From a virus (lineage: Duplodnaviria > Heunggongvirae > Uroviricota > Caudoviricetes), in IMG/VR virus record IMGVR_UViG_2534681900_000010: a stretch of 33,600 nt of DNA. One strand, 5' to 3'. The notes beneath the pieces are model-generated. The model had not been told where the DNA came from. It made no database searches and saw only the letters and a program-made list of their open reading frames with translations. Shown here piece by piece: positions 1 through 33,600 of this stretch. How positions within the stretch are numbered: the first letter of the stretch is position 1; every line of letters begins with the position of its first letter. The translations under genes were made by a program, and so were the position numbers.

Positions 1-981
1 TTATAACGTCACTCCGCCTTTTAGTGGATTCAGAGCGACGGCGTTCTGCAGGTAGTCAGGCGCAAGGTGCGCATAGGTCATTGTCTGCTGAATGCTCGCA
101 TGCCCCAGAATCTGTTGCAGTGCAATTATGTTGCCCCCATTCATCATGAAATGGCTTGCGAATGTATGCCGCAGAATGTGGGTTGCCTGATTGGGAGGTA
201 TATCAGGTTTCACTCTGCGTAAAATCCCGCAAAACTTCTCATAATCTACCTTGAACAATTTGGCGCTGGCCTCCTCTTTAACTTTTTTCTCCAGTTCCTC
301 AGAAATCGGCACTGTTCGCTTTTTACCGTTTTTGGTTTTCAGGAAGGTAACCCTGCAACTTGTAATCTGTGCTGGTTTTAGCGTGGCAACTTCCGTCCAT
401 CTTCCTCCAGTGCTCAGACATAAAAGCGCGACAAGTAAGTCATCACCAGTCAAAACATTTAGCAGTTTTTCGATTTCTGCTTTTTCCAGGAACGTCATTT
501 CAGGGTTAGCCTCCGTCAGTGGCGGCAGTCCGTGAATTGGGTGTTGCCCGGAAAATTCATCCAATTGAATTAATTTTGTGAACATGCCGGATAATCGGTA
601 CATGTCGCGGTTTATCGTTGCAGCACTGATGCCATCACGTAGTCGCATGGAGCGATAATCCATCAAAGCCCTTTTGTTCATCCGACTCACTGGTATATCA
701 CCTATGCCGCTGATGGTTTTGAGCAGATGATTAAACTCTTTTGTCCCATGCTCGTGGTTTTGCCCGTGGTATTTCCACCAGATGTCGAGCAATTCTGTCA
801 AAGTTCGGCGGTCTGCTCGCTGGCCTCCCCATTCTTTCTGACTGGCATTGACGATTGTGTATCGCTCAAATGCTACCGCTTCAGCTTTTCTTTCAAATTT
901 CCTGCGGATGCGTTTTCCATCGCGACCGCGAGGCCTGATATCCACTTCATAACGTCCATCATCGAGCTTTCTGATACTCAT
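1..981 (-). CDS. int: Tyrosine site-specific integrase (P2 Int-like)
   Basis: C-terminal catalytic region ...ATHILRHTFASHFMMNGG...GHASIQQTMTYAHL (HxxR and Tyr nucleophile). Sits at the prophage left end next to the C repressor. ORF-track ORF 1..1191 is trimmed to the ATG at 979-981 (MSIRKLDDGRYEV...); the upstream extension overlaps C and is not taken as coding. Confidence 0.9.
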   Translation of the reverse strand: MSIRKLDDGRYEVDIRPRGRDGKRIRRKFERKAEAVAFERYTIVNASQKEWGGQRADRRTLTELLDIWWKYHGQNHEHGTKEFNHLLKTISGIGDIPVSRMNKRALMDYRSMRLRDGISAATINRDMYRLSGMFTKLIQLDEFSGQHPIHGLPPLTEANPEMTFLEKAEIEKLLNVLTGDDLLVALLCLSTGGRWTEVATLKPAQITSCRVTFLKTKNGKKRTVPISEELEKKVKEEASAKLFKVDYEKFCGILRRVKPDIPPNQATHILRHTFASHFMMNGGNIIALQQILGHASIQQTMTYAHLAPDYLQNAVALNPLKGGVTL

Positions 982-1093
982 AAAGCCCTCCGATGAACAC
1001 GAGTTTTCTTGTTGTTTAGCCCTTTGTGGTTGTGTGATGAATATTTTTTTACCAGTAACATGCATTTTATGTGCATGTAATGTCGGTAAATAG

Positions 1094-1387
1094 TTAGCCA
1101 GTTTTGCGGCCTGAGTGTGACGATGTTGTTTCTTCTGGCCCAGAGTGTGCGACGACCGGGGAAATCTGCCCGGATTCTGGCGCAATCTCATCTGTCATAA
1201 TCCATAATGTATATTTTTTAAACAGCGGTGTGTTGACTACTTGCTTTACGATTTGTAGTCCTGGCTCTTTATGTCCACCTTCATAATTTTTCAACGAACT
1301 AAGTGCTAATCCACTAAGCTCGCAAAATTTTTTTTGTGTTAATCCCTCGGCCTTGCGAATAGCGCGAAGTTTCTCCGATATTTTCAT
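1094..1387 (-). CDS. C: Immunity repressor C (HTH, XRE-like)
   Basis: 97-aa protein with N-terminal helix-turn-helix (GLTQKKFCELSGLALSSLKNYEGG) and a C-terminus ...YTLWIMTDEIAPESGQISPVVAHSG... recalled as P2 C-like. Divergent from cox across a short operator region. Confidence 0.85.
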   Translation of the reverse strand: MKISEKLRAIRKAEGLTQKKFCELSGLALSSLKNYEGGHKEPGLQIVKQVVNTPLFKKYTLWIMTDEIAPESGQISPVVAHSGPEETTSSHSGRKTG

Positions 1388-1534
1388 TTGACATGGTTCC
1401 CCTATGGAGACTATATTTCCCTCAAAAGGTACTTGTTCGGAAACCTTTTGGGGCGTGAGTCCAGCCAGTCAGGAACGCTCCTGAGCGGTTTTAAGAGGGC
1501 TGGATGGATAAGATTAGCACGAGAGGTGTGTTTT
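1388..1534. promoter_or_regulatory. Divergent Pc/Pe promoter-operator region of the lysogenic switch
   Basis: Intergenic region between divergently oriented C (-) and cox (+), as in P2. Individual promoter hexamers and operator repeats were not resolved. Confidence 0.5.
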
Positions 1535-1807
1535 ATGGACGCAAACAACTATGTGGTTAAGTATCCGATTGATGCGGTACACCCTGACAAGTTTGCAGAA
1601 TTGCTCGGAAAACCGCGTACTGCGGTCGTTGAAATGATCAAAGCTAACAAGTTGCCGGTAGTTGAATTTCGCGATCCAACTAAGCCGAATGCTCGTGCAG
1701 GAGACAAACTGGTTTTCATTCCTGAGTTCAATCGTGGTGTGCGTGAGGCATTCTACAACCGACCGATAGAACAGCGGGACGCGTGGTTGCTGTGGATGGG
1801 GCTTTAA
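1535..1807 (+). CDS. cox: Cox excisionase / transcriptional regulator
   Basis: 90-aa product MDANNYVVKYPIDAVHPDKFAELLGKPRTAVVEMIKANKLPVV...AWLLWMGL, recalled as P2 Cox-like. RBS GAGAGG lies before the ATG at 1535; the ORF-track upstream extension from 1388 is rejected. Confidence 0.8.
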   Translation: MDANNYVVKYPIDAVHPDKFAELLGKPRTAVVEMIKANKLPVVEFRDPTKPNARAGDKLVFIPEFNRGVREAFYNRPIEQRDAWLLWMGL

Positions 1808-1861
1808 ATCATTGCTAAATCAGGCTGTCAGCAACAGGGCGGACGGCATAAGGGGAACATC

Positions 1862-2050
1862 ATGGCGAACAAAAATAGTACGAACCAGTGCGGCACAGAT
1901 AAGGCACTGACGCAGAGAGAAATTTTAGAACTGGCGGTAAAAATCGGGGATTTCATCAAAGAAGAGGCCGGACGCTTAGATAAACAGGTGTCCGGCAAAG
2001 ATATCAGCGTTATCGCTGGCGTACTGGACTTTATTCACCAGTGCGAGTAA
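1862..2050 (+). CDS. Hypothetical early-operon protein (62 aa)
   Basis: ORF with RBS AAGGGGA upstream, in the early rightward operon. No recognisable motif. Confidence 0.5.
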   Translation: MANKNSTNQCGTDKALTQREILELAVKIGDFIKEEAGRLDKQVSGKDISVIAGVLDFIHQCE

Positions 2051-2053
2051 TGC

Positions 2054-2230
2054 CTATTTTTTCGCGAGTTTTTCTTCGAGTTTTTTCTCAAGAACTGGAT
2101 AGATAGCATCAAATAAGCGTGAAGCTCGGGTTTCTACAGGAACAGGCATTACTGATTGTTCAGTAAGTGCTCCACCAATGACTGAACAGGTCTGCTCAAA
2201 AAGAAACTTGGTTTTTTCTAAATCATTCAT
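2054..2230 (-). CDS. Hypothetical small protein, reverse-oriented within the early operon
   Basis: Minus-strand ORF; internal start MNDLEKTKFLFEQ... at 2228-2230 is preceded by AAGGA about 8 nt upstream. AT-rich. Weak evidence only. Confidence 0.3.
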   Translation of the reverse strand: MNDLEKTKFLFEQTCSVIGGALTEQSVMPVPVETRASRLFDAIYPVLEKKLEEKLAKK

Positions 2231-2347
2231 GTCGTTATTCCTTGTGTTACGAACTACTTGCTTACATTTGGAGTGAAAGCAATTGGATAGTACCACAAGA
2301 CCATGCGCCGGACATGGCTAAAAACCGGCTCTGTTTCAGGAGGAGTT

Positions 2348-2518
2348 ATGCAGGAACCTCGTTGTATTGCTCAGTTATTGCGTAACGAAAGCCCCAGGGC
2401 GATTGACTTCACCATCACCCACGGGAAGGGACGCAAGGGAATCATTATCCGCACCAAAAAACAGAGTCCGTTAAAAAAGGCTCTGACCTTTCTGAAAAGC
2501 CGGAGGGTCTGGAAATGA
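2348..2518 (+). CDS. Hypothetical small basic protein
   Basis: ORF 2303..2518; the likely start is the ATG at 2348 preceded by AGGAGG. Its stop overlaps the start of the following gene (ATGA-type coupling). Confidence 0.4.
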   Translation: MQEPRCIAQLLRNESPRAIDFTITHGKGRKGIIIRTKKQSPLKKALTFLKSRRVWK

Positions 2519-3015
2519 CAGTGATGACGCTCAATCTCGTTGAAAAACAGCCAGCAGCTATGCGCCGGATAATTGGTAAGCATCTGGCCGTCCCTCGCTG
2601 GCAGGAGACATGTGATTATTATAATCACATGATGGAGCGCGAACGGTTAACGGTTTGCTTCCATGCTCAGTTAAAACAGCGTCACGCAACGATGCGTTTT
2701 GAAGAAATGAACGACGTCGAACGTGAACGACTGGTATGTGCAATTGATGAATTGCGCGGGGCATTCTCAAAACGCCGTCAGGTTGGCGCAAGTGAGTATG
2801 CATATATTAGTTTTTTAACAGTCAGTCAGCGTCGCACTTTATTTATGCACGCACGACTGACAGAAAAAGAATTTAACCAGCCATACTGGCGAATTAATGA
2901 GGAATCATGTTACTGGCGTGATGCTTTATTCCGTGCATTACGTGAATTATTCAGTCTGTTTGAGTATGCACCGACAATTCTGACGTCGGTAAAACCAGAG
3001 CAATATCTGCATTAA
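2515..3015 (+). CDS. B: Replication gene B-like protein (putative helicase loader)
   Basis: 166-aa ORF at the position of P2 gene B between cox and A. Assignment is by position and size, from memory. Confidence 0.55.
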   Translation: MTVMTLNLVEKQPAAMRRIIGKHLAVPRWQETCDYYNHMMERERLTVCFHAQLKQRHATMRFEEMNDVERERLVCAIDELRGAFSKRRQVGASEYAYISFLTVSQRRTLFMHARLTEKEFNQPYWRINEESCYWRDALFRALRELFSLFEYAPTILTSVKPEQYLH

Positions 3016-3078
3016 ATAATTAACCAGAGTTTTTAACGCACTTAATCGTGCGGGGCTTCTTTTTGCCTGGAGAAAGTC

Positions 3079-3303
3079 ATGCATACAGTTTCTGAAAACA
3101 AGTGCGGTAAATACGCATTACTGCTGCAACAGGCCAGAGCCGAAGCACAGGCCGACGCAGCGACACGCTTTTCTTCTCATCTTGACGCCATGATTCGCCA
3201 TATCACAAAGGCGGAGTTATCCCGCGTGGAGATAGTCGAGCTGCTCGGTCAGGAGTCGGAAAAATTTCACAATATCGGATTGTCTCGCGGGGAGGTGCTT
3301 TGA
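3079..3303 (+). CDS. Hypothetical early protein (74 aa)
   Basis: ORF with RBS GGAGAAAG upstream; translationally coupled to the next ORF (overlapping TGA/ATG). Confidence 0.5.
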
Positions 3304-3605
3304 TGTCCTGTTCTCATTCAGTTGTATTACTGAATAACGCCTTAAAAATCGCCGTTATGAAAAATGGCGATTTGTCTCTTATTCAACTTTGCCTTGATAA
3401 AGAAAAACGCGACATAACTGAATCTGTTATCGCAATTTATCAGAATGAATTAAACCTCCTGTCTGATGTGGTCAATTTACTTGTTAAACGCGCTGTATTC
3501 CACAAGCAAATTTCCTCCGTGGATGAACTGACAAAATTAACGACAGAACTTGCCAGTTATTGCGCTGATGTATCCAGGAAACTTAACGACAAAAGGAGCT
3601 GGTAA
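3303..3605 (+). CDS. Hypothetical early protein (about 100 aa)
   Basis: ATG at 3303 overlaps the preceding stop. AT-rich ORF; no motif recognised. Confidence 0.5.
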   Translation: MSCSHSVVLLNNALKIAVMKNGDLSLIQLCLDKEKRDITESVIAIYQNELNLLSDVVNLLVKRAVFHKQISSVDELTKLTTELASYCADVSRKLNDKRSW

Positions 3606-3829
3606 TGCCGGACAACGTAGATTTTATTCAGGAACAACAGGCTGAATTACTGGAGCGCCAGATTAACGCGGCAAGGGTAAAACATTGCGGTGCTTCTGCG
3701 CTGGTTTGCGAAGAGTGTGACGCGCCAATACCTGCTGCCCGTCGTGCGGCTTACCCGTCAGCCACGCGTTGTGTTTCCTGTCAGTCAGTCTTTGAAGCAA
3801 AAAACAAACATTACCGGAGAACGGCATGA
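3605..3829 (+). CDS. TraR/DksA-family C4 zinc-finger protein
   Basis: 74-aa product with CxxC...CxxC (LVCEECDAPI...TRCVSCQ), typical of small phage TraR/DksA-like proteins. Coupled to flanking ORFs. Confidence 0.7.
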   Translation: MPDNVDFIQEQQAELLERQINAARVKHCGASALVCEECDAPIPAARRAAYPSATRCVSCQSVFEAKNKHYRRTA

Positions 3830-4101
3830 GTATTCGTATTGAAATTGGCGAACGTTATGTCGTTACCAGTGACAGCTTTCAGTTTATTCTCCACGAGAAA
3901 AAGAGAGCGGAAAGCGGTAAAAACGCCGGTCAGGAATGGCTGGCGGTGGTTGGTTATTACCCGAAATTAAGCCAGCTCGTTTCCGGCCTGATGCATCACG
4001 ATATTCTGACCGGAAGCGCAAAGTCTTTTGCTGATTTAAACGCGCAGGTTGAGCAACTCAGCAGGCGTTGTTCAGAGGCTTTTGGCTCATATGGCCGTTA
4101 A
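3826..4101 (+). CDS. Hypothetical early protein (91 aa)
   Basis: ORF whose stop (4099-4101) overlaps the A start codon region. No motif recognised. Confidence 0.5.
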   Translation: MSIRIEIGERYVVTSDSFQFILHEKKRAESGKNAGQEWLAVVGYYPKLSQLVSGLMHHDILTGSAKSFADLNAQVEQLSRRCSEAFGSYGR

Positions 4102-6400
4102 AGCCTCCGGGCGTTTTGTCCCTCCGTCAGCATTTGCCGCAGGCACCGGTAAGACGTTTACCGGTGCTTATGCATGGAACGCGCCACGCGAGGCTGTCGG
4201 GCGCGAAAGACCCCTTACACGTGACGAGATGCGTCAGGTGCAAGGTGTTTTATCCACGATTAACCGCCTGCCTTACTTTTTGCGCTCGCTGTTTACTTCA
4301 CGTTATGACTACATCCGGCGCAATAAAAGCCCGGTGCACGGGTTTTATTTCCTCACATCCACTTTTCAGCGTCGTTTATGGCCGCGCATTGAGCGTGTGA
4401 ATCAGCGCCATGAAATGAACACCGACGCGTCGTTGCTGTTTCTGGCAGAGCGTGACCACTATGCGCGCCTGCCGGGAATGAATGACAAGGAGCTGAAAAA
4501 GTTTGCTGCCCGTATCTCATCGCAGCTTTTCATGATGTATGAGGAACTCTGCGATGCCTGGGTTGATGCACATGGCGAAAAAGAATCGCTGTTTACGGAT
4601 GAGGCGCAGGCTCACCTCTATGGTCATGTTGCTGGCGCTGCACGTGCTTTCAATATTTCCCCGCTCTACTGGAAAAAATACCGTAAAGGACAGATGACCA
4701 CGAGGCAGGCATATTCTGCCATTGCCCGCCTGTTTAACGATGAGTGGTGGACTCATCAGCTTAAAGGCCAGCGTATGCGCTGGCATGAGGCGTTACTGAT
4801 TGCTGTCGGGGAGGTCAATAAAGACCGTTCTCCTTATGCCAGTAAACATGCCATTCGTGATGTGCGTGCACGCCGCCAGGCAAATCTGGAATTTCTTAAA
4901 TCGTGTGACCTCGAAAACAGGGAAACCGGCGAACGCATCGACCTTATCAGTAAGGTGATGGGCAGTATTTCTAATCCTGAAATTCGCCGGATGGAGCTGA
5001 TGAACACCATTGCCGGTATTGAGCGTTACGCCACCGCAGAGGGTGATGTGGGGATGTTTATCACGCTGACCACGCCGTCAAAGTATCACCCGACACGTCA
5101 GGTCGGAAAAGGCGAAAATAAAACCGTCCAGCTTAATCACGGCTGGAACGATGAGGCATTTAATCCAAAGGATGCGCAGCGTTATCTCTGCCGTATCTGG
5201 AGCCTGATGCGCACGGCATTCAAGGATAATGACTTACAGGTCTACGGTTTGCGTGTCGTCGAGCCACACCACGACGGAACGCCGCACTGGCATATGATGC
5301 TTTTTTGTAATCCACGCCAGCGTAACCAGATTATTGAAATCATGCGTCGCTACGCGCTCAAAGAGGATGGAGACGAAAGAGGAGCCGCGCGAAACCGTTT
5401 TCAGGCAAAACATCTTAACCGGGGCGGTGCTGCGGGGTATATCGCGAAATACATCTCAAAAAACATCGATGGCTATGCACTGGATGGTCAGCTCGATAAC
5501 GATACCGGCAGGCCGCTGAAAGATACTGCTGCGGCTGTTACCGCATGGGCGTCAACGTGGCGCATTCCGCAATTTAAAACGGTTGGTCTGCCGACAATGG
5601 GGGCTTACCGTGAACTACGCAAATTGCCTCGCGGCGTCAGCATTGCTGATGAGTTTGACGAGCGCGTCGAGGCTGCACGCGCCGCTGCAGACAGTGGTGA
5701 TTTTGCGTTGTATATCAGCGCGCAGGGCGGGGCAAATGTCCCGCGCGATTGTCAGACTGTCAGGGTCGCCCGTAGCCCGTCGGATGACGTTAACGAGTAC
5801 GAGGAAGAGGTCGAGAGAGCGGTCGGCATTTACGCGCCGCATCTCGGCGCGCGTCATATTCATATCACCAGAACGACGGACTGGCGCATTGTGCCGAAAG
5901 TTCCGGTCGTTGAGCCTTTGACTTTAAAAAGCGGCATCGCCGCGCCTCGGAGTCCTGTCAATAACTGTGGAAAGCTCACCGGTGGTGATACTTCGTCACC
6001 GGCTCCCACGCCTTCTGAACACGCCGCAGCAGTGCTTAATCTGGTAGATGACGGTGTTATTGAATGGAATGACCCGGTGGTCGTGAGGGCGCTCAGAGGC
6101 GCATTAAAATACGGCCTGAGAAGACCAAACCGTCAGCAAAGAAACGGAATACCGTTAAAACCGCATGAAATAGCACCATCGGCCAGGCTGACCCGGTCAG
6201 AACGAATGCAAATTACCCGTATCCGTGTTGACCTTGCTCAGAACGGTATCAGGCCTCAGCGATGGGAGCTTGAGGCGCTGGCGCGTGGGGCGACCGTAAA
6301 TTATGACGGGAAACAATTTACGTATCCGGTTGCTGATGAGTGGCCGGGATTTTTACAAACAGAAATTGTTTTTGGGATTAATAAGTTATCTCTAAGCTAA
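4091..6400 (+). CDS. A: Replication initiation endonuclease A (rolling-circle initiator)
   Basis: 769-aa product beginning MAVKASGRFVPPSAFAAGTGK..., recalled as highly similar to P2 gpA. ORF-track ORF 4049..6400 is trimmed to the ATG at 4091. Confidence 0.9.
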   Translation: MAVKASGRFVPPSAFAAGTGKTFTGAYAWNAPREAVGRERPLTRDEMRQVQGVLSTINRLPYFLRSLFTSRYDYIRRNKSPVHGFYFLTSTFQRRLWPRIERVNQRHEMNTDASLLFLAERDHYARLPGMNDKELKKFAARISSQLFMMYEELCDAWVDAHGEKESLFTDEAQAHLYGHVAGAARAFNISPLYWKKYRKGQMTTRQAYSAIARLFNDEWWTHQLKGQRMRWHEALLIAVGEVNKDRSPYASKHAIRDVRARRQANLEFLKSCDLENRETGERIDLISKVMGSISNPEIRRMELMNTIAGIERYATAEGDVGMFITLTTPSKYHPTRQVGKGENKTVQLNHGWNDEAFNPKDAQRYLCRIWSLMRTAFKDNDLQVYGLRVVEPHHDGTPHWHMMLFCNPRQRNQIIEIMRRYALKEDGDERGAARNRFQAKHLNRGGAAGYIAKYISKNIDGYALDGQLDNDTGRPLKDTAAAVTAWASTWRIPQFKTVGLPTMGAYRELRKLPRGVSIADEFDERVEAARAAADSGDFALYISAQGGANVPRDCQTVRVARSPSDDVNEYEEEVERAVGIYAPHLGARHIHITRTTDWRIVPKVPVVEPLTLKSGIAAPRSPVNNCGKLTGGDTSSPAPTPSEHAAAVLNLVDDGVIEWNDPVVVRALRGALKYGLRRPNRQQRNGIPLKPHEIAPSARLTRSERMQITRIRVDLAQNGIRPQRWELEALARGATVNYDGKQFTYPVADEWPGFLQTEIVFGINKLSLS

Positions 6401-6522
6401 GACGCTCAAAGCAAGAGATTATTTTACTGTACGTAGCCATCTGGAATTGTGGCTGTGTTAAAACGCTCGAGATTTTTTGGATATCCAGTTATACTCCGCT
6501 TAGAAATCATTCGGAGACTAAG

Positions 6523-7569
6523 ATGGCGGTAAAAGTTGTTGATCTTTTTTGCGGTGCTGGCGGTTTAACGCACGGCTTACATTTGGCCGGATTGGACGTT
6601 GTCGCAGGCATTGATTTAGAAGGTGAGTGTCGTGTTGCATACGAAAGCAATAATGATGCACTTTTTATTGAAAAAGATATATCTCTGGTGACAAAAGATG
6701 AAATCGAAAATCTTTTTGAAGGGGCAAGTGTTAAAGTATTGGCCGGATGTGCACCTTGTCAGCCATTTTCTAAATATACTCAGGGAAAAGATAAAAAAAA
6801 TGATAAAAAGTGGCCGTTATTATATGAGTTTGAACGTTTAATAAAAGACACGAAACCAGAAATAGTTACAATGGAAAACGTTCCTGATGTGACAAAACAT
6901 TCTGTCTATGATGATTTTTATAATACCTTAATAGCATTGGGTTATTATGTTTGGGCAAATAAGATTGAATGTGTAGATTTTGAGGTTCCGCAAAACAGAG
7001 TGAGGCATGTATTACTCGCATCTAAATTTGCGCCGATTTCTCTGATGAAACCACAAACATCGGTAAAGCTGACAGTTAGGGATTGCATTGGTAATTTACC
7101 TTCGATTGAAGCGGGACAAGCAGATCCAAAAGACCCTCTCCATAAGGCGAGTAGATTGAGTGAAATTAATCTCAAACGTATTCTACATTCAAAACCGGGG
7201 GGGACATGGAGGGATTGGCCTGCTGAATTAATCGCTTCATGTCATGCCAAGAAAAGTGGGCAGGGATATGCCAGTGTTTATGGTCGTATGTCTTGGGATA
7301 AACCGAGTCCAACGATAACTACACTTTGTTATGGTTTTGGTAATGGACGTTTTGGTCATCCCGAGCAGCATCGTGCAATCTCACTTAGGGAAGCAGCATT
7401 ACTTCAAACGTTTCCTGTTACATATTCATTTACCCAACCGGGCGAGCCGATCAAAATGAAAAATGTCGGGCGTATGATAGGTAATGCTGTTCCTGTAAAC
7501 TTAGGTAAAGCGATTGGTCTTTCAATAGTACATCATTTGAAAGAGTTTCACCCCGCCGCTCTTAAATAA
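6523..7569 (+). CDS. DNA (cytosine-5)-methyltransferase
   Basis: All canonical C5-MTase motifs are present in order: DLFCGAGG (motif I, AdoMet), GCAPCQPFS (motif IV, catalytic Cys), TMENVPDV (motif VI), VPQNRVRHVLL (motif VIII), MIGNAVPVNLGKAIG (motif X). Visibly AT-rich relative to the phage backbone. Confidence 0.9.
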   Translation: MAVKVVDLFCGAGGLTHGLHLAGLDVVAGIDLEGECRVAYESNNDALFIEKDISLVTKDEIENLFEGASVKVLAGCAPCQPFSKYTQGKDKKNDKKWPLLYEFERLIKDTKPEIVTMENVPDVTKHSVYDDFYNTLIALGYYVWANKIECVDFEVPQNRVRHVLLASKFAPISLMKPQTSVKLTVRDCIGNLPSIEAGQADPKDPLHKASRLSEINLKRILHSKPGGTWRDWPAELIASCHAKKSGQGYASVYGRMSWDKPSPTITTLCYGFGNGRFGHPEQHRAISLREAALLQTFPVTYSFTQPGEPIKMKNVGRMIGNAVPVNLGKAIGLSIVHHLKEFHPAALK

Positions 7570-8267
7570 GCCTGAGTATCAAGATAAGTTTGTATATTTT
7601 CAAGGATGCAGTTGAGATAATGAAAAACTTCATCCTTCATTTCTGTTAGTGTATCAATAGATGTATCTCTGCCTTTGTTTCTAAATGATTCAGAACCATG
7701 AGCAAGGTCGTTTCTGGCCTTTTTTATTGGAAGTAAATTGCAACCATTTCGCGTTATTTCTGAATCTGTATCTGCTGAGAAGCCATATTTTTCAGCGACT
7801 TCTCTAATTTTTCTAGCGTCAACATTTCCAGAAAATAACGGATTTTTATTTGATTGGATAAGTTTTTTGTGAGCGTTTAGCCACTCTTTAAATATAACTT
7901 TTGCAATGTTCCCTTGTGAGAAATCTATTTTCCCATTTGGTGATTGTAAACTATGAAATGCTACTCTTGTAAGGTTTTCATTTACAGTGTCTGCACATAA
8001 TGATTCATTAGACATTAAAACATTATGAATGTCTTCTATTGCATTGGAAATGGTTGCTTCAATGAGATTGTACAATATAATAAATGCATTAGCCTTTAAA
8101 ATATGAGTCATATCAATATCAATGGGTTGTTGTATAGGCGCATCGCTTGTATTCTCTTTATAGACTAGAGATGGTTTTTTGTTTATTAGTAACTGAATGA
8201 ATGAGAAGTATTCATTAATATCTTGCATTCTTTCTTGGAAAAGAATTTTACTTGTCATCTCCTCCAT
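7548..8267 (-). CDS. HEPN-like predicted RNase (239 aa), second gene of the DUF262 operon
   Basis: Rx4H motif in KKARNDLAHGSESF near the C-terminal third. Start ATG is 10 nt downstream of the DUF262 gene stop; its 3' end overlaps the convergent MTase by 22 bp. AT-rich. Confidence 0.6.
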   Translation of the reverse strand: MEEMTSKILFQERMQDINEYFSFIQLLINKKPSLVYKENTSDAPIQQPIDIDMTHILKANAFIILYNLIEATISNAIEDIHNVLMSNESLCADTVNENLTRVAFHSLQSPNGKIDFSQGNIAKVIFKEWLNAHKKLIQSNKNPLFSGNVDARKIREVAEKYGFSADTDSEITRNGCNLLPIKKARNDLAHGSESFRNKGRDTSIDTLTEMKDEVFHYLNCILENIQTYLDTQAYLRAAG

Positions 8268-8277
8268 TTACTTGGCC

Positions 8278-9423
8278 TCACTCCATATTTTCATCTTCAT
8301 TTTCATCTTCGTCGACAATATTTTCTGGAATGTCTTTCCCAAGCAACTTGTTTTTTACATATTCAATGCGTGCTTTAACTTTGGGTTTAGAGTTGCTGGC
8401 ATCTGAACGTGTGTGCGTGATAAACTCTTTCGAGTTGATCCAGTCATCAATATTTTTAGGAACTAAATTGGGTTCTTCCTCTAGTGCTAATGTTGCACCG
8501 ACGGCAAGAGCTTCGAAACGAATCCTAGGAACAGTGGTGGCGTTTTTCACCTTTCTGAAACCATTTGGGAAATGTGTATTAATGAATTGGCTCATTTTAT
8601 GAAATTTTTCCGCCAGCATAGCTGCGTTTTCATCTGTATATTCGGCATTTTTACGTTTTAAATAGGTTGTAAGAAATTCATCAACGCTTTTTCTGAAATC
8701 AAGATATTCTTCAGTGTAGGCAAAGTAGCGTAGTGCCAATTCTGGATATTCAGAGCGACGTTTTCTTGCATCTCCCAAAGGACAGATGCTATGAAATAGA
8801 GGATCTTCGGAAATTTCATTGATAAATGCAAGGAATGGCCCATCATGGCTACCTTGCCGTTGTTCCATTGTTGTTAGTTTTTTTCCGCCAGTATTCAGAC
8901 GGTCAAAAATTTCCCTTCTTGTCTCTTCGTCACAATGTTCTGTAAGTTCAATCATTCGAATAGTTTTTCTATCAAAACGTAGGCGACGGGGAGTACTGAA
9001 ATCAGAATATTTAAAACCATTGGCTGTGACTAATTTCTGCAGGCCTTCAAGAGTTAGTTTGTTATTGGTAAATTGGTGTAGGGTTCTTATTCGTTGGCTA
9101 CCGTCAACAATTTCAAGTCTACCTTCATTTTCACCTGAACCAATATCGGCAACGAATATGTAAGGTATAGGAAGATTTAAAAGCAGAGATTCAATGAAAC
9201 GGGATTTTTGCTTGTTGTTCCAGATAAACTCCCTTTGGTAGTCAGGTATAAAAAGCTCTGCCTCATCTTCTTCAAGACCATTCTGAAATTTGTCCACAAT
9301 AACACTTATCGGGAACTCACGTATTTCATGGTCAGTGATTTTTTGCATTTCAACTATGCTTTGATCTAAAAGCTCCTTTTCTTCTTTAGTTTTTGGGGTA
9401 TGTTCTGCTTTTTTTCTCGCCAT
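8278..9423 (-). CDS. DUF262 (ParB/GmrSD-N-like) domain protein (381 aa)
   Basis: N-terminal region ...FIPDYQREFIWNNKQKSRFIESLLLNLPIPYIFVADIGSGENEGRLEIVDGSQRIRTLHQF contains the DGxQR signature of DUF262. Acidic C-terminal tail (DEDENEDENME). RBS AGGAT about 10 nt upstream. AT-rich. Confidence 0.7.
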   Translation of the reverse strand: MARKKAEHTPKTKEEKELLDQSIVEMQKITDHEIREFPISVIVDKFQNGLEEDEAELFIPDYQREFIWNNKQKSRFIESLLLNLPIPYIFVADIGSGENEGRLEIVDGSQRIRTLHQFTNNKLTLEGLQKLVTANGFKYSDFSTPRRLRFDRKTIRMIELTEHCDEETRREIFDRLNTGGKKLTTMEQRQGSHDGPFLAFINEISEDPLFHSICPLGDARKRRSEYPELALRYFAYTEEYLDFRKSVDEFLTTYLKRKNAEYTDENAAMLAEKFHKMSQFINTHFPNGFRKVKNATTVPRIRFEALAVGATLALEEEPNLVPKNIDDWINSKEFITHTRSDASNSKPKVKARIEYVKNKLLGKDIPENIVDEDENEDENME

Positions 9424-9450
9424 GAGCTTATTATCCTACTATGCGTGTGA

Positions 9451-9539
9451 TTGCATTAAATTGCATGTTAAACAAAAGCATAATCTATATCAGTCAATCA
9501 GCCAGTGGCAAGGTGTTGTGATTACAATGCAACTGCATT
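9451..9539. promoter_or_regulatory. TGCAT-containing direct and inverted repeats upstream of the DUF262 operon
   Basis: TTGCAT at 9451-9456 and 9461-9466, one helical turn apart; inverted repeat AATGCA-AC-TGCATT at 9526-9539. Sits between the operon start (9423) and cos. Confidence 0.3.
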
Positions 9540-9562
9540 AGAACCGACTCATGAAGCGGGCG

Positions 9563-9581
9563 GGCGAGGCGGGGAAAGCAC
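9563..9581. other. cos site (19-nt cohesive-end sequence, P2-type)
   Basis: GGCGAGGCGGGGAAAGCAC matches the P2 cohesive-end sequence as recalled, at the expected place just past the Q 3' end. Confidence 0.75.
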
Positions 9582-9723
9582 TGCGCGCTGGCGGTGGTGC
9601 TGATTTTATTTTTTCAGCGTCTGAGCGCGTCGTGAAGGCGTTTACTTGGCCTGCTGGGGCGTTGGTGTGTCTGCGGGATTTTTTGTGCGGTGATGAGCGT
9701 GTGAGGGCGTGATGACGGGGTGT

Positions 9724-9745
9724 AAAAAAGCCGCCCGCAGGCGGC
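9724..9745 (-). terminator. Rho-independent terminator downstream of Q
   Basis: Hairpin GCCGCC-cgca-GGCGGC flanked on the plus strand by an A6 run, which is a T-run on the minus strand, immediately past the Q stop. Confidence 0.6.
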
Positions 9746-9750
9746 GATGT

Positions 9751-10785
9751 TCAGTCGTTGTCAGTGTCCAGTGAGTAGTTTTTAAAGCGGATGACCTCCT
9801 GACCGAGCCAGCCGTTTATCTCGCGGATCCTGTCCTGTAGCGGGATAAGCTCATTGCGGACAAAGACCTTTGCCACTTTCTCAATATCACCCAGCGACCC
9901 GACGTTCTCCGGCTTGCCGCCCATCAACTGAAAGGGGATGCGGTGCGCGTCCAGCAGGTCAGCGGCACTGGCTTTTTTGATATTAAAAAAATCGTCCTTC
10001 GTCGCCACTTCACTGAGGGGGATAATTTTAATGCCGTCGGCTTTCCCCTGCGGGGCATAGAGAAACAGATTTTTAAAGTTATTGCGGCCTTTCGACTTAA
10101 CCATGTTTTCGCGAAGCATTTCGATATCGTTGCGATCCTGCACGGCATCGGTGACGTACATGATGTATCCGGCATGTGCGCCATTTTCGTAATATTTGCG
10201 GCGGAACAGCGTGGCCGACTCATTCAGCCAGGCAGAGTTAAGGGCGCTGAGATATTCCGGCAGGCCGTACAGCTCCTGATTAATATCCGGCTCCAGCAGG
10301 TGAAACACGGAGCCGGGCGTGAAGGCTGTCGGCTCGTTGAAGGACGGCACCCACCAGTAAACATCCTCCTCCACACCACGGCGGGTATATTTTGCCGGTG
10401 AGGTTTCCAGTCTGATGACCTTACCGGTGGTGCTGTAACGCTTTTCCAGAAACGCATTACCGAACACGAGAAAATCCAGCACAAAGCGGCTGAAATCCTG
10501 TTGCGAAAGCCACGGATGCGGGATAAATGTCGAGGCCAGAATATTGCGTTTGACGTAAATCGGCGAGCTGTGATGCACGGCAGCACGCAGGCTTTTCGCC
10601 AGACCGGTAAAGCTGACCGGCGGCTCATACCATCTGCCGTTACTGATGCACTCGACGTAATCCAGAATGTCACGGCGGTCGAGTACCGGCACCGGCTCAC
10701 CAAAGGTGAATGCCTCCATTTTCGGGGCGCTGGCGGTCATTTTTTTTGCCGCAGGTTGCGGTGTTTTCCCTTTTTTCTTACTCAT
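9751..10785 (-). CDS. Q: Portal (capsid vertex) protein
   Basis: 344 aa, the size recalled for P2 gpQ. Adjacent to cos and divergent from O. Start overlaps the P stop. Confidence 0.9.
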   Translation of the reverse strand: MSKKKGKTPQPAAKKMTASAPKMEAFTFGEPVPVLDRRDILDYVECISNGRWYEPPVSFTGLAKSLRAAVHHSSPIYVKRNILASTFIPHPWLSQQDFSRFVLDFLVFGNAFLEKRYSTTGKVIRLETSPAKYTRRGVEEDVYWWVPSFNEPTAFTPGSVFHLLEPDINQELYGLPEYLSALNSAWLNESATLFRRKYYENGAHAGYIMYVTDAVQDRNDIEMLRENMVKSKGRNNFKNLFLYAPQGKADGIKIIPLSEVATKDDFFNIKKASAADLLDAHRIPFQLMGGKPENVGSLGDIEKVAKVFVRNELIPLQDRIREINGWLGQEVIRFKNYSLDTDND

Positions 10786-12557
10786 CAGTAAAACTCCAGA
10801 ATGGTGGATGTCAGCGGGGTGCTGATACCGGCGGTGAGTGGCTCATTTAACAGGGCGTGCATGGTCGCCCAGGCGAGGTCGGCGTGGCTGGCTTCCTCGC
10901 TGCGGCTGGCCTCATAGGTGGCGCTGCGTCCGCTGCTGGTCATGGTCTTGCGGATAGCCATAAACGAGCTGGTGATGTCGGTGGCGCTGACGTCATATTC
11001 CAGACAGCCACGGCGGATAACGTCTTTTGCCTTGAGCACCATTGCGGTTTTCATTTCCGGTGTGTAGCGGATATCGCGCGCGGCGGGATAGAACGAGCGC
11101 ACGAGCTGGAACACGCCGACACCGAGGCCGGTGGCATCAATACCGATGTATTCGACGTTGTATTTTTCGGTGAGTTTGCGGATGGATTCAGCCTGAGTGG
11201 CAAAGTCCATGCCTTTCCACTGGTGACGCTCAAGTATTCTGAATTTGCCACCGGCCACCACCGGCGGTGCCAGCACCACGCATCCGGCACTGTCGCCACG
11301 GTGTGACGGGTCGTAACCAATCCATACCGGGCGGGAGCCGAACGGATTCGCGGCAAACGGCGCATAGTCTTCCCATTCTTCCAGCGTGTCGACCATGCAG
11401 CGTTGCAGCTCCTCGAACGGGAACACCGACGCCTTGTCGTCAACAAATTCACACATGAACAGGTTTTTAAAATCGTCGGCGCTGTTTTCGCGTTTAAGCT
11501 GCTCAATGTCGAACAATGTGCAGCCGCCTTTCAGGGCGTCCTCAATGGTGACAATCTGCCGCCACTGGCCGTCCGCACAGAGAAGCCCACCGGCAAGGGC
11601 GTTATGACTGACGTCGATTTCCACGCGTTCGGCGGCGCTGGCGCGTCCCCGGTTAAACAGTTCACCGGACCAGAACGGGTAGGCGTCGTGCGCCAGCGTG
11701 GACGGGGTGGAGAAATAGGTCGAGCGCAGGTGACTCTGTGAGGCCATACCTGATGCCACCTTACGGAGCACCTGAAAATTCGGGATCCAGAAAATCTCGT
11801 CGACGTACAGGTCGCCGTTATGGCTCTGCGCGGTGTTGGAGTTGGTGCCGAGAAAAATCAGTTTTGCGCCGTTATTGCCGAGGACAATTGGGTCACCGGT
11901 CAGGTCAACGTCAACCAGCCGGGCAAAGGCGATGATGTATTCGCGGAACACATACGCCTGCGTTTTACTGGCCGACAGAAAAATCTGGTTATGACCGGTT
12001 TTCAGGGCGCGCAGCAGCGCCTCGCGGGAAAAATAAAATGTCGCGCCAATCTGGCGGGATTTCAGGATATCGCGGATGCGGTGCTCAAGCCCGGCGCGAT
12101 ACCAGTGCAACTGATAGTCGAAAGACTGCTCAAAGAAAATCTGCTCCAGCTTTTCGATGGCTTCGTCACTGAAAAAATTCTTTTTCGGTTTGCGCCGCCC
12201 GCCTTTGTTGCGGTTAGCGACGTTCGGATTAAGGTCTGCCTCGTTGCCGGTCTGGCTGTAGCGATTTACCCGTGCCAGTCGTTCAATCTGGCGTCCCAGC
12301 AGGTCAATTTCCTTGAAGTCACCGCCGGTTTTCTGCGGTTTGATGATGAGCTGGGTCAGCCGCGCTTCCAGGCTCATTTCGACACGGCTGATGGGGGCAA
12401 CGCTGTCCCAGCCGTCGCGCTGTTTCCAGCTCTGCACCGTCGGGCGTTTCATCTGCAACATGGCGGCAATCTGCGGCACGGAAAACCCCTGCCAGTACAG
12501 CAGTGCCGCCTGACGACGCGGGTCGTGTAAAAGAGTGGTGTCTGTGGTGATGGTCAT
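10785..12557 (-). CDS. P: Terminase large (ATPase) subunit
   Basis: About 590-aa product upstream of Q on the minus strand. Start taken at the ATG at 12555-12557 (MTITTD...); an alternative start is 12587. Confidence 0.9.
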   Translation of the reverse strand: MTITTDTTLLHDPRRQAALLYWQGFSVPQIAAMLQMKRPTVQSWKQRDGWDSVAPISRVEMSLEARLTQLIIKPQKTGGDFKEIDLLGRQIERLARVNRYSQTGNEADLNPNVANRNKGGRRKPKKNFFSDEAIEKLEQIFFEQSFDYQLHWYRAGLEHRIRDILKSRQIGATFYFSREALLRALKTGHNQIFLSASKTQAYVFREYIIAFARLVDVDLTGDPIVLGNNGAKLIFLGTNSNTAQSHNGDLYVDEIFWIPNFQVLRKVASGMASQSHLRSTYFSTPSTLAHDAYPFWSGELFNRGRASAAERVEIDVSHNALAGGLLCADGQWRQIVTIEDALKGGCTLFDIEQLKRENSADDFKNLFMCEFVDDKASVFPFEELQRCMVDTLEEWEDYAPFAANPFGSRPVWIGYDPSHRGDSAGCVVLAPPVVAGGKFRILERHQWKGMDFATQAESIRKLTEKYNVEYIGIDATGLGVGVFQLVRSFYPAARDIRYTPEMKTAMVLKAKDVIRRGCLEYDVSATDITSSFMAIRKTMTSSGRSATYEASRSEEASHADLAWATMHALLNEPLTAGISTPLTSTILEFY

Positions 12558-12730
12558 GAATACCTCGCCGTGATGAATACACGGCAAGGCTACTGAGTCG
12601 CGCCCCGCGATTCGCTAAGGTGCTGTTGTGTCAGTGATAAGCCATCCGGGACTGATGGCGGAGGATGCGCATCGTCGGGAAACTGATGCCGACATGTGAC
12701 TCCTCTAATCACTATTCAGGACTCCTGACA
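12558..12730. promoter_or_regulatory. Divergent late promoter region (P operon leftward, O operon rightward)
   Basis: Intergenic region between divergent P and O. In P2 these are Ogr-activated late promoters. Specific sites not resolved. Confidence 0.5.
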
Positions 12731-13585
12731 ATGGCAAAAAAAGTCTCAAAATTCTTTCGTATCGGAGTTGAGGGTGACACCTGTGACGGGCGTGTCATCA
12801 GTGCGCAGGATATTCAGGAAATGGCCGAAACCTTTGACCCGCGAGTCTATGGTTGCCGCATTAACCTGGAACATCTGCGCGGCATCCTGCCTGACGGTAT
12901 TTTTAAGCGTTATGGCGATGTGGCCGAACTGAAGGCCGAAAAGATTGACGATGATTCGGCGCTGAAAGGCAAATGGGCGCTGTTTGCGAAAATCACCCCG
13001 ACCGATGACCTTATCGCGATGAACAAGGCTGCGCAGAAGGTCTACACCTCAATGGAAATTCAGCCGAACTTTGCCAACACCGGCAAATGTTATCTGGTGG
13101 GGCTGGCCGTCACCGATGACCCGGCAAGCCTCGGCACGGAATACCTGGAATTCTGCCGCACGGCAAAACATAACCCCCTGAACCGCTTCAAATTAAGCCC
13201 TGAAAACCTGATTTCAGTGGCAACGCCTGTTGAGCTGGAATTTGAAGACCTGCCTGAAACCGTGTTCACCGCCCTGACCGAAAAGGTGAAATCCATTTTT
13301 GGCCGCAAACAGGCCAGCGATGACGCCCGTCTGAATGACGTGCATGAAGCGGTGACCGCTGTTGCTGAACATGTGCAGGAAAAACTGAGTGCCACTGAGC
13401 AGCGCCTCGCTGAGATGGAAACCGCCTTTTCCGCACTTAAGCAGGATGTAGCTGACAGGGCGGATGAAACCAGCCAGGCATTCACCCGCCTGAAAAACAG
13501 TCTCGACCACACCGAAAGTCTGACCCAGCAGCGCCGCAGCAAGGCCACCGGTGGTGGCGGTGACGCCCTGATGACGAACTGCTGA
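12731..13585 (+). CDS. O: Capsid scaffolding protein
   Basis: 284-aa product starting MAKKVSKFFRIGVEGDTCDGR..., the size recalled for P2 gpO. ORF-track ORF trimmed to the ATG at 12731. Confidence 0.9.
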   Translation: MAKKVSKFFRIGVEGDTCDGRVISAQDIQEMAETFDPRVYGCRINLEHLRGILPDGIFKRYGDVAELKAEKIDDDSALKGKWALFAKITPTDDLIAMNKAAQKVYTSMEIQPNFANTGKCYLVGLAVTDDPASLGTEYLEFCRTAKHNPLNRFKLSPENLISVATPVELEFEDLPETVFTALTEKVKSIFGRKQASDDARLNDVHEAVTAVAEHVQEKLSATEQRLAEMETAFSALKQDVADRADETSQAFTRLKNSLDHTESLTQQRRSKATGGGGDALMTNC

Positions 13586-13643
13586 CCGGCATCAGTCAGT
13601 CCGGGAAAACCTTCACGATTAACCCTTAATTTCAGGAAAAACT

Positions 13644-14717
13644 ATGCGCCAGGAAACCCGCTTTAAATTTAATGCTTACCTGTCCCGTGTTGCCGAACTG
13701 AACGGCATCGACGCCGGTGATGTGTCGAAAAAATTCACCGTTGAACCGTCGGTCACCCAGACCCTGATGAACACCATGCAGGAGTCCTCTGACTTTCTGA
13801 CCCGCATCAACATTGTGCCGGTCAGCGAAATGAAAGGGGAAAAAATTGGCATCGGCGTCACCGGCTCCATCGCCAGCACCACCGACACCGCCGGTGGCAC
13901 CGAGCGTCAGCCGAAGGACTTCTCGAAGCTGGCGTCCAACAAGTACGAATGCGACCAGATTAACTTCGATTTTTATATCCGCTACAAAACGCTGGACCTG
14001 TGGGCGCGTTATCAGGATTTCCAGCTCCGTATCCGTAACGCCATTATCAAACGCCAGTCCCTTGATTTCATCATGGCCGGTTTTAACGGCGTGAAGCGTG
14101 CCGAAACCTCTGACCGCAGCAGTAATCCGATGCTGCAGGATGTGGCGGTCGGCTGGCTGCAGAAATACCGCAATGAAGCTCCGGCGCGCGTGATGAGCAA
14201 GGTCACTGACGAGGAAGGGCACACCACCTCTGAGGTCATCCGCGTGGGCAAGGGCGGTGATTATGCCAGCCTTGACGCACTGGTGATGGATGCGACCAAC
14301 AACCTGATTGAGCCGTGGTATCAGGAAGACCCTGACCTTGTGGTGATTGTGGGACGTCAGCTACTGGCGGACAAGTATTTTCCCATCGTCAACAAGGAGC
14401 AGGACAACAGCGAAATGCTGGCCGCTGACGTCATCATCAGTCAGAAACGCATCGGTAACCTGCCGGCGGTACGCGTCCCGTACTTCCCGGCGGATGCGAT
14501 GCTCATCACGAAGCTGGAAAACCTGTCCATCTACTACATGGATGACAGCCATCGCCGCGTGATTGAGGAAAACCCGAAACTCGACCGCGTGGAGAACTAC
14601 GAGTCAATGAACATTGATTACGTGGTGGAAGACTACGCCGCCGGTTGTCTGGTGGAAAAAATTAAGGTCGGTGATTTCTCCACACCGGCTAAGGCGACCG
14701 CAGAGCCGGGAGCGTAA
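13644..14717 (+). CDS. N: Major capsid protein
   Basis: 357 aa, the size recalled for P2 gpN, at the conserved position after O. Confidence 0.9.
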   Translation: MRQETRFKFNAYLSRVAELNGIDAGDVSKKFTVEPSVTQTLMNTMQESSDFLTRINIVPVSEMKGEKIGIGVTGSIASTTDTAGGTERQPKDFSKLASNKYECDQINFDFYIRYKTLDLWARYQDFQLRIRNAIIKRQSLDFIMAGFNGVKRAETSDRSSNPMLQDVAVGWLQKYRNEAPARVMSKVTDEEGHTTSEVIRVGKGGDYASLDALVMDATNNLIEPWYQEDPDLVVIVGRQLLADKYFPIVNKEQDNSEMLAADVIISQKRIGNLPAVRVPYFPADAMLITKLENLSIYYMDDSHRRVIEENPKLDRVENYESMNIDYVVEDYAAGCLVEKIKVGDFSTPAKATAEPGA

Positions 14718-14720
14718 CCG

Positions 14721-15458
14721 ATGACGAGTCCCGCACAGCGCCACATGATGCGGGTCTCGGCAGCGATGACCGCGCAGCGGGAAGCCGCCCCGCTGCGACA
14801 TGCAACTGTCTATGAGCAGATGCTGGTTAAGCTCGCCGCAGACCAGCGCACACTGAAAGCAATTTATTCAAAAGAGCTGAAGGCCGCGAAAAAACGCGAA
14901 CTGCTGCCGTTCTGGTTGCCGTGGGTGAACGGCGTGCTGGAGCAGGGCAAAGGTGCACAGGATGACATTCTGATGACGGTCATGCTGTGGCGTCTGGATA
15001 CCGGCGATATTGCCGGTGCGCTGGAGATTGCCCGTTATGCCCTGAAGTACGGTCTGACCATGCCGGGTAAACACCGCCGCACCCCGCCGTACATGTTCAC
15101 CGAGGAGGTGGCGCTTGCGGCCATGCGCGCTCACGCTGCCGGTGAGTCTGTGGATCCCCGCCTGCTGACGGACACCCTTGAACTGACCGCCACGGCTGAC
15201 ATGCCTGATGAAGTGCGCGCAAAGCTGCACAAAATCACCGGTCTGTTTCTGCGTGACGGTGGTGATGCCGCAGGTGCGCTGGCACACCTGCAACGTGCGA
15301 CACAGCTCGACTGTCAGGCAGGCGTCAAAAAAGAGATTGAACGACTGGAGCGGGAGCTGAAACCGAAGCCGGAGCCAAAAGCGGTCACCCGCGCCCCGCG
15401 TAAGACCCGGAGTGCGACACCGGCAAAACGTGGACGCCCGAAAAAGAAAGCCAGTTAA
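14721..15458 (+). CDS. M: Terminase small / endonuclease subunit
   Basis: 245 aa at the P2 gpM position; basic Lys/Arg-rich C-terminal tail. Confidence 0.85.
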   Translation: MTSPAQRHMMRVSAAMTAQREAAPLRHATVYEQMLVKLAADQRTLKAIYSKELKAAKKRELLPFWLPWVNGVLEQGKGAQDDILMTVMLWRLDTGDIAGALEIARYALKYGLTMPGKHRRTPPYMFTEEVALAAMRAHAAGESVDPRLLTDTLELTATADMPDEVRAKLHKITGLFLRDGGDAAGALAHLQRATQLDCQAGVKKEIERLERELKPKPEPKAVTRAPRKTRSATPAKRGRPKKKAS

Positions 15459-15557
15459 CAACCGAATGTGCCCCGCGCCAGGGCGGCACGCCGGTCAGTG
15501 AGGGTGAATCACCTGACACTGCACCGGCGTCCACCGCCCGACTTTTCAGAGGTAGTC

Positions 15558-16067
15558 ATGATGACGCTGATTATTCCGCGAAAGGAGGCTCCCGTGTCCG
15601 GTGAGGGTACGGTGGTCATCCCGCAACCGGCAGGCGACGAGCCGGTGATTAAAAACACGTTCTTTTTTCCCGATATCGACCCGAAGCGCGTCCGGGAACG
15701 TATGCGCCTTGAGCAGACCGTCGCCCCCGCCCGTCTGCGTGAGGCCATCAAGTCAGGCATGGCGGAGACGAATGCGGAGCTGTACGAGTACCGCGAACAG
15801 AAAATTGCTGCCGGTTTTTCGCGTCTGGCTGACGTCCCGGCGGACGATATCGACGGTGAAAGCATCAAAGTTTTTTACTACGAGCGCGCCGTGTGTGCGA
15901 TGGCGACCGCGTCGCTTTATGAGCGTTATCGCGGCGTGGATGCCAGTGCGAAAGGCGATAAAAAGGCCGACAGCATAGACAGCACCATTGATGAGCTGTG
16001 GCGGGATATGCGCTGGGCAGTGGCGCGCATCCAGGACAAGCCGCGCTGCATCGTGAGTCAAATCTGA
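15558..16067 (+). CDS. L: Capsid completion protein
   Basis: 169 aa from the ATG at 15558 (RBS AGAGG), the size recalled for P2 gpL. Confidence 0.8.
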   Translation: MMTLIIPRKEAPVSGEGTVVIPQPAGDEPVIKNTFFFPDIDPKRVRERMRLEQTVAPARLREAIKSGMAETNAELYEYREQKIAAGFSRLADVPADDIDGESIKVFYYERAVCAMATASLYERYRGVDASAKGDKKADSIDSTIDELWRDMRWAVARIQDKPRCIVSQI

Positions 16068-16270
16068 TGAAGACCTTTGCGCTACAGGGCGACACGCTCG
16101 ACGCCATTTGTGTCCGGTATTACGAGCGCACTGAGGGCGTGGTCGAGGCCGTGCTCGCCGCAAATCCGGGACTGGCTGAACTGGGGGCGGTGCTGCCGCA
16201 CGGCACCGCCGTCGAACTGCCCGACGTTCAGACCGCGCCCGTGGCTGAAACTGTCAATCTGTGGGAGTAA
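16067..16270 (+). CDS. X: Tail protein X (LysM-like)
   Basis: 67-aa product MKTFALQGDTLDAICVRYYERTEG..., with the ATG overlapping the L stop (TGATG). Confidence 0.8.
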   Translation: MKTFALQGDTLDAICVRYYERTEGVVEAVLAANPGLAELGAVLPHGTAVELPDVQTAPVAETVNLWE

Positions 16271-16273
16271 CGC

Positions 16274-16555
16274 ATGACAGCAGAAGAAAAAAGCGTCCTG
16301 TCGCTTTTCATGATTGGGGTGCTGATTGTTGTCGGCAAGGTGCTTGCCGGTGGTGAACCCATCACCCCGCGTCTGTTTATCGGGCGCATGTTGCTCGGTG
16401 GTTTTGTCTCGATGGTTGCCGGTGTTGTTCTGGTGCAGTTTCCTGACCTGTCACTGCCTGCGGTGTGCGGCATCGGCTCCATGCTGGGTATCGCCGGTTA
16501 TCAGGTGATTGAGATTGCCATTCAGCGCCGCTTTAAGGGCAGGGGGAAACCGTAA
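16274..16555 (+). CDS. Y: Holin
   Basis: 93-aa protein with hydrophobic transmembrane segments, first gene of the lysis cassette. Confidence 0.85.
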   Translation: MTAEEKSVLSLFMIGVLIVVGKVLAGGEPITPRLFIGRMLLGGFVSMVAGVVLVQFPDLSLPAVCGIGSMLGIAGYQVIEIAIQRRFKGRGKP

Positions 16556-17052
16556 TGCCGGTAATTAACACGCATCAGAATATCGCCGCCTTTCTCGACA
16601 TGCTGGCCGTGTCCGAAGGGACGGCGAATCATCCGCTGACGAAAAACCGGGGCTATGACGTGATAGTCACCGGACTGGACGGAAAGCCGGAAATTTTCAC
16701 CGACTACAGTGACCACCCGTTCGCGCATGGCCGACCGGCGAAGGTGTTTAACCGTCGCGGTGAAAAATCCACGGCCTCCGGTCGCTATCAGCAGCTTTAC
16801 CTGTTCTGGCCGCACTACCGCAAACAGCTTGCCCTGCCGGATTTCAGTCCGTTGTCACAGGACAGGCTCGCCATTCAGTTGATCCGCGAACGCGGTGCAC
16901 TGGATGACATCCGGGCGGGACGCATTGAGCGCGCCATTTCACGCTGTCGCAATATCTGGGCGTCCCTGCCGGGTGCCGGTTACGGTCAGCGTGAGCATTC
17001 ACTGGAAAAACTGGTCACCGTCTGGCGTACCGCCGGCGGCGTACCGGCTTAA
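16555..17052 (+). CDS. K: Endolysin (phage lysozyme)
   Basis: 165 aa at the P2 gpK position directly after the holin. Confidence 0.85.
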   Translation: MPVINTHQNIAAFLDMLAVSEGTANHPLTKNRGYDVIVTGLDGKPEIFTDYSDHPFAHGRPAKVFNRRGEKSTASGRYQQLYLFWPHYRKQLALPDFSPLSQDRLAIQLIRERGALDDIRAGRIERAISRCRNIWASLPGAGYGQREHSLEKLVTVWRTAGGVPA

Positions 17053-17066
17053 ACGGAGTAAACACC

Positions 17067-17492
17067 ATGAAGAAATTATCCCTTTCACTGATGCTGAACG
17101 TGTCGCTGGCGCTGATGCTGGCACTGTCCCTGATTTACCCGCAGAGCGTGGCCGTCAGTTTTGTCGCCGCCTGGGCGATTCTGGCGACGGTTATCTGTGT
17201 GGTTGCCGGTGGTGTCGGCGTGTATGCCACTGAGTATGTACTGGAACGCTACGGGCGGGAGCTGCCGCCGGAATCGCTGGCCGTGAAGATTGTCACGTCG
17301 CTGTTTTTGCAGCCGGTGCCGTGGCGCAGACGGGCGGCGGCTCTGGTGGTGATGGTGGCGACGTTTATCTCGCTGGTCGCTGCCGGGTGGATTTTTACCG
17401 CGCTGATTTATCTTGTGGCGTCGCTGTTTTTCCGGCTGATACGTAAAGCCTGTCGTCAGCGTCTTGAGGGGCGGGAACTATGTCAAAGCTGA
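17067..17492 (+). CDS. lysA: Lysis timing membrane protein LysA
   Basis: 141-aa multi-transmembrane protein at the P2 lysA position. Confidence 0.8.
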   Translation: MKKLSLSLMLNVSLALMLALSLIYPQSVAVSFVAAWAILATVICVVAGGVGVYATEYVLERYGRELPPESLAVKIVTSLFLQPVPWRRRAAALVVMVATFISLVAAGWIFTALIYLVASLFFRLIRKACRQRLEGRELCQS

Positions 17493-17905
17493 TGATTGTG
17501 CTGGTCGTGTTGTTATCGCTGGCGGTGGCCGGTCTGTTTCTGGCGAAGCACAAAAATGCCAGCCTGCGCGCCTCGCTGGACAGGGCGAATAACGTCGCCA
17601 GTGAACAGCAGACGACCATCACCATGCTGAAAAATCAGCTTCATGTTGCCATCACCAGGGCAGACAAAAACGAGCTGGCGCAGGTGGCACTGCGTCAGGA
17701 ACTGGAGAACGCCGCGAAGCGTGAAGCACAGCGCGAGAAAACCATCACGAGGTTACTCAATGAAAACGAAGATTTTCGCCGCTGGTACGGTGCTGACCTG
17801 CCTGATGCTGTGCGCCGGTTGCACCAGCGCCCGGCCTGCGCAGACGCCAGTGATTGTCCACAACGCCTGCCCGAAAGTGAGCCTTTGCCCGATGCCGGGC
17901 AGTGA
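17480..17905 (+). CDS. lysB: Spanin inner-membrane subunit (Rz-like) LysB
   Basis: 141 aa with an N-terminal transmembrane helix (MSKLMIVLVVLLSLAVAGLFLA) and a coiled-coil-like periplasmic part. Confidence 0.8.
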   Translation: MSKLMIVLVVLLSLAVAGLFLAKHKNASLRASLDRANNVASEQQTTITMLKNQLHVAITRADKNELAQVALRQELENAAKREAQREKTITRLLNENEDFRRWYGADLPDAVRRLHQRPACADASDCPQRLPESEPLPDAGQ

Positions 17906-18050
17906 CCCGCAGAAGAACGGCGATTTAAGTGCCGATATCCGGCTGCTTGAGAACGCGCTGGCACGCTGTGCCAGCCAGGTAAAAATGATTAAACACTGTC
18001 AGGACGAAAACGATGCTCAAACCCGACAGCCTGCGCAGGGCGCTGACTGA
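17760..18050 (+). CDS. lysC: Spanin outer-membrane lipoprotein (Rz1-like) LysC
   Basis: 96-aa ORF in the +1 frame overlapping the lysB 3' end; lipoprotein signal with lipobox (MKTKIFAAGTVLTCLMLCAGC). Confidence 0.75.
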   Translation: MKTKIFAAGTVLTCLMLCAGCTSARPAQTPVIVHNACPKVSLCPMPGSDPQKNGDLSADIRLLENALARCASQVKMIKHCQDENDAQTRQPAQGAD

Positions 18051-18480
18051 TGCCGTCACGGTGCTGAAAACTAACCCCGATATGCTGCGGATATTCGTGG
18101 ATAACGGGAGTATTGCCTCCACACTGGCGACGTCGCTGTCATTCGAAAAGCGTTACACGCTCAATGTCATTGTGACCGACTTTACCGGTAATTTTGACCT
18201 GCTCATCGTGCCGGTGCTGGCGTGGCTGCGGGAAAATCAGCCCGACATCATGACCACCGACGAAGGCCAGAAAAAGGGCTTCACGTTTTATGCGGACATC
18301 AACAATGACAGCAGCTTTGATATCAGTATCAGCCTGATGCTGACCGAGCGCACGCTGGTCAGTGAGGTTGAAGGTGCGCTGCATGTGAAGAATATCCCGG
18401 AACCCCCGCCGCCGGAGCCGGTCACCCGCCCGGTGGAGCTTTATATCAATGGTGAACTGGTGAGCAAGTGGGATGAATGA
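18013..18480 (+). CDS. R: Tail completion protein R
   Basis: 155 aa; position and size as recalled for P2 gpR. Confidence 0.85.
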   Translation: MLKPDSLRRALTDAVTVLKTNPDMLRIFVDNGSIASTLATSLSFEKRYTLNVIVTDFTGNFDLLIVPVLAWLRENQPDIMTTDEGQKKGFTFYADINNDSSFDISISLMLTERTLVSEVEGALHVKNIPEPPPPEPVTRPVELYINGELVSKWDE

Positions 18481-18925
18481 GTTTAAGCGTTTTGAAGACC
18501 GGCTGACCGGACTTATTGAATCGCTGTCACCGTCAGGGCGTCGGCGACTGAGTGCCGAACTGGCGAAACGTCTGCGGCAGAGTCAGCAGCGCCGGGTGAT
18601 GGCACAGAAAGCCCCGGACGGCACACCCTACGCACCACGCCAGCAGCAGAGCGCCAGAAAAAAGACCGGTCGTGTTAAGCGAAAAATGTTTGCGAAACTT
18701 ATCACCAGTCGTTTTTTGCATATCCGCGCCAGCCCGGAACAGGCATCAATGGAATTTTACGGCGGGAAGTCACCGAAAATCGCCAGTGTGCATCAGTTTG
18801 GTCTGTCGGAAGAAAACCGGAAAGACGGTAAGAAAATTGATTATCCGGCGCGCCCTCTGCTCGGCTTCACCGGTGAGGATGTGCAGATGATTGAAGAGAT
18901 TATCCTGTCTCACCTCGACCGTTAG
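18473..18925 (+). CDS. S: Tail completion protein S
   Basis: 150 aa; position and size as recalled for P2 gpS; overlaps the R stop. Confidence 0.85.
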   Translation: MNEFKRFEDRLTGLIESLSPSGRRRLSAELAKRLRQSQQRRVMAQKAPDGTPYAPRQQQSARKKTGRVKRKMFAKLITSRFLHIRASPEQASMEFYGGKSPKIASVHQFGLSEENRKDGKKIDYPARPLLGFTGEDVQMIEEIILSHLDR

Positions 18926-18991
18926 TTGTGCCATTCCCGACACCTCATCGTCACATTGCCGCCGGTATGACCCGGCGGCATCCTTCCCGTT

Positions 18992-19633
18992 ATGAACACA
19001 CTCGCAAATATTCAGGAACTCGCGCGCGCACTGCGCAACATGATTCGCACCGGCGTTATCGTCGAAACCGACCTTAACGCCGGTCGCTGCCGTGTGCAGA
19101 CCGGCGGCATGTGTACCGACTGGCTGCAGTGGCTGACCCATCGCGCCGGACGTTCGCGCACATGGTGGGCACCTTCCGTGGGGGAACAGGTGCTGATTCT
19201 GGCTGTGGGCGGTGAACTCGACACGGCGTTCGTTCTGCCGGGGATTTATTCCGGCGATAACCCCGCGCCGTCTGCGTCGGCGGATGCCCTGCATATCCGT
19301 TTCCCTGACGGGGCGGTGATTGAGTATGAACCTGAAACCAGTGCACTCACGGTAAGCGGAATTAAAACGGCCAGCGTGACGGCTTATGATTCTGTTACCG
19401 CCACGGTGCCGGTGGTCATGGTGAAAGCGTCAACCCGCGTCACCCTGGACACGCCGGAGGTGGTCTGCACAAACAAGCTGATCACCGGCACGCTGGAAGT
19501 GCAGAAGGGCGGGAAGATGCACGGCAACATCGAGCATACCGACGGGAAATTCACTTCTAACGGCGTTCAGGTGGATGACCACGGTCACGGTGGTGTTAAG
19601 TCAGGAGACAACTGGACACAGGGGACAAAATGA
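18992..19633 (+). CDS. V: Baseplate spike protein
   Basis: 213 aa at the P2 gpV position, starting the V-W-J-I-H-G operon. Confidence 0.85.
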   Translation: MNTLANIQELARALRNMIRTGVIVETDLNAGRCRVQTGGMCTDWLQWLTHRAGRSRTWWAPSVGEQVLILAVGGELDTAFVLPGIYSGDNPAPSASADALHIRFPDGAVIEYEPETSALTVSGIKTASVTAYDSVTATVPVVMVKASTRVTLDTPEVVCTNKLITGTLEVQKGGKMHGNIEHTDGKFTSNGVQVDDHGHGGVKSGDNWTQGTK

Positions 19634-19977
19634 CAGCACGTTATCTCGGAATGAATCGCAGTGATGGCCTGACGGTCACTGACCTTGAGCATATCAGCCA
19701 GAGTATCGGCGATATCCTGCGCACGCCGGTCGGCTCACGGGTGATGCGTCGTGATTACGGCTCGTTGCTGGCGTCAATGATTGACCAGCCGCAGACCCCG
19801 GCGCTTGAGTTGCAGATTAAGGTCGCCTGTTACATGGCGGTGCTGAAATGGGAACCCCGCGTCACCCTGTCATCCGTTACCACGGCGCGCAGCTTTGACG
19901 GGCGAATGACGGTCACGTTAACCGGCCAGCACAACGACACCGGCCAGCCACTTTCATTAACCATCCCTGTGAGTTGA
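19630..19977 (+). CDS. W: Baseplate wedge protein (gp25-like)
   Basis: 115 aa; size and position as recalled for P2 gpW. Confidence 0.85.
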   Translation: MTARYLGMNRSDGLTVTDLEHISQSIGDILRTPVGSRVMRRDYGSLLASMIDQPQTPALELQIKVACYMAVLKWEPRVTLSSVTTARSFDGRMTVTLTGQHNDTGQPLSLTIPVS

Positions 19978-19981
19978 AACC

Positions 19982-20890
19982 ATGCCGATTATCGACCTGA
20001 ACCAGCTACCCGCACCGGATGTGGTCGAGGAGCTGGACTTTGAAACCATTCTTGCCGAACGCAAGGCGACACTGATTTCCCTTTACCCGGAAGACCAGCA
20101 GGAGGCGGTCGCCCGTACCCTGACGCTGGAATCCGAGCCTCTCGTCAAACTGCTGGAGGAAAATGCTTATCGTGAGCTTATCTGGCGTCAGCGTGTGAAC
20201 GAGGCCGCACGGGCGGTGATGCTGGCCTGTGCCGCCGGTAATGACCTTGATGTGATTGGTGCCAATTACAACACCACGCGTCTGACTATCACCCCGGCAG
20301 ATGATTCGACTATCCCGCCGACACCGGCAGTGATGGAATCTGATACCGATTATCGTCTGCGTATTCAGCAGGCGTTTGAGGGCTTAAGCGTCGCCGGGTC
20401 GGTGGGAGCCTATCAGTATCATGGTCGCAGTGCCGACGGGCGTGTCGCGGATATCTCTGTCACCAGTCCGTCTCCGGCCTGCGTCACCATCTCTGTGCTG
20501 TCCCGTGAAAATAACGGTGTCGCATCCGAAGACCTGCTGGCGGTGGTGCGTAACGCCCTTAATGGCGAGGACGTCAGACCGGTGGCCGACCGCGTGACCG
20601 TGCAGTCTGCCGCCATCGTTGAATACCAGATAAACGCCACGCTTTACCTTTACCCTGGTCCCGAAAGCGAACCCATTCGCGCGGCCGCCGTGAAAAAGCT
20701 GGAAGCGTACATCACGGCACAGCACCGGCTGGGGCGCGACATCCGTCTGTCTGCCATTTATGCCGCTTTGCATGTGGAAGGCGTGCAGCGTGTCGAACTG
20801 ACTGCACCGCTGGCCGACATCGTGCTCAACAGTACGCAGGCGTCTTTCTGTACCGAATACCGCGTCGTGACCGGAGGCTCGGATGAGTGA
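19982..20890 (+). CDS. J: Baseplate protein J
   Basis: 302 aa; size and position as recalled for P2 gpJ. Confidence 0.85.
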   Translation: MPIIDLNQLPAPDVVEELDFETILAERKATLISLYPEDQQEAVARTLTLESEPLVKLLEENAYRELIWRQRVNEAARAVMLACAAGNDLDVIGANYNTTRLTITPADDSTIPPTPAVMESDTDYRLRIQQAFEGLSVAGSVGAYQYHGRSADGRVADISVTSPSPACVTISVLSRENNGVASEDLLAVVRNALNGEDVRPVADRVTVQSAAIVEYQINATLYLYPGPESEPIRAAAVKKLEAYITAQHRLGRDIRLSAIYAALHVEGVQRVELTAPLADIVLNSTQASFCTEYRVVTGGSDE

Positions 20891-21413
20891 TTCGCGACTG
20901 CTGCCGACCGGCTCATCACCGCTTGAAGTCGCCGCTGCAAAAGCCTGTGCGGAAATTGAAAAAACGCCGGTCAGTATTCGTGAGCTGTGGAACCCGGACA
21001 CCTGTCCGGCAAATCTGCTGCCGTGGCTGGCGTGGGCGTTTTCGGTCGACAGGTGGGATGAAAAGTGGCCGGAAGCGACAAAACGCGCCGTTATCCGCGA
21101 TGCCTATTTCATCCACTGTCATAAAGGCACTGTCGGCGCAATCCGGCGTGTGGTGGAGCCGCTCGGCTATCTCATCAATGTGACGGAGTGGTGGGAAAAC
21201 AATGACCCGCCCGGCACCTTCCGGCTCGATATTGGTGTACTGGAAAGCGGCATCACAGAGGAAATGTATCTGGAAATGGAACGGCTGATTGCCGATGCCA
21301 AACCCGCAAGTCGCCACCTTATCGGTCTGAACATTATCCAGGACATTCCCGGCTATCTGTATACAGGCGGTGTGGTCTGTGATGGTGATGTTATTACTGT
21401 TTATCCCGGATAA
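20883..21413 (+). CDS. I: Baseplate protein I
   Basis: 176 aa; overlaps the J stop; size and position as recalled for P2 gpI. Confidence 0.85.
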   Translation: MSDSRLLPTGSSPLEVAAAKACAEIEKTPVSIRELWNPDTCPANLLPWLAWAFSVDRWDEKWPEATKRAVIRDAYFIHCHKGTVGAIRRVVEPLGYLINVTEWWENNDPPGTFRLDIGVLESGITEEMYLEMERLIADAKPASRHLIGLNIIQDIPGYLYTGGVVCDGDVITVYPG

Positions 21414-21423
21414 GTGAGAAACA

Positions 21424-24183
21424 ATGAGCACGAAATTTAAAACCGTTATCACTACTGCCGGAGCCGCAAAGCTGGCAGCCGCCACTGTCCCCGGCGGGAA
21501 AAAAGTAAACCTGTCTGCAATGGCCGTGGGTGACGGTAATGGCAAATTGCCGGTGCCGGATGCCGGTCAGACGAAACTGGTGCATGAGGTCTGGCGTCAC
21601 GCTCTGAATAAAGTCAGCGTGGATAACAAGAATAAAAACTATATCGTGGCTGAACTGGTTGTACCGCCCGAAGTGGGCGGCTTCTGGATGCGTGAGCTTG
21701 GTCTGTATGACGATGCCGGAACACTGATTGCGGTATCCAACATGGCAGAAAGCTATAAGCCAGAACTGGCTGAAGGCTCCGGACGTGCGCAGACCTGCCG
21801 CATGGTTATTATTCTCAGCAACGTGGCGTCCGTTGAGCTGAGTATTGATGCCAGCACGGTGATGGCGACGCAGGATTACGTCGATGACAAAATCGCAGAG
21901 CATGAGCAGTCCCGCCGCCATCCTGACGCCACGCTGACAGAAAAAGGTTTTACTCAGTTAAGCAGTGCAACAAACAGCACCAGTGAAAAGCTGGCGGCAA
22001 CGCCAAAAGCGGTCAAGGCAGCAAATGACAACGCAAATTCACGTCTGGCGAAAAATCAGAACGGTGCAGATATCCAGGATAAATCAGTTTTTCTGGACAA
22101 TGTTGGCGTTACCAGCCTGACGTTTATGAAAAACAATGGCGAAATGCCGCTTGATGCTGATCTGAATACATTTGGTCCCGTTAAGGCTTATCTGGGGATC
22201 TGGTCTAAAGCTACCTCAACTAACGCAACACTGGAGAAAAATTTCCCGGAAGATAATGCTGTCGGTGTGCTTGAGGTTTTTGCTGCCGGCAATTTTGCAG
22301 GTACGCAACGCTTTACCACAAGAGACGGCAATGTATACATGCGTAAACTCGCCAATAAGTGGAATGGCACTGATGGTCCGTGGGGCGTATGGCGTCACAC
22401 TCAATCAGCTACCCGCCCTTTGAGTACGACTATAGACCTGAATACGCTTGGAGCCGCCGAACATCTTGGTTTATGGCGTAACAGTAGCTCGGCTATAGCT
22501 TCATATGAACGCAATTATCCAGAGGAAGGCGGCTTTGCTCAGGGGACGCTTGAGATCCTCGAAGGCGGGAATTATGGAAGAACGCAACGTTATACCACTC
22601 GCCGTGGAAATATGTATGTCCGCTGCCTTGCGGCAAGCTGGGATGCATCAAATCCGCAGTGGGAACCGTGGTTAAGAGTCGGTCATCAGTCAGAGAGTCG
22701 TTATTACGAAGGTGATTTGAATGATGTAACCTCACCAGGTATTTACAGCGTTACAGGTAAAGCGACCAACGGTCCAGTACTGGACGGAAACGGCGTGACT
22801 GTACTCGGCATTCTGGAAGTGTTGAGGCGGTTTGATGGTGTTAATGTATGGCAGCGTTATACAACTGCCGGAACAGGTACAACCCTTAAAGGCCGCACCT
22901 TTGAGCGCGTCTTTACCGGCAGCTCATGGAGCGAATGGCGGGAAGTCTACACCTCGTATTCACTTCCCCTGAATCTGGGTATCGGCGGTGCTGTGGCAAA
23001 GCTCACCAGCCTGGACTGGCAGACCTACGATTTTGTGCCGGGCAGTCTGATAACCGTTAGGCTGGATAATATGACCAATATTCCCGACGGTATGGACTGG
23101 GGCGTCATTGATGGCAACCTGATAAACATCGCAGTTGGTCCGAGTGATGATTCCGGTACGGGGCGCTCAATGCATGTATGGCGCAGCACTGTAAGTAAAG
23201 CGAACTACCGATTTTTTATGGTGCGTATTTCAGGAAATCCGGGAAGCCGCACGATCACAGCAAGACGAGTACCAATCATTGACGAAGCCCAGACATGGGG
23301 CGCGAAACAGACATTCAGTGCTGGCCTTTCTGGTGAACTGTCCGGCAATGCGGCGACAGCAACAAAGCTGAAAACAGCCCGTAAAATTAATAACGTTTCG
23401 TTTGATGGAACATCAGATATTAACCTGACGCCGAAAAATATTGGTGCATTTGCTTCAGGAAAAACAGGAGACACCGTTGCGAATGATAAAGCCGTTGGGT
23501 GGAACTGGAGTAGCGGAGCCTATAACGCAACTACTGGTGGGGCATCAACGTTAATTCTTCATTTTAATATCGGTGAAGGAAGTTGTCCCGCCGCCCAGTT
23601 CCGCGTTAATTATAAGAACGGCGGTATTTTTTATCGTTCTGCTCGTGACGGTTACGGATTCGAGGCTGACTGGTCTGAGTTTTATACCACAACGCGAAAA
23701 CCTACAGCGGGAGATGTCGGTGCACTGCCGTTATCTGGTGGTCAATTGAATGGTGCTCTGGGTATAGGAACATCCAGTGCTCTTGGCGGTAATTCGATTG
23801 TTTTGGGTGATAATGACACGGGCTTTAAACAAAATGGTGATGGTAATCTGGATGTTTATGCTAATAGCGTCCATATTATGCGCTTTGTCTCGGGAAGTAT
23901 TCAAAGTAATAAAACCATAAATATTACGGGGCGTGTTAATCCCTCGGATTACGGTAACTTTGATTCCCGCTATGTCCGGGATATCCGGCTTGGTGGTGCT
24001 GCCACATACAAACCTGCGAACAATGGCATGACATGGACACATCAGGCACCGTCCGGGTGTGTATATTCCGGCATTATTGTTCAGGATACCGGCTCAAACT
24101 CTGCCGATAACATTGGTGGTGTATATTACAGGCCGGTTCAGAAATACATTAACGGGACATGGTATAACGTGGCGCAGGTATAA
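21424..24183 (+). CDS. H: Tail fibre protein (enlarged relative to P2 H)
   Basis: 919 aa. The N-terminal part is a conserved baseplate-attachment region, followed by tandem repeats and the ATATKLKTARKINNVSFDGTSDINLTPKNIGAF tail-fibre motif. P2 H is recalled as about 670 aa. Confidence 0.9.
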   Translation: MSTKFKTVITTAGAAKLAAATVPGGKKVNLSAMAVGDGNGKLPVPDAGQTKLVHEVWRHALNKVSVDNKNKNYIVAELVVPPEVGGFWMRELGLYDDAGTLIAVSNMAESYKPELAEGSGRAQTCRMVIILSNVASVELSIDASTVMATQDYVDDKIAEHEQSRRHPDATLTEKGFTQLSSATNSTSEKLAATPKAVKAANDNANSRLAKNQNGADIQDKSVFLDNVGVTSLTFMKNNGEMPLDADLNTFGPVKAYLGIWSKATSTNATLEKNFPEDNAVGVLEVFAAGNFAGTQRFTTRDGNVYMRKLANKWNGTDGPWGVWRHTQSATRPLSTTIDLNTLGAAEHLGLWRNSSSAIASYERNYPEEGGFAQGTLEILEGGNYGRTQRYTTRRGNMYVRCLAASWDASNPQWEPWLRVGHQSESRYYEGDLNDVTSPGIYSVTGKATNGPVLDGNGVTVLGILEVLRRFDGVNVWQRYTTAGTGTTLKGRTFERVFTGSSWSEWREVYTSYSLPLNLGIGGAVAKLTSLDWQTYDFVPGSLITVRLDNMTNIPDGMDWGVIDGNLINIAVGPSDDSGTGRSMHVWRSTVSKANYRFFMVRISGNPGSRTITARRVPIIDEAQTWGAKQTFSAGLSGELSGNAATATKLKTARKINNVSFDGTSDINLTPKNIGAFASGKTGDTVANDKAVGWNWSSGAYNATTGGASTLILHFNIGEGSCPAAQFRVNYKNGGIFYRSARDGYGFEADWSEFYTTTRKPTAGDVGALPLSGGQLNGALGIGTSSALGGNSIVLGDNDTGFKQNGDGNLDVYANSVHIMRFVSGSIQSNKTINITGRVNPSDYGNFDSRYVRDIRLGGAATYKPANNGMTWTHQAPSGCVYSGIIVQDTGSNSADNIGGVYYRPVQKYINGTWYNVAQV
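22159..22960 (+). repeat. Three tandem ~92-aa coding repeats inside tail fibre gene H
   Basis: Repeat units start at 22159 (DLNTFGPVKAYLGIW...), 22435 (DLNTLGAAEHLGLW...) and 22714 (DLNDVTSPGIYSV...). Each carries G.LE(V/I)...QR(F/Y)TT..G..Y.R...W..W. Periods are 276 and 279 nt. Confidence 0.7.
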
Positions 24184-24186
24184 TTT

Positions 24187-24714
24187 ATGCAGCATTTGAA
24201 AAATATTACGGCGGGTAATCCAAAAACGGTTGAACAATATCAATTGACAAAGGGTTTTGATGTTGTCTGGTTTTTTTCAGAAGATGGTAAGAACTGGTAC
24301 GAAGAACAAAAGTATTTTGCTGATGACACGATAAAAATAGCGTACGACAAAGATAATATTATCCGCTATGTGGAAAAGGATGTGACAGCTATCAGACCGG
24401 ATGGATTAAGTGTTGTTGAAGTGGCGGATATTACTGCTAACCGACGGGCGGACATTTCAGGGGGCTGGATGTTTAAGGACGGCAAAGTGATTAAACGCAT
24501 TTATACGGCAGAGGAATTGCTGCAGCAGGCAGAAAACCGGAAAGCCAGACTTCTTGCAGATGCTGAATCCGTGATTTTGCCGCTGGAGCGCGCGGTCAGA
24601 CTGAACATGGCAACAGATGAGGAGCGTAGCCGACTGGATGCATGGGAGCGTTACAGCGTTCTGGTCAGTCGTGTGGATCCTGCAAATCCTGAATGGCCGG
24701 AAATGCCGCAATAA
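24187..24714 (+). CDS. G: Tail fibre assembly chaperone
   Basis: 175 aa immediately after H; size and position as recalled for P2 gpG. Confidence 0.85.
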
Positions 24715-24935
24715 GTTGTATGATCTCTGGAGTGAGCAAACGTATCTATGGCACAGAGTAAAGCCTAATCTGACAGGCCGCTCTGTGTCTGGAGTAGATT
24801 TTAGTAAAGCATTATTTTATTAGTGCAAATTCTAATCAATACATTTTATGTATATGATATCCTGCAGACTTTAATGACTTGGTTTAGGCTAACCAGATAA
24901 CACTGAAGGAATATTTTTGATAATTAAGGTGCGGT

Positions 24936-25529
24936 ATGTTTACTAAGCGACGATTAAAAAATATTAACTGGGAGGCAAGTTCAGTGATTCTTGCTATGGT
25001 TCTCTTTGTTGGAAATATATTTTATACAAATCATCGTGATGATATAAGCATGGAGGCTGAGAGGGACAGTATCAGAACAATGTTTGCATATGAAATCGCT
25101 AATAACCATCGCGCTCTCACTTTTCTTGATAAAACGAGATATATTGGCTTTGACGAAAATTCGGAGCATTTTGTTGGCGAGCCTTTTGCCATTAATGTCA
25201 AATCATTAGGGGGGCCTCGCTTACAGATTGCATTAAACCAGAGTGATAAAGTGTTTAAATCCTACTTCAGCGAATTAAGTAAGCTTGATAAAGAGGATGT
25301 TACTCTTCTTATGGACTATTACCATGAGCAAAGCATCCTGCTGGAGCGTGTAAAATCTACGTTACAGAAGATGAAAAGTGGTAATGATATTAAAGTTGAT
25401 ATTGATGGTTACTTATTAGAAGAACACTTCATGAATGAGCTTAATCTTTCTAATATTTTGCTTAAACGCTATAGCCATTTGTTGTCACAACACGCCAAAG
25501 AACATAAAACAAAAGATTTACATAATTGA
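24936..25529 (+). CDS. Hypothetical membrane-anchored protein (197 aa) at the Z/fun accessory locus
   Basis: AT-rich ORF between G and FI. RBS AAGGTG 6 nt upstream. N-terminal hydrophobic segment SSVILAMVLFVGNIFY after a basic MFTKRRLK start. No recognisable catalytic motif. Confidence 0.6.
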   Translation: MFTKRRLKNINWEASSVILAMVLFVGNIFYTNHRDDISMEAERDSIRTMFAYEIANNHRALTFLDKTRYIGFDENSEHFVGEPFAINVKSLGGPRLQIALNQSDKVFKSYFSELSKLDKEDVTLLMDYYHEQSILLERVKSTLQKMKSGNDIKVDIDGYLLEEHFMNELNLSNILLKRYSHLLSQHAKEHKTKDLHN

Positions 25530-25735
25530 TAATCTGCTAATGGTTATTCATGGGGTAACTATGTTTTATATGTAATCCAACTCAGATGAATTATTGATTC
25601 TGGATAATAACCGCAGAGCGGCATATACCCTGACAGGCAAATGTCCGCTTCTTGTTCAAAGCAGACCGTCAGATTTGATAACTTTTGGGCTATGTAAATT
25701 GTCAGTCGGAAAATGAGTGAGTTCAAATCAGGACA

Positions 25736-25759
25736 GGCGGGCGAATTGCCCGCCTTTTC
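25736..25759 (+). terminator. Rho-independent terminator
   Basis: GGCGGGC-gaatt-GCCCGCC hairpin followed by TTTTCTTT. Confidence 0.7.
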
Positions 25760-25858
25760 TTTATCTGTTGTTTCATCCACTGACCAGCCAGGTCAAATAG
25801 CGTCTCATGCTCTGCACAACAGAAAATAGTTGCACCCATTAACCACGGAGTTAAACGG
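25760..25858 (+). promoter_or_regulatory. Putative late promoter region for the FI operon
   Basis: Position only (upstream of FI, downstream of a terminator). An Ogr-type site was not convincingly identified by eye. Confidence 0.35.
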
Positions 25859-27049
25859 ATGAGTGACTATCATCACGGCGTGCAGGTGCTGGAGATTAAC
25901 GACGGCACCCGCGTCATTTCCACCGTATCCACCGCCATTGTTGGCATGGTCTGCACGGCCAGCGATGCGGATGCGGAAACCTTCCCCGTCAATAAACCGG
26001 TGCTGATCACCAATGTGCAGAGCGCGATTGCAAAGGCCGGTAAAAAAGGCACGCTGGCGGCATCGTTGCAGGCCATCGCTGACCAGTCAAAACCGGTCAC
26101 CGTTGTCGTGCGCGTGGAAGACGGCACCGGCGACGACGAAGAAACGAAACTCGCGCAGACCGTTTCCAATATCATCGGCACCACTGACGAAAACGGTCAG
26201 TACACCGGACTGAAAGCCCTGATGGGCGCAGAGTCGGTTACCGGCGTTAAACCGCGCATTCTCGGCGTACCGGGACTGGACACCAAAGAGGTGGCGGTTG
26301 CACTGGCATCGGTATGCCAGGAACTGAATGCCTTCGGGTATATCAGCGCATGGGGCTGTAAAACCATTTCCGAGGCAAAAGCCTACCGTCAGAATTTCAG
26401 TCAGCGTGAGCTGATGGTCATCTGGCCGGATTTCCTTGCATGGGATACGGTCACCAGTACCACCGCCACCGCGTATGCCACCGCCCGTGCGCTGGGGCTG
26501 CGTGCCAGAATCGACCAGGAGCAGGGCTGGCATAAAACGCTGTCCAACGTCGGGGTAAACGGTGTTACCGGCATCAGCGCATCTGTATTCTGGGATTTGC
26601 AGAAGTCTGGCACTGATGCTGACCTGCTGAACGAGGCAGGCGTCACAACGCTGGTTCGCCGCGACGGTTTCCGTTTCTGGGGTAACCGTACCTGCTCCGA
26701 TGACCCACTTTTCCTCTTTGAAAGCTACACACGTACCGCGCAGGTACTGGCCGACACGATGGCTGAGGCGCACATGTGGGCTATTGATAAGCCCATCACC
26801 GCAACGCTGATTCGCGACATCATTGATGGCATCAATGCCAAATTCCGCGAACTGAAAAACAACGGTTATATCGTGGATGGCACATGCTGGTTCAGTGAAG
26901 AAGCCAACGATGCGGAAACCCTCAAGGCCGGAAAACTGTATATCGACTACGACTATACACCGGTGCCTCCTCTCGAAAACCTGACCCTGCGCCAGCGTAT
27001 TACTTCAAGATACCTGGCAAGTCTGGTCACCTCGGTTAACAGCAATTAA
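25859..27049 (+). CDS. FI: Tail sheath protein
   Basis: 396 aa; size and position as recalled for P2 gpFI. Confidence 0.9.
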   Translation: MSDYHHGVQVLEINDGTRVISTVSTAIVGMVCTASDADAETFPVNKPVLITNVQSAIAKAGKKGTLAASLQAIADQSKPVTVVVRVEDGTGDDEETKLAQTVSNIIGTTDENGQYTGLKALMGAESVTGVKPRILGVPGLDTKEVAVALASVCQELNAFGYISAWGCKTISEAKAYRQNFSQRELMVIWPDFLAWDTVTSTTATAYATARALGLRARIDQEQGWHKTLSNVGVNGVTGISASVFWDLQKSGTDADLLNEAGVTTLVRRDGFRFWGNRTCSDDPLFLFESYTRTAQVLADTMAEAHMWAIDKPITATLIRDIIDGINAKFRELKNNGYIVDGTCWFSEEANDAETLKAGKLYIDYDYTPVPPLENLTLRQRITSRYLASLVTSVNSN

Positions 27050-27061
27050 GGAGCCTGACCG

Positions 27062-27580
27062 ATGGCAATGCCGCGCAAACTCAAGTTAATGAACGTCTTT
27101 CTGAACGGCTACAGCTATCAGGGCGTTGCAAAGTCCGTCACGCTGCCAAAACTGACCCGTAAGCTCGAAAACTATCGCGGTGCGGGGATGAACGGCAGCG
27201 CACCGGTAGACCTCGGCCTTGATGACGATGCGCTGTCAATGGAGTGGTCGCTCGGTGGCTTCCCGGATTCGGTTATCTGGGAGCTTTACGCCGCAACCGG
27301 TGTGGATGCCGTGCCGATTCGTTTTGCAGGCTCTTACCAGCGCGACGATACCGGCGAAACGGTGGCCGTCGAAGTGGTCATGCGTGGACGTCAGAAAGAA
27401 ATCGACACCGGCGAGGGTAAACAGGGAGAAGACACCGAGTCGAAAATCTCCGTGGTCTGCACCTATTTCCGGCTGACGATGGACGGTAAGGAGCTGGTCG
27501 AAATCGACACCATCAACATGATTGAGAAGGTGAACGGCGTCGACCGGCTGGAGCAACACCGCCGCAATATCGGCCTGTGA
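27062..27580 (+). CDS. FII: Tail tube protein
   Basis: 172 aa directly after the sheath gene. Confidence 0.9.
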   Translation: MAMPRKLKLMNVFLNGYSYQGVAKSVTLPKLTRKLENYRGAGMNGSAPVDLGLDDDALSMEWSLGGFPDSVIWELYAATGVDAVPIRFAGSYQRDDTGETVAVEVVMRGRQKEIDTGEGKQGEDTESKISVVCTYFRLTMDGKELVEIDTINMIEKVNGVDRLEQHRRNIGL

Positions 27581-27636
27581 TTTTCATCCGGTCAGCCTGG
27601 CTGACCGGTTAACCCCGATTCAGAAGTGAGAAAACC

Positions 27637-27912
27637 ATGAACAAAGAAAATGTGATTACCCTGGACAATCCGGTCAAGCGTGGTGAGCAGGTTATCGAAC
27701 AGGTCACGCTGATGAAACCTAATGCCGGGACGCTGCGCGGTGTCAGTCTGGCTGCGGTCGCAAACTCCGAAGTCGATGCACTGATTAAGGTGCTGCCGCG
27801 CATGACGGCACCGATGCTGACCGAGCAGGAGGTCGCCGCGCTGGAACTGCCTGACCTTGTGGCGCTGGCCGGTAAGGTGGTCGGTTTTTTGTCTCCGAAC
27901 TCGGTGCAGTGA
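27637..27912 (+). CDS. E: Tail assembly chaperone E
   Basis: 91 aa preceding the tape-measure gene; contains the slippery site near its 3' end. Confidence 0.85.
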   Translation: MNKENVITLDNPVKRGEQVIEQVTLMKPNAGTLRGVSLAAVANSEVDALIKVLPRMTAPMLTEQEVAALELPDLVALAGKVVGFLSPNSVQ

Positions 27913-28064
27913 CGTTTCCGAAAAATCTGTCGGTCGATGACCTGATGGCAGATGTGGCAGTGATATTTCACTGGCCGCCATCAGAACTGTATCCCATGAG
28001 CCTGACCGAACTCATCACATGGCGCGAAAAGGCGCTCCGGCGAAGCGGAAACACGAATGAGTAA
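27637..28064 (+). CDS. Tail assembly chaperone E+E' (programmed -1 frameshift product)
   Basis: Slippery heptamer-like GGTTTTTTG at 27883-27891. The -1 frame stays open to TAA at 28062-28064, overlapping the T start. This matches the conserved E/E' arrangement of P2-like phages. Confidence 0.7.
27883..27891 (+). other. Programmed -1 ribosomal frameshift slippery site
   Basis: GGT TTT TTG in the E frame; T6 run at 27885-27890. Confidence 0.7.
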
Positions 28065-30504
28065 CAATGTAAAATTACAGGTATTGCTCAGGGCTGTTGA
28101 CCAGGCATCCCGCCCGTTTAAATCCATCCGTACAGCGAGCAAATCGCTGTCGGGGGATATCCGGGAAACACAAAAATCACTGCGCGAGCTGAACGGTCAC
28201 GCATCCCGTATTGAGGGATTCCGCAAGACCAGTGCACAGCTCGCCGTGACTGGTCATGCACTTGAAAAGGCACGGCAGGAAGCCGAAGCCCTTGCCACAC
28301 AGTTTAAAAACACCGAACGTCCGACCCGTGCTCAGGCGAAAGTGCTGGAATCCGCAAAGCGTGCGGCGGAGGACTTACAGGCGAAATATAACCGCCTGAC
28401 GGATTCCGTTAAACGCCAGCAACGGGAACTGGCCGTTGTGGGAATTAATACCCGCAATCTTGCACATGATGAGCAGGGACTGAAAAACCGTATCAGTGAA
28501 ACCACCGCACAACTTAACCGTCAGCGTGACGCGCTGGCGCGTGTCAGTGCGCAACAGGCAAAACTTAACGCAGTAAAACAGCGTTATCAGGCCGGAAAGG
28601 AACTGGCCGGAAATATGGCCTCGGTAGGCGCTGCCGGTGTGGGGATTGCGGCGGCGGGAACGATGGCCGGAGTTAAGCTGCTGATGCCCGGTTATGAGTT
28701 TGCGCAGAAAAACTCAGAATTGCAGGCCGTGCTAGGAGTGGCAAAAGACTCCGCCGAAATGACCGCACTCCGCAGGCAGGCGCGCCAGCTCGGCGACAAT
28801 ACCGCAGCCTCGGCAGATGATGCAGCCGGTGCACAGATTATCATTGCGAAAGCGGGTGGAGATGCTGCGGCTATTCAGGCGGCAACGCCGGTCACGCTGA
28901 ATATGGCACTGGCGAATCAGCGGTCGATGGAAGAAAACGCGCAACTGTTGCTGGGGACTAAGGCATCCTTTCAACTGTCAAATGATGATGTCAGCCATGT
29001 GGGCGACGTGTTGTCGGCAACGATGAATAAGTCGGCGGCTGATTTTCAGGGACTCAGTGATGCACTGACTTACCTCGGGCCGGTTGCGAGGACGGCAGGT
29101 GTAAGTCTTGAGCAGGCAGCAGCCATGACAGGTGTGCTGCATGACAATAACATCAGGGGGTCAATGGCGGGGACGGGTAGCAGTGCCGTTGTCACCCGAT
29201 TACAGGCACCGACTGGAAAAGCATGGGATGCACTCAAAGAGCTTGGCGTTAAAACCTCGGACAAAAAGGGAAATATGCGTCCGTTGTTCACCATTCTGAA
29301 AGAGATTCAGGCCAGCTTTGATAAACACAAGCTGGGAACGTCTCAGAAGGGGGAATACCTTAAAACCATTTTTGGTGAGGAAGCCCTGAAATCAGCGAAC
29401 GTTTTACTGGCAGCGGCAGCAAGCGGAAAACTGGATAAGCTGACCGCCACGCTGAAAGCCTCGGACGGTAAAACGGAAGAGCTGGTTAAAATCATGCAGG
29501 ATAACCTCGGCGGTGACTTTAAGGAGTTTCAGTCCGCTTATGAGGCGGTGGGGACTGACCTGTTTGACCAGCAGGAAGGCGCACTGCGTAAGCTCACTCA
29601 GACGGCCACAAAGTATGTGTTAAAACTCGACGGCTGGATCCAGAAAAACAAATCACTGGCGTCAACCATCGGCCTCATTGTCGGTAGCGCGCTGGCGCTT
29701 ACTGGCATCATCGGTGCAATTGGTCTTGTAGCCTGGCCGGTTATCACCGGCATCAATGCCATCATCGCGGCAGCAGGCGCAATGGGGGCAATCTTCACGA
29801 CGGTTGGCAGTGCTGTTATGACGGCCATCGGGGCGATTAGCTGGCCGGTTGTGGCCGTGGTGGCCGCCATTGTCGCCGGGGCGTTGCTTATCCGTAAATA
29901 CTGGGAGCCTGTCAGCGCATTCTTTGGCGGTGTGGTGGAAGGGCTGAAAGCGGCATTTGCGCCGGTGGGGGAACTGTTCACGCCACTTAAGCCGGTGTTT
30001 GACTGGCTGGGCGAAAAGTTACAGGCCGCGTGGCAGTGGTTTAAAAACCTGATTGCCCCGGTCAAAGCCACACAGGACACCCTGAACCGTTGCCGTGACA
30101 CGGGCGTCATGTTCGGGCAGGCACTGGCTGACGCGCTGATGCTGCCGCTTAATGCGTTCAACAAACTGCGCAGCGGCATTGACTGGGTACTGGAAAAGCT
30201 CGGGGTCATCAACAAAGAGTCAGACACACTTGACCAGACCGCCGCCAGAACTCATGCCGCCACGTATGGCACCGGTGGTTATATTCCGGCGACCAGCTCT
30301 TATGCAGGCTATCAGGCTTATCAGCCGGTCACGGCACCGGCTGGCCGCTCTTATGTAGACCAGAGTAAAAACGAATATCACATCAGCCTGACGGGTGGTA
30401 CTGCGCCGGGGACACAGCTTGACCGCCAGTTACAGGATGCGCTCGAAAAATACGAGCGGGATAAACGTGCGCGCGCCCGTGCCAGCATGATGCATGACGG
30501 TTAA
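28057..30504 (+). CDS. T: Tail tape measure protein
   Basis: 815 aa, Ala/Gly-rich with hydrophobic central segments, downstream of the E/E' chaperones. Confidence 0.9.
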   Translation: MSNNVKLQVLLRAVDQASRPFKSIRTASKSLSGDIRETQKSLRELNGHASRIEGFRKTSAQLAVTGHALEKARQEAEALATQFKNTERPTRAQAKVLESAKRAAEDLQAKYNRLTDSVKRQQRELAVVGINTRNLAHDEQGLKNRISETTAQLNRQRDALARVSAQQAKLNAVKQRYQAGKELAGNMASVGAAGVGIAAAGTMAGVKLLMPGYEFAQKNSELQAVLGVAKDSAEMTALRRQARQLGDNTAASADDAAGAQIIIAKAGGDAAAIQAATPVTLNMALANQRSMEENAQLLLGTKASFQLSNDDVSHVGDVLSATMNKSAADFQGLSDALTYLGPVARTAGVSLEQAAAMTGVLHDNNIRGSMAGTGSSAVVTRLQAPTGKAWDALKELGVKTSDKKGNMRPLFTILKEIQASFDKHKLGTSQKGEYLKTIFGEEALKSANVLLAAAASGKLDKLTATLKASDGKTEELVKIMQDNLGGDFKEFQSAYEAVGTDLFDQQEGALRKLTQTATKYVLKLDGWIQKNKSLASTIGLIVGSALALTGIIGAIGLVAWPVITGINAIIAAAGAMGAIFTTVGSAVMTAIGAISWPVVAVVAAIVAGALLIRKYWEPVSAFFGGVVEGLKAAFAPVGELFTPLKPVFDWLGEKLQAAWQWFKNLIAPVKATQDTLNRCRDTGVMFGQALADALMLPLNAFNKLRSGIDWVLEKLGVINKESDTLDQTAARTHAATYGTGGYIPATSSYAGYQAYQPVTAPAGRSYVDQSKNEYHISLTGGTAPGTQLDRQLQDALEKYERDKRARARASMMHDG

Positions 30505-30518
30505 GGAGGTGACGAAAA

Positions 30519-30998
30519 ATGATGCTCGCGTTAGGTATGTTTGTTTTTATGCGCCAGACGCTGCCACACCAGACCATGCAGCGTGAATCAGATTATCGCT
30601 GGCCGTCAAATTCCCGTATCGGTAAACGGGATGCCTACCAGTTTCTCGGTGTGGGTGAGGAAAACATGACGCTTGCCGGTGTGCTTTATCCCGAACTGAC
30701 CGGCGGCAAGCTGACGATGACCACGCTCAGACTGATGGCAGAGGAAGGCCGGGCGTGGCCGTTGCTGGATGGCACCGGCATGATTTACGGCATGTATGTC
30801 ATCAGCAAGGTGAGTGAAACAGGGAGTATTTTCTTTGCAGACGGCACACCCCGGAAAATTGATTTTACGCTGTCGCTCACCCGCGTTGATGAATCACTGG
30901 CCGCGCTTTATGGCGATATCGGTAAACAGGCGGAATCGCTCATCGGTAAGGCTGGCAGTATGGCGACCAGATTCACGGGTATAACGGGGGCGGGATAA
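30519..30998 (+). CDS. U: Tail protein U
   Basis: 159 aa; size and position as recalled for P2 gpU. Confidence 0.85.
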   Translation: MMLALGMFVFMRQTLPHQTMQRESDYRWPSNSRIGKRDAYQFLGVGEENMTLAGVLYPELTGGKLTMTTLRLMAEEGRAWPLLDGTGMIYGMYVISKVSETGSIFFADGTPRKIDFTLSLTRVDESLAALYGDIGKQAESLIGKAGSMATRFTGITGAG

Positions 30999-32161
30999 TG
31001 CTGGATGCGCTGACATTTGATGCAGGCAGTACGCTGACGCCGGATTACATGCTGATGCTCGACAGCAGGGATATTACCGGCAATATCAGTGACCGTCTGA
31101 TGAGCATGACCCTGACGGATAACCGGGGCTTTGAGGCTGACCAGCTTGATATTGAACTGAACGATGCCGACGGGCAGGTCGGGCTGCCGGTTCGTGGCGC
31201 TGTCCTGACGGTGTATATCGGCTGGAAAGGTTTTGCTCTGGTATGCAAAGGGAAATTCACCGTTGATGAGGTTGAACACCGGGGCGCGCCGGATGTGGTC
31301 ACCATCCGCGCCCGGAGTGCAGATTTTCGCGGGACGCTCAATTCCCGCCGTGAAGGCTCCTGGCATGACACCACGCTCGGTGCGATTGTTGAGGCGATAG
31401 CCTCCCGTAACAGGCTGGAAGCCAGTGTCGCTCCGTCACTGGCCGGAATTAAAATCCCGCACATCGACCAGTCGCAGGAGTCTGATGCGAAATTCCTGAC
31501 CCGTCTTGCAGAACGCAACGGCGGTGAGGTGTCGGTAAAAATGGGAAAACTGTTGTTTCTCAAAGCGGGGCAGGGGGTGACGGCCAGTGGTAAAAAAATC
31601 CCGCAGATTACCATCACCCGCAGTGACGGCGACCGCCATCATTTTGCGATTGCTGACCGTGGAGCCTATACCGGCGTAACAGCAAAGTGGTTACACACCA
31701 AAGACCCGAAACCGCAAAAGCAGAAGGTAAAACTGAAACGCAAAAAGAAAGAAAAACACCTGCGCGCACTGGAGCACCCGAAAGCGAAACCGGTCAGGCA
31801 GAAGAAAGCGCCTAAAGTACCGGAAGCGCGCGAAGGTGAATACATGGCCGGTGAGGCTGATAACGTTTTTGCCCTGACCACGGTATATGCCACGAAAGCG
31901 CAGGCCATGCGCGCCGCTCAGGCGAAGTGGGATAAACTGCAACGGGGTGTTGCGGAGTTCTCCATCAGCCTGGCTACCGGTCGGGCAGATATTTACACGG
32001 AAACACCGGTTAAAGTGTCAGGCTTTAAGCGCGTCATAGACGAGCAGGACTGGACAATCACTAAGGTGACACATTTTCTGAATAATAGCGGCTTCACGAC
32101 GTCCTTGGAGCTTGAGGTCAGGCTTTCTGATGTGGAGTACGAAACAGAAGATGATGAGTGA
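30998..32161 (+). CDS. D: Tail protein D (late gene D)
   Basis: 387 aa; overlaps the U stop; size and position as recalled for P2 gpD. Confidence 0.85.
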   Translation: MLDALTFDAGSTLTPDYMLMLDSRDITGNISDRLMSMTLTDNRGFEADQLDIELNDADGQVGLPVRGAVLTVYIGWKGFALVCKGKFTVDEVEHRGAPDVVTIRARSADFRGTLNSRREGSWHDTTLGAIVEAIASRNRLEASVAPSLAGIKIPHIDQSQESDAKFLTRLAERNGGEVSVKMGKLLFLKAGQGVTASGKKIPQITITRSDGDRHHFAIADRGAYTGVTAKWLHTKDPKPQKQKVKLKRKKKEKHLRALEHPKAKPVRQKKAPKVPEAREGEYMAGEADNVFALTTVYATKAQAMRAAQAKWDKLQRGVAEFSISLATGRADIYTETPVKVSGFKRVIDEQDWTITKVTHFLNNSGFTTSLELEVRLSDVEYETEDDE

Positions 32162-32242
32162 TGCTTTTATTTTATCTATTTGTTTTATAAGGATAAATTA
32201 AATAAAATGGCACCATCAACAAAACCGGAAGAGGTGCTCGCG

Positions 32243-32461
32243 ATGTTTCATTGTCCTTTATGCCAGCATGCCGCACATGCGCGTACAAGCCGCTATATCA
32301 CTGACACGACAAAAGAGCGTTATCATCAGTGCCAGAACGTGAATTGCAGTGCCACGTTCATCACTTATGAGTCGGTACAGCGATACATCGTGAAGCCGGG
32401 AGAAGTCCACGCCGTAAGGCCGCACCCGTTGCCGTCAGGGCAGCAAATTATGTGGATGTGA
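32243..32461 (+). CDS. ogr: Late gene transcriptional activator Ogr (zinc finger)
   Basis: 72-aa product MFHCPLCQHAAHARTSRYITDTTKERYHQCQNVNCSATF... with a CxxC...CxxxxxC zinc-binding arrangement, recalled as P2 Ogr-like. RBS GGAAGAGG upstream of the ATG at 32243. Confidence 0.85.
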   Translation: MFHCPLCQHAAHARTSRYITDTTKERYHQCQNVNCSATFITYESVQRYIVKPGEVHAVRPHPLPSGQQIMWM

Positions 32462-32471
32462 TCACAAAAAT

Positions 32472-32498
32472 AGCCCCTCAGTTGAGGGGCTTTATTTA
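32472..32498 (+). terminator. Rho-independent terminator after ogr
   Basis: AGCCCCTC-agtt-GAGGGGCT hairpin followed by TTATTTAT. Confidence 0.7.
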
Positions 32499-32589
32499 TG
32501 GTCGATGTGGACGCTATGTGGACAGTGGTTGATATAAATCCATTTATATCATCAGGTTAGGTGCTTTTTTGTGACACCATCCCTGTCTT

Positions 32590-32618
32590 CCCCCACATGA
32601 TGTGGGGGTTTTTTTTAT
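32590..32618 (+). terminator. Strong intrinsic terminator hairpin at the host junction (possible att-associated)
   Basis: CCCCCACAT-g-ATGTGGGGG palindrome followed by a T10 run, between the prophage end and fieF. Confidence 0.6.
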
Positions 32619-32697
32619 CCTCAATTTGCCTGCTGCTTAATGCATTGCAGATGATTTGCTTCCGTTATACTACCGTCAGTTGATAGCGGGAGTATTT

Positions 32698-33600
32698 ATG
32701 AATCAATCTTATGGACGGCTGGTCAGTCGGGCGGCGATTGCTGCGACGGCGATGGCTTCGCTGCTATTGCTGATTAAAATTTTTGCATGGTGGTATACCG
32801 GGTCGGTGAGTATTCTCGCCGCGCTGGTGGATTCGCTGGTGGATATCGGCGCGTCGTTGACGAATTTACTGGTGGTGCGATATTCCCTGCAACCTGCCGA
32901 CGATAATCACTCGTTTGGTCACGGTAAAGCTGAGTCCCTCGCGGCGCTGGCGCAAAGTATGTTTATCTCCGGTTCGGCACTATTCCTGTTTTTGACGGGT
33001 ATTCAACATCTGGTATCTCCAACACCGATGACAGATCCAGGCGTCGGGGTTATCGTGACAATTGTGGCGCTAATTTGTACGATTATCCTTGTCTCGTTTC
33101 AGCGTTGGGTGGTGCGCCGGACGCAAAGCCAGGCGGTGCGGGCTGATATGCTACATTACCAGTCTGATGTTATGATGAACGGCGCAATTCTGCTGGCGCT
33201 GGGGTTGTCCTGGTACGGCTGGCATCGCGCCGATGCTCTGTTTGCATTGGGGATCGGCATCTATATTTTATATAGCGCGTTACGCATGGGATATGAGGCG
33301 GTACAGTCATTACTGGATCGCGCATTGCCTGATGAGGAACGGCAAGAAATTATTGATATCGTGACTTCCTGGCCGGGTGTTAGCGGCGCTCACGATCTTC
33401 GCACGCGGCAGTCAGGGCCGACCCGCTTTATTCAGATTCATTTGGAAATGGAAGACTCTCTGCCTTTGGTTCAGGCACATATGGTGGCGGATCAGGTAGA
33501 GCAGGCTATTTTACGGCGTTTTCCGGGATCGGATGTGATTATCCATCAGGACCCCTGTTCCGTCGTACCCAGGGAGGGTAAACGGTCTATGCTTTCATAA
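32698..33600 (+). CDS. fieF: Cation-efflux pump FieF (CDF family ferrous-iron/zinc exporter), host gene
   Basis: 300-aa product [49 protein letters not shown]... recalled as E. coli FieF/YiiP. ORF-track ORF trimmed to the ATG at 32698; stop at 33598-33600. Confidence 0.9.

What the first reader, a model, noticed from the sequence alone, without database searches (positions are those of the whole stretch)
6401..9562. AT-rich cargo island replaces tin/old at the A-to-cos accessory hotspot
In P2 the segment between replication gene A and cos carries the anti-phage genes tin and old and is a known variable hotspot for defence cargo in P2-like prophages. Here it holds three genes instead (a C5 methyltransferase, an HEPN-like protein and a DUF262 protein). 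All are visibly lower in GC than the flanking backbone, which points to horizontal acquisition.
Basis: partly seen in the sequence, partly recalled or inferred. Interest (0 to 1): 0.7.

Follow-up and report, generated by a model that had tools for sequence, protein, structure and literature searches.

The report
Prophage defence cassette: methylase, sensor, nuclease
A P2-type prophage of E. coli carries a foreign three-gene cassette (a DNA methylase, a DNA-sensing protein and a nuclease) in the slot where phage P2 keeps its anti-phage genes; it is very probably an untested restriction-modification-like immune system, but the slot and the gene families are already known, so it is a new variant and not a new kind of thing.

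Summary
Homology to P2 stops at 6351 and resumes at 9534, just before cos at 9563-9581. The 3.2 kb between has 37% GC against 53% elsewhere, and GC3 of 0.25-0.30 against 0.54-0.72. It encodes a C5 methyltransferase (6523-7569 +), a MAE_28990-family HEPN protein (7548-8267 -) and a DUF262/ParB protein (8278-9423 -). They replace P2's orf91-tin-old. This cargo is in 7 of 5426 E. coli genomes, whereas 2172 carry a P2-type portal.

The three genes are one cassette, not three separate cargoes. DUF262 directly precedes the HEPN gene in every related locus. An orthologous methylase adjoins the pair in five bacterial phyla and in several unrelated mobile elements. The same methylase family also pairs with DISARM helicases or with a GHKL "type II REase", including at this same P2 hotspot. 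That pattern marks it as an interchangeable self-marking arm.

The most likely mechanism is methylation-gated, restriction-modification-like defence. The DUF262 NTPase would sense unmarked DNA and the HEPN nuclease would act as effector. This is inferred, not shown.

The closest validated relative is PD-T4-2 (DUF262 + HEPN, no methylase). The gene trio was noted computationally in 2013. Verdict: a new variant of a known kind, of moderate interest.

The parts
6352..9533 (.). Variable, low-GC cargo segment between the conserved P2 backbone blocks
   Evidence: BLASTN against P2 NC_001895 shows homology ending at 6351 and resuming at 9534. GC is 0.372 against 0.530 elsewhere.
6523..7569 (+). C5 cytosine DNA methyltransferase of the DrmMII-like orthologous group; proposed self-marking arm
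   Evidence: It matches PF00145 at 1.8e-54 and TIGR00675 at 2.9e-36, and PADLOC DrmMII at 1.9e-89. Motifs FCGAGG, PCQPFS, ENV, QNRVR and GNAVP are readable in the translation. The target-recognition region is as conserved as the catalytic motifs.
7197..7203 (+). G7 homopolymer inside the methylase gene (codons CCG GGG GGG A)
   Evidence: It is the only G/C run of 7 or more in the window. It reads G8 in phage P24B2 and G6 in E. coli 2015C-4136CT1; both are frameshifts and are the only indels among five copies that are 99.9% identical. The in-frame protein is seen on 410 contigs.
7548..8267 (-). MAE_28990-family HEPN protein, the proposed effector nuclease. The start may be 8267 or 8258; PGAP calls the 236-aa form.
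8278..9423 (-). ParB-DUF262 NTPase with a C-terminal ParBDB-type domain and an acidic tail; NsnA / PD-T4-2A-like; the proposed DNA sensor
9482..9511 (-). Candidate sigma-70 promoter for the DUF262-HEPN operon (TTGCCA-18-TAGATT)
   Evidence: Found by the consensus scan. The number of such sites in the region is not above chance, so this is only a candidate. The region has no homology to the P2 old promoter.
6467..6495 (+). Candidate sigma-70 promoter for the methylase gene (TCGAGA-17-TATACT)
   Evidence: Found by the consensus scan; not above chance.
9563..9581 (+). P2 cos 19-nt cohesive end; right-hand limit of the hotspot
   Evidence: The sequence GGCGAGGCGGGGAAAGCAC is read. It matches cosR of P2. 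The P24B2 record ends at window position 9562.
4049..6400 (+). Replication gene A; left flank. Its last 49 nt (6352-6400) are not P2-like.
   Evidence: Phage_GPA matches at 2e-123. The homology break lies at 6351.
9751..10785 (-). Portal gene Q; right flank
   Evidence: Phage_portal matches at 2.9e-14. The region is 98% identical to P2-like prophages in 2172 E. coli genomes.

Best explanation
The low-GC segment is one horizontally acquired defence cassette. It sits in the P2 A-to-cos hotspot in place of orf91-tin-old and is carried as a lysogenic-conversion module.

It has two arms. The first is a DrmMII-family C5 cytosine methyltransferase. The second is a convergently transcribed two-gene operon: a ParB-DUF262 NTPase with a ParBDB DNA-binding domain (NsnA / PD-T4-2A-like), followed by a MAE_28990-family HEPN nuclease.

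Proposed mechanism (inferred):
1. The methylase puts 5mC on a fixed short motif in the lysogen's DNA, as a self mark.
2. The DUF262 protein scans DNA and responds to DNA that lacks the mark. NTP binding or hydrolysis acts as its switch.
3. This licenses the HEPN partner to cut nucleic acid, most probably RNA, which stops the infecting phage or arrests the cell.
4. Methylation acts as an off switch and not as an absolute shield, so loss of the methylase need not kill the cell.

Shown here: gene content, intact catalytic motifs, folds, cassette co-inheritance, interchangeability of the methylase arm, and the hotspot location.

Inferred: defence activity, the direction of methyl-sensing, the effector's substrate, and the target motif.
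For: One cassette.
- DUF262 lies immediately upstream of the HEPN gene in every one of about 78 species-level loci that have upstream sequence. An orthologous C5-MTase is adjacent in 31 of 80 loci.
- These 31 loci come from Proteobacteria, Bacteroidota, Acidobacteriota, Desulfobacterota and Cyanobacteria.
- The methylase is also adjacent in 6 of 6 further proteobacterial and metagenomic contexts, in Moraxella phages, and in 45 IMG/VR contigs.
- MTase and DUF262 pairwise distances correlate at r = 0.93.

Methylase as a self-marking arm.
- The same orthologous MTase has 45-75% identity to the window protein, and its target-recognition region is at least as conserved as the catalytic part.
- Elsewhere it sits next to DrmD/DrmA DISARM helicases or a GHKL "REase_II". 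This includes 7 P2-like phages where the arrangement is A - MTase - REase - portal.
- In DISARM, such methylases mark self DNA and methylation acts as an off switch (10.1101/2021.12.28.474362).

Sensor.
- NTPase motifs I-III are invariant in 26 + 43 homologues.
- The fold matches BrxU and SspE. In those proteins DUF262 senses DNA modification and activates a nuclease (PMC10952713, PMC12065111).
- The residues that best separate methylase-linked from methylase-less DUF262 proteins all lie in the C-terminal DNA-binding domain. Examples are N344 and Y236.
- That domain's tree sorts by methylase presence: 2 state changes in 96 of 100 bootstraps, against 3-6 for the N-terminal domain and HEPN.

Effector.
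- RNxLAHG is invariant or nearly so, and the HEPN fold is confirmed.

Defence role.
- The cassette sits at a published defence hotspot (PMC9519451, PMC9122126).
- PD-T4-2, a DUF262 + HEPN pair from the same two Pfam HEPN families, protects against T4 both natively and when transplanted.
- Vsr genes lie next to the cassette in two lineages, which implies that real 5mC is made there.
Against: - No experiment exists for this subtype.
- The HEPN protein matches no PADLOC model, even at E = 10.
- About 25 cyanobacterial species keep an intact DUF262-HEPN pair with no methylase within about 7 kb, flanked by housekeeping genes. So the pair can exist without the linked methylase and is not a classical lethal restriction enzyme.
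- Two of the five near-identical copies carry a frameshifted methylase with an intact pair. These may be sequencing errors.
- The closest validated relative, PD-T4-2, has no methylase and restricts T4, whose DNA is hypermodified. That would fit modification-dependent sensing as well as the proposed model does.
- The correlation between C-domain residues and methylase presence is confounded by phylogeny, and it weakens in the broader viral sample (P299 in 35/43, R302 in 38/43).
- HEPN as an RNase is a family-level expectation, not a result obtained here.
Confidence: 0.5

Rival explanations
1. The DUF262-HEPN pair is an autonomous, modification-dependent (type IV-like) or otherwise phage-triggered module, like PD-T4-2, GmrSD or BrxU. 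On this view the methylase is a functionally separate passenger, for example an anti-restriction or epigenetic protection device for the mobile element.
For: PD-T4-2 works without a methylase and acts on T4. The GmrSD and BrxU DUF262 domains sense modified cytosines. Many cyanobacterial pairs lack the methylase. Methylase-frameshift variants keep the pair intact.
Against: The methylase is co-inherited with the pair across five phyla with tight gene packing, with 3' ends overlapping or 4-bp overlaps. The same methylase orthologue serves as the self-marking arm of DISARM and of a GHKL REase. A pair that attacked 5mC DNA would be self-destructive next to a 5mC methylase. DUF262 C-domain residues co-vary with methylase presence.
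Confidence: 0.22
2. An SspE-like logic applies. The 5mC mark on host DNA is a required activating cofactor for the DUF262 NTPase and not an off switch. The system is armed only in methylated cells and then acts on any unmarked invading DNA or on RNA.
Against: Nothing here discriminates this from the off-switch model. Methylase-less lineages keep intact catalytic motifs, which is odd if the mark were required, although their C-terminal domain has changed.
Confidence: 0.15
3. The cassette is mainly an addiction or stabilisation module for the prophage, working by post-segregational killing as in some type II R-M and toxin-antitoxin systems. The HEPN protein would be the toxin and methylation or DUF262 the antidote.
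Against: In cyanobacteria the pair sits stably next to housekeeping genes without the methylase. The position is a dedicated defence hotspot, not a maintenance region. The DUF262 sensor architecture is that of defence systems.
Confidence: 0.08
4. The cargo is inert: decaying genes with no current function.
For: A frameshift-prone G tract lies in the methylase. The cargo is rare in E. coli.
Against: All three ORFs are intact with every catalytic motif. The identical proteins occur on hundreds of contigs (410 for the methylase; 182 collection blocks for DUF262). Sequence conservation is strong across phyla.
Confidence: 0.03

Closest known systems
PD-T4-2 (Vassallo et al. 2022, E. coli ECOR65)
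   Same: It is a two-gene operon with DUF262 first and a HEPN protein second. The window's DUF262 protein matches the PD-T4-2_A model at 1.3e-34. By HHpred, PD-T4-2B belongs to the same two Pfam families (PF18735, PF18737) that the window's HEPN protein matches. It is validated against T4 both in the native strain and in K-12.
   Different: PD-T4-2B is only about 165 aa, and its PADLOC model does not detect the window's 239-aa HEPN protein. PD-T4-2 was cloned and works without a methylase. The window's DUF262 protein scores higher against NsnA than against PD-T4-2_A.
MAE_28990 HEPN - ParB - DNA methylase gene neighbourhood (Anantharaman et al. 2013, PMC3710099)
   Same: [quoted passage not shown] PGAP already names the window protein a "MAE_28990/MAE_18760 family HEPN-like nuclease".
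   Different: That description is purely computational, with no function, mechanism or system name. The P2 hotspot location, the interchange of the methylase arm, and the methylase-less subfamily were not described there, as far as the held text shows.
P2 tin/old locus and the P2 A-to-portal defence hotspot (Rousset 2022; Vassallo 2022)
   Same: The position is identical, between gene A and cos/Q. The long operon has the same orientation, reading leftward from near cos as old-tin does. The cargo is variable and has atypical composition.
   Different: The cargo genes are unrelated to tin and old. The promoter region is not homologous to that of old.
Menshen (NsnABC)
   Same: The best PADLOC match of the DUF262 protein is NsnA, at 1.3e-54 over nearly its full length, which implies the ParB-DUF262 + ParBDB architecture.
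   Different: There is no NsnB ATPase and no NsnC effector. The partner is a HEPN protein and a methylase is linked.
GmrSD / BrxU / SspE (DUF262 + DUF1524 enzymes)
   Different: There is no DUF1524 HNH domain, and the nuclease is a separate HEPN protein. The modification is 5mC made by a single methylase, not phosphorothioate or a phage hypermodification.
DISARM (DrmMII methylase arm) and GHKL-ATPase "type II REase" + C5-MTase pairs
   Same: The methylase is an orthologue of those found beside DrmD/DrmA and beside GHKL REases, with a conserved target-recognition region. The GHKL version occupies the same P2 hotspot in 7 IMG/VR phages.
   Different: The restriction arm here is DUF262 + HEPN. 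No DrmA, DrmB, DrmC or GHKL protein is present in the window.

Membership tests
P2-like A-to-cos (tin/old) accessory/defence hotspot | Located between replication gene A and cos / portal gene Q of a P2-like genome | tested here: met
   GPA at 4049-6400, cos at 9563-9581 and portal at 9751-10785. P2 homology breaks at 6351 and 9534.
P2-like A-to-cos (tin/old) accessory/defence hotspot | Content varies among otherwise similar P2-like prophages and has atypical composition | tested here: met
   The trio is in 7 genomes against 2172 with the portal. P2 has orf91-tin-old here. Other P2-like phages carry MTase + GHKL REase here. GC is 0.372 against 0.530.
PD-T4-2 | DUF262 protein homologous to PD-T4-2_A | tested here: met
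   The PADLOC PD-T4-2_A model matches at 1.3e-34 over residues 59-356. NsnA scores higher.
PD-T4-2 | Adjacent HEPN protein homologous to PD-T4-2_B | tested here: not met
   The HEPN protein has no PADLOC hit even at E <= 10. There is only clan-level kinship: both proteins hit PF18735 and PF18737.
PD-T4-2 | Anti-phage activity of the two-gene operon | not testable with these tools
   This needs plaque assays.
Menshen (NsnABC) | NsnA-like ParB-DUF262 + ParBDB protein | tested here: met
   NsnA matches at 1.3e-54, covering protein residues 31-358 and model positions 41-377 of 385.
Menshen (NsnABC) | NsnB ATPase and NsnC effector encoded downstream | tested here: not met
   The only downstream genes are HEPN and the convergent methylase.
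GmrSD / BrxU / SspE type IV-like enzymes | DUF262 NTPase domain with QRxxxW, DGxQR and FxxxN motifs | tested here: met
GmrSD / BrxU / SspE type IV-like enzymes | DUF1524 His-Me (HNH) nuclease domain, fused or adjacent | tested here: not met
   No such Pfam hit was found. The C-terminal half is helical and of ParBDB type.
HEPN superfamily, MAE_28990 family | Rx4-6H catalytic motif and the helical HEPN fold | tested here: met
Classical type II restriction-modification | Complete C5 methyltransferase with all catalytic motifs | tested here: met
   PF00145 matches over positions 2-323 of 324. Motifs I, IV, VI, VIII, IX and X are present.
Classical type II restriction-modification | Adjacent sequence-specific DNA endonuclease that is lethal without the methylase | tested here: inconclusive
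   No known REase fold is present. The partner is DUF262 + HEPN. Methylase-less lineages and frameshift variants argue against obligate lethality, but no experiment has been done.
DISARM | DrmMII-type C5 methylase | tested here: met
   PADLOC DrmMII (PDLC02651) matches at 1.9e-89. Orthologues sit beside DrmD/DrmA.
DISARM | Core DrmA (helicase), DrmB (DUF1998) and DrmC (PLD) | tested here: not met
   These are absent from the window interval.

The most novel reading that the evidence does not exclude
This would be a restriction-modification-like system whose restriction arm is not a DNA endonuclease. Instead it is a ParB/DUF262 NTP-switch sensor that reads the absence of one fixed 5mC mark and then unleashes a HEPN RNase. 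That amounts to methylation-gated abortive infection. The same portable methylase, and hence the same self mark (possibly the TCGA-type motif reported for a DISARM DrmMII), would be read by three unrelated effector modules that swap at one phage hotspot: DUF262-HEPN, a GHKL ATPase-nuclease, and DISARM.
Probability: 0.25. Interest if true: 0.7.

Novelty: new variant of a known kind. Interest (0 to 1): 0.42.

Why it matters
If the cassette works as proposed, it would be a compact, clonable example (3.2 kb with native promoters, from E. coli) of epigenetic self-marking coupled to a non-REase effector. It would also give PD-T4-2 and other DUF262 + HEPN systems a testable sensing mechanism.

A second point is that one methylase orthologue serves DUF262-HEPN, GHKL "REase" and DISARM modules, sometimes at the same P2 hotspot. 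This suggests that self-marking arms are exchangeable parts of bacterial immunity, and it offers a natural set of swaps to test that idea.

In practice, current defence-finder models miss the system: the HEPN component has no PADLOC model. The cassette is therefore probably under-counted, although thousands of homologues exist.

As a case of "defence cargo at the P2 hotspot", the finding itself is ordinary and expected.

Tried and rejected
- **Menshen, GmrSD/BrxU and DISARM membership:** rejected, because defining partners (NsnB/NsnC, DUF1524, DrmABC) are absent.
- **PD-T4-2 membership in the strict sense:** rejected, because the PD-T4-2_B model gives no hit.
- **PDB sequence searches:** uninformative for the DUF262 and HEPN proteins.
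- **Rfam on the whole window:** no match.
- **Promoter and terminator scan of 6300-9800:** not above shuffled expectation, so the two promoters are only candidates.
- **Repeat search:** no flanking direct or inverted repeats that would indicate a transposon or integron-type insertion.
- **Phase variation of the methylase through the G7 tract:** considered and down-weighted. The tract is not conserved in orthologues, and the in-frame protein occurs on 410 contigs against two frameshifted records, both of which could be homopolymer sequencing errors.
- **Several independent methylase losses:** the idea came from the concatenated NJ tree but is not secure. The C-terminal-domain tree groups nearly all methylase-less forms together, so a single loss plus recombination is equally possible.
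- **Specificity of the methylase:** could not be determined. Its nearest solved relatives (DNMT1, M.HaeIII, M.HhaI) do not fix a motif. The TCGA-type suggestion rests only on orthology with DISARM-linked methylases.
- **Literature:** searches for P24B2 / LR595873 and for mechanistic work on PD-T4-2 found nothing relevant.
Full report
**1. What is there**

The window is a P2-like (Peduovirus) prophage of E. coli. It has an integrase at 1-1191 (-), replication gene A at 4049-6400 (+, Phage_GPA 2e-123) and portal gene Q at 9751-10785 (-).

Between A and Q lie three ORFs:
- a C5 cytosine methyltransferase at 6523-7569 (+), matching PF00145 at 1.8e-54;
- a HEPN protein at 7548-8267 (-), matching PF18737 HEPN_MAE_28990 at 7.6e-18 and PF18735 at 7.6e-07;
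- a DUF262 protein at 8278-9423 (-), matching PF03235 GmrSD_N at 4.7e-28.

Base 6401 follows the stop codon of A. Base 9562 precedes the 19-nt P2 cohesive end GGCGAGGCGGGGAAAGCAC at 9563-9581. BLASTN against P2 (NC_001895) shows backbone homology ending at 6351, inside the last 50 nt of A, and resuming at 9534. In that interval P2 carries orf91, tin and old, with old-tin transcribed leftward from near cos.

**2. Composition and rarity**

The segment 6352-9533 has GC 0.372 against 0.530 for the rest of the window. None of 482 other windows of 3182 bp falls below 0.438 (mean 0.533, sd 0.044). GC3 of the three genes is 0.25-0.30, against 0.54 for A and 0.58-0.72 for most structural genes.

The same segment, at 99.9% identity, is in Peduovirus P24B2 (NC_049387 / LR595873) and in three complete E. 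coli genomes. A variant at 76% identity with the same three genes is in four more genomes. That variant also retains an orf91-like ASCH/DUF3850 gene.

So 7 of 5426 genomes carry the trio, while 2172 carry a P2-type portal region.

**3. The three genes are one cassette**

I collected homologues of the HEPN protein; 548 had E <= 0.001. I then fetched 79 species-level loci from the genome collection and annotated their six-frame ORFs with jackhmmer.

A DUF262 gene lies immediately upstream of the HEPN gene in every locus that has upstream sequence. The two genes often show start/stop overlap.

An orthologous C5 methylase is adjacent in 31 of 80 loci. In 26 it is convergent downstream, as in the window. 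In 5 it is co-directional upstream: Runella, a Cytophagia bacterium, Pyrinomonadaceae, Desulfuromonadales and Parabeggiatoa.

Pairwise distances of the methylase and the DUF262 protein correlate at r = 0.93.

Six further contexts, reached from DUF262 homologues, all contain the methylase:
- Pseudomonas, as Tn7-like cargo;
- Achromobacter, with a Vsr gene;
- Shewanella, in a defence island;
- Rhodocyclaceae, with Vsr and a Tn7 TnsA gene nearby;
- two metagenomic contexts.

Moraxella catarrhalis phages Mcat24-32 carry the same trio in the same arrangement.

This gene neighbourhood was listed in 2013. Table 1 of Anantharaman et al. [quoted passage not shown]

**4. The pair also exists without the methylase**

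About 25 cyanobacterial species have a full-length DUF262-HEPN pair with no DNA methylase within about 7 kb. These pairs are flanked by housekeeping genes such as clpB, an ABC1 kinase gene and glyS. Another 23 loci, mostly Microcoleus, lack a full-length DUF262 gene; in most, only its N-terminal 177 residues remain next to an intact HEPN gene. Catalytic motifs are retained in the methylase-less lineages.

The alignment columns that best separate methylase-linked from methylase-less DUF262 proteins all lie in the C-terminal domain. They are Y236, P299, R302, A305, W328 and N344 in the linked forms, against F, T, K, S, L/F and S in the unlinked forms.

A tree of that domain needs only 2 changes of methylase state in 96 of 100 bootstraps. 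The N-terminal domain needs 3-6 changes and HEPN needs 4-6.

In a broader set of 43 methylase-linked viral copies the signature holds well for N344 (42/42) and Y236 (40/43). It holds less well for P299 (35/43).

This suggests that the DNA-binding domain is tuned to the presence of the methyl mark. It is not proof, because phylogeny confounds the comparison.

**5. The methylase is an interchangeable self-marking arm**

Its best PADLOC model is DrmMII, at 1.9e-89. Its target-recognition region is as conserved across phyla as its catalytic motifs.

I scanned IMG/VR with an alignment of the cassette methylases and kept 80 orthologues with 48-72% identity. Of these, 45 are adjacent to DUF262 + HEPN.

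The other 35 mostly sit beside one of two partners:
- a GHKL-ATPase protein of about 650 aa, matching PF13589 and the PADLOC REase_II model PDLC03419 with E-values down to 1e-96;
- DrmD/DrmA SNF2 helicases, that is, DISARM.

Thirteen of the 80 loci are P2-like. Six of these carry the DUF262-HEPN pair. Seven carry the GHKL protein in the arrangement A - MTase - REase - portal, so the same hotspot holds the same methylase with a different partner. In Pseudomonas the GHKL gene is even inserted between HEPN and a methylase that is 64% identical to the window's.

Identity in the recognition region is equal to or higher than in the catalytic part for all three partner classes, which is consistent with a shared specificity.

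For a Serratia class 1 DISARM system, DrmMII makes 5mC at MTCGAK, methylation acts as an off switch, and loss of the methylases is not autoimmune (10.1101/2021.12.28.474362). Whether the window's enzyme shares that motif is inference only.

**6. The sensor and the effector**

The DUF262 protein matches PADLOC NsnA (Menshen) at 1.3e-54 over almost its whole length, and PD-T4-2_A at 1.3e-34. The three DUF262 motifs are invariant in 26 + 43 homologues: QRxxxW at 63-68, DGSQR at 107-111 and FxxxN at 173-177.

The HEPN protein has no PADLOC model, even at E = 10. In PHROGs both proteins fall in families of unknown function: phrog_3846 and phrog_2598.

**7. Most likely mechanism**

The proposed mechanism is a methylation-gated, restriction-modification-like defence expressed from the prophage. 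The methylase marks lysogen DNA. The DUF262 protein senses DNA without the mark and switches on the HEPN nuclease through its NTPase. The nuclease probably cuts RNA, which blocks the invader or arrests the cell.

The following were shown here:
- gene content;
- intact catalytic motifs;
- protein folds;
- co-inheritance of the cassette;
- modular reuse of the methylase;
- the hotspot location.

The following are inferred:
- defence activity;
- the direction of methyl sensing;
- the effector's substrate;
- the target motif.

The main rival is that the pair is an autonomous, type IV-like or otherwise phage-triggered module like PD-T4-2, and that the methylase is a passenger. The methylase-less lineages and PD-T4-2's activity on T4 support this rival. 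Against it stand the cross-phylum linkage, the reuse of the methylase by two other restriction-type modules, and the self-destructiveness of a 5mC-dependent nuclease placed next to a 5mC methylase.

An SspE-like variant, in which the mark acts as an activator, cannot be separated from the off-switch model by computation.

**8. Comparison with known systems, and novelty**

The cassette works most like PD-T4-2 with a DISARM-type self mark added. It fails strict membership of four families:
- PD-T4-2, because there is no hit to the B component;
- Menshen, because NsnB and NsnC are absent;
- GmrSD/BrxU/SspE, because DUF1524 is absent;
- DISARM, because DrmABC are absent.

The hotspot is published (PMC9122126, PMC9519451). 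The gene trio was noted in 2013. The exact sequence is already in GenBank and RefSeq.

What is not in the held literature is any experimental test or system name for the methylase-linked MAE_28990 subtype. Also absent is the observation that its methylase arm is shared with GHKL and DISARM modules at the same P2 slot.

I rate it a new variant of a known kind, with interest 0.42.

**9. Side observations**

- The methylase gene contains a G7 tract at 7197-7203. This is the only G/C run of 7 or more in the window.
- The tract reads G8 in P24B2 and G6 in strain 2015C-4136CT1. Both are frameshifts, and they are the only indels among five copies that are 99.9% identical.
- The tract is not conserved in orthologues, and the in-frame protein is on 410 contigs. 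Rare slippage or sequencing error is therefore more likely than programmed phase variation.
- A second low-GC ORF at 24936-25529 sits between the tail-fibre assembly gene and the tail sheath gene. This is P2's second accessory hotspot.
- That ORF matches only phrog_3829, a family of unknown function.

Noticed in passing
window 7197-7203: A G7 homopolymer lies inside the methylase gene and is the only G/C run of 7 or more in the window. It reads G8 in phage P24B2 and G6 in E. coli 2015C-4136CT1. Both are frameshifts with the DUF262 and HEPN genes intact, and they are the only indels among five copies that are 99.9% identical. The tract is not conserved in orthologues, and the in-frame protein is seen on 410 contigs. 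Slippage or sequencing error is more likely than true phase variation.
   Followed up: partly
window 24936-25529 (+): A 197-aa ORF with GC 0.352 lies between the tail-fibre assembly gene (24187-24714) and the tail sheath gene (25859-27049). This is the position of P2's second accessory hotspot (Z/fun). It matches phrog_3829 (unknown function) at 5.7e-137 and has no Pfam or PADLOC hit. It is a second candidate cargo gene.
   Followed up: partly
L129 (IMG/VR) 2346-9507; also L123, L130-L132, L136, L137: Other P2-like phages carry an orthologue of the same methylase at the same A-to-portal hotspot. There it is paired with a GHKL-ATPase protein of about 650 aa (PADLOC REase_II) instead of DUF262 + HEPN.
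   Followed up: yes
L008, L030, L033, L041 and about 19 other Microcoleus loci, around 7300-7870: In a Microcoleus clade the DUF262 gene next to clpB keeps only its N-terminal 177 residues. The ParBDB domain has been deleted, while the HEPN gene stays intact. This is either a decaying locus or a minimal form.
   Followed up: partly
alignment A3, C-termini of P0207, P0209, P0225, P0230, P0238, P0240: DUF262 homologues from Betaproteobacteria end in Q[LPQA]GLF[SAE] after a variable acidic linker. This resembles the bacterial sliding-clamp-binding motif (QLxLF), a resemblance recalled from memory and not tested. The window protein has only the acidic tail (DEDENEDENME).
   Followed up: no
window 6352-6400: The last 49 nt of replication gene A are not homologous to P2 or to the variant-2 prophage. 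The recombination junction of the cargo therefore lies inside the 3' end of A and gives A a different C-terminus.
   Followed up: partly
window 7548-7569: The convergent methylase and HEPN genes overlap by 22 bp at their 3' ends. In most related loci the two genes overlap by 4 bp or abut. This could allow transcriptional interference between the two arms.
   Followed up: no
L089 3492-3869; L093 2485-2856: Very-short-patch repair (Vsr) genes lie next to the cassette in Achromobacter and in a Rhodocyclaceae genome. This is indirect evidence that the linked methylase really makes 5mC in vivo.
   Followed up: no
L001 (NC_049387) 4123-5170: The RefSeq phage record P24B2 annotates the methylase as two pieces (234 aa and 37 aa) because of the G8 tract. 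It labels the DUF262 and HEPN genes as hypothetical proteins.
   Followed up: yes

Follow-up and report, generated by a model that had tools for sequence, protein, structure and literature searches.

A phage C5-cytosine methyltransferase linked to a convergent DUF262-HEPN gene pair as a probable modification arm of a defense cassette in a P2 hotspot

The window analyzed here is the whole 33,600-nucleotide stretch of a Caudoviricetes record in IMG/VR (IMGVR_UViG_2534681900_000010). It contains a gene for a predicted C5-cytosine DNA methyltransferase, placed in a low-GC cassette with two genes of the opposite strand, which encode a HEPN protein of the MAE_28990 family and a DUF262/ParB-like NTPase (Table 1). 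The GC content of this cassette is about 36-46% (1-kb windows, positions 6001 to 10000) compared to about 55% in the flanking phage genes. The cassette occupies P2 defense hotspot #1, between the gpA and portal (gpQ) genes of a P2-like phage, and the same gpA-gpQ position is used in annotated E. coli prophages and in Peduovirus P24B2. This hotspot was defined in PMC9519451 and PMC9122126, where its cargo was found to be overwhelmingly anti-phage; the main text of the Rousset 2022 hotspot paper mentions neither DUF262 nor a methylase. By megablast against E. coli genomes, the whole cassette stretch was present in only three, and window positions of about 9507-9750, which are conserved P2 backbone, were matched in more than 2000.

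The methylase gene lies directly downstream of the early replication gene and is co-oriented with it, and the effector operon converges on it from the other side. In this minus-strand operon of two genes, the DUF262 gene is located 10 nt upstream of the HEPN gene. A sigma-70-like promoter candidate precedes each of the two transcription directions, as a positional candidate only, the count of promoter-like sites in the cassette region not being above that of shuffled sequences. When the cassette was scanned for promoters, terminators, and repeats, only the terminator of the portal gene, which is predicted to insulate the cassette from the late operon, exceeded chance expectation, and no terminator-like site was found between the methylase and HEPN genes.

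Table 1 Features of the cassette and its borders (window positions).
Feature	Position	Strand	Basis or detail
P2 gpA-type replication endonuclease; hotspot left border, outside the cassette	4049..6400	+	Homologous loci annotated "replication endonuclease" / PF05840 Phage_GPA
Low-GC cargo cassette in P2 defense hotspot #1	6401..9506	.	Composition profile; megablast
Sigma-70-like promoter candidate upstream of methylase	6467..6495	+	TCGAGA-17-TATACT; consensus scan
C5-cytosine DNA methyltransferase, 348 aa (predicted)	6523..7569	+	Pfam, NCBIfam, and PADLOC matches; motifs; conservation profile; AlphaFold/Foldseek
Methylase motif FCGAGG (aa 9-14)	6547..6564	+	Motif I, FxGxG (AdoMet binding)
Methylase motif PCQ (aa 78-80)	6754..6762	+	Motif IV (catalytic Cys)
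Methylase motif ENV (aa 118-120)	6874..6882	+	Motif VI
Methylase motif QNRVR (aa 157-161)	6991..7005	+	Motif VIII, QxRxR
G7 homopolymer within methylase ORF	7197..7203	+	Pro-Gly-Gly codons of conserved KPGGTW
Methylase motif GNAVP (aa 320-324)	7480..7494	+	Motif X
3'-end overlap of convergent methylase and HEPN ORFs, 22 nt	7548..7569	.	ORF coordinates
MAE_28990-family HEPN protein, 239 aa	7548..8267	-	PF18737 E = 7.6e-18; PF18735 E = 7.6e-07
DUF262 / ParB-like NTPase, helical C-terminal domain, 381 aa	8278..9423	-	PF03235 (GmrSD_N) E = 4.7e-28
Sigma-70-like promoter candidate upstream of DUF262-HEPN operon	9482..9511	-	TTGCCA-18-TAGATT; consensus scan
Intrinsic terminator downstream of portal gene	9730..9745	-	GC-rich hairpin, then T-run
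P2 gpQ-type portal protein; hotspot right border, outside the cassette	9751..10785	-	Homologous loci annotated "phage portal protein" / PF04860

The methylase ORF has an ATG start with a GGAG 8-11 nt upstream. The Pfam profile DNA_methylase (PF00145) matches residues 4-336 of its product over profile positions 2-323 of 324 (E = 1.8e-54), and TIGR00675 scores 125.8 bits for a cutoff of 100.65. The full motif set claimed in a preliminary description of this locus was confirmed, as all five listed motifs were located in the translation; they belong to the ten-motif catalytic core of C5-methyltransferases (motifs I, IV, VI, VIII, and X). Alignments of 16 and of 30 relatives show no variation in these motifs, and among 42 relatives they are at least 95% conserved. 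The AlphaFold2 model (pLDDT 86.3, pTM 0.89) adopts the two-domain C5-methyltransferase fold, with the MET1/DNMT1 catalytic domains (E about 1e-24), 3g7u, and M.HaeIII as best Foldseek matches, and PADLOC 2.0.0 calls the protein DrmMII / MTase_II, DrmMII being the best match. Judged from its sequence and predicted structure, the ORF is an intact C5-cytosine DNA methyltransferase. The term "Dcm-like", also used in the preliminary description, is correct at the superfamily level only: the protein scores 20 bits with the NCBIfam model of the E. coli Dcm subfamily (CCWGG; NF007772), for which the cutoff is 710, and it was rejected as an E. coli Dcm orthologue.

The target-recognition region of the methylase, between motifs VIII and IX (aa about 200-300), is its best-conserved part across phyla, with a column conservation of 0.78-0.93, as would be expected if the methylase and a sensor must keep reading one sequence. 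As for the target sequence itself, a PDB sequence search and Foldseek gave just generic C5-methyltransferases (DNMT1/MET1, HaeIII for its N-terminal half only, and HhaI), and the best PADLOC match, DrmMII, defines no specificity. Residues C240, H241, C269, and H279 form a candidate metal-binding quartet. The record of Peduovirus P24B2 carries a G8 in place of the G7 tract, which splits the methylase ORF and leaves the DUF262 and HEPN genes intact. Taken as it stands, this record would speak against a coupling of the three genes; the extra G may be a sequencing error. Phase variation through the G7 tract was discarded as a feature of the family, the tract being unique to this allele and not conserved.

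The HEPN protein carries the Rx4H motif as RNDLAH (R185-H190), of which R185, N186, and H190 do not vary among 25 sequences and remain at least 95% conserved in a set of 69. It is predicted to be the effector nuclease, probably an RNase. None of the PADLOC 2.0.0 models matched it, PD-T4-2_B included. The DUF262 protein possesses the motifs QRxxxW (Q63, R64, W68), DGxQR (D107-R111, DGSQR), and FxxxN (F173-N177), and matches the PADLOC models NsnA (1.3e-54, full length) and PD-T4-2_A (1.3e-34). PF03235 is its sole Pfam match, its C-terminal half is all-helical, and a DUF1524/HNH nuclease domain is absent; its AlphaFold model gave weak Foldseek matches to ParB/Noc CTPases and to BrxU. We predict that this protein is a DNA sensor. 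The earlier statement that no classical type II endonuclease gene is adjacent agrees with these assignments, as the cassette neighbors match only PF18737/PF18735 (HEPN) and PF03235 (DUF262): no PD-(D/E)xK, HNH, GIY-YIG, or PLD endonuclease was found beside the methylase with Pfam, nor any nuclease fold in the DUF262 model.

The methylase had been described as solitary, which its conserved neighborhood contradicts. In IMG/VR viral contigs, the 80 methylases most similar to it (57-100% identity) all have a partner, which is a convergent HEPN+DUF262 pair in 60 cases and a paraMORC GHKL ATPase in 20. Five methylase clusters were also looked up individually, including Shigella/E. coli P2 prophages, an Acinetobacter lambdoid prophage, a Vibrio island, and a P. 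aeruginosa island. All five were linked to a convergent HEPN_MAE_28990 gene, and four to a full-length GmrSD_N/DUF262 gene; in the P. aeruginosa island, the DUF262 position holds only a 158-aa ORF with no Pfam hit. All three genes are present and annotated as intact in each of the 16 complete E. coli genomes that carry the cassette. Across these sets, no member of the methylase clade stood without a partner module.

Starting from the other genes gave a similar picture outside of cyanobacteria. Of the 79 HEPN-anchored loci, 78 have DUF262 next to the HEPN gene, the last one being a 3.2-kb contig that ends just upstream of the HEPN gene. An orthologous methylase is adjacent in 29 of the 79 (E from 1e-104 to 1e-222, and 5e-19 for one truncated copy), and these 29 loci cover every non-cyanobacterial lineage sampled (Cytophagales, Pyrinomonadaceae, Parabeggiatoa, Thalassotalea, and Enterobacterales). 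The methylase was also present in the three DUF262-anchored loci (53-65% identity). The methylase and HEPN genes are convergent in 88 of 90 loci, with 3' ends at most 60 nt apart in 85 of these 88 and overlapping in 58. When the loci are compared in pairs, the identity between their methylases correlates with that between their DUF262 proteins (r = 0.83) and that between their HEPN proteins (r = 0.78). This geometry and this co-divergence are the tight linkage of a modification gene and a restriction-type partner moving as one unit.

The trio was found in Proteobacteria, Bacteroidota, Acidobacteriota, and Cyanobacteria, carried by prophages, integrative islands, a Tn7-like element as cargo, and cyanobacterial chromosomes. 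It is kept even in a heavily degraded P2 remnant of Shigella/E. coli (L084), of which there remain an integrase, a truncated gpA, the trio, and tail fragments; this allele is very widespread in Shigella/E. coli assemblies, where it is listed in 1115 blocks. At least seven loci have, beside the methylase, an inserted gene for Vsr, the endonuclease that initiates repair of deaminated m5C, which would be indirect support for m5C in the host DNA. The three genes are inherited as one unit across phyla and mobile-element types. Intact as well are the methylase, the motifs of the NTPase, and the catalytic dyad of the HEPN protein.

Conversely, 50 of the 79 HEPN-anchored loci have no adjacent methylase, and the neighbors there are housekeeping genes. 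These loci are cyanobacterial by record title in 49 cases, the exception being an unclassified MAG (L048). Both DUF262 and HEPN are full length in 26 of them, and one or both are truncated in 23. The full-length pairs retain the conserved motifs and have a dN/dS of about 0.18-0.23, the same as the methylase-linked loci, these ratios being approximate, as they were computed from existing alignments and dS is partly saturated at such distances. Since these intact pairs are under purifying selection, the pair can persist without a methylase in cis. Among ten representative neighbor ORFs of methylase-less pairs, a Pfam scan revealed no other DNA methylase; it identified ClpB, BrkB, an ABC1 kinase, aconitase B, CHAD, SPFH, an AAA ATPase, an acyl-carrier protein, and a SAM methyltransferase of the small-molecule type, one ORF having no hit. 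Repeated losses of the methylase in cyanobacteria left no trace of lethality. Its role would be taken over by a methylase in trans, unless self-tolerance of the effector needs no methylation; the intact cyanobacterial pairs argue against an absolute dependence on the methylase.

Taken together, these data make it very probable that the methylase is functionally coupled to the DUF262/HEPN pair. The preliminary description had offered this coupling as one of two options, and the convergent geometry, the co-divergence, and the complete E. coli trios all support it. We also favor, with less assurance, the view that the three genes, carried as cargo of the gpA-gpQ hotspot of P2-like prophages, form a restriction-modification-like defense cassette with the methylase as its modification arm. 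In the mechanism that we propose, the methylase would label a single, invariable short sequence of the host chromosome and of the prophage with m5C as a self mark. The DUF262 protein, which lacks a nuclease domain, would read the same sequence with its ParB-like NTPase and helical DNA-binding domains, engage DNA devoid of the m5C mark, and then activate the HEPN nuclease to halt the infection, probably through cleavage of RNA together with an arrest of growth or abortive infection. The order and orientation of the genes would favor methylation before restriction upon entry into a new host. The specific logic of this scheme, where methylation protects and unmethylated DNA triggers, has in our view a little less than an even chance of being right, and the sequence is compatible with either direction of the coupling, self-protection or licensing. 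A search of the literature on the MAE_28990/PF18737 trio yielded no methylation, nuclease, or phage-resistance data, only a prediction made in 2013.

Methylation could instead license sensing in an SspE-like manner. The DUF262 protein would then bind host m5C sites, the NTPase and the HEPN protein would be competent only there, and the pair would be inert, not toxic, in the absence of the methylase. All the characterized DUF262 sensors read modified DNA: GmrSD responds to glc-5hmC, BrxU to 5mC, 5hmC, and glc-5hmC, and SspE to phosphorothioate, the self modification that stimulates its NTPase (PMC10952713, PMC12065111). Because known DUF262 sensors respond to modified and not to unmodified DNA, licensing fits better than protection in this respect. 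The several losses of the methylase with no sign of lethality also agree with licensing, as do the truncations of DUF262 or HEPN in 23 of the 50 methylase-less loci, which would be expected of an inert, drifting pair, and the conserved target-recognition region fits equally well. However, the purifying selection on both genes that persists in 26 methylase-less loci (dN/dS about 0.2) would be unexpected for an inert pair, it is not evident how binding to self-DNA would tell apart an infecting phage, and the related pair PD-T4-2 is active without a methylase. We consider licensing unlikely on balance. That PD-T4-2 works without a methylase is also an observation against the protection model.

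Type II restriction-modification systems act as addiction modules, and the architecture and mobility of the trio resemble theirs. The cassette might then be primarily selfish: upon loss of the element, methylation would be diluted, and the sensor and HEPN protein would arrest the cell, stabilizing the prophage or island, with defense as a secondary effect. The retention of the trio in the degraded P2 remnant and the wide spread of that allele would be in line with such a role. We nevertheless judge it quite improbable as the primary function, as the cargo of the hotspot is overwhelmingly anti-phage, the closest validated relative defends against T4, and repeated loss of the methylase was tolerated in cyanobacteria. 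Addiction and the self-marking defense cassette that we prefer are not mutually exclusive. Solitary phage-encoded methylases are common, and the other option of the preliminary description was an orphan anti-restriction methylase, which would methylate the phage's own DNA against host restriction, with an independent DUF262-HEPN pair as a chance neighbor in a crowded hotspot. The co-orientation of the gene with the early operon is compatible with this idea, and DUF262-HEPN pairs can work alone. It is, though, difficult to reconcile with the 80 closest IMG/VR relatives, all of which are partnered, with an association that holds beyond phages in four phyla with a fixed, convergent, abutting geometry, with a co-divergence of r about 0.8, or with the persistence of the trio after prophage decay. 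The co-occurrence of Vsr, moreover, would point to chromosome-wide methylation of the host. The orphan methylase is not supported by these data, and we hold it to be the least probable of the readings.

The annotation of this gene would shift from an orphan phage methylase to the probable modification arm of a conserved three-gene defense cassette, which resides in the best-studied defense hotspot of E. coli phages. PADLOC 2.0.0 recognizes the methylase and the DUF262 protein (NsnA / PD-T4-2_A) and has no model for the HEPN partner. If the methylase sets self and non-self for the sensor and the HEPN protein, the cassette would be a tractable model of a DUF262 NTPase reading DNA modification and of DNA methylation gating an RNase-type abortive response.

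The closest description of the cassette is found in the comparative genomics of Anantharaman, Makarova, Burroughs, Koonin & Aravind 2013 (PMC3710099, Table 1), where an operon of a MAE_28990-HEPN, a ParB-nuclease, and a DNA methylase was predicted and linked to restriction-modification. The window contains the same elements in one neighborhood: a PF18737 HEPN with the Rx4H dyad, within the Rx4-6H definition, adjoined by a ParB-fold DUF262 protein and the methylase. The cassette is compatible with the proposal made there of a HEPN RNase acting jointly with a restriction-modification-type module. That entry, a one-line item with no experiments, regards the ParB protein as a DNase, whereas the DUF262 protein of the window has NTPase-sensor motifs and no recognizable nuclease domain. 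The link to the P2 hotspot, the fixed methylase clade, and the paraMORC alternative are absent from it.

PD-T4-2, a two-gene DUF262+HEPN system from E. coli ECOR65, is active against T4 in native and heterologous hosts (Vassallo et al. 2022, PMC9519451). It shares with the window a DUF262 sensor-like protein followed by a HEPN protein, and its component A is matched by the window protein. It differs in its size, of about 1.5 kb for both genes, in having been cloned without a methylase and being active in this form in E. coli K-12, and in its HEPN, which belongs to the RiboL-PSP family (PF18735). With component B unmatched and no methylase in PD-T4-2, the cassette was not assigned to this system; outside cyanobacteria, its methylase is obligately linked, unlike in PD-T4-2. 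For Menshen (NsnA-NsnB-NsnC), NsnA is the best PADLOC match of the DUF262 protein, with the ParB-DUF262 plus ParBDB architecture over the full length, but the required NsnB ATPase and NsnC inPIN-nuclease genes are absent from the cassette, and Menshen has neither methylase nor HEPN, which excluded this assignment as well.

Like convergent classical type II restriction-modification systems, the cassette has a C5-methyltransferase abutting a putative restriction arm, and is mobile, low in GC, inherited as a unit, and sometimes joined by Vsr. It has the linkage of these systems and lacks their endonuclease of a recognized restriction fold, the partner being a ParB-like NTPase with a HEPN protein (usually an RNase), and was not classified among them. 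The methylase family also keeps its specificity region conserved instead of diversifying it as in type II systems. The cassette resembles SspABCD-SspE and GmrSD/BrxU in its DUF262 motifs (QRxxxW, DGxQR, and FxxxN), in the helical DNA-binding domain that follows them, and in tying a DNA modification to a DUF262 sensor. SspE, GmrSD, and BrxU carry a fused DUF1524 HNH-type nuclease, whereas in the window a stand-alone HEPN protein would be the nuclease arm and the modification is predicted to be m5C made by a single methylase, not a phosphorothioate or a phage hypermodification. Because the DUF1524 His-Me nuclease fusion is missing from the DUF262 protein, the cassette was not placed among these type IV-like systems.

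Finally, restriction-modification-like pairs of a methylase and a paraMORC GHKL ATPase were described by Iyer, Abhiman & Aravind 2008 (PMC2292703). The methylase of phage PhiR44_1 is 56% identical to that of the window, is nested within the trio methylases, and occupies the same P2 hotspot, but its effector is a single GHKL ATPase, which bears in PADLOC the REBASE-derived label "REase_II" (E = 2.3e-91). In one Tn7-like cargo locus, a DUF262-HEPN-paraMORC set stands beside a single methylase. A methylase clade that serves both DUF262-HEPN and paraMORC behaves as a shared self-marking module, and the exchange of effectors around the same methylase is a natural comparative experiment. More speculatively, and with the odds rather against it, these systems might form an m5C-keyed immune family, in which one methylase of fixed specificity would be combined with a swappable effector (NTP-driven DUF262 sensor-HEPN RNase, paraMORC GHKL ATPase, or both), the methylation status would be read out as RNA cleavage and abortive infection and not as DNA cutting, and the loss of the methylase in cyanobacteria would reflect its replacement by a chromosomal methylase of the same specificity.

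The 348-aa product of the ORF at 6523-7569 is, by its sequence, a C5-cytosine DNA methyltransferase, matching PF00145 (E=1.8e-54) and scoring above the TIGR00675 cutoff. The complete motif set that the preliminary description had reported is present, each motif being invariant or nearly so among relatives, and its statement that no classical endonuclease adjoins the gene was confirmed. An AlphaFold2 model from 30 sequences (pLDDT 86, pTM 0.89) matched C5-methyltransferase catalytic domains. PADLOC classed the protein as DrmMII / type II MTase, and orthology with E. coli Dcm was excluded (NF007772 scored 20 bits, its cutoff being 710). In C5-methyltransferases, the segment between motifs VIII and IX sets the target sequence; since conservation across phyla is highest in this segment (0.78-0.93), it suggests a single fixed specificity for the whole family. 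Four residues of the target-recognition region (C240, H241, C269, and H279; window nt ~7240-7362) are invariant in all alignments and might form a metal site.

The same description had called the methylase solitary and possibly an orphan, which three independent tests contradict. A profile of 25 HEPN homologues, searched against one-genome-per-species contigs, gave 79 loci, and a DUF262 gene lies directly upstream of the HEPN gene in 78 of them, the exception lying on a short contig whose end falls immediately upstream of HEPN. An orthologous methylase adjoins the pair in 29 of the 79 (phmmer E 1e-104 to 1e-222, with one truncated copy at 5e-19), and these 29 cover all sampled non-cyanobacterial lineages (Enterobacterales, Thalassotalea, Parabeggiatoa, Cytophagales, and Pyrinomonadaceae). 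Five methylase clusters of 59-81% identity, from Shigella/E. coli P2 prophages, an Acinetobacter lambdoid prophage, a Vibrio integrase island, and a P. aeruginosa island, were then looked up one by one: a convergent HEPN_MAE_28990 gene stands beside the methylase in all five and a full-length GmrSD_N gene in four, with a 158-aa ORF lacking a Pfam match at that position in the P. aeruginosa island. Among the 80 nearest IMG/VR relatives (57-100% identity), 60 methylases occur with HEPN and DUF262, 20 with a paraMORC GHKL ATPase, and none alone. Anchoring on DUF262 gave the methylase at all three homologues (53-65% identity).

The geometry is equally constant, as methylase and HEPN genes converge in 88 of the 90 loci having both, their 3' ends being at most 60 nt apart in 85 of these 88 and overlapping in 58. 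Pairwise identities of the methylase correlate with those of DUF262 (r=0.83) and HEPN (r=0.78). The cassette is rare in complete E. coli genomes (16/5426, three alleles) and comprises all three genes in each of the 16. Neighbourhood, convergent geometry, co-divergence, and complete E. coli copies thus give good support to the other suggestion made earlier, that the methylase is a modification component functionally linked to the DUF262/HEPN pair.

Features of the window and Vsr genes of comparison loci (positions are within the sequence named)
Sequence	Feature	Position	Strand	Remark
Window	Integrase	1-1191	-	Left end of prophage
Window	Replication gene A	4049-6400	+	Left of low-GC patch
Window	C5-cytosine methyltransferase	6523-7569	+	
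Window	HEPN protein, MAE_28990 family, 239 aa	7548-8267	-	10 nt downstream of DUF262 gene
Window	DUF262/GmrSD_N protein, 381 aa	8278-9423	-	Converges on methylase
Window	Portal, terminase, scaffold, capsid genes	9751 onwards		Then tail genes
Window	Tail-fibre assembly gene	24187-24714		
Window	197-aa ORF	24936-25529	+	
Window	Tail sheath gene	25859-27049		
Window	Host cation-efflux gene, FieF-like, PF01545	32656-33600		Right end of window
L091	Vsr	5028-5438		
L179	Vsr	3492-3869		
L139, L149, L157, L158, L173, L177	Vsr			

The window is a P2-like prophage, and Peduovirus P24B2, a sequenced P2-type phage, is 96.5% identical to it over 94% of the first 25 kb. Because the integrase lies at the left, the cation-efflux gene at the right, and cpxP before the integrase in related E. 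coli genomes, the prophage probably sits between cpxP and the cation-efflux gene; cpxP also adjoins near-identical prophages in E. coli chromosomes. The trio occupies a 3.1-kb patch of ~36-46% GC against a background of ~55%. Gene A and the portal gene flank this patch, and the interval between them is the principal defence hotspot of P2, where old and tin reside besides many newer systems (PMC9519451, PMC9122126). The methylase ORF contains a G7 run (7197-7203) that is not a conserved tract in other alleles. The P24B2 record (L183, ~3700-3940) has G8 instead, splitting the methylase into two annotated ORFs with DUF262 and HEPN intact, which leaves two readings, a sequencing error in the homopolymer or a phage that naturally lacks a functional methylase.

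Beside cpxP in GCA_019840975.1 (L084, 2276-10976) lies a heavily degraded P2 remnant with an integrase, a truncated gpA, an intact trio, and a few tail fragments, a case in which the defence cassette outlives the phage. Its methylase allele (P0146) is listed in 1115 assembly-collection blocks and is thus very common in Shigella/E. coli data. Elsewhere in the window, a 41-43% GC patch (~24000-26000), flanked by the tail-fibre assembly and tail sheath genes, holds a 197-aa ORF without Pfam or PADLOC match. Its position is that of P2 Z/fun, which Vassallo et al. (PMC9519451) described as a second defence hotspot of P2, and the ORF is a candidate for a defence or moron gene not yet characterised.

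The DUF262 protein carries the three motifs defined for ParB-DUF262 NTPases (PMC12065111), QRxxxW, DGxQR (DGSQR in the window), and FxxxN, each at least 95% conserved among 69 homologues. Its C-terminal half is all-helical, and its structure model gave weak matches to ParB/Noc CTPases and BrxU, with no nuclease fold seen in the comparison. PADLOC matched it to NsnA of Menshen (1e-54) and PD-T4-2_A (1e-34). The HEPN protein keeps the catalytic dyad RNDLAH and matched no PADLOC model; its reading frame, on the opposite strand, runs 22 nt into the methylase ORF before reaching the stop codon.

In the 20 paraMORC-paired IMG/VR loci (e.g., L128 and L173) and in two phages, all at the trio's P2 hotspot, a GHKL ATPase of 650-670 aa replaces DUF262 and HEPN; PADLOC assigned it to 'REase_II', a model for type II restriction enzymes that derives from REBASE (E=2e-91). 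Escherichia phage PhiR44_1 (L096, 4004-7052) carries a paraMORC and a 56%-identical methylase in the same P2 hotspot, and in a tree this methylase nests within those of the trios: the one clade serves a second kind of partner. Yersinia phage P37 (L098, 4001-7046) likewise has a methylase of this clade with a paraMORC in that hotspot. Both modules share one methylase in a Tn7-like locus (L182, 4001-9107; Logan ERR4405701), where DUF262, HEPN, paraMORC, and a convergent C5-methyltransferase gene follow TnsC/TniQ/TnsE. Vsr genes lie next to the methylase, or between it and the partner module, in at least seven loci of several lineages. Vsr, the very-short-patch repair endonuclease, repairs T:G mismatches arising from m5C deamination, so the attached genes imply, indirectly, that the clade would make m5C in cellular DNA in vivo.

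The methylase is absent beside the pair in 50 of the 79 HEPN-anchored loci, all but one cyanobacterial by record title, where housekeeping genes surround the pair; 23 of these 50 carry a truncated copy of DUF262 or HEPN. A tree was built from the 69 loci in which both genes are full length; its 26 loci without a methylase fall into about four derived clades that branch from within methylase-linked lineages, a topology that indicates independent losses of the methylase. These 26 pairs keep all motifs, with a dN/dS of ~0.2, equal to that of methylase-linked loci. Such pairs might be served in trans by a chromosomal methylase that has the same specificity, might follow an SspE-like licensing logic, or might sense infection without methylation; PD-T4-2, a validated relative, works without a methylase (PMC9519451). 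One Microcoleus genome holds both a full trio (L075) and a methylase-less locus (L034).

The methylase-less loci of Microcoleus and relatives (L007, L009, L016, L021, L027-L029, L032, L034-L037, L040, L042, L043, L047, L053, L055, and L074) appear to be remnants, inherited vertically and in part decayed. Their chromosomal context is conserved: most have ClpB upstream, and BrkB lies downstream where this was checked (L006). DUF262 is shortened to ~178 aa, and HEPN usually retains its full length.

The best-supported reading of the trio is a restriction-modification-like system, in which the methylase would mark self DNA, the ParB-like DUF262 NTPase would read the same site, and the HEPN protein would be the effector. 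The 2013 proposal that HEPN domains linked to restriction-modification are RNases forming a suicide or second-line arm (PMC3710099) fits the cassette, as it contains no DNase domain. With the P2 gene order (gene A, methylase, convergent effectors), the methylase would be ahead of the effectors when the phage enters a new host. We consider functional coupling of the methylase to the pair very likely. The direction that we infer, with methylation protecting self DNA and unmethylated DNA triggering the sensor and effector, is plausible but falls slightly short of probable, because the methylase-less loci, PD-T4-2, and the split P24B2 ORF count against it.

The cassette shares every feature of the MAE_28990-ParB-methylase operon of Anantharaman et al. 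(PMC3710099); the gene neighbourhood was already predicted in 2013, and the window holds a further example and new member. A literature search for experimental follow-up of that prediction found none. The cassette is clean, widespread, located in a P2 hotspot, and experimentally tractable, and its logic, in which a ParB-like sensor would let DNA methylation control a HEPN effector, is possibly unusual. Several known systems were rejected as identifications: the cassette lacks the restriction-fold nuclease of classical type II systems, NsnB or NsnC of Menshen, and the DUF1524 of GmrSD/BrxU/SspE, and, compared with PD-T4-2 (a DUF262 and HEPN anti-T4 system), it carries an additional methylase and nothing in it matches the B component. 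It most closely resembles restriction-modification systems in logic and PD-T4-2 in effector parts.

Follow-up and report, generated by a model that had tools for sequence, protein, structure and literature searches.

A DUF262-HEPN gene pair with an adjoining C5-cytosine methyltransferase in a P2 defence hotspot: a possible methylation-referenced abortive-infection cassette

The window, 33,600 nucleotides of IMG/VR record IMGVR_UViG_2534681900_000010, carries a cassette of three genes at 6523-9423. On the minus strand lie a gene for a 381 aa DUF262 protein (8278..9423) and, downstream of it, a gene for a stand-alone HEPN protein of 239 aa (7548..8267), separated by only 10 nt (tga-ggccaagtaa-ATG). 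An earlier note on this DNA had described these two genes as an operon, and both open reading frames and the length of the gap are exactly as it gave them. It also took the pair to be a two-gene module, and here we disagree. What it overlooked is a plus-strand gene at 6523..7569 for a C5-cytosine DNA methyltransferase of 348 aa (MTase), which is convergent with the operon and overlaps the 3' end of the HEPN gene by 22 nt (7548..7569). We regard this gene as a probable third component, one that would serve in self-marking.

The cassette lies between the P2 replication endonuclease (4049..6400) and the portal gene (9751..10785). This interval is a defence hotspot of P2 (Rousset 2022; Vassallo 2022), so the earlier claim that the pair sits in a validated hotspot stands. 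The GC content is 0.34-0.40 across 6500-9500 and about 0.55 in the flanks. The right boundary of the cargo is marked by the upstream portal gene's intrinsic terminator at 9730..9745 on the minus strand, GCCGCCTGCGGGCGGC followed by TTTTTT. The cassette is cargo in hotspot #1 of a prophage resembling Peduovirus P24B2. Past the terminator, an AT-rich spacer of 327 nt holds a sigma-70-like promoter for the operon at 9482..9511 on the minus strand (TTGCCA-18-TAGATT, 9/12 matches). We list it as a weak candidate only, since the number of sites found by the scan in this region is not above that expected from shuffled sequence.

The 381 aa protein had been assigned to the DUF262 (ParB/Srx-like) family on the motifs PDYQREFIW and IVDGSQRIRTL. 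Both are in the translation, and the assignment is right: Pfam GmrSD_N/DUF262 matches at 4.7e-28 and the phage family phrog_2598 at 5e-133. Three blocks of the domain are invariant in the family alignment, QRxxxW (Q63, R64, W68), DGSQR (D107-R111) and FxRLN (173-177), and so are RxRFE (300-304) and RSDxSNS (339-345) in the C-terminal domain. That domain is 'ParBDB'-like and all-helical in the AF2 model (pLDDT 80.9). The acidic tail (DEDENEDENME) is present as described and is not conserved. The top Foldseek matches of the model are BrxU (7p9k, probability 0.99) and ParB/Noc CTPases; with the DUF262 and HEPN alignments as profiles, the PDB sequences yielded no useful relative. We predict that the protein is an NTP-dependent DNA sensor.

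Among PADLOC profiles the DUF262 protein matches NsnA of Menshen over nearly its full length (1.3e-54, 41-377/385), with the same succession of a ParB-DUF262 domain and a helical C-terminal domain, and PD-T4-2_A at 1.3e-34 (55-357 of 363). The locus is nevertheless not a Menshen (NsnABC) system: it has no NsnB ABC-ATPase, no NsnC and no ATPase matches, and what follows downstream is a HEPN gene and then a methylase. Nor is it a type IV-like system of the GmrSD, BrxU or SspE kind, as none of its three proteins matches PF07510/DUF1524. The earlier statement that no DUF1524 or HNH nuclease is fused to the 381 aa protein agrees with this; Pfam finds no such match.

The 239 aa protein is a HEPN protein of the MAE_28990/RiboL-PSP type, matching HEPN_MAE_28990 at 7.6e-18 and HEPN_RiboL-PSP at 7.6e-7, and NCBI PGAP also assigns it to MAE_28990 HEPN. 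It has the helical HEPN fold. The Rx4H motif on which the earlier assignment rested (ARNDLAHG) is invariant, with R185 and H190 unchanged across the 80 sequences of the family alignment. Profile searches, which the earlier note had proposed, thus uphold both assignments far above chance. The protein is predicted to be an RNase effector. PADLOC has no model for a HEPN partner of the MAE_28990 type and gives no match to the protein at E<=1. The family is large, with about 1,700 clusters at 50% identity. The phage families phrog_2598 and phrog_3846 are both listed as of unknown function.

The pair had been presented as undescribed, with no named system to match it. This is not the case. PD-T4-2 of E. 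coli ECOR65 is a named, experimentally validated anti-T4 system given as 'DUF262, HEPN' (Vassallo 2022), its proteins being RCO39066.1 and an unannotated ORF on contig QOYX01000002. Cloned in K-12 it protects against T4, and its deletion sensitises ECOR65 (Vassallo 2022). The earlier note would have counted a match to a characterised named system as a refutation, and in architecture there is such a match. Both are two-gene operons from E. coli with DUF262 first and a small HEPN second, and the two HEPN proteins match the same Pfam families, PF18735 RiboL-PSP and PF18737 MAE_28990 (97.8% and 96.9% for PD-T4-2B by HHsearch; Vassallo 2022). The likeness does not extend to orthology. With 239 aa the window's HEPN protein is longer than its counterpart (about 165 aa), and neither it nor 8 distant members of its family match the PD-T4-2_B profile. 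Since this profile is unmatched and NsnA outscores PD-T4-2_A, the match to the latter is at paralogue level, and by profile comparison the proteins of the window relate to PD-T4-2 as paralogues and not as orthologues; the comparison was made through PADLOC profiles and the published HHsearch table rather than by direct sequence alignment. The DUF262-HEPN core is therefore a variant resembling PD-T4-2 and not a wholly undescribed system. We found no characterisation of the mechanism of PD-T4-2 in the searchable literature.

The third protein matches Pfam DNA_methylase (PF00145) over its full length at 1.8e-54 and TIGR00675 (dcm) at 2.9e-36. Both catalytic motifs, PCQ and ENV, are invariant. Of the three proteins the MTase is the best conserved, its target-recognition region (TRD) included, and it evolves most slowly. 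Judged by its sequence it should be a functional DNA methyltransferase, as is found in classical type II restriction-modification (R-M). The closest PDB matches are the C-terminal region of DNMT1, M.HaeIII and M.HhaI, which are uninformative on specificity. It is not the orthologue of E. coli Dcm, for PRK10458 matches at only 2e-4. The locus as a whole is not a classical type II R-M system either: the DUF262 and HEPN proteins have no match to PD-(D/E)xK, HNH, GIY-YIG or PLD.

A run of seven G in the MTase gene (7190..7196, plus strand) encodes the P-G-G of a conserved PGGTW. In the public record of Peduovirus P24B2 this tract has eight G, so the MTase is frameshifted, and the DUF262 and HEPN genes are intact. 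The frameshift may be a homopolymer sequencing error. We do not claim phase variation through this tract; homologues do not share the run of G.

Of the 43 distinct loci with the DUF262-HEPN pair, 41 have a member of this MTase family next to it, and they come from several phyla. The MTase is convergent and downstream of HEPN in 35 loci, nearly all with a spacing between -104 and +39 nt (two have larger gaps); in 4 others the order is co-directional, MT->DUF262->HEPN, and this order is also seen in locus L059, which has C5-MTase genes on both sides. The convergent layout of modification and restriction genes is typical of mobile R-M systems. The trio is found in the V. cholerae chromosome, Thalassotalea, Cytophagales, Achromobacter (with Vsr), a Pseudomonas Tn7-like element, Moraxella phages and many IMG/VR prophages, a breadth that rests on IMG/VR loci and 12 context look-ups. 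Because the MTase keeps its place beside the pair in different phyla and in either gene order, we believe the functional unit here is most likely all three genes, DUF262, HEPN and C5-MTase (6523-9423).

One can instead argue that two independent cargos lie side by side. The pair would then be a self-sufficient system like PD-T4-2, abortive or type IV-like, cued by modified DNA or a phage protein, and the MTase an unrelated orphan that shields the DNA of the P2-like phage from host restriction. Methylation would then have no bearing on how the pair tells self from non-self. PD-T4-2 does work from a clone of 1.8 kb that has no methylase (Vassallo 2022), whereas the window's pair has a conserved C5-MTase adjoining it. 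All five cyanobacterial loci with this HEPN subfamily have DUF262-HEPN and no adjacent MTase, and Klebsiella P2-like phage ST16-OXA48phi5.4 has the pair and no MTase. The frameshift in the P24B2 record points the same way, as do the nearest relatives of the MTase on viral contigs, 24 of 80 of which lack the pair. The other 56 of these 80 carry it, however, and outside the cyanobacteria the MTase adjoins the pair in essentially every locus, in unrelated contexts and phyla. Two different gene orders occur, and the 3' ends often overlap. The association has survived so much rearrangement that chance hitch-hiking is disfavoured, and we think the two-cargo explanation unlikely, though it is the strongest of the rivals to the sensor model below. 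If methylation is irrelevant, the locus is another member of the PD-T4-2-like group.

Where DUF262-HEPN is absent, MTases of this family have GHKL-ATPase/nuclease-like proteins as partners, in some loci together with Vsr, and in composite loci a single MTase is common to both modules. This pairing with other effector modules suggests that the MTase supplies the modification function in R-M-like modules. The association of the three families in the window has also been noticed before. Anantharaman et al. (2013) tabulated a neighbourhood of 'MAE_28990 HEPN + ParB nuclease + DNA methylase' in a computational survey, and the 41 loci carry all three of these families. Their entry is a line in a table with a generic PrrC-like hypothesis; it does not name a defence system and comes without experiments, and we found no experiments on the MTase-DUF262-HEPN trio in the searchable literature.

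How might three such genes work together? In SspE, GmrSD and BrxU, DUF262 is an NTPase and sensor, and the cutting of DNA falls to a separate DUF1524 domain. By analogy with these we suggest that the DUF262 protein here would be an NTP-dependent sensor of the modification state of DNA. It would be a ParB-like NTPase that binds DNA through its helical domain and carries no nuclease domain. The MTase would lay a fixed m5C mark on resident DNA, both host and prophage. On meeting unmarked DNA or a foreign modification, the sensor would release or activate its HEPN partner, a metal-independent RNase expected to cut cellular RNA (tRNA or mRNA), and the resulting growth arrest or abortive infection would stop the growth of the phage. 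What the analysis establishes is which genes are present, the identities and folds of their domains, the conservation of the catalytic motifs, the place in the hotspot and the conserved linkage of the trio. We infer the roles of sensor and effector, the targeting of RNA and the protective effect of methylation, and we would put the chances of this model of a methylation-referenced sensor that triggers a HEPN RNase at about even. Counting against the methylation part of it are the cores without MTase (the five cyanobacterial loci, PD-T4-2 as cloned and the Klebsiella phage) and the frameshifted gene of P24B2. The ParB-like domain may also have nuclease activity of its own.

A close parallel to the proposed logic is SspABCD-SspE, in which a modification module encoded by the host is combined with a DUF262 NTPase that reads the mark and controls a nuclease effector, the corresponding roles in the window being predicted ones. 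The mark in Ssp is phosphorothioate, but here it is predicted to be m5C. The effector differs as well from that of SspE, GmrSD and BrxU, being a separate HEPN protein of the RNase type in place of a fused DUF1524 His-Me DNase. On the effector side the parallel is with PrrC-EcoprrI and DARNA (PD-T7-3), which use a HEPN Rx4H effector under the control of an R-M complex in PrrC and of DNA in DARNA; DARNA is a precedent for DNA sensing that leads to a HEPN tRNase. Their HEPN subfamily and partners are different, and the window's system has no ABC-ATPase domain.

In a bolder form of the model the cassette would be an R-M system with an RNase in the place of R. Unmarked invading DNA would lead DUF262 to unleash HEPN, an epigenetically gated abortive infection, and the MTase family would be a shared hub for interchangeable effectors, DUF262-HEPN or GHKL-ATPase/nuclease and sometimes both at one locus. 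We offer this tentatively and think it somewhat doubtful. If methylation does gate a HEPN RNase, the logic of restriction-modification extends from the cutting of DNA to abortive infection at the level of RNA, and a widespread unannotated phage gene pair (phrog_2598, phrog_3846) is explained. DUF262 is a recurrent sensor in defence, known from GmrSD, BrxU, SspE, Menshen, Dazbog and PD-T4-2. The cassette is a compact example of about 3 kb, native to E. coli, with a trans effector and its own methylase in a P2-like phage, and the gating of a HEPN RNase by methylation is thus open to standard experiments on host-controlled modification.

It could also be argued that the cassette is a selfish addiction module that stabilises the prophage by post-segregational killing, HEPN being the toxin that the MTase, DUF262 or both restrain, and that defence is at most a side effect. 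HEPN proteins are common as toxins of TA systems, R-M-like cassettes can act as addiction modules, and the cassette does occur on mobile elements (prophages and Tn7-like elements). The tested cargos of the P2 hotspot, on the other hand, are anti-phage systems, and the closest tested relative, PD-T4-2, defends its native strain against T4. The cyanobacterial copies are chromosomal and syntenic and are not on obvious mobile elements. We consider addiction very improbable.

A scheme of two layers, after PrrC and EcoprrI, deserves somewhat more credit, and we still rate it as distinctly unlikely. Here the MTase and DUF262 protein would be a true R-M pair, with DUF262 cutting or nicking unmethylated DNA, and HEPN would be a latent suicide RNase that DUF262 keeps inactive and that is freed only when a phage inhibits the R-M system. 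This logic has been proposed for HEPN genes within R-M operons (Anantharaman 2013), and the tight coupling of the DUF262 and HEPN genes fits it. The scheme has to contend with the lack of a recognised DNase fold in the DUF262 protein and with the separate DUF1524 domain that does the cutting in its relatives, and HEPN is kept in essentially every locus and so is not an optional extra. The DUF262 domain does match the PADLOC REase_II model PDLC03418 weakly (1.2e-6), which speaks for the scheme and suggests that DUF262 proteins are among the catalogued 'type II REases'.

The feature is real and its domain-level annotation is correct. A DUF262 gene (8278..9423, minus strand, 381 aa) is followed on the same strand by a HEPN gene (7548..8267, 239 aa) after a gap of exactly 10 nt (tga-ggccaagtaa-ATG), and both proteins contain the motifs quoted for them in the earlier note. 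The upstream protein is DUF262/GmrSD_N (Pfam 4.7e-28) and the downstream protein is HEPN (HEPN_MAE_28990 7.6e-18, HEPN_RiboL-PSP 7.6e-7 in Pfam); PHROGs labels both 'unknown function'. The placement in a P2 hotspot holds as well. The cargo has the P2-type replication endonuclease gene (4049..6400) on one side and, on the other, the genes for portal and terminase (9751..12587). Rousset 2022 and Vassallo 2022 have both described this hotspot interval; GC content in the cargo is 0.34-0.40 versus about 0.55 outside. Upstream of the DUF262 gene a loose repeat spotted by eye, TG(T/C)AATCACA at 9446-9457 and 9517-9526 (minus strand), brackets a promoter-like site and is a possible operator. A second low-GC patch (about 0.40) holds a 197-aa ORF at 24936-25529(+), just after the tail-fibre assembly gene; it has no match in Pfam or PADLOC, matches phrog_3829 (unknown function) at 5.7e-137, and sits where Vassallo 2022 noted a second hotspot of P2 defence genes.

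The pair is not, as had been suggested, undescribed. PD-T4-2, the anti-T4 system of E. coli ECOR65, is listed as 'DUF262, HEPN', and HHsearch assigns its B protein to PF18735 (97.8%) and PF18737 (96.9%); cloned in K-12 it lowers T4 plaquing, and its deletion sensitises ECOR65 (Vassallo 2022). Since PD-T4-2 has this composition and protects against T4, the architecture is already named and validated, and the match to a characterised system is at the level of architecture. Judged through PADLOC profiles and the published HHsearch table, the window proteins and those of PD-T4-2 are not orthologous. PADLOC's PD-T4-2_B profile matches neither the window HEPN nor 8 distant relatives, the B protein is 239 aa in the window and about 165 aa in PD-T4-2, and the functional PD-T4-2 clone lacks a methylase whereas the window pair adjoins one. 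In the searchable literature MAE_28990 is mentioned only by Anantharaman et al. 2013, who tabulated a neighbourhood of MAE_28990 HEPN, ParB nuclease and DNA methylase, and no characterisation of the PD-T4-2 mechanism was found. Menshen (NsnABC), GmrSD and classical type II R-M were ruled out with Pfam and PADLOC because their defining components are missing.

The earlier note also described a two-gene module, overlooking a C5-cytosine methyltransferase (MTase) gene at 6523..7569(+) (348 aa; PF00145 1.8e-54, TIGR00675 2.9e-36). This gene converges on the operon and shares 22 nt at its 3' end with the HEPN gene. We believe a three-gene unit is more likely, and the specific interest of the locus lies in the predicted coupling of the methylase to the DUF262-HEPN pair. 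The identical trio occurs in 3 of 5,426 complete E. coli genomes; in 4 others the same P2 site is occupied by a variant with about 78% identity. Of 1.84 billion cluster representatives searched, 1,702 belong to the HEPN family at E<=1e-3. Linkage was assessed by sampling gene contexts for homologues of the HEPN and DUF262 proteins; scanning IMG/VR with a HEPN alignment gave 55 loci, which were searched together with earlier loci using home-built HMMs. Among the 43 loci whose HEPN sequences are distinct, 41 have a same-family MTase directly adjacent, and one of the 2 loci lacking it ends at a contig edge. The MTase is convergent downstream in 35 loci, nearly all from a 104 nt overlap to a 39 nt spacer from HEPN. 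It is co-directional upstream (MT->DUF262->HEPN) in 4, beside which we count L059, a locus with an MTase on each side of the pair. Outside prophages, V. cholerae chromosomes carry the convergent order too (DUF262 -> HEPN -> MTase), with a HEPN that is 50% identical; so do Thalassotalea, one Bacteroidota genome (Cytophagales), Achromobacter, where a Vsr gene adjoins, Moraxella phages Mcat24-32 and one further metagenomic contig. Starting instead from the MTase, its 80 closest relatives on viral contigs include 56 that have the pair. Such conservation of the trio, spanning phyla, two gene orders and insertion sites that are unrelated, is strong evidence that the MTase is functionally linked to the pair.

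This evidence bears on whether two independent cargos merely lie side by side, a reading we consider rather unlikely, and so do the pairs found without a methylase. Within this HEPN subfamily, none of the five loci from cyanobacteria (Microcoleus, Dapis, Lyngbya and 2 metagenomic contigs with photosystem or cyanobacterial neighbour genes) has an adjacent methylase, and all have DUF262 and an intact HEPN; DUF262 is intact in 4 and truncated to 187 aa in Microcoleus. The clade they make up is chromosomal and syntenic in part: Microcoleus and Lyngbya both have the pair near clpB. Two temperate phages also have an NsnA-like DUF262 without MTase. Klebsiella phage ST16-OXA48phi5.4 (L073 2926-4829), which is P2-like, pairs it with a small downstream HEPN_RiboL-PSP protein (3e-7) next to tail-fibre genes, and E. 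coli phage vB_EcoM-689R6 (L072 2923-4634) with a small downstream protein, beside an integrase, that has no Pfam match; the PD-T4-2_B profile matches neither partner. Finally, Peduovirus P24B2 (NC_049387) is near-identical to the window (3 SNPs and 1 indel over 6523-9423), and the G7 run at window 7190-7196, in MTase codons for the conserved PGGTW, is G8 there (NC_049387.1 / L070 3747-3754). The extra G breaks the MTase reading frame in two (ORFs of 234 aa and 37 aa) and leaves DUF262 and HEPN intact. It is either a homopolymer sequencing error or real slippage switching the methylase off; the run is not kept in MTase homologues. Together these cases indicate that the core can stand alone in some lineages. 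That the trio is an addiction module we regard as very improbable.

The best-supported reading, to which we give about an even chance, is that the MTase marks, DUF262 reads and the HEPN RNase arrests the cell. Beyond the observed gene content, motifs, folds and linkage, we infer the component roles: the MTase would mark resident DNA and so protect it by methylation, and the DUF262 protein would read the modification state of DNA in an NTP-dependent way, like DUF262 in SspE, GmrSD and BrxU, and would control a HEPN RNase that acts on an RNA target and arrests the infected cell. DARNA/PD-T7-3 is a precedent for DNA-activated HEPN tRNases. In the AF2 model of the DUF262 protein (pLDDT 80.9) the N-domain is ParB/Srx-like and the C-domain consists of helices only, and Foldseek against the PDB places it closest to BrxU and ParB/Noc CTPases. 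PADLOC ranks Menshen NsnA (1.3e-54, nearly full length) above PD-T4-2_A (1.3e-34), which fits the ParB-DUF262 + ParBDB architecture of Li et al. 2025. QRxxxW, DGSQR and FxRLN are invariant across 78 homologues, as are the C-terminal motifs RxRFE (300-304) and RSDxSNS (339-345), and identity of 55-65% across phyla is unusually strong conservation. For HEPN genes that lie within R-M systems, Anantharaman et al. suggested a role like that of PrrC; applied here, HEPN would back up a DUF262 DNase, which we judge improbable. A Pfam search finds no DUF1524/HNH domain, in line with the fused nuclease having been called absent.

Of the three proteins, the MTase evolves most slowly; L062, a homologous locus, is 35% identical to the window in DUF262, 22% in HEPN and 61% in MTase. 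The MTase is also conserved in its target-recognition region, suggesting that its specificity is single and fixed. The other 24 of the 80 MTase relatives (L099-L151, IMG/VR) adjoin GHKL (HATPase_c_3) proteins about 650-760 aa long, usually convergent and often with Vsr or a NERD-UvrD helicase, and one of these proteins has a weak Shedu-type nuclease match (SduA_C). Both a Pseudomonas Tn7-like element and one metagenomic contig place a GHKL-ATPase protein between HEPN and MTase, and in these 2 loci (L010 6978-8927, L159 3287-5338) the two effector modules have a single MTase in common. Partnered with either GHKL or DUF262-HEPN, the MTase family therefore acts like the modification component of R-M-like modules whose partners can be exchanged. 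Bacterial M.HhaI and M.HaeIII match only the N-terminal half of the window MTase, and the closest solved structure to residues 245-335 (the end of the TRD and motifs IX and X) is eukaryotic DNMT1 (about 4e-21).

Follow-up and report, generated by a model that had tools for sequence, protein, structure and literature searches.

Phage P2 and its satellite P4 have one cohesive end site in common. Two publications describe it, as secondary statements, as a '55-bp cos' (PMC2231350 and PMC9594776, citing Ziermann & Calendar 1990), and the former states that cleavage of the P2/P4 cos yields 19-nt ends and that closed circles are the preferred packaging substrate (PMC2231350). This site is the sole region of homology between P2 and P4 (PMC9122126). 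In P2-like prophages, the cos-adjacent locus between gpA and gpQ represents a hotspot of anti-phage systems, as derived from 18,150 loci by Rousset et al. 2022 (PMC9122126), who also already proposed the swapping of cassettes next to cos. Uncharacterised PD-T4-2-type DUF262 defence modules have been mentioned as well (PMC12065111).

We analysed a stretch of viral DNA of 33,600 nucleotides, which will be referred to as the window and which contains the 19-mer GGCGAGGCGGGGAAAGCAC (Table 1). This 19-mer very probably belongs to the functional cos of an apparently intact P2-like (Peduovirus) prophage of E. coli, integrated between cpxP and fieF. Judged by its sequence, the cos site itself is already known, a textbook P2 cos in textbook position. 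Its importance lies mainly in annotation and it opens no new question: it fixes the ends of the virion genome for annotation, at 9563 on the left and at 9562/9581 on the right, and it places an island with methyltransferase, HEPN and DUF262 genes in the known cos-adjacent defence hotspot.

Table 1. Positions and supporting evidence of the features discussed, in coordinates of the 33,600-nt window
Feature	Position	Strand	Evidence or remarks
Integrase gene, left edge of the window	1-981	-	Pfam Int_N and Phage_integrase
Cos-adjacent accessory island	6401-9527		gpA-gpQ hotspot; place of P2 orf91/tin/old
C5 cytosine methyltransferase	6523-7569	+	Pfam
HEPN_MAE_28990 protein	7548-8267	-	Pfam; no PADLOC match
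DUF262/GmrSD_N protein	8278-9423	-	PADLOC NsnA 1.3e-54, PD-T4-2_A 1.3e-34
Candidate sigma-70-like promoter of the DUF262-HEPN operon	9482-9511	-	consensus match only, 9/12 positions
Conserved cos core, presumed terminase recognition and cleavage region	9528-9588		column conservation and five-way alignment
19-nt cohesive-end sequence, cosN-equivalent	9563-9581	+	exact and unique; identical to P2 cosL/cosR and to the start of P4
tQ, rho-independent terminator of the P-Q operon	9730-9745	-	between Q and cos
Portal gene Q	9751-10785	-	99.1% identity to P2 gpQ, 344/344 aa; Pfam Phage_portal
Terminase large subunit gene P (ATPase/nuclease)	10785-12557	-	100% identity to P2 gpP, 590/590 aa
Terminase small subunit gene M	14721-15458	+	97.2% identity to P2 gpM, full length; Pfam Phage_term_smal
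attR core, right prophage boundary	32573-32619	+	47-bp duplication; P24B2 homology ends at 32619

The 19-nt cohesive end and its conserved core

In the record of phage P2 (NC_001895), bases 1..19 are annotated as 'cosL; left cohesive end' and bases 33575..33593 as 'cosR; right cohesive end'. Both are identical to the 19-mer of the window in 19 of 19 positions, and the same holds true for the first 19 bases of satellite P4 (NC_001609). Phage 186 (NC_001317) likewise has a 19-nt 5′ cohesive end at an equivalent place relative to its portal gene W and a terminator, but its flanks are diverged and its counterpart, GGCGTGGCGGGGAAAGCAT, carries two substitutions (17 of 19 positions identical). The window 19-mer conforms to the pattern GGCG(A/T)GGCGGGGAAAGCA(C/T) of P2/186/P4-type cohesive ends. 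A first-pass annotation had called this sequence a P2-type 19-nt cohesive end site and had named an alignment with the P2 and 186 cos regions as a check; the alignment bears out this identification, and the conserved core and intact terminase genes are present as well.

Allowing up to 3 mismatches, the 19-mer is the sole match on both strands of the window, and searching the entire window with the same tolerance for a second or degenerate cos yielded none. We rejected the explanation that a G-rich 19-mer without function had arisen here by chance, which appears next to impossible: none of 100 dinucleotide-preserving shuffles of the window contained a match even at 3 mismatches, and arithmetic gives an expectation of ~2.4e-7 exact matches in 2 x 33,600 positions. 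The syntenic position of the 19-mer and its 61-bp context, which is kept in more than 100 loci, argue against chance in the same way.

Public loci carrying the exact 19-mer comprised 120 viral contigs and 38 stretches of species-representative genomes (158 in total), the latter mostly belonging to the Enterobacterales, e.g., Escherichia, Salmonella, Klebsiella, Raoultella, Kosakonia and Dickeya. When the 118 loci with enough flanking sequence were anchored on the 19-mer, column conservation was high from −35 to +25 in P2-like and P4-like loci alike, corresponding to a core of 61 bp in the window. Aligning the circularised junctions of five sequences, namely the window, P2, P24B2 (Peduovirus, NC_049387 / LR595873), P4 and 186, also yielded a shared block around the 19-mer. 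By its extent and distribution, this core agrees with the '55-bp cos' of the literature and with the restriction of P2/P4 homology to cos. It holds the small palindromes AATGCA/TGCATT and GCGCGC, and an inverted-repeat search around cos detected short palindromes only. Outside the core, P2-like loci are variable left of −36 and conserved rightward as far as Q, whereas P4-like loci show the opposite pattern with a conserved left and a variable right flank. P4 itself shares the identical 19-mer and the core from about −35 to +25 with the window. The arrangement in P4-like elements is the mirror image of that in the window: their conserved flank lies left of cos, with psu ending about 171-177 bp ahead of it, and their variable hotspot lies to the right.

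The record of 186 describes the nick geometry with the words 'top strand cut at 5' end and bottom strand cut at 3' end'. Carrying this geometry over to the window predicts nicks at 9562/9563 in the top strand and at 9581/9582 in the bottom strand, which would generate 19-nt 5′ overhangs. The record of P24B2, the closest among phages, is linearised exactly at cos but starts with the 17-mer GGCGAGGCGGAAAGCAC, which lacks two G's out of the four in the canonical end. An error in this record, at its end or in a homopolymer, probably accounts for the difference; otherwise, some variation in length would be tolerated.

Directly to the right of the 19-mer, a hairpin with a T-run behind it (GCGCTGGCGGTGGTGC TGATTTTATTTTTT), resembling a terminator, is located at 9585-9613 on the plus strand. 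The bases right of the 19-mer including this hairpin are identical in 51 of 62 P2-like loci and are not kept in P4-like loci, so that the hairpin is probably not needed for recognition by the terminase; it might serve as a stop for read-through from the early operon. An open reading frame overlapping cos (9551-9712, plus strand, 53 aa) yielded no match in a Pfam search and is annotated neither in P2 nor in P24B2. It was treated as spurious, although a hypothetical protein is annotated at this position in some phage records.

Portal and terminase genes beside cos

The 19-mer sits between the start codon of the DUF262 gene and the stop codon of portal gene Q, and the earlier assignment of cos to the interval between a cargo island and Q was thereby confirmed. 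The Q stop codon is found at +188 from the first base of cos (9751 − 9563 = 188). A Q homolog was detected in 107 of the 158 loci with the exact 19-mer, and a distance of exactly +188 was the commonest spacing, seen in 73 of these 107 loci. A homolog of P4 psu was present instead in 30 of the 158 loci, ending 168-177 bp left of cos. A minority of loci (L151, L161 and several viral ones) have the Q homolog 1.7-3.2 kb to the right of cos and not at 188 bp, which implies occasional insertion of cargo on the Q side of cos as well.

A scan for terminators identified GCCGCCTGCGGGCGGC followed by TTTTTT, which aligns with the P2 feature tQ (160..181). The right flank of cos through tQ and Q is ~93% identical to that of P2, and the gene order is the same. 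The domains Terminase_6N, Terminase_6C and Terminase_5 were found by Pfam in the product of gene P. The 19-mer, the flanking core, the position and a cognate terminase encoded by the same element are those of a P2/186/P4-type cos.

It might be argued that the site was derived from a P4-like satellite, or from a fragment imported with the cargo island, and is not a native P2-like cos. The 19-mer of P4 is identical, and the left half-core (TGCAACTGCATTA...) is closer to P4 and 186 than to the P2 reference, the window reading ATGCAACTGCATTAGAACCGACTCATGAAG where P2 reads ATTAAGGTGCATTAAAACCGCCCCGTGAAG, a difference of several bases. But the TGCAACTGCATTA variant is common among P2-like loci, in which the P2 reference is the outlier, and it was therefore discarded as a sign of exchange with P4 or 186. 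Furthermore, the window contains a single cos, P2-type sequence extends on its right as far as Q in the commonest arrangement, and to the left, where the A gene and the cargo are located, no homologs of psu, sid or delta were found. With the psu homolog absent and the right flank being of the P2 type, a satellite origin was ruled out as highly improbable, and we regard the site as the native cos of the P2-like prophage.

Based on what is known for P2, P4 and 186, the following course of events can be proposed. Int and Cox would recombine attL with attR, thereby excising the prophage as a circle of ~32.7 kb, which would replicate from the gpA nick site to yield monomeric circles. The terminase, composed of gpM (small subunit) and gpP (large subunit), is expected to recognise the ~60-bp cos core at 9528-9588 and to introduce two nicks 19 nt apart, one 5′ of G9563 in the top strand and one after the base opposite C9581 in the bottom strand, and the linear DNA would be packaged via the gpQ portal. 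The left virion end, on the Q side, would start at 9563, and the right end, on the cargo side, would stop at 9562/9581. The two ends would carry complementary 19-nt 5′ overhangs, which presumably anneal after injection and are then ligated. Since it retains a packaging signal that fits the terminase it encodes, the prophage is probably still a viable phage and potentially a helper of P4-like satellites. P4-like satellites carry the same core and can thus, by analogy, use the terminase of this prophage.

Completeness, boundaries and gene order of the prophage

Completeness was evaluated by comparing every P2 protein with the window using tblastn. Q, P, O, N, M, L, X, Y, K, lysA/B/C, R, S, V, W, J, I, G, FI, FII, E, T, U, D, ogr, B and A were detected at full length and without internal stops, V and A aligning with P2 over all but the last 6-7 residues. 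Identities to P2 within this set were mostly 89-100%, with 74% for G. The tail-fibre protein H matches P2 over the first 207 residues only; the open reading frame in the window is intact (919 aa, 21424-24183, plus strand), which suggests a receptor-binding part different from that of P2. Int, C and cox show only 45-51% protein identity to P2, demonstrating that the immunity and integration module is different from that of P2, and the attachment site between cpxP and fieF differs as well. P2 orf30, fun(Z), orf91, tin and old were absent from the window by tblastn. The Z/fun position between G and FI, the second variable locus of P2, is occupied by an open reading frame of 197 aa (24936-25529, plus strand) without a Pfam match.

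The right 1 kb of the window represents E. coli chromosome (fieF), and homology to the empty cpxP-fieF intergenic region of K-12 starts at 32573. Related lysogens have the 47 bp GACACCATCCCTGTCTTCCCCCACATGATGTGGGGGTTTTTTTTATC at either border of the prophage, a sequence made up of the cpxP terminator and the 3′ end of cpxQ; the att core of P24B2 is the same as that of the window. cpxQ is a small RNA gene, and with the duplication of the 47-bp att core upon integration the 3′ end of cpxP/cpxQ is regenerated at attL. The window begins at the stop codon of int, and attL is located just outside. The prophage at the cpxP-fieF site of E. coli strain 447 has an int/immunity module with 100% identity to that of the window; its int is annotated as 981 nt (PGAP), and its attL contains the identical 47-bp core 115 bp past the int stop codon. 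From this placement, the size of the excised circle was estimated to be ~32,734 bp, 97% of the length of P2. The best match to the fieF flank, E. coli strain N53, contains a related prophage with different cargo, so that strain 447 was taken for the left junction instead.

The order of genes in the window is int-C-cox-B-A-cargo-cos-Q-P/O-N-M-L...D-ogr-attR-fieF. The linear records of P2 and P24B2 both begin at the base corresponding to window position 9563, and that of P24B2 ends at the base corresponding to 9562. Judged from these alignments, the window shows the gene order expected after circular permutation of a P2-type virion map with attP between ogr and int, the prophage map being permuted because attP and cos lie apart on the circle. 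The circular permutation of an integrated P2-like genome, for which the 19-mer had been quoted as confirmation, could thus be reproduced. An integrated P2-like (Peduovirus) prophage was recognised by its gene order in tblastn, its collinearity with P24B2 and P2 and its attR, with attL deduced from strain 447.

These data also bear on whether cos might be a relic in a defective prophage no longer capable of excision, replication or packaging, in which case the site would remain uncut or depend on a helper. In line with this, attL lies outside the window so that the left junction is not covered by sequence, and the near-identical prophage of strain 2015C-4136CT1 has a frameshifted tape-measure gene and a frameshifted methyltransferase gene, which points to decay in this lineage. 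P2-type prophages are also poorly inducible. On the other hand, the essential P2 genes, H excepted, are present at full length, contain no stops and show mostly 89-100% identity, the terminase, the portal and the cos core are intact, as is attR, and another strain has an intact attL next to an identical int module. With all essential genes intact, we consider a relic improbable and favour a functional cos; intactness here means full length without stops, and inactivating point mutations remain conceivable.

Compared to P24B2, the prophage is mosaic, with ~80% DNA identity in the int/C/cox module and 96.6-98.5% in the remainder. Strain 447 combines the identical int/immunity module with other cos-adjacent cargo, encoding an ImmA/IrrE protein and hypothetical proteins, and P24B2 combines the same cargo with a different int module of only 80% identity. 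These different pairings indicate that immunity module and cargo assort independently at the cpxP-fieF site. An insert of ~545 bp between cox and orf78 (window ~1805-2345) is absent from P2 and P24B2. It contains two or three small open reading frames (1862-2050, plus; 2054-2296, minus; 1828-1998, minus), for which a Pfam search yielded no matches. The insert also occurs in E. coli strain 447, with small hypothetical genes annotated there by PGAP, and in the Yersinia phages vB_YpM_115 and vB_YpM_117.

The accessory island left of cos

Between window positions 6352 and 9562, no homology to P2 was detected outside the cos core, which begins at ~9528; the stop codon of A is at 6400. In place of P2 orf91, tin and old, the island left of cos encodes a methyltransferase along with the HEPN and DUF262 proteins. 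Lying where these P2 genes are found, directly left of cosR, the cargo is assigned by the P2 map convention to the right terminus of virion DNA. The earlier claim that the island marks the extreme right end therefore stands, 'right end' being a matter of this convention.

The DUF262 and HEPN genes form a two-gene operon (7548-9423, minus strand) reading away from cos. The P2 old-tin transcript starts ~150 bp from cosR, and the old-tin promoter also reads away from cos. Modules of the PD-T4-2/DUF262 type consist of a DUF262 (ParB-like) sensor protein and a nuclease effector, and those of the DUF262-HEPN type are thought to sense DNA modification. By its predicted domains, the operon resembles the uncharacterised PD-T4-2-type DUF262 defence modules.

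The cargo island and the flanks of cos are nearly identical to those of P24B2, with five differences over 6401-9600 (3 substitutions and 2 differences in the length of G-runs). A run of seven G's (G7) is located at 7198-7204 within the methyltransferase gene. Of five near-identical copies of this gene, those of the window and of two E. coli genomes are in frame with G7, whereas P24B2 has G8 and a shorter annotated gene, and strain 2015C-4136CT1 has G6 and is annotated as 'frameshifted'. This variation could be due to on/off switching of the methyltransferase by slipped-strand events or to homopolymer sequencing errors. We regard it as rather unlikely, though worth stating from the comparison of these sequences, that the homology break at −36 is a cos-adjacent junction for cassette swapping among P2-like phages and that the methyltransferase may in addition be switched via G7 beside the DUF262-HEPN genes.

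With its defence-type genes between gpA and gpQ beside cos, the island corresponds to the hotspot of Rousset et al., but this particular arrangement is rare. Among 5,426 complete E. coli genomes, the junction query matched somewhere in 2,156, with only the cos-Q part covered among the matches listed, and the junction of cargo, cos and Q was present in 3.

Follow-up and report, generated by a model that had tools for sequence, protein, structure and literature searches.

The window analysed in this work, that is, the whole stretch of 33,600 nucleotides, is filled by a P2-like prophage, and its genes follow prophage order. An integrase gene is found at positions 1-1191 on the minus strand, cos lies near position 9562, and the structural genes extend after cos as far as ogr (32180-32461). 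Beyond these, positions 32656-33600 carry fieF, an E. coli chromosomal gene with 100% identity to E. coli strain N53. Over positions 17000-18500, the DNA matches that of numerous Peduovirus (P2-like) phages infecting E. coli and Yersinia at 97-98% identity, with 97.9% recorded against Peduovirus entries. Of the 5426 complete genomes of E. coli, 1609 (about 30%) contain the DNA of the lysB-lysC pair. An Rfam scan of the whole window returned zero matches. The lysis genes are encoded on the plus strand and comprise the holin gene Y (16274-16555; PF04550 Phage_holin_3_2, E=2.6e-42; phrog_175, holin), the endolysin gene K (16555-17052; phrog_90, endolysin) and lysA (17067-17492; NF038378 and phrog_162), the last of which overlaps lysB by 13 nt. 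On the other side of the lysB-lysC pair are the tail completion genes R (18013-18480, plus strand; PF06891 P2_Phage_GpR, E=4.6e-45) and S (18473-18925). The holin, endolysin and lysA genes are directly upstream of lysB and lysC, which is the lysis-cassette location expected for a two-component spanin.

The first gene of the pair, lysB, occupies positions 17480-17905 on the plus strand, starts with ATG and encodes a protein of 141 amino acids, the i-spanin (Rz-like) of the pair. LysB scores 171.6 bits (E=9.7e-51) against the model TIGR03495, "Rz-like lysis system protein LysB", whose curated cut-off is 92.75, with residues 7-140 aligned to profile positions 2-135 of 135, and a PHROG search matches it to the Rz-like spanins of phrog_89 (E=4e-60). 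An N-terminal transmembrane helix spans approximately residues 4-22 and is followed by a long periplasmic helix. Hydropathy agrees with this: 15-residue Kyte-Doolittle means rise to 2.4-3.0 within residues 1-21, and those from residue 13 onward are low or negative. A single-sequence AlphaFold2 model depicts LysB as one continuous helix from residue 2 to residue 115 (mean pLDDT 81.6), followed by a disordered C-terminal tail that carries Cys120 and Cys126. The modelled shape, with one N-terminal transmembrane domain and a helical periplasmic domain, is typical of an i-spanin, and the protein would adopt an N-in, C-out topology.

The second gene, lysC, runs from position 17760 to 18050 on the plus strand and encodes the o-spanin (Rz1-like) of the pair, a 96-aa precursor that begins MKTKIFAAGTVLTCLMLCAGCTSARPAQ and is recognized by NF038368, PF23793 and phrog_456. 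Its ATG at 17760 is located within a larger open frame (17643-18050), in the +1 frame relative to lysB ((17760-17480) mod 3 = 1), and is preceded by a Shine-Dalgarno sequence of its own, GAGG at 17749-17752 (plus strand), which lies within lysB, 7 nt 5' of the start codon. The two genes share a dual-coding segment of 146 nt (17760-17905, plus strand), where LysB residues 94-141 and LysC residues 1-49 are specified by the same DNA, and lysC extends 145 nt beyond the lysB stop. At its 3' end, lysC also overlaps gene R, which is read in another frame, by 38 nt (18013-18050, plus strand). The sequence-only reading of this DNA had placed the pair exactly at 17480-18050 with a lysC start at 17760, and had described lysC as overlapping the 3' part of lysB in the +1 frame and extending past it; the open reading frame list and the sequence bear out both statements. 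Its title, however, called the genes "nested", a term that does not apply, as lysC is overlapped and not embedded, while the word "overlapped" in its text is correct. Specifically, lysC starts inside lysB in a different frame and stops beyond it, which is what defines the overlapped class of spanin genes (PMC3556154; PMC6139136).

Open frames in alternative frames are easily encountered in this window: 49 of at least 30 amino acids are found within positions 16000-19500, a loose lipoprotein pattern matches 17 of the 1068 candidate starts in the window, and several deposited genomes annotate no gene at the position of lysC. It could thus be argued that the +1 frame is open by chance and that no LysC protein is made. 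The match of the product to curated protein families points in the opposite direction. LysC scores 122.4 bits (E=6.4e-36) against NF038368, "Rz1-like lysis system protein LysC" (P2_Rz1), an equivalog model with a cut-off of 27, and covers its profile positions 1-85 of 85; it also scores 54.6 bits (E=1e-14) against PF23793, where the cut-off is again 27. Accordingly, the assignment of the pair as an Rz/Rz1-like spanin, proposed from the letters of the DNA in the sequence-only reading, is substantiated by TIGR03495 for LysB and NF038368 for LysC, both above their cut-offs. The GAGG element at the appropriate spacing also argues against a fortuitous frame, and a tblastn search recovered the LysC frame in 273 phage records, whose hosts include Escherichia, Yersinia, Salmonella, Klebsiella, Burkholderia, Pseudomonas, Erwinia and Halomonas.

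Conservation was examined in an alignment of 12 sequences, consisting of the window and 11 extracted loci with LysC identities of 35-94%. The loci derive from phages of enterobacteria, of Burkholderia, of Pseudomonas and of Halomonas, namely 186, SW9, RCIP0057, YenM_31.17, Milagro, 4LV2017, SopEPhi, phi52237, Halomonas 4908, phiCTX and P2. The lysC frame is open in all 12, always +1 relative to lysB and from the same start region, with an overlap of 146-176 nt. Cys21, Cys37, Cys43, Cys70 and the pair N53-G54 of LysC are invariant throughout, down to about 35% amino acid identity. An ATG or GTG start is found at alignment column 1 in 11 of the sequences, the exception being phiCTX, which reads ATC at the lysC start aligned by blast and was assigned an upstream in-frame start instead. 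The GAGG upstream of lysC recurs in P2, 186, SW9, RCIP0057, 4LV2017, SopEPhi and the Halomonas phage. Moreover, among the 12 aligned sequences the dual-coding segment is better conserved than the remainder of either protein. LysB sequences agree pairwise at 0.48 on average in this segment versus 0.28 in the non-overlapped periplasmic part, and the signal peptide of LysC (residues 1-20) has a mean identity of 0.56, whereas signal peptides normally evolve fast. Within the segment, the invariant C14-L15 of LysC and the invariant L107-P108 of LysB share the same nucleotides. At the other extreme of divergence, LysC of the window is 100% identical to an unannotated frame of Yersinia phage L-413C. 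The scores of the family models, together with the conservation of the frame and of Cys21 in the window and 11 homologues, establish LysC as real beyond chance, and the probability of a fortuitous frame is negligible.

A different question is where LysC begins, because public records disagree on this point. The equivalent of start 17760, giving 96 aa, is used in the RefSeq records of P2 and 186 and in phage Milagro. PGAP, whose annotation of E. coli genomes gives the genes the names lysB and lysC, uses the equivalent of 17805, giving a product of 81 aa ("MLCAGC...") devoid of a functional signal peptide, while in many phage records, among them PhiR44_1, P2DC1, SW9 and RCIP0057, the gene begins at the equivalent of 17892 and encodes 52 aa ("MPGSDP..."). 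In addition, a separate PHROG family, phrog_952, holds a truncated form of 62 aa, and the lysC CDS is absent from the annotation of L-413C, YenM_31.17, 4LV2017 and SopEPhi. The prediction that open reading frame callers easily miss a gene arranged in this way is therefore amply borne out by records that start at an internal ATG or omit the gene. Taken at face value, the shorter entries would mean that LysC is real and yet begins at ATG 17805 or ATG 17892, in which case the product would be small and no lipoprotein. Candidate starts at 17643, 17805 and 17892 were rejected, being not conserved and lacking a Shine-Dalgarno sequence, which only 17760 possesses. In several homologues, in fact, the downstream methionines are replaced, Met16 by Leu or Thr and Met45 by Leu, whereas the first 20 positions of LysC are 56% identical on average and the start codon at column 1 is lost only in phiCTX. 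Initiation at 17805 would leave "MLCAG|C" with neither an n-region nor an h-region, and so no export. The curated RefSeq records of P2 and 186 and SpaninDB all adopt the equivalent of 17760, and Kongari et al. 2018 (PMC6139136) likewise draw attention to missed genes of this type and regard short forms as the usual product of callers that avoid overlaps. A downstream start is, in light of this evidence, highly improbable, and the 96-aa precursor is considered in what follows.

The signal peptide of the 96-aa precursor, residues 1-20, reads MKTKIFAAGTVLTCLMLCAG and, with the Cys21 codon (17820-17822), is encoded at positions 17760-17822 on the plus strand. Its n-region carries K2 and K4 and is followed by a hydrophobic core of 13 residues, and the mature part opens with CTS. 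The lipobox reads L-C-A-G before Cys21, so that Ala is found at -2, Gly at -1 and Thr at +2; position -3 is occupied by Cys18, unlike the Leu, Val or Ile of the consensus. As a result, the DOLOP pattern [LVI][ASTVI][GAS]C and the core of PROSITE PS51257 both fail on LysC, and only the looser G+LPP pattern matches. Given that 17 starts in the window satisfy the loose pattern, such a match is by itself no better than chance as evidence for a lipoprotein. In other words, the string LCAGC noticed in the sequence-only reading is indeed present, but the canonical lipobox that it implied is not. Cys18 itself is excluded as acylation site, since a Leu would then occupy -1.

The failure of the strict patterns is nevertheless not read as a refutation, as homologues display canonical lipoboxes at the same cysteine and SpaninDB lists LCAG. 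Specifically, LLAG-C is found at the same columns in phiCTX and in the Halomonas phage, and TLSG-C in 4LV2017, SopEPhi and YenM_31.17. For the P2 family, SpaninDB (Kongari et al. 2018) gives the signal peptide MKTKIFAAGMVLTCLMLCAG, the lipobox LCAG, the mature N-terminus CTS, the same lysC start and the Shine-Dalgarno sequence GAGGT; the same study (PMC6139136) describes further non-consensus spanin lipoboxes, one of them verified experimentally. On the strength of the LAGC and LSGC motifs of its homologues at the same column and of the SpaninDB entry, LysC is probably a lipoprotein. The predicted mature form consists of 76 amino acids (Cys21-Asp96) with 7 prolines (9%) and has periplasmic cysteines at positions 37, 43, 70 and 80. 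These four residues, with Cys120 and Cys126 of LysB, might engage in intermolecular disulfides. According to the +2 rule, Asp at +2 acts as a signal for retention in the inner membrane; as LysC has Thr at this position, it would be expected to be sorted to the outer membrane.

The architecture described above is identical to that of P2 (NC_001895), where lysB occupies 7922-8347, lysC occupies 8202-8492 and R begins at 8455. Phage P2 and the window have in common the gene order Y, K, lysA, lysB, lysC, R, the lengths of the two products (141 and 96 aa), the +1 frame, the overlaps of lysC with lysB (146 nt) and with R (38 nt), the Shine-Dalgarno sequence and the LCAG-C lipobox. The overlap of lysC with R in P2 has been remarked upon (PMC3091744). 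Across the region of 571 nt, the window differs from P2 at 20 nucleotides with zero indels. The alignment with the P2 proteins proposed in the sequence-only reading thus disclosed no disruption of either frame and six substitutions in each product; LysC is 93.8% identical to its P2 counterpart and differs by R2K, P25R, P28Q, P34H, T52K and Q62L. These differences are merely allelic.

Homologous pairs are also found in other Peduoviridae, including phage 186 (the LysB homologue and Orf28), Fels-2/SopEPhi, KS14, KL3, phi52237 and phiCTX, with LysC identities of 35-74%. As in the window, lysC of these pairs overlaps lysB in the +1 frame, and its product has Cys21 along with three to four conserved cysteines in the periplasmic part. 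Several of them differ in having canonical lipoboxes, namely LSGC, LAGC or LCAC with Leu at -3, and many lack the two LysB cysteines of the P2/186 group. Moreover, 186, SW9 and RCIP0057 have no separate lysA between the endolysin gene and lysB.

A further hairpin feature, located inside lysC at positions 17957-17975 (plus strand), is shared with P2. Its counterpart, P2 8399-8417, is annotated as "putative transcription attenuator, O operon", and the same hairpin is present in the window. The segment 17945-17990 folds with -16.1 kcal/mol (z=-2.1), modestly better than shuffled sequences. A terminator scan of positions 16200-19100 did not call the attenuator hairpin, which is not followed by a T-tract. 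The attenuator label is thus an annotation transferred from P2, and the function of the hairpin is putative.

The lambda Rz/Rz1 pair offers a second term of comparison. In a scheme that LysB and LysC are predicted to follow too, lambda combines a type II protein of the inner membrane, helical in its periplasmic domain, with a small outer-membrane lipoprotein that contains proline; the gene for the latter starts within the first gene and is read in the +1 frame, and the two genes are the final pair of the lysis cassette (PMC6139136; PMC3091744). The arrangement differs in that lambda Rz1 lies wholly within Rz, that is, embedded, whereas lysC of the window runs past the end of lysB. The mature LysC is also longer and poorer in proline than the Rz1 of the lambda-like phage KS5, which has 46 aa and 26% Pro (PMC3091744). 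Lambda-type Rz/Rz1 families do not appear among the Pfam, NCBIfam and PHROG hits of LysB and LysC, and a PDB sequence search with LysC yielded chance-level hits only (E about 0.6), with no solved structure of a relative. LysB and LysC would act like Rz and Rz1, yet form a separate P2 sequence family.

Altogether, the locus almost certainly carries a P2-type two-component spanin pair on a P2-like (Peduovirus) prophage integrated beside fieF in E. coli. The overlapped class of spanin was already known, and in this respect the window holds nothing new. The lysC gene of P2 is said to have been described since 2004, when Markov and coworkers reportedly defined it and found that lysB and lysC complement lambda Rz/Rz1; the same authors are also said to have described, for P2, a complex of the subunits and its requirement for disruption of the outer membrane. 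P2 lysB and lysC serve, indeed, as the paradigm of the overlapped class (PMC6139136; PMC3556154; PMC3091744), and both reviews and databases list the pair. Experimental work on spanins has been carried out almost wholly on lambda Rz/Rz1, as noted by Kongari et al. 2018 (PMC6139136), and P2 LysB and LysC are described as predicted to act in the same manner (PMC6139136; PMC3091744).

The ribosome-binding site located inside lysB drives translation of LysC in the +1 frame. On the lambda model, the following sequence of events can then be envisaged. By analogy with Rz1, the precursor would be exported, lipid-modified on Cys21, cleaved by signal peptidase II and, with Thr and not Asp at +2, directed to the outer membrane, where it would reside in the inner leaflet. 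LysB and LysC would bind each other via their periplasmic C-terminal regions, in a complex that would span the periplasm through the peptidoglycan mesh. Once the holin and the endolysin have brought about removal of the peptidoglycan (PMC6139136; PMC3091744), the complex may then fuse the inner membrane with the outer one, so that the last barrier would be eliminated and the progeny released. For LysB and LysC, the lipidation, the sorting to the outer membrane, the assembly of a complex and the fusion of membranes are, in this scheme, steps that we infer from the lambda system.

The annotation of the two proteins would also accommodate a role as regulators of the timing of lysis rather than as disruptors of the outer membrane. 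The label "lysis regulatory protein" persists in many records, and the remarks in the P2 record include "nonessential; affects timing of lysis" as well as "regulation of lysis". A passage of PMC3556154 further indicates that missense alleles of P2 lysC affecting the first two prolines shift the timing of lysis in cells with compromised peptidoglycan. Curated protein families and the spanin literature, however, class P2 LysB and LysC as equivalents of Rz and Rz1, and an effect on timing is compatible with spanin function. Lambda Rz and Rz1, likewise, seem non-essential under laboratory shaking conditions. A purely regulatory role accordingly appears extremely unlikely, and disruption of the outer membrane by a spanin is the reading retained for the pair.

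The only details of the locus that depart from the textbook are the Cys at lipobox position -3 and the replacement of three prolines in the LysC linker. Specifically, P25R, P28Q and P34H replace three N-terminal prolines of P2 LysC, the one at position 25 being the first that the mature P2 protein contains, and this allele is common to the window and L-413C. The replaced prolines lie where P2 lysC missense alleles altered lysis timing, as far as a passage of PMC3556154, citing Markov 2004, indicates. In each of the three substitutions, it is the middle nucleotide of the LysC codon that is changed. The nucleotide changes behind P25R and P34H fall at third positions in lysB and are synonymous there. 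The change behind P28Q (nt 17842) belongs to LysB codon 121, whose first position also differs from P2, giving A121T; in comparison with PhiR44_1, the P28Q change is synonymous in lysB. It is conceivable, if rather doubtful, that the overlap in this way lets the proline-rich linker of LysC drift or undergo tuning with little penalty for LysB, and that natural P2-like prophages could carry variants in the timing of lysis.

The significance of the locus resides mainly in its annotation. Public records carry at least three different lysC starts or omit the gene altogether, and both PGAP and one PHROG family reflect truncation. Among these starts, the one at 17760, giving the product of 96 aa, is the only one predicted to yield an exportable lipoprotein.

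Public annotations of the P2-like lysis cassette disagree on where lysC begins, with starts equivalent to window positions 17760, 17805 and 17892. Specifically, the curated records of P2 and 186 adopt the 17760 start and a product of 96 aa, PGAP places the start of the E. coli gene at 17805 with an 81-aa product opening with MLCAGC, and several phage records start at 17892 and retain only 52 aa, while some public annotations carry no lysC CDS at all. The truncated form is even collected in PHROGs as a distinct family, phrog_952. Among the three starts, only 17760 is associated with both a Shine-Dalgarno sequence and the full signal peptide.

In the P2/186 group, the LysC lipobox (residues 18-21, window 17811-17822) reads C-A-G/C, with a cysteine at position -3 relative to the predicted acylation site, whereas more distant homologues have a leucine there (LAGC, LSGC); strict lipobox consensus patterns do not match the window version. 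Upstream, within the signal peptide, the residues C14-L15 (17799-17804) are unchanged in 12 of the 12 aligned sequences, and the same nucleotides encode the equally invariant L107-P108 of LysB, a clear example of dual-coding constraint. Differences from P2 are found further downstream (17832-17861), where three prolines of P2 LysC, including P25, the first of the mature protein, are replaced in the window by R25, Q28 and H34. All three replacements (P25R, P28Q and P34H) affect the second position of the LysC codon; P25R and P34H are silent in LysB, while P28Q falls within LysB codon 121, which also differs from P2 (A121T). The lysC gene contains, in addition, a hairpin (CTGGCAC-GCT-GTGCCAG, 17957-17975; fold energy -16.1 kcal/mol, z=-2.1), whose counterpart in P2 is annotated as 'putative transcription attenuator, O operon'. 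No T-tract follows this hairpin on its 3' side, and the terminator scan made no call there.

LysA (17067-17492) belongs to phrog_162, labelled 'endolysin', and P2 RefSeq names lysA likewise. This looks like a propagated mislabel, because the protein is mostly hydrophobic and LysA has been described as an antiholin with four transmembrane domains (PMC3091744). The actual endolysin, K (16555-17052), has no Pfam or NCBIfam match at E<=0.01, its matches being confined to the PHROG endolysin families.

Where tail-fibre gene H would be expected, an ORF (21424-24183) encodes 919 aa and looks longer than H of P2; this apparent extra length suggests a different receptor-binding region. A 197-aa ORF (24936-25529) lies between the tail-fibre assembly gene G and a gene at 25859-27049, probably the sheath gene FI, in a location corresponding to the Z/fun locus of P2. 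Its sole match is phrog_3829, of unknown function (E=6e-137), with none in Pfam or PADLOC. Finally, S and V are separated by just 66 nt (18925-18992): orf30, found on the minus strand of this interval in P2 (NC_001895), is missing from the window and likewise from phage PhiR44_1.

The genes of the window are arranged in prophage order. On the left, the first nucleotides are exactly the integrase stop codon (gene at 1-1191, minus strand), and on the right ogr (32180-32461) is followed by the host gene fieF (32656-33600), whose stop codon forms the right end, with 100% identity to E. coli strain N53. A variable cargo region (6523-9423), flanked by replication gene A and by cos and lying at the position of tin/old in P2, holds three genes, encoding a Dcm-type C5 cytosine methyltransferase (6523-7569, plus strand), a HEPN MAE_28990-like protein (7548-8267, minus strand) and a GmrSD_N/DUF262 protein (8278-9423, minus strand) that matches PADLOC NsnA and PD-T4-2_A. 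Together, these three genes probably constitute an anti-phage defence module.

What the first reader, a model, noticed from the sequence alone, without database searches (positions are those of the whole stretch)
24715..25858. Unknown 197-aa membrane-anchored protein at the Z/fun hotspot between G and FI
In P2 the G-to-FI interval carries Z/fun, which blocks phage T5, and it is a second variable cargo site. Here an AT-rich stand-alone gene (24936..25529) with its own RBS, an N-terminal hydrophobic anchor and a following terminator occupies the site. I recognise no domain in it. It is a candidate single-gene superinfection-exclusion or abortive-infection protein.
Basis: partly seen in the sequence, partly recalled or inferred. 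Interest (0 to 1): 0.6.

Follow-up and report, generated by a model that had tools for sequence, protein, structure and literature searches.

The report
Uncharacterised membrane-anchored prophage cargo protein
A P2-like prophage carries, at its known second cargo site, a swappable one-gene cassette for a small inner-membrane protein of unknown function; it is probably a phage-exclusion factor, but nobody has tested that.

Summary
ORF 24936..25529 (+, 197 aa) is real, AT-rich (35% GC against 51% for the window), has a Shine-Dalgarno site and one N-terminal hydrophobic helix, and lies between gpG and tail sheath FI. It matches no Pfam, NCBIfam or PADLOC model. Its only match is PHROG 3829, "unknown function".

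Two corrections. The variable cargo is 24788..~25642. The "following terminator" (25735-25755) belongs to the conserved P2 backbone.

New points:
- **Cassette:** it is bounded by 19-nt inverted repeats.
- **Frequency:** it occurs in 201 of 5426 complete E. coli genomes.
- **Other settings:** homologues sit in P4-like satellites, a lambdoid prophage, plasmids and a conjugative element. Distant ones lie beside TIR, KAP-NTPase, putAbiC and Cap4 genes.
- **Selection:** dN/dS is about 0.14.
- **Structure:** AlphaFold (pLDDT 83) gives a transmembrane helix continuing into a generic four-helix bundle. Charge distribution predicts that the bundle faces the periplasm.

Best reading (about 0.38): a single-gene exclusion factor acting at the inner membrane. 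This is inferred, not shown. Two published phages carrying the gene (AC1, SIDE7) gave no reported phenotype attributable to it on an eight-phage panel without T5.

It is a reasonable cloning candidate in a known hotspot, not a surprise.

The parts
24187..24714 (+). gpG-type tail fibre assembly gene; left conserved flank
   Evidence: PF02413 Caudo_TAP, E 3.1e-34; annotated 'tail fiber assembly protein' in identical records.
24750..24789 (+). Conserved backbone hairpin just after G (GGCACAGAG...CTCTGTGTC). It has no adjacent T run, so it is not a canonical terminator.
   Evidence: RNA fold of 24700-24830: -36.8 kcal/mol, z = -2.8. Sequence is shared with 9W, 11W and Wphi up to 24787.
24767..24785 (.). 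Left inverted repeat (IR-L), AATCTGACAGGCCGCTCTG, bounding the cargo
   Evidence: the repeat finder pair I1: 19 nt, 79% complementary to 25657-25675, 871 nt apart. Agrees with the literature statement that fun is flanked by inverted repeats (PMC8987985 citing Nilsson 2004).
24788..25642 (+). Variable cargo cassette (about 855 bp, AT-rich, one gene)
   Evidence: Limits come from alignment with P2, 9W, 11W, Wphi and a Yersinia phage that carry other cargo; GC 0.33-0.41.
24830..24858 (+). Candidate own sigma-70 promoter, TTCTAA-17-TATGAT (8 of 12 matches); inferred only
   Evidence: Relaxed scan. The 36-bp block 24828-24863 is 83% identical upstream of the 68%-identical Pantoea homologue, although dS is about 1.4. 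The standard scan found only a weaker-placed site at 24897-24924.
24926..24931 (+). Shine-Dalgarno site, AAGGTG
   Evidence: Read directly from the sequence; an AAGG/GAGG is kept at the same place in homologues.
24936..25529 (+). 197-aa ORF; PHROG 3829; named 'lysogenic conversion protein' or 'hypothetical protein' in RefSeq
   Evidence: dN/dS 0.135-0.144 against Salmonella, Pantoea and Enterobacter homologues.
24972..25028 (+). Residues 13-31: single transmembrane anchor. The N-flank is +4/0 and the C-flank +2/-5, so the N-terminus is predicted in the cytoplasm and the C-terminal domain in the periplasm.
   Evidence: AlphaFold places it at the start of one continuous helix 12-66 that projects from the bundle.
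25071..25106 (+). Residues 46-57: family signature IRTMFAYEIANN on the juxtamembrane helix (R47 and N57 invariant; A51, E53, I54 nearly so)
   Evidence: Alignment of 27 members down to 19% identity.
25643..25666 (.). 24-nt conserved core GTCCGCTTCTTGTTCAAAGCAGAC at the right border, with arms GTCCGCT / AGCAGAC
   Evidence: With 5 or fewer mismatches it is at the right border of every P2-like locus fetched, whatever the cargo. It is also beside homologues in a plasmid (both sides, inverted), a Pantoea island and a conjugative element. Chance expectation over all loci is 0.04.
25657..25675 (.). Right inverted repeat (IR-R), CAAAGCAGACCGTCAGATT
   Evidence: the repeat finder pair I1.
25735..25755 (+). 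Intrinsic terminator in the conserved P2 backbone (not cargo-specific)
   Evidence: 9-bp stem, 7 G-C pairs, T run; conserved in P2 and all P2-like loci compared.
25763..25835 (+). Late promoter pF region (activator site to transcription start). Coordinates are approximate, transferred from the P2 annotation.
   Evidence: P2 record features 17555-17583 and 17626-17628, mapped through alignment A4.
25859..27049 (+). Tail sheath gene FI; right conserved flank
   Evidence: PF04984, PF17482 and PF22671.

Best explanation
The gene is a mobile, single-gene cargo cassette of a P2-like prophage. It encodes a type II (N-in, C-out) inner-membrane protein: a short basic cytoplasmic tail, one transmembrane helix, and a periplasmic four-helix bundle of about 165 residues with no catalytic motif. 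The most likely role is exclusion of incoming mobile DNA, chiefly other phages, at the inner membrane. In this model the bundle, and especially the invariant juxtamembrane surface (IRTxxAYEIxxN), binds a host inner-membrane component or an ejected phage protein and blocks genome entry after adsorption. Shown: the gene is real and under purifying selection; it has a conserved hydrophobic anchor; it sits in an inverted-repeat-flanked cassette at a known cargo hotspot; and its family is restricted to mobile elements, often next to defence genes. Inferred: the topology, expression in the lysogen from its own promoter, and the exclusion function itself.
Against: No experiment addresses this protein. 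There is no homology to any characterised exclusion or defence protein. E. coli C lysogens of AC1 and SIDE7, which carry the gene, showed no reported protection attributable to it against lambda, T4, P1, 186, CLB_P2, LF82_P8, AL505_P2 or T7. That panel was small, lacked T5, and H-NS silencing was not excluded. No consensus-strength promoter was found, so the gene may be transcribed mainly by read-through of the late V-W-J-I-H-G operon. The hydropathy of the anchor (1.54) is close to the usual transmembrane threshold, and the topology rests on the positive-inside rule alone. The hotspot also holds non-defence cargo.
Confidence: 0.38

Rival explanations
1. It is an abortive-infection or membrane effector. 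The protein would oligomerise through its helical bundle and permeabilise the inner membrane when triggered. It would act alone in P2 and P4, or as the effector partner of a cytoplasmic sensor (TIR, KAP NTPase) in distant relatives.
For: Distant homologues lie 39 bp downstream of a coiled-coil TIR gene on the same strand, with a terminator after the pair, in 6 E. coli genomes. Another lies 45 bp downstream of a 593-aa KAP/AAA_22 NTPase in a P2-type portal-proximal hotspot. TIR plus transmembrane-protein systems are active at the other P2 hotspot in phage AC1 (PMC9122126), and single-pass membrane proteins are common presumed effectors.
Against: The bulk of the protein is predicted to be periplasmic, with only a 10-30 residue cytoplasmic tail. 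That fits poorly with activation by a cytoplasmic nucleotide signal. All six TIR-linked copies are at least 99.6% identical at the nucleotide level, so the pairing is one event, not a recurrent architecture. A KAP-NTPase alone is a single-gene system ('Reve', PMC13586616), so adjacency may only reflect hotspot packing. Most members are solo genes.
Confidence: 0.2
2. It is a lysogenic-conversion factor unrelated to phage defence. As an envelope protein it would change host physiology (stress tolerance, colonisation, or interaction with a eukaryotic host or competing bacteria), as lambda Bor and Lom do.
For: RefSeq names it 'lysogenic conversion protein'. The name has no traceable experimental basis, and no NCBIfam model matches. 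The G-FI site also carries non-defence cargo such as an alpha/beta hydrolase plus an MFS pump. The other P2 hotspot is known to carry toxins and partition systems. No anti-phage phenotype was reported for lysogens carrying the gene. Many carrier strains are human extraintestinal isolates.
Against: The family also lives in plant-associated Pantoea and Kosakonia, in satellites and in plasmids, so there is no host-niche signal. Its neighbours are defence genes rather than virulence genes in the distant members.
Confidence: 0.2
3. It is a late-expressed phage function. The gene would be transcribed by read-through from the late tail operon and act during lytic growth, for example to stop secondary infection of an already infected cell, or to stop progeny injecting into lysing cells or debris.
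For: It is on the same strand as the tail genes. The hairpin after G lacks a T run. The first strong terminator downstream of G is at 25735-25755, after the gene. In P2 the annotated V-operon terminator lies inside the variable region.
Against: Homologues work in settings with no late tail operon (P4-like satellites, plasmids, islands) and keep their own upstream block and Shine-Dalgarno site. The gene is absent from about 80% of otherwise similar P2-like prophages, so it is not needed for the lytic cycle.
Confidence: 0.1
4. It is a decaying or non-functional ORF carried along with the cassette.
For: There is no known domain. Among close E. coli variants dN/dS is 0.72 (window against AC1). Truncated and IS-interrupted copies exist.
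Against: Over longer distances dN/dS is about 0.14, with length, transmembrane helix, motif and Shine-Dalgarno site conserved down to 19-30% identity. The structure prediction is confident. 569 member sequences form one 90% cluster.
Confidence: 0.04

Closest known systems
P2 Fun(Z) (AAD03288.1), the T5-blocking lysogenic-conversion gene at the same G-FI site
   Same: Same insertion site between gpG and FI; AT-rich non-essential cargo; bounded by the same conserved right-hand element and inverted repeats.
   Different: Fun(Z) is 527-528 aa and on the opposite strand. It shows no sequence similarity (best BLASTP E 3.2) and has no Pfam domain either. Its function, blocking T5, has not been tested for the 197-aa protein.
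Membrane-anchored superinfection-exclusion proteins of temperate phages (from my own knowledge: HK97 gp15, P22 SieA, T4 Imm/Sp, lactococcal Sie2009; from a paper: e14 YmfE)
   Same: Small single genes in prophage cargo positions, AT-rich, with an N-terminal membrane anchor and no enzymatic domain, acting (in the characterised cases) after adsorption at the inner membrane.
   Different: No detectable sequence or specific fold relationship. Exclusion activity, target phages and expression in the lysogen are all untested here.
PD-T4 / PD-T7 / PD-lambda systems and HEC candidates found in P2 hotspots (Vassallo 2022, Rousset 2022; PADLOC-DB v2)
   Same: Same kind of genomic address: three PD systems map to this second P2 hotspot.
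   Different: No PADLOC model matches the protein even at E up to 10. It is not one of them.
Four-helix-bundle periplasmic sensor domains (4HB_MCP of Tar/Tsr/PcaY, sensor kinase periplasmic domains)
PHROG 3829
   Same: Full-length match 1-197 of 197, E 5.7e-137; the protein is a member.
   Different: The PHROG is annotated 'unknown function', so membership adds no functional information.

Membership tests
PHROG 3829 (phage protein family, unknown function) | Full-length profile match | tested here: met
   E 5.7e-137, residues 1-197 on profile positions 1-197 of 197.
P2 Fun(Z) | Sequence homology to Fun(Z) | tested here: not met
   BLASTP best E 3.2 over 19 residues.
P2 Fun(Z) | Blocks growth of phage T5 when cloned | not testable with these tools
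   Needs a plating assay. The published lysogen panels that included carriers of this gene lacked T5.
Z/fun-site cargo cassette of P2-like phages (Nilsson 2004, as summarised in PMC8987985) | Located between gpG and FI and flanked by inverted repeats | tested here: met
   Flanking genes identified. The 19-nt inverted repeats 24767-24785 and 25657-25675 are 79% complementary. The right-hand core is conserved across cargo types. Literature statement.
Known anti-phage defence systems (PADLOC-DB v2.0, including PD-T4/T7/lambda, HEC, PDC) | Match to any component model | tested here: not met
   0 families at E up to 10.
Superinfection-exclusion membrane proteins (functional class) | Non-essential gene at a variable site of a temperate phage | tested here: met
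   Present in 201 of the 1018 E. coli genomes that hold the conserved flank, and in 13 of 67 phage records. Other phages carry other cargo at the site.
Superinfection-exclusion membrane proteins (functional class) | Membrane anchoring with the bulk of the protein outside the cytoplasm | tested here: inconclusive
   Prediction only: one conserved hydrophobic helix, positive-inside charge bias in 26 of 27 members, and paired cysteines in the C-terminal domains of distant members. No dedicated topology predictor or experiment was available.
Superinfection-exclusion membrane proteins (functional class) | Expressed from the repressed prophage | tested here: inconclusive
   Only a weak promoter-like site (8 of 12 matches), though it is conserved with the gene in another setting. 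No transcript data.
Superinfection-exclusion membrane proteins (functional class) | Blocks genome entry of a superinfecting phage without blocking adsorption | not testable with these tools
   Requires adsorption and DNA-entry assays.
Two-gene TIR or NTPase plus transmembrane-effector defence systems | An obligate partner gene in the same cassette | tested here: not met
   The cargo 24788-25642 holds one credible ORF. Partners occur only beside distant homologues, and the TIR pairing is a single lineage.
4HB_MCP / periplasmic four-helix-bundle sensor domains | Profile match, and a bundle bracketed by two transmembrane helices with a cytoplasmic output module | tested here: not met
   No Pfam hit for any of the 27 members. 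There is a single transmembrane helix and no output domain. Fold similarity is generic.
Moron (autonomous promoter-gene-terminator unit of deviant composition; Juhala/Hendrix sense) | Deviant base composition, own promoter, own terminator | tested here: inconclusive
   Composition is met. The terminator belongs to the backbone. The promoter is only inferred.

The most novel reading that the evidence does not exclude
The family could be a previously unrecognised, portable 'entry-exclusion' module: a periplasm-facing, single-pass four-helix-bundle protein that rides in an inverted-repeat-bounded cassette. It would be shared by helper phages (P2-like), their satellites (P4-like), lambdoid phages, plasmids and conjugative elements, and would block DNA entry of rival mobile elements generally. 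Alternatively it could act as a periplasmic sensor of injection that couples to TIR or NTPase partners in some lineages. A gene shared between P2 and P4 hotspots would also be one of the rare exceptions to the reported near-absence of such sharing (PMC13586616).
Probability: 0.15. Interest if true: 0.7.

Novelty: new member of a known kind. Interest (0 to 1): 0.42.

Why it matters
If it is an exclusion or defence factor, it would add a new sequence-orphan family to the set of single-gene membrane defences. These are poorly covered by DefenseFinder- and PADLOC-type tools. It would also assign a function to a gene present in about 4% of complete E. coli genomes, many from clinical lineages, and so affect predictions of phage susceptibility for therapy. 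The cassette structure gives a concrete handle on how cargo is swapped at the P2 Z/fun site: conserved inverted repeats that also accompany homologues in plasmids, islands and a conjugative element. If no phenotype is found, it is one more unannotated prophage cargo gene.

Tried and rejected
- **Shallow alignment for structure:** AlphaFold with 20 close homologues gave pLDDT 55 and was not used for fold search. Adding 12 distant representatives raised it to 83.
- **Profile against PDB sequences:** nothing below E 0.08.
- **Pfam on all 27 family members:** only scattered single-member noise.
- **NCBIfam:** a single sub-threshold hit (TIGR04078, 14 bits against a cut-off of 300), rejected. The RefSeq name 'lysogenic conversion protein' therefore has no model behind it that I could find.
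- **Late promoter upstream of the gene:** the only TGT-N12-ACA dyad nearby (25349) is inside the ORF.
- **Rfam on 24600-25900:** only chance-level hits.
- **Partner ORF in the cassette:** the small ORFs (25435-25575 +, 25559-25780 -, 25594-25716 +) overlap the gene or cross the cargo/backbone border. I judged them spurious.
- **Related loci:** With the close alignment it returned only 2 genome loci.
- **Supplements:** searches of the two main hotspot papers for the protein's peptides found nothing or no held files.
- **Nilsson 2004:** the paper itself is not held, so I cite it only through a review's summary.
- **Xer/dif idea:** I considered reading the right border as a dif- or cer-like site. 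By eye only about 7 of 11 positions matched the XerD arm, so I dropped it.

Full report
**1. What is there**

The window is a P2-like prophage. The ORF at 24936..25529 (+, 197 aa) exists as described. It lies between a gpG-type tail-fibre assembly gene (24187..24714, PF02413) and the tail sheath gene FI (25859..27049). GC falls to 0.33-0.41 across the interval, against 0.55-0.59 in the tail genes. The ORF is 35% GC and the window 51%. A Shine-Dalgarno sequence (AAGGTG, 24926-24931) precedes the ATG and is kept in homologues.

**2. True limits of the cargo**

I compared the interval with P2 (fun(Z)), 9W, 11W, Wphi and a Yersinia P2-like phage, all of which carry other cargo.

- The sequence after G is conserved backbone up to 24787. 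This stretch includes a stable hairpin (z = -2.8).
- Backbone resumes at 25630-25644.
- The variable cargo is therefore about 24788..25642.
They are also present in P2, where fun(Z) is on the other strand.

The cargo is bracketed by 19-nt imperfect inverted repeats: 24767-24785 and 25657-25675, 79% complementary.

A 24-nt core at the right border (25643-25666) recurs with 5 or fewer mismatches in every P2-like locus fetched, whatever the cargo. It also recurs beside homologues outside P2:

- on both sides, in inverted orientation, in an Enterobacter plasmid;
- in a Pantoea island;
- next to a 19-26%-identical homologue in a conjugative element.

Only 0.04 chance hits are expected over all loci. 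This agrees with a review's summary of Nilsson et al. [quoted passage not shown]

**3. How common it is**

- The 1144-bp interval is 100% identical in Peduovirus P24B2 and full-length in 13 of 67 matching phage records.
- It is full-length in 201 of 5426 complete E. coli genomes, out of 1018 that carry the conserved flank.
- RefSeq calls the protein either 'hypothetical' or 'lysogenic conversion protein'. No NCBIfam model matches it, and I found no experimental basis for the name.

**4. The protein family**

There is no Pfam, NCBIfam or PADLOC match. PHROG 3829, 'unknown function', matches over the full length.

A word-indexed search found 38 clusters, all Enterobacterales, at 52-98% identity. 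An exhaustive profile search of 1.84 billion representatives found only 28 at E ≤ 0.001, so the family is small.

An alignment of 27 members down to 19% identity keeps three things:

- a basic N-terminus;
- one hydrophobic helix;
- a signature IRTxxAYEIxxN directly after it, with R47, N57 and L117 invariant.

dN/dS is 0.135-0.144 against the Salmonella, Pantoea and Enterobacter homologues, so it is a real, constrained gene.

**5. Structure and topology**

The first AlphaFold run, with close homologues only, was poor (pLDDT 55). With the divergent alignment it reached pLDDT 83.3 and pTM 0.72. The model has one continuous helix 12-66, in which the transmembrane segment runs into helix 1. A loop follows, then helices 92-100, 105-116, 119-148 and 151-178.

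- Borrelia OspC.

None reaches E ≤ 0.001 in the Foldseek searches. The fold says 'binding or oligomerisation module, no enzyme' and nothing more.

The N-flank is net positive in 26 of 27 members, and the exception is N-terminally truncated. Five of the distant members have exactly two cysteines in the C-terminal domain. In three of them (P0058, P0064, P0068) these form a CxxxxC pair at the C-terminus. I infer an N-in, C-out orientation with the bundle in the periplasm. This is prediction only.

**6. Genomic company of homologues**

| Homologue | Setting |
|---|---|
| Pantoea ananatis, Kosakonia, one IMG/VR contig | Directly after the primase of P4-like satellites, a site listed as a minor P4 defence hotspot (PMC13586616) |
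| Salmonella | End of a lambdoid prophage, next to a DNA methylase and DUF4928 |
| Pantoea sp. | Small AlpA island |
| Enterobacter | IncFII plasmid |
| Distant member, in 6 near-identical E. coli genomes | 39 bp downstream of a coiled-coil TIR gene |
| Distant member | 45 bp downstream of a KAP/AAA_22 NTPase in a portal-proximal P2-type hotspot |
| Proteus (distant) | Next to a putAbiC gene |
| Distant member | Next to a Cap4 nuclease |
| Distant member | Among tra genes of a conjugative element |

The upstream 36-bp promoter-like block (TTCTAA-17-TATGAT, 24830-24858) is 83% identical in the Pantoea island copy, although synonymous sites are saturated. This suggests the gene travels with its own expression signals.

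**7. What is already known about the site**

- P2's fun(Z) blocks T5.
- Vassallo et al. found three new systems at this 'second defence-enriched locus' (PMC9519451).
- The iLund4u study calls it a mixed-purpose hotspot.

My small survey agrees with the mixed picture:

| Phage | Cargo at the G-FI site |
|---|---|
| 9W | 250-251-aa unknown, minus strand |
| Wphi | orf44, 299 aa |
| 11W | Gene remnants |
| Yersinia phage vB_YpM_115 | Alpha/beta hydrolase plus an MFS pump |

The 197-aa protein is unrelated to Fun(Z).

**8. Indirect experimental evidence**

Two of the four P2-like phages isolated by Rousset et al. carry this gene:

- AC1: intact copy, 95% amino-acid identity;
- SIDE7: 99.6% nucleotide identity.

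Their E. coli C lysogens were challenged with lambda, T4, P1, 186cIts, CLB_P2, LF82_P8, AL505_P2 and T7. Only AC1 was reported to protect (against lambda and LF82_P8), and the cloned TIR plus transmembrane system from the other hotspot reproduced that (PMC9122126).

So no phenotype attributable to this gene was seen. The caveats are these:

- the negative results are implicit;
- the panel was small and lacked T5;
- AT-rich prophage genes can be silenced by H-NS. e14 YmfE, a membrane protein, blocked T5-like phages only once H-NS silencing was removed.

**9. Interpretation**

- **Best reading (0.38):** a single-gene, inner-membrane-anchored, periplasm-facing exclusion factor that blocks entry of rival mobile DNA.
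- **Rivals:** a triggered membrane effector or abortive-infection protein (0.20); a non-defence lysogenic-conversion envelope factor (0.20); a late function expressed by read-through of the tail operon (0.10); a non-functional ORF (0.04).

Composition, conservation, architecture, cassette structure and genomic context are shown. Topology, expression in the lysogen and function are inferred.

**10. Verdict**

The gene is a known sequence family (PHROG 3829) of unknown function in a known hotspot. If the reading is right, it is a new member of a known kind. Interest is moderate: it is a well-defined, common and cheap-to-test candidate, not a surprise.

Noticed in passing
window 24767-24785 and 25657-25675; core 25643-25666; also L005 5784 (-) and 6606 (+), L009 6709, L058 5769 (-): The Z/fun-site cargo is bounded by 19-nt imperfect inverted repeats in conserved backbone. 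A 24-nt core (GTCCGCTyyTCGCTCAAAGCAGAC) with co-varying arms also accompanies homologues of the gene in a plasmid, an island and a conjugative element (chance expectation 0.04). It looks like a cassette-exchange site; the recombinase is unknown.
   Followed up: partly
window 24770-24778 and 25630-25638: An exact 9-nt direct repeat, CTGACAGGC, lies at both edges of the cargo. The left copy is in the loop of the backbone hairpin. About 0.06 such matches are expected by chance between two 130-bp windows, so it is suggestive only.
   Followed up: partly
window 6523-9423 (between replication gene A, 4049-6400, and portal Q, 9751-10785): The other P2 hotspot (old/tin position; GC 0.36-0.42) of the same prophage carries a C5 cytosine DNA methylase (6523-7569 +), a HEPN MAE_28990-type protein (7548-8267 -) and a GmrSD_N/DUF262 protein that matches PADLOC NsnA and PD-T4-2_A (8278-9423 -). 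This looks like a PD-T4-2-like pair plus a methylase.
   Followed up: partly
L010 5090-6657 (E. coli LR778142.1; six E. coli genomes): A 290-aa coiled-coil TIR protein is followed 39 bp later by a 218-aa distant homologue (29% identity) of the 197-aa protein. A terminator follows the pair, and it lies next to an integrase. It may be a two-gene TIR plus single-pass membrane protein system, but all copies are at least 99.6% identical, so the pairing is one lineage.
   Followed up: partly
L055 2172-4585 (IMG/VR contig 641736172_000003): A 593-aa KAP/AAA_22 P-loop NTPase lies directly upstream (45 bp) of a 32%-identical homologue, just after terminase and portal genes, that is, at the P2-type portal-proximal hotspot.
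   Followed up: no
L004 5402-6001, L008 6001-6591, L054 4001-4579: Homologues at 61-62% identity sit directly after the primase of P4-like satellites (Psu, AlpA, ASH, DUF5375, primase). The same family thus occurs in both P2 and P4 cargo sites, although a 2026 study reports that P2 and P4 almost never share defence genes.
   Followed up: partly
window 25723-25839 (-) and equivalents in 9W, 11W and PhiR44_1: Several deposited P2-like genomes annotate a 38-45-aa 'FIG00643520 hypothetical protein' on the minus strand. It lies inside the conserved terminator/pF-promoter backbone upstream of FI and is probably an annotation artefact.
   Followed up: no
NZ_CP090319.1 (hit H32): In one E. coli genome the interval is split by an IS1 insertion (two pieces; an IS1-family transposase is annotated under the match).
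   Followed up: no
L022 32-2461 (Yersinia phage vB_YpM_115): The same G-FI site carries an alpha/beta hydrolase (PETase/DLH-like) and an MFS 'NepI' efflux pump, so the hotspot is not restricted to defence cargo.
   Followed up: no

Follow-up and report, generated by a model that had tools for sequence, protein, structure and literature searches.

Organization of the E/E' locus

The window analysed here is the whole stretch of 33,600 nucleotides of IMG/VR virus record IMGVR_UViG_2534681900_000010 (Caudoviricetes). The region of interest sits between the tube gene FII and the tape-measure gene T (Table 1). FII, which has the same length as P2 FII, is the upstream neighbour that defines the chaperone position. 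The neighbours in the tail module were identified by Pfam as the sheath (FI), the tube (FII), the tape measure (T), gpU and gpD. The rest of the window corresponds to a complete P2-type prophage comprising the integrase, cox, gpA and the genes from portal to ogr. A host fieF-like gene follows the prophage in the window.

Table 1. Coordinates of the features of the E/E' region in the window
Feature	Position	Strand	Basis or remark
FII tail tube protein gene	27062..27580	+	Pfam PF04985 (Phage_tube), E = 2.3e-60
Gene E, zero-frame tail assembly chaperone, 91 aa	27637..27912	+	ORF, translation
Shine-Dalgarno-like element AGGTGGTC, candidate frameshift stimulator	27875..27882	+	Predicted pairing to the 16S rRNA 3' end
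Slippery heptamer T_TTT_TTG	27885..27891	+	In E frame; site of the -1 shift
E' coding segment, -1 frame	27891..28064	+	57 codons and TAA 28062-28064
Composite E+E', 142 aa	27637..28064	+	27637-27891 joined to 27891-28064
Gene T, tape measure protein, 815 aa	28057..30504	+	Pfam PF10145, E = 2.9e-44

Gene E terminates at a TGA codon (27910-27912) and its product matches Pfam family PF10109 (Phage_TAC_7, E = 2.6e-12), whose description reads 'tail assembly chaperone proteins E, or 41 or 14'. The peptide encoded in the -1 frame matches a second family, PF06528 (Phage_P2_GpE, E = 2.1e-22). The -1 frame stays open between 27876 and 28061 and so reaches back 37 nt into E; positions 27891-27912 are dual-coded as the start of E' and the end of E. 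An earlier sequence-only reading had proposed a programmed -1 frameshift at this place and, in agreement with it, no stop codon interrupts the -1 frame between 27891 and 28061. Its count of 58 codons is correct if the TAA is included, since there are 57 sense codons from GTC 27891 onward. When base 27891 is read twice, as under tandem slippage, the joined E+E' translates into a protein with a two-domain Pfam match and the length of P2 E+E', 142 aa (PMC3091744). The end of E' overlaps the first 8 nt of T, ATGAGTAA (28057-28064). The overlap with T was thus rightly noticed, but the TAA covers codons 2-3 of T and not, as had been stated, the start codon, which is the ATG at 28057. T is homologous to the annotated T of P2.

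The 9-mer GGTTTTTTG, previously given as the slippery site, is present at 27883-27891. However, the E-frame codons are GGT TTT TTG and the functional unit is therefore the X_XXY_YYZ heptamer T_TTT_TTG rather than the 9-mer. The heptamer consists of E codons 84-85 (Phe-Leu) and the last base of Gly83. It is separated from the E stop by 18 nt and not by 20 nt as first counted. A distance of 20 nt is the one published between the T-run and a GUG codon (PMC3931495), and this GUG is located at 27909 in the window. The window contains 39 in-frame X_XXY_YYZ heptamers, distributed across 34 genes. The E heptamer has the longest -1 continuation of them (57 codons) and is the sole one to be located at the 3' end of a gene and to run into the next gene. 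Over all in-frame positions, the -1 continuation has a median of 8 codons and 57 codons are reached by 2.5% of positions. The E/E' overlap exceeds chance.

Relation to P2 and conservation among phages

Several sequenced Peduovirus and Yersinia P2-like phages match a 521-nt region of the window with 100% identity. The genes are the same in P2, from which the window differs by point substitutions only, 10 in 428 nt (97.7% identity), resulting in two amino-acid differences (E N29S and E' S87A, relative to P2) of which one falls within the 91 aa of E. P2 has the identical TTTTTTG heptamer, followed after the same 18 nt by the E stop, and an E' of likewise 57 codons with the same ATGAGTAA overlap into T; AAGGTGGTCGG stands upstream in both, and the products do not differ in size (91 and 142 aa). 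By contrast with P2, the copy in the window is that of a prophage beside a fieF-like host gene, with other cargo genes elsewhere. At homologous coordinates, the records of P2 and L-413C list E, T and a joined CDS for E+E' that bears the label '-1 frameshift', and this, with the alignment, bears out the identification with the P2 frameshift made in the sequence-only reading. The P2 record additionally carries a 'site of -1 translational frameshift' feature adjoining the heptamer. Relative to the P2 counterpart of the heptamer G, this mark is displaced by one base in the 3' direction, and it corresponds to 27892 in the window. A literal join at 27892 gives Phe instead of Val at the junction, and the offset of the misc_feature was treated as an annotation convention.

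The tail module is 94.1% identical to that of P2 at the nucleotide level over 6.26 kb, from FI position 349 onward. The ORF lengths of FI, FII, E, T, U and D equal those of P2, which is consistent with an intact module and agrees with the functional tail assembly that had been supposed. According to PMC3091744, P2 undergoes a -1 frameshift at TTTTTTG, a single start giving rise to the 91-aa E and the 142-aa E+E', and downstream hairpins are absent from P2 and from three Burkholderia relatives. Christie et al. 2002, as relayed in PMC3931495, reported for E' the lack of a ribosome binding site, a 37-nt extension back into E and an overlap with T. The window agrees with all three of these points. 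E' is reportedly essential in P2, and the fusion is said to be made at roughly 10%. The P2-type E/E+E' frameshift is already known and the copy present here is ordinary.

The same organization was found well beyond the close relatives of P2. A tblastn search with E+E' retrieved 418 phage records, and among the 60 matches listed of these 418, 57 were in two pieces, down to about 37% identity, the pieces being read as the probable counterparts of the two frames. In a panel of 16 loci from annotated phages, TTTTTTG occurs in frame and at the same place in 13, and the three most distant members carry TTTTTTC (Vibrio MAR), AAATTTT (Xuanwuvirus P88) and GGGAAAG (Mannheimia PHL101). The annotated-phage panel and the IMG/VR viral contigs searched with five queries together provided 343 loci. 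The automatic screen of these loci required a canonical heptamer in frame and, after it, a -1 ORF of no fewer than 40 codons that contains the conserved AD[IVLM] motif. Such an arrangement was detected in 340 loci and one truncated locus also fits, so that the heptamer and the frame relation are kept in 341 of 343 loci, in line with the conservation that the sequence-only reading had announced. In the remaining two loci, E and E' are fused in one frame; one of them (L097) has a T8 run in place of T7, i.e. one extra T. TTTTTTG is present in 312 of the 340 loci, the others having different canonical heptamers. Grouping of the loci below 80% amino-acid identity gives 49 lineages, of which 39 have TTTTTTG, five TTTTTTC, three GGGAAAG, and one each AAATTTT and TTTTTTA. 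These exchanges of the heptamer at a fixed position and phase favour ribosomal slippage; they are not predicted by transcriptional slippage or by independent initiation of E'.

Sequences flanking the heptamer

Frameshift stimulators were searched for on both sides of the heptamer. On the 3' side, the 59 nt that follow it fold no better than shuffled sequences (z = +0.69). The consensus fold of 24 diverged sequences reaches -5.3 kcal/mol, and none of its pairs is compensatory. A downstream hairpin, at about 50 nt (z = -2.2), was rejected, being without covariation and inside the conserved E' coding core. The Rfam search returned no family match, only sub-threshold chance hits. No 3' structure is therefore conserved, as the literature also has it.

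On the 5' side, a Shine-Dalgarno (SD)-like core, AGGTG, occupies 27875-27879, and the heptamer begins 5 nt after it. The duplex of AGGTGGTC with the 3' end of 16S rRNA, GAUCACCUCCUUA, has a predicted energy of between -12.2 kcal/mol, in a 9-nt window, and -14.0 kcal/mol, in a 16-nt segment. This pairing belongs to the top 0.08% of + strand positions and is stronger than that of the ribosome binding sites of 10 of the 11 late genes checked. Across the 49 lineages, the mean pairing is -7.4 kcal/mol for a 9-nt window starting 11-12 nt before the heptamer, the background elsewhere in E being -1.8 +/- 1.1 with a minimum of -4.1.

Codon conservation points to the same segment. Among 51 non-redundant relatives with the geometry of the window, zero synonymous variation was observed at only seven of 88 comparable codons, and three of these seven cluster at the site (GTG 27877, GGT 27883 and TTT 27886). 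They are flanked by TTG 27889, with one variant, and by AAG 27874, which is kept in 46/49 and variant in 3/49. All three synonymous positions of the heptamer are invariant or nearly so in these relatives. The synonymous sites 27876 and 27879 are nearly frozen and GTG is found in 51/51, which is to be read as a statistic across related lineages. Where Lys is replaced by Glu at the element, the AG of the motif is retained.

The pairing was compared with that of synonymous recodings, in which the six upstream codons were replaced 500 times according to each locus's own codon usage. The recoded sequences gave -5.77 +/- 0.37 against an observed -8.75, a value reached by 0/500 recodings. The corresponding z = -8, with |z| < 2 at six control positions, and the Fisher test associating the element with TTTTTTG (32/39 lineages against 2/10 for the other heptamers; p = 4.6e-4) are inflated because the lineages are phylogenetically related. 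The published AGGKG definition applies to 34/49 lineages, in comparison to a mean of 4.4/49 (9%) and a maximum of 20 at control positions. This definition is that of Sharma et al. (PMC4066793), for whom AGGKG lying 6-17 nt ahead of the motif's second base is an experimentally stimulatory SD. With a spacing of 6 to the second base of the heptamer, the AGGTG of the window falls at the very edge of this interval. The Atkins review gives stimulatory spacings of 9-14 nt for -1 shifts (Larsen 1994, via PMC5009743) and 3 nt for +1 shifts. The raw spacing between element and heptamer is 5 nt here; counted from the same 16S residue in our own pairing alignment, it amounts to about 8 nt, versus 10 in dnaX, which is close to the classical range yet short of it.

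The heptamer itself was assayed in E. coli reporters. UUUUUUG gave 0.118% frameshifting by itself, 0.247% when combined with the IS911 stimulators and 0.765% when combined with the IS3 pseudoknot, and UUUUUUC with the IS3 pseudoknot gave 7.6% (PMC4066793 supplement). The range of 0.12-0.77% indicates that the dominant heptamer of the family is intrinsically weak. UUUUUUG lies outside the patterns that were screened genome-wide by Sharma et al. (PMC4066793). It is this weakness of U_UUU_UUG, together with the lack of a conserved downstream structure, that leads to the proposal of an SD-like stimulator. From the pairing and codon-choice data, the element would, on balance, act as a 5' frameshift stimulator. 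The stronger proposition is doubtful, namely that it would be a previously undescribed, family-wide internal SD-like stimulator (AGGUG, 5 nt upstream) needed for the P2-family E/E' frameshift. No description of an SD-like element for P2 was found in the accessible literature; one may stand in Christie 2002 or Xu 2004.

Alternative explanations

Three other origins of the overlap were weighed against ribosomal frameshifting. That the overlap is an open frame arisen by chance, or that the prophage is defective and its chaperone gene has decayed by a frameshift mutation, has a practically negligible probability. It can invoke the general fact of prophage decay and nothing more, whereas the -1 peptide fits a curated Pfam family (E = 2e-22), the same arrangement is found in plaque-forming phages including P2 and in 341/343 loci, and the E heptamer is the only one in the window with a long -1 continuation. 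Alternatively, E' could be a separate small gene expressed from its own start, GTG 27909 or ATG 27945, without any frameshift. Both codons are indeed present in the -1 frame of the window, an ATG stands just before the conserved AD[IV] motif in 31/49 lineages, and in several phage records E' appears as a CDS of its own of about 40 aa, named 'E'' or 'GpE family'. However, the SD pairing of the two candidate starts is weak (-5.4 and -5.3 kcal/mol), and the family consensus at 27909-27911 is GTA, which is not a start codon. No ATG, GTG or TTG exists between the heptamer and the conserved motif in 10/49 lineages, and only 2/49 have a start with an SD-like sequence before it. A separate gene would also leave unexplained the frozen in-frame heptamer and the constant -1 frame abutting E, and the literature presents E' as devoid of a ribosome binding site and made as an extension of E (PMC3091744, PMC3931495). 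Independent initiation of E' was rejected on the missing starts and SDs across the 49 lineages and is considered very improbable. Marginally less so, but still highly unlikely, is a stutter of RNA polymerase that would add a U on the T6 run, normal translation then yielding E+E'. A homopolymer run does stand at the site, T6 in the window and T7 in some relatives, the one-extra-T natural variant L097 is an in-frame fusion, and the predicted junction ..GFFV.. is only one residue apart from the ..GFLV.. of tandem slippage. Nevertheless, a review places bacterial transcriptional slippage at runs of nine A or T, and six is short of this. Lineages without a T-run carry GGGAAAG or AAATTTT, which are classical tandem-tRNA slippage heptamers and not runs on which a polymerase slips. 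Furthermore, the seventh base of the heptamer, G, is conserved, and the conserved phase of X_XXY_YYZ relative to the E frame matters to ribosomes only.

The role of AGGTG is more debatable than the frameshift itself, to which no observation runs counter. It is quite plausible that the element is not a stimulator, being conserved otherwise or even dampening the shift, and that the heptamer alone gives the low level required. The other reasons for its presence would be a Lys/Glu-Val amino-acid or codon preference, a folding pause or shared ancestry. The spacing of the element is below the classical 9-14 nt, an AGGTG-type element is absent from 15/49 lineages, and the statistics overstate the independence of related lineages. 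Moreover, a strong stimulator may not be needed, since the lambda-type chaperone frameshift works at a product ratio of 30:1 (PMC5009743) and two HK97-type chaperone genes were measured at 6-7%. On the other hand, codon choice at the site goes beyond the amino-acid constraint (z = -8, with six flat controls), and the AG retained upon Lys-to-Glu replacement speaks in the same direction. The element accompanies the weak TTTTTTG rather than the stronger heptamers, UUUUUUG alone gives about 0.1% in E. coli reporters (PMC4066793), and AGGKG at 6 nt or more belongs to the experimentally stimulatory set (PMC4066793). The balance of these arguments leans slightly to stimulation by the SD-like element.

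Proposed mechanism and significance

Almost certainly, the region belongs to a P2-type (Peduovirus) prophage and codes for its two tail assembly chaperones, E and E+E', the latter being produced by -1 frameshifting. In the proposed mechanism, most ribosomes would terminate at TGA 27910 after making E (91 aa). A minority would slip by -1 nt with UUU (27886-88) in the P site and UUG (27889-91) in the A site. The slipped ribosomes would then read the 57 codons of the -1 frame and synthesize E+E' (142 aa), ending 8 nt inside T. The junction would be Leu-Val, or Phe-Val if the P-site tRNA alone slips or if RNA polymerase stutters. AGGUG(G/A)UC, located 5 nt 5' of the heptamer, may pair with the anti-SD of the elongating ribosome, and this pairing may hold or strain the ribosome during decoding of the slippery codons, so that shifts become frequent enough to be useful. 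The lambda G/GT analogy and the Pfam families suggest that the shared E domain binds the tape-measure protein and that the E' domain recruits the tube protein FII. By the same analogy, a fixed low E+E':E ratio, set by the frameshift, would be needed for correct tail assembly, and neither E nor E+E' would stay in the virion. For these chaperones, a sequence search against solved structures gave no match at E <= 1.

The locus confirms that this prophage has the P2 E/E+E' recoding site known from textbooks, within a tail module that is apparently intact. It is also of use for annotation, as many database records call E' a separate small gene or omit it. If the SD-like element is a stimulator, it would compensate for the weak U_UUU_UUG and stand in for the missing downstream RNA structure, and would explain how a useful level of frameshifting is obtained from such a heptamer. 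The locus would then be a tail-chaperone case of -1 frameshifting stimulated by rRNA-mRNA pairing at an unusually short spacing, and the known spacing range of SD-stimulated -1 shifts would be extended.

Comparison with other frameshifting systems

Tail-chaperone frameshifting was called universal in long-tailed phages by the sequence-only reading. This is too strong and has to be softened: the frameshift is widespread, yet PMC10885494 states that it is absent from some tailed-phage genomes. The tail assembly chaperones of T4-like phages belong to the same functional class and also serve contractile-tailed phages. The title of Vladimirov, Gautam, Davidson 2022, cited in PMC10885494, suggests that another mechanism operates in T4-like phages, which implies that the frameshift would not be universal.

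The closest counterpart in organization is phage lambda G/GT, an overlapping ORF pair at the same tube-to-tape-measure position (Levin 1993; Xu, Hendrix, Duda 2004, 2013, 2014, via PMC5009743). There, too, ribosomes shift by -1 at a heptamer close to the first ORF's end and thereby make a minor fusion at a fixed ratio. In lambda, the common domain binds the tape measure and the frameshift domain attaches to the tail tube subunit; the two proteins are made at about 30:1 and are both absent from the virion (PMC5009743). The lambda heptamer G_GGA_AAG is used by some distant E/E' relatives, whereas U_UUU_UUG dominates in the P2 type. Contrary to the lambda tail, the P2 tail is contractile, and the partner is the tube protein inside the sheath. 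The conserved upstream SD-like element is also a feature of the P2 family. PMC3931495 states that lambda gpG/gpT and P2 E/E' have no sequence similarity, and the likeness is one of organization, not of demonstrated homology.

The E/E' site further resembles dnaX and the insertion sequences IS911/IS3, in which an X_XXY_YYZ heptamer follows a sequence complementary to 16S rRNA as it does here (Larsen 1994; Prere 2011; Sharma 2014, PMC4066793). It differs from dnaX and IS911 by its short spacing, by the absence of a downstream hairpin or pseudoknot and by a heptamer that is weak in E. coli, and the stimulatory role of its SD-like element is that of a candidate.

Sequence context and annotation of the E/E' frameshift

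A Shine-Dalgarno-like element (window 27875-27882) is located 5 nt 5' of the slippery heptamer in E, which encodes a tail assembly chaperone, and is conserved among related E/E' loci (L002-L343). It accompanies the weak heptamer TTTTTTG (32 of 39 lineages) more often than other heptamers (2 of 10). No description of such an element upstream of the E/E' heptamer was found in the accessible literature. An in-frame TTTTTTG is also present at 18712-18718, inside another late gene (18473-18925). The -1 frame that follows it is open for 37 codons, the second longest in the window, and this combination of heptamer and open frame is probably due to chance.

E and E' form a single continuous ORF in only two of the 343 loci compared. 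The first, L097 (IMGVR_UViG_2734481921_000002), carries at about 848-855 a run of eight T where its relatives have seven; the additional T is due either to a sequencing error in the homopolymer or to a genuine mutation that fused the two genes. The second, L333 (IMGVR_UViG_3300028898_000145), is a distant relative that is devoid of any heptamer.

In the P2 record NC_001895, the feature 'site of -1 frameshift' is placed at position 19685, corresponding to window 27892, i.e. one base 3' of the heptamer. A literal join at this position yields Phe instead of Val as the junction residue. In many GenBank phage records, E' appears as a separate CDS of ~40 aa, as a 'hypothetical protein' or is unannotated, and the tape-measure gene T is labelled 'smc chromosome partition protein' in some of them.

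Accessory genes and prophage right end

Features of the accessory regions and of the prophage right end
Feature	Window position	Strand	Description
C5 cytosine DNA methylase	6523-7569	+	PF00145, 2e-54
HEPN MAE_28990-like protein	7548-8267	-	PF18737, 8e-18
GmrSD_N/DUF262 protein	8278-9423	-	PADLOC NsnA 1e-54, PD-T4-2_A 1e-34
Tail fibre gene H	21424-24183		919 aa; T4 gp37_C-like domain (PF12604) in C-terminal part
197-aa ORF	24936-25529		AT-rich; between tail-fibre assembly gene and FI
ogr	32180-32461		right end of prophage
Host cation-efflux (fieF-like) gene	32656-33600		incomplete, extends past window end

The right end of the prophage adjoins the host fieF-like gene (region 32461-33600) and attR should be situated within 32462-32655. 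A cargo region (6523-9423) occupies the hotspot between the replication gene A and the portal gene Q, the site of tin/old in P2. Its content looks like a PD-T4-2-type anti-phage system of two genes accompanied by a methylase. The slot of the 197-aa ORF, upstream of the sheath gene FI, is that of Z/fun in P2. Its product has no match in Pfam or PADLOC and its N-terminus appears hydrophobic when judged by eye; the ORF is possibly an uncharacterised moron or defence gene. Finally, because H contains a T4 gp37_C-like domain, the data suggest a host-range cassette unlike P2's own fibre.
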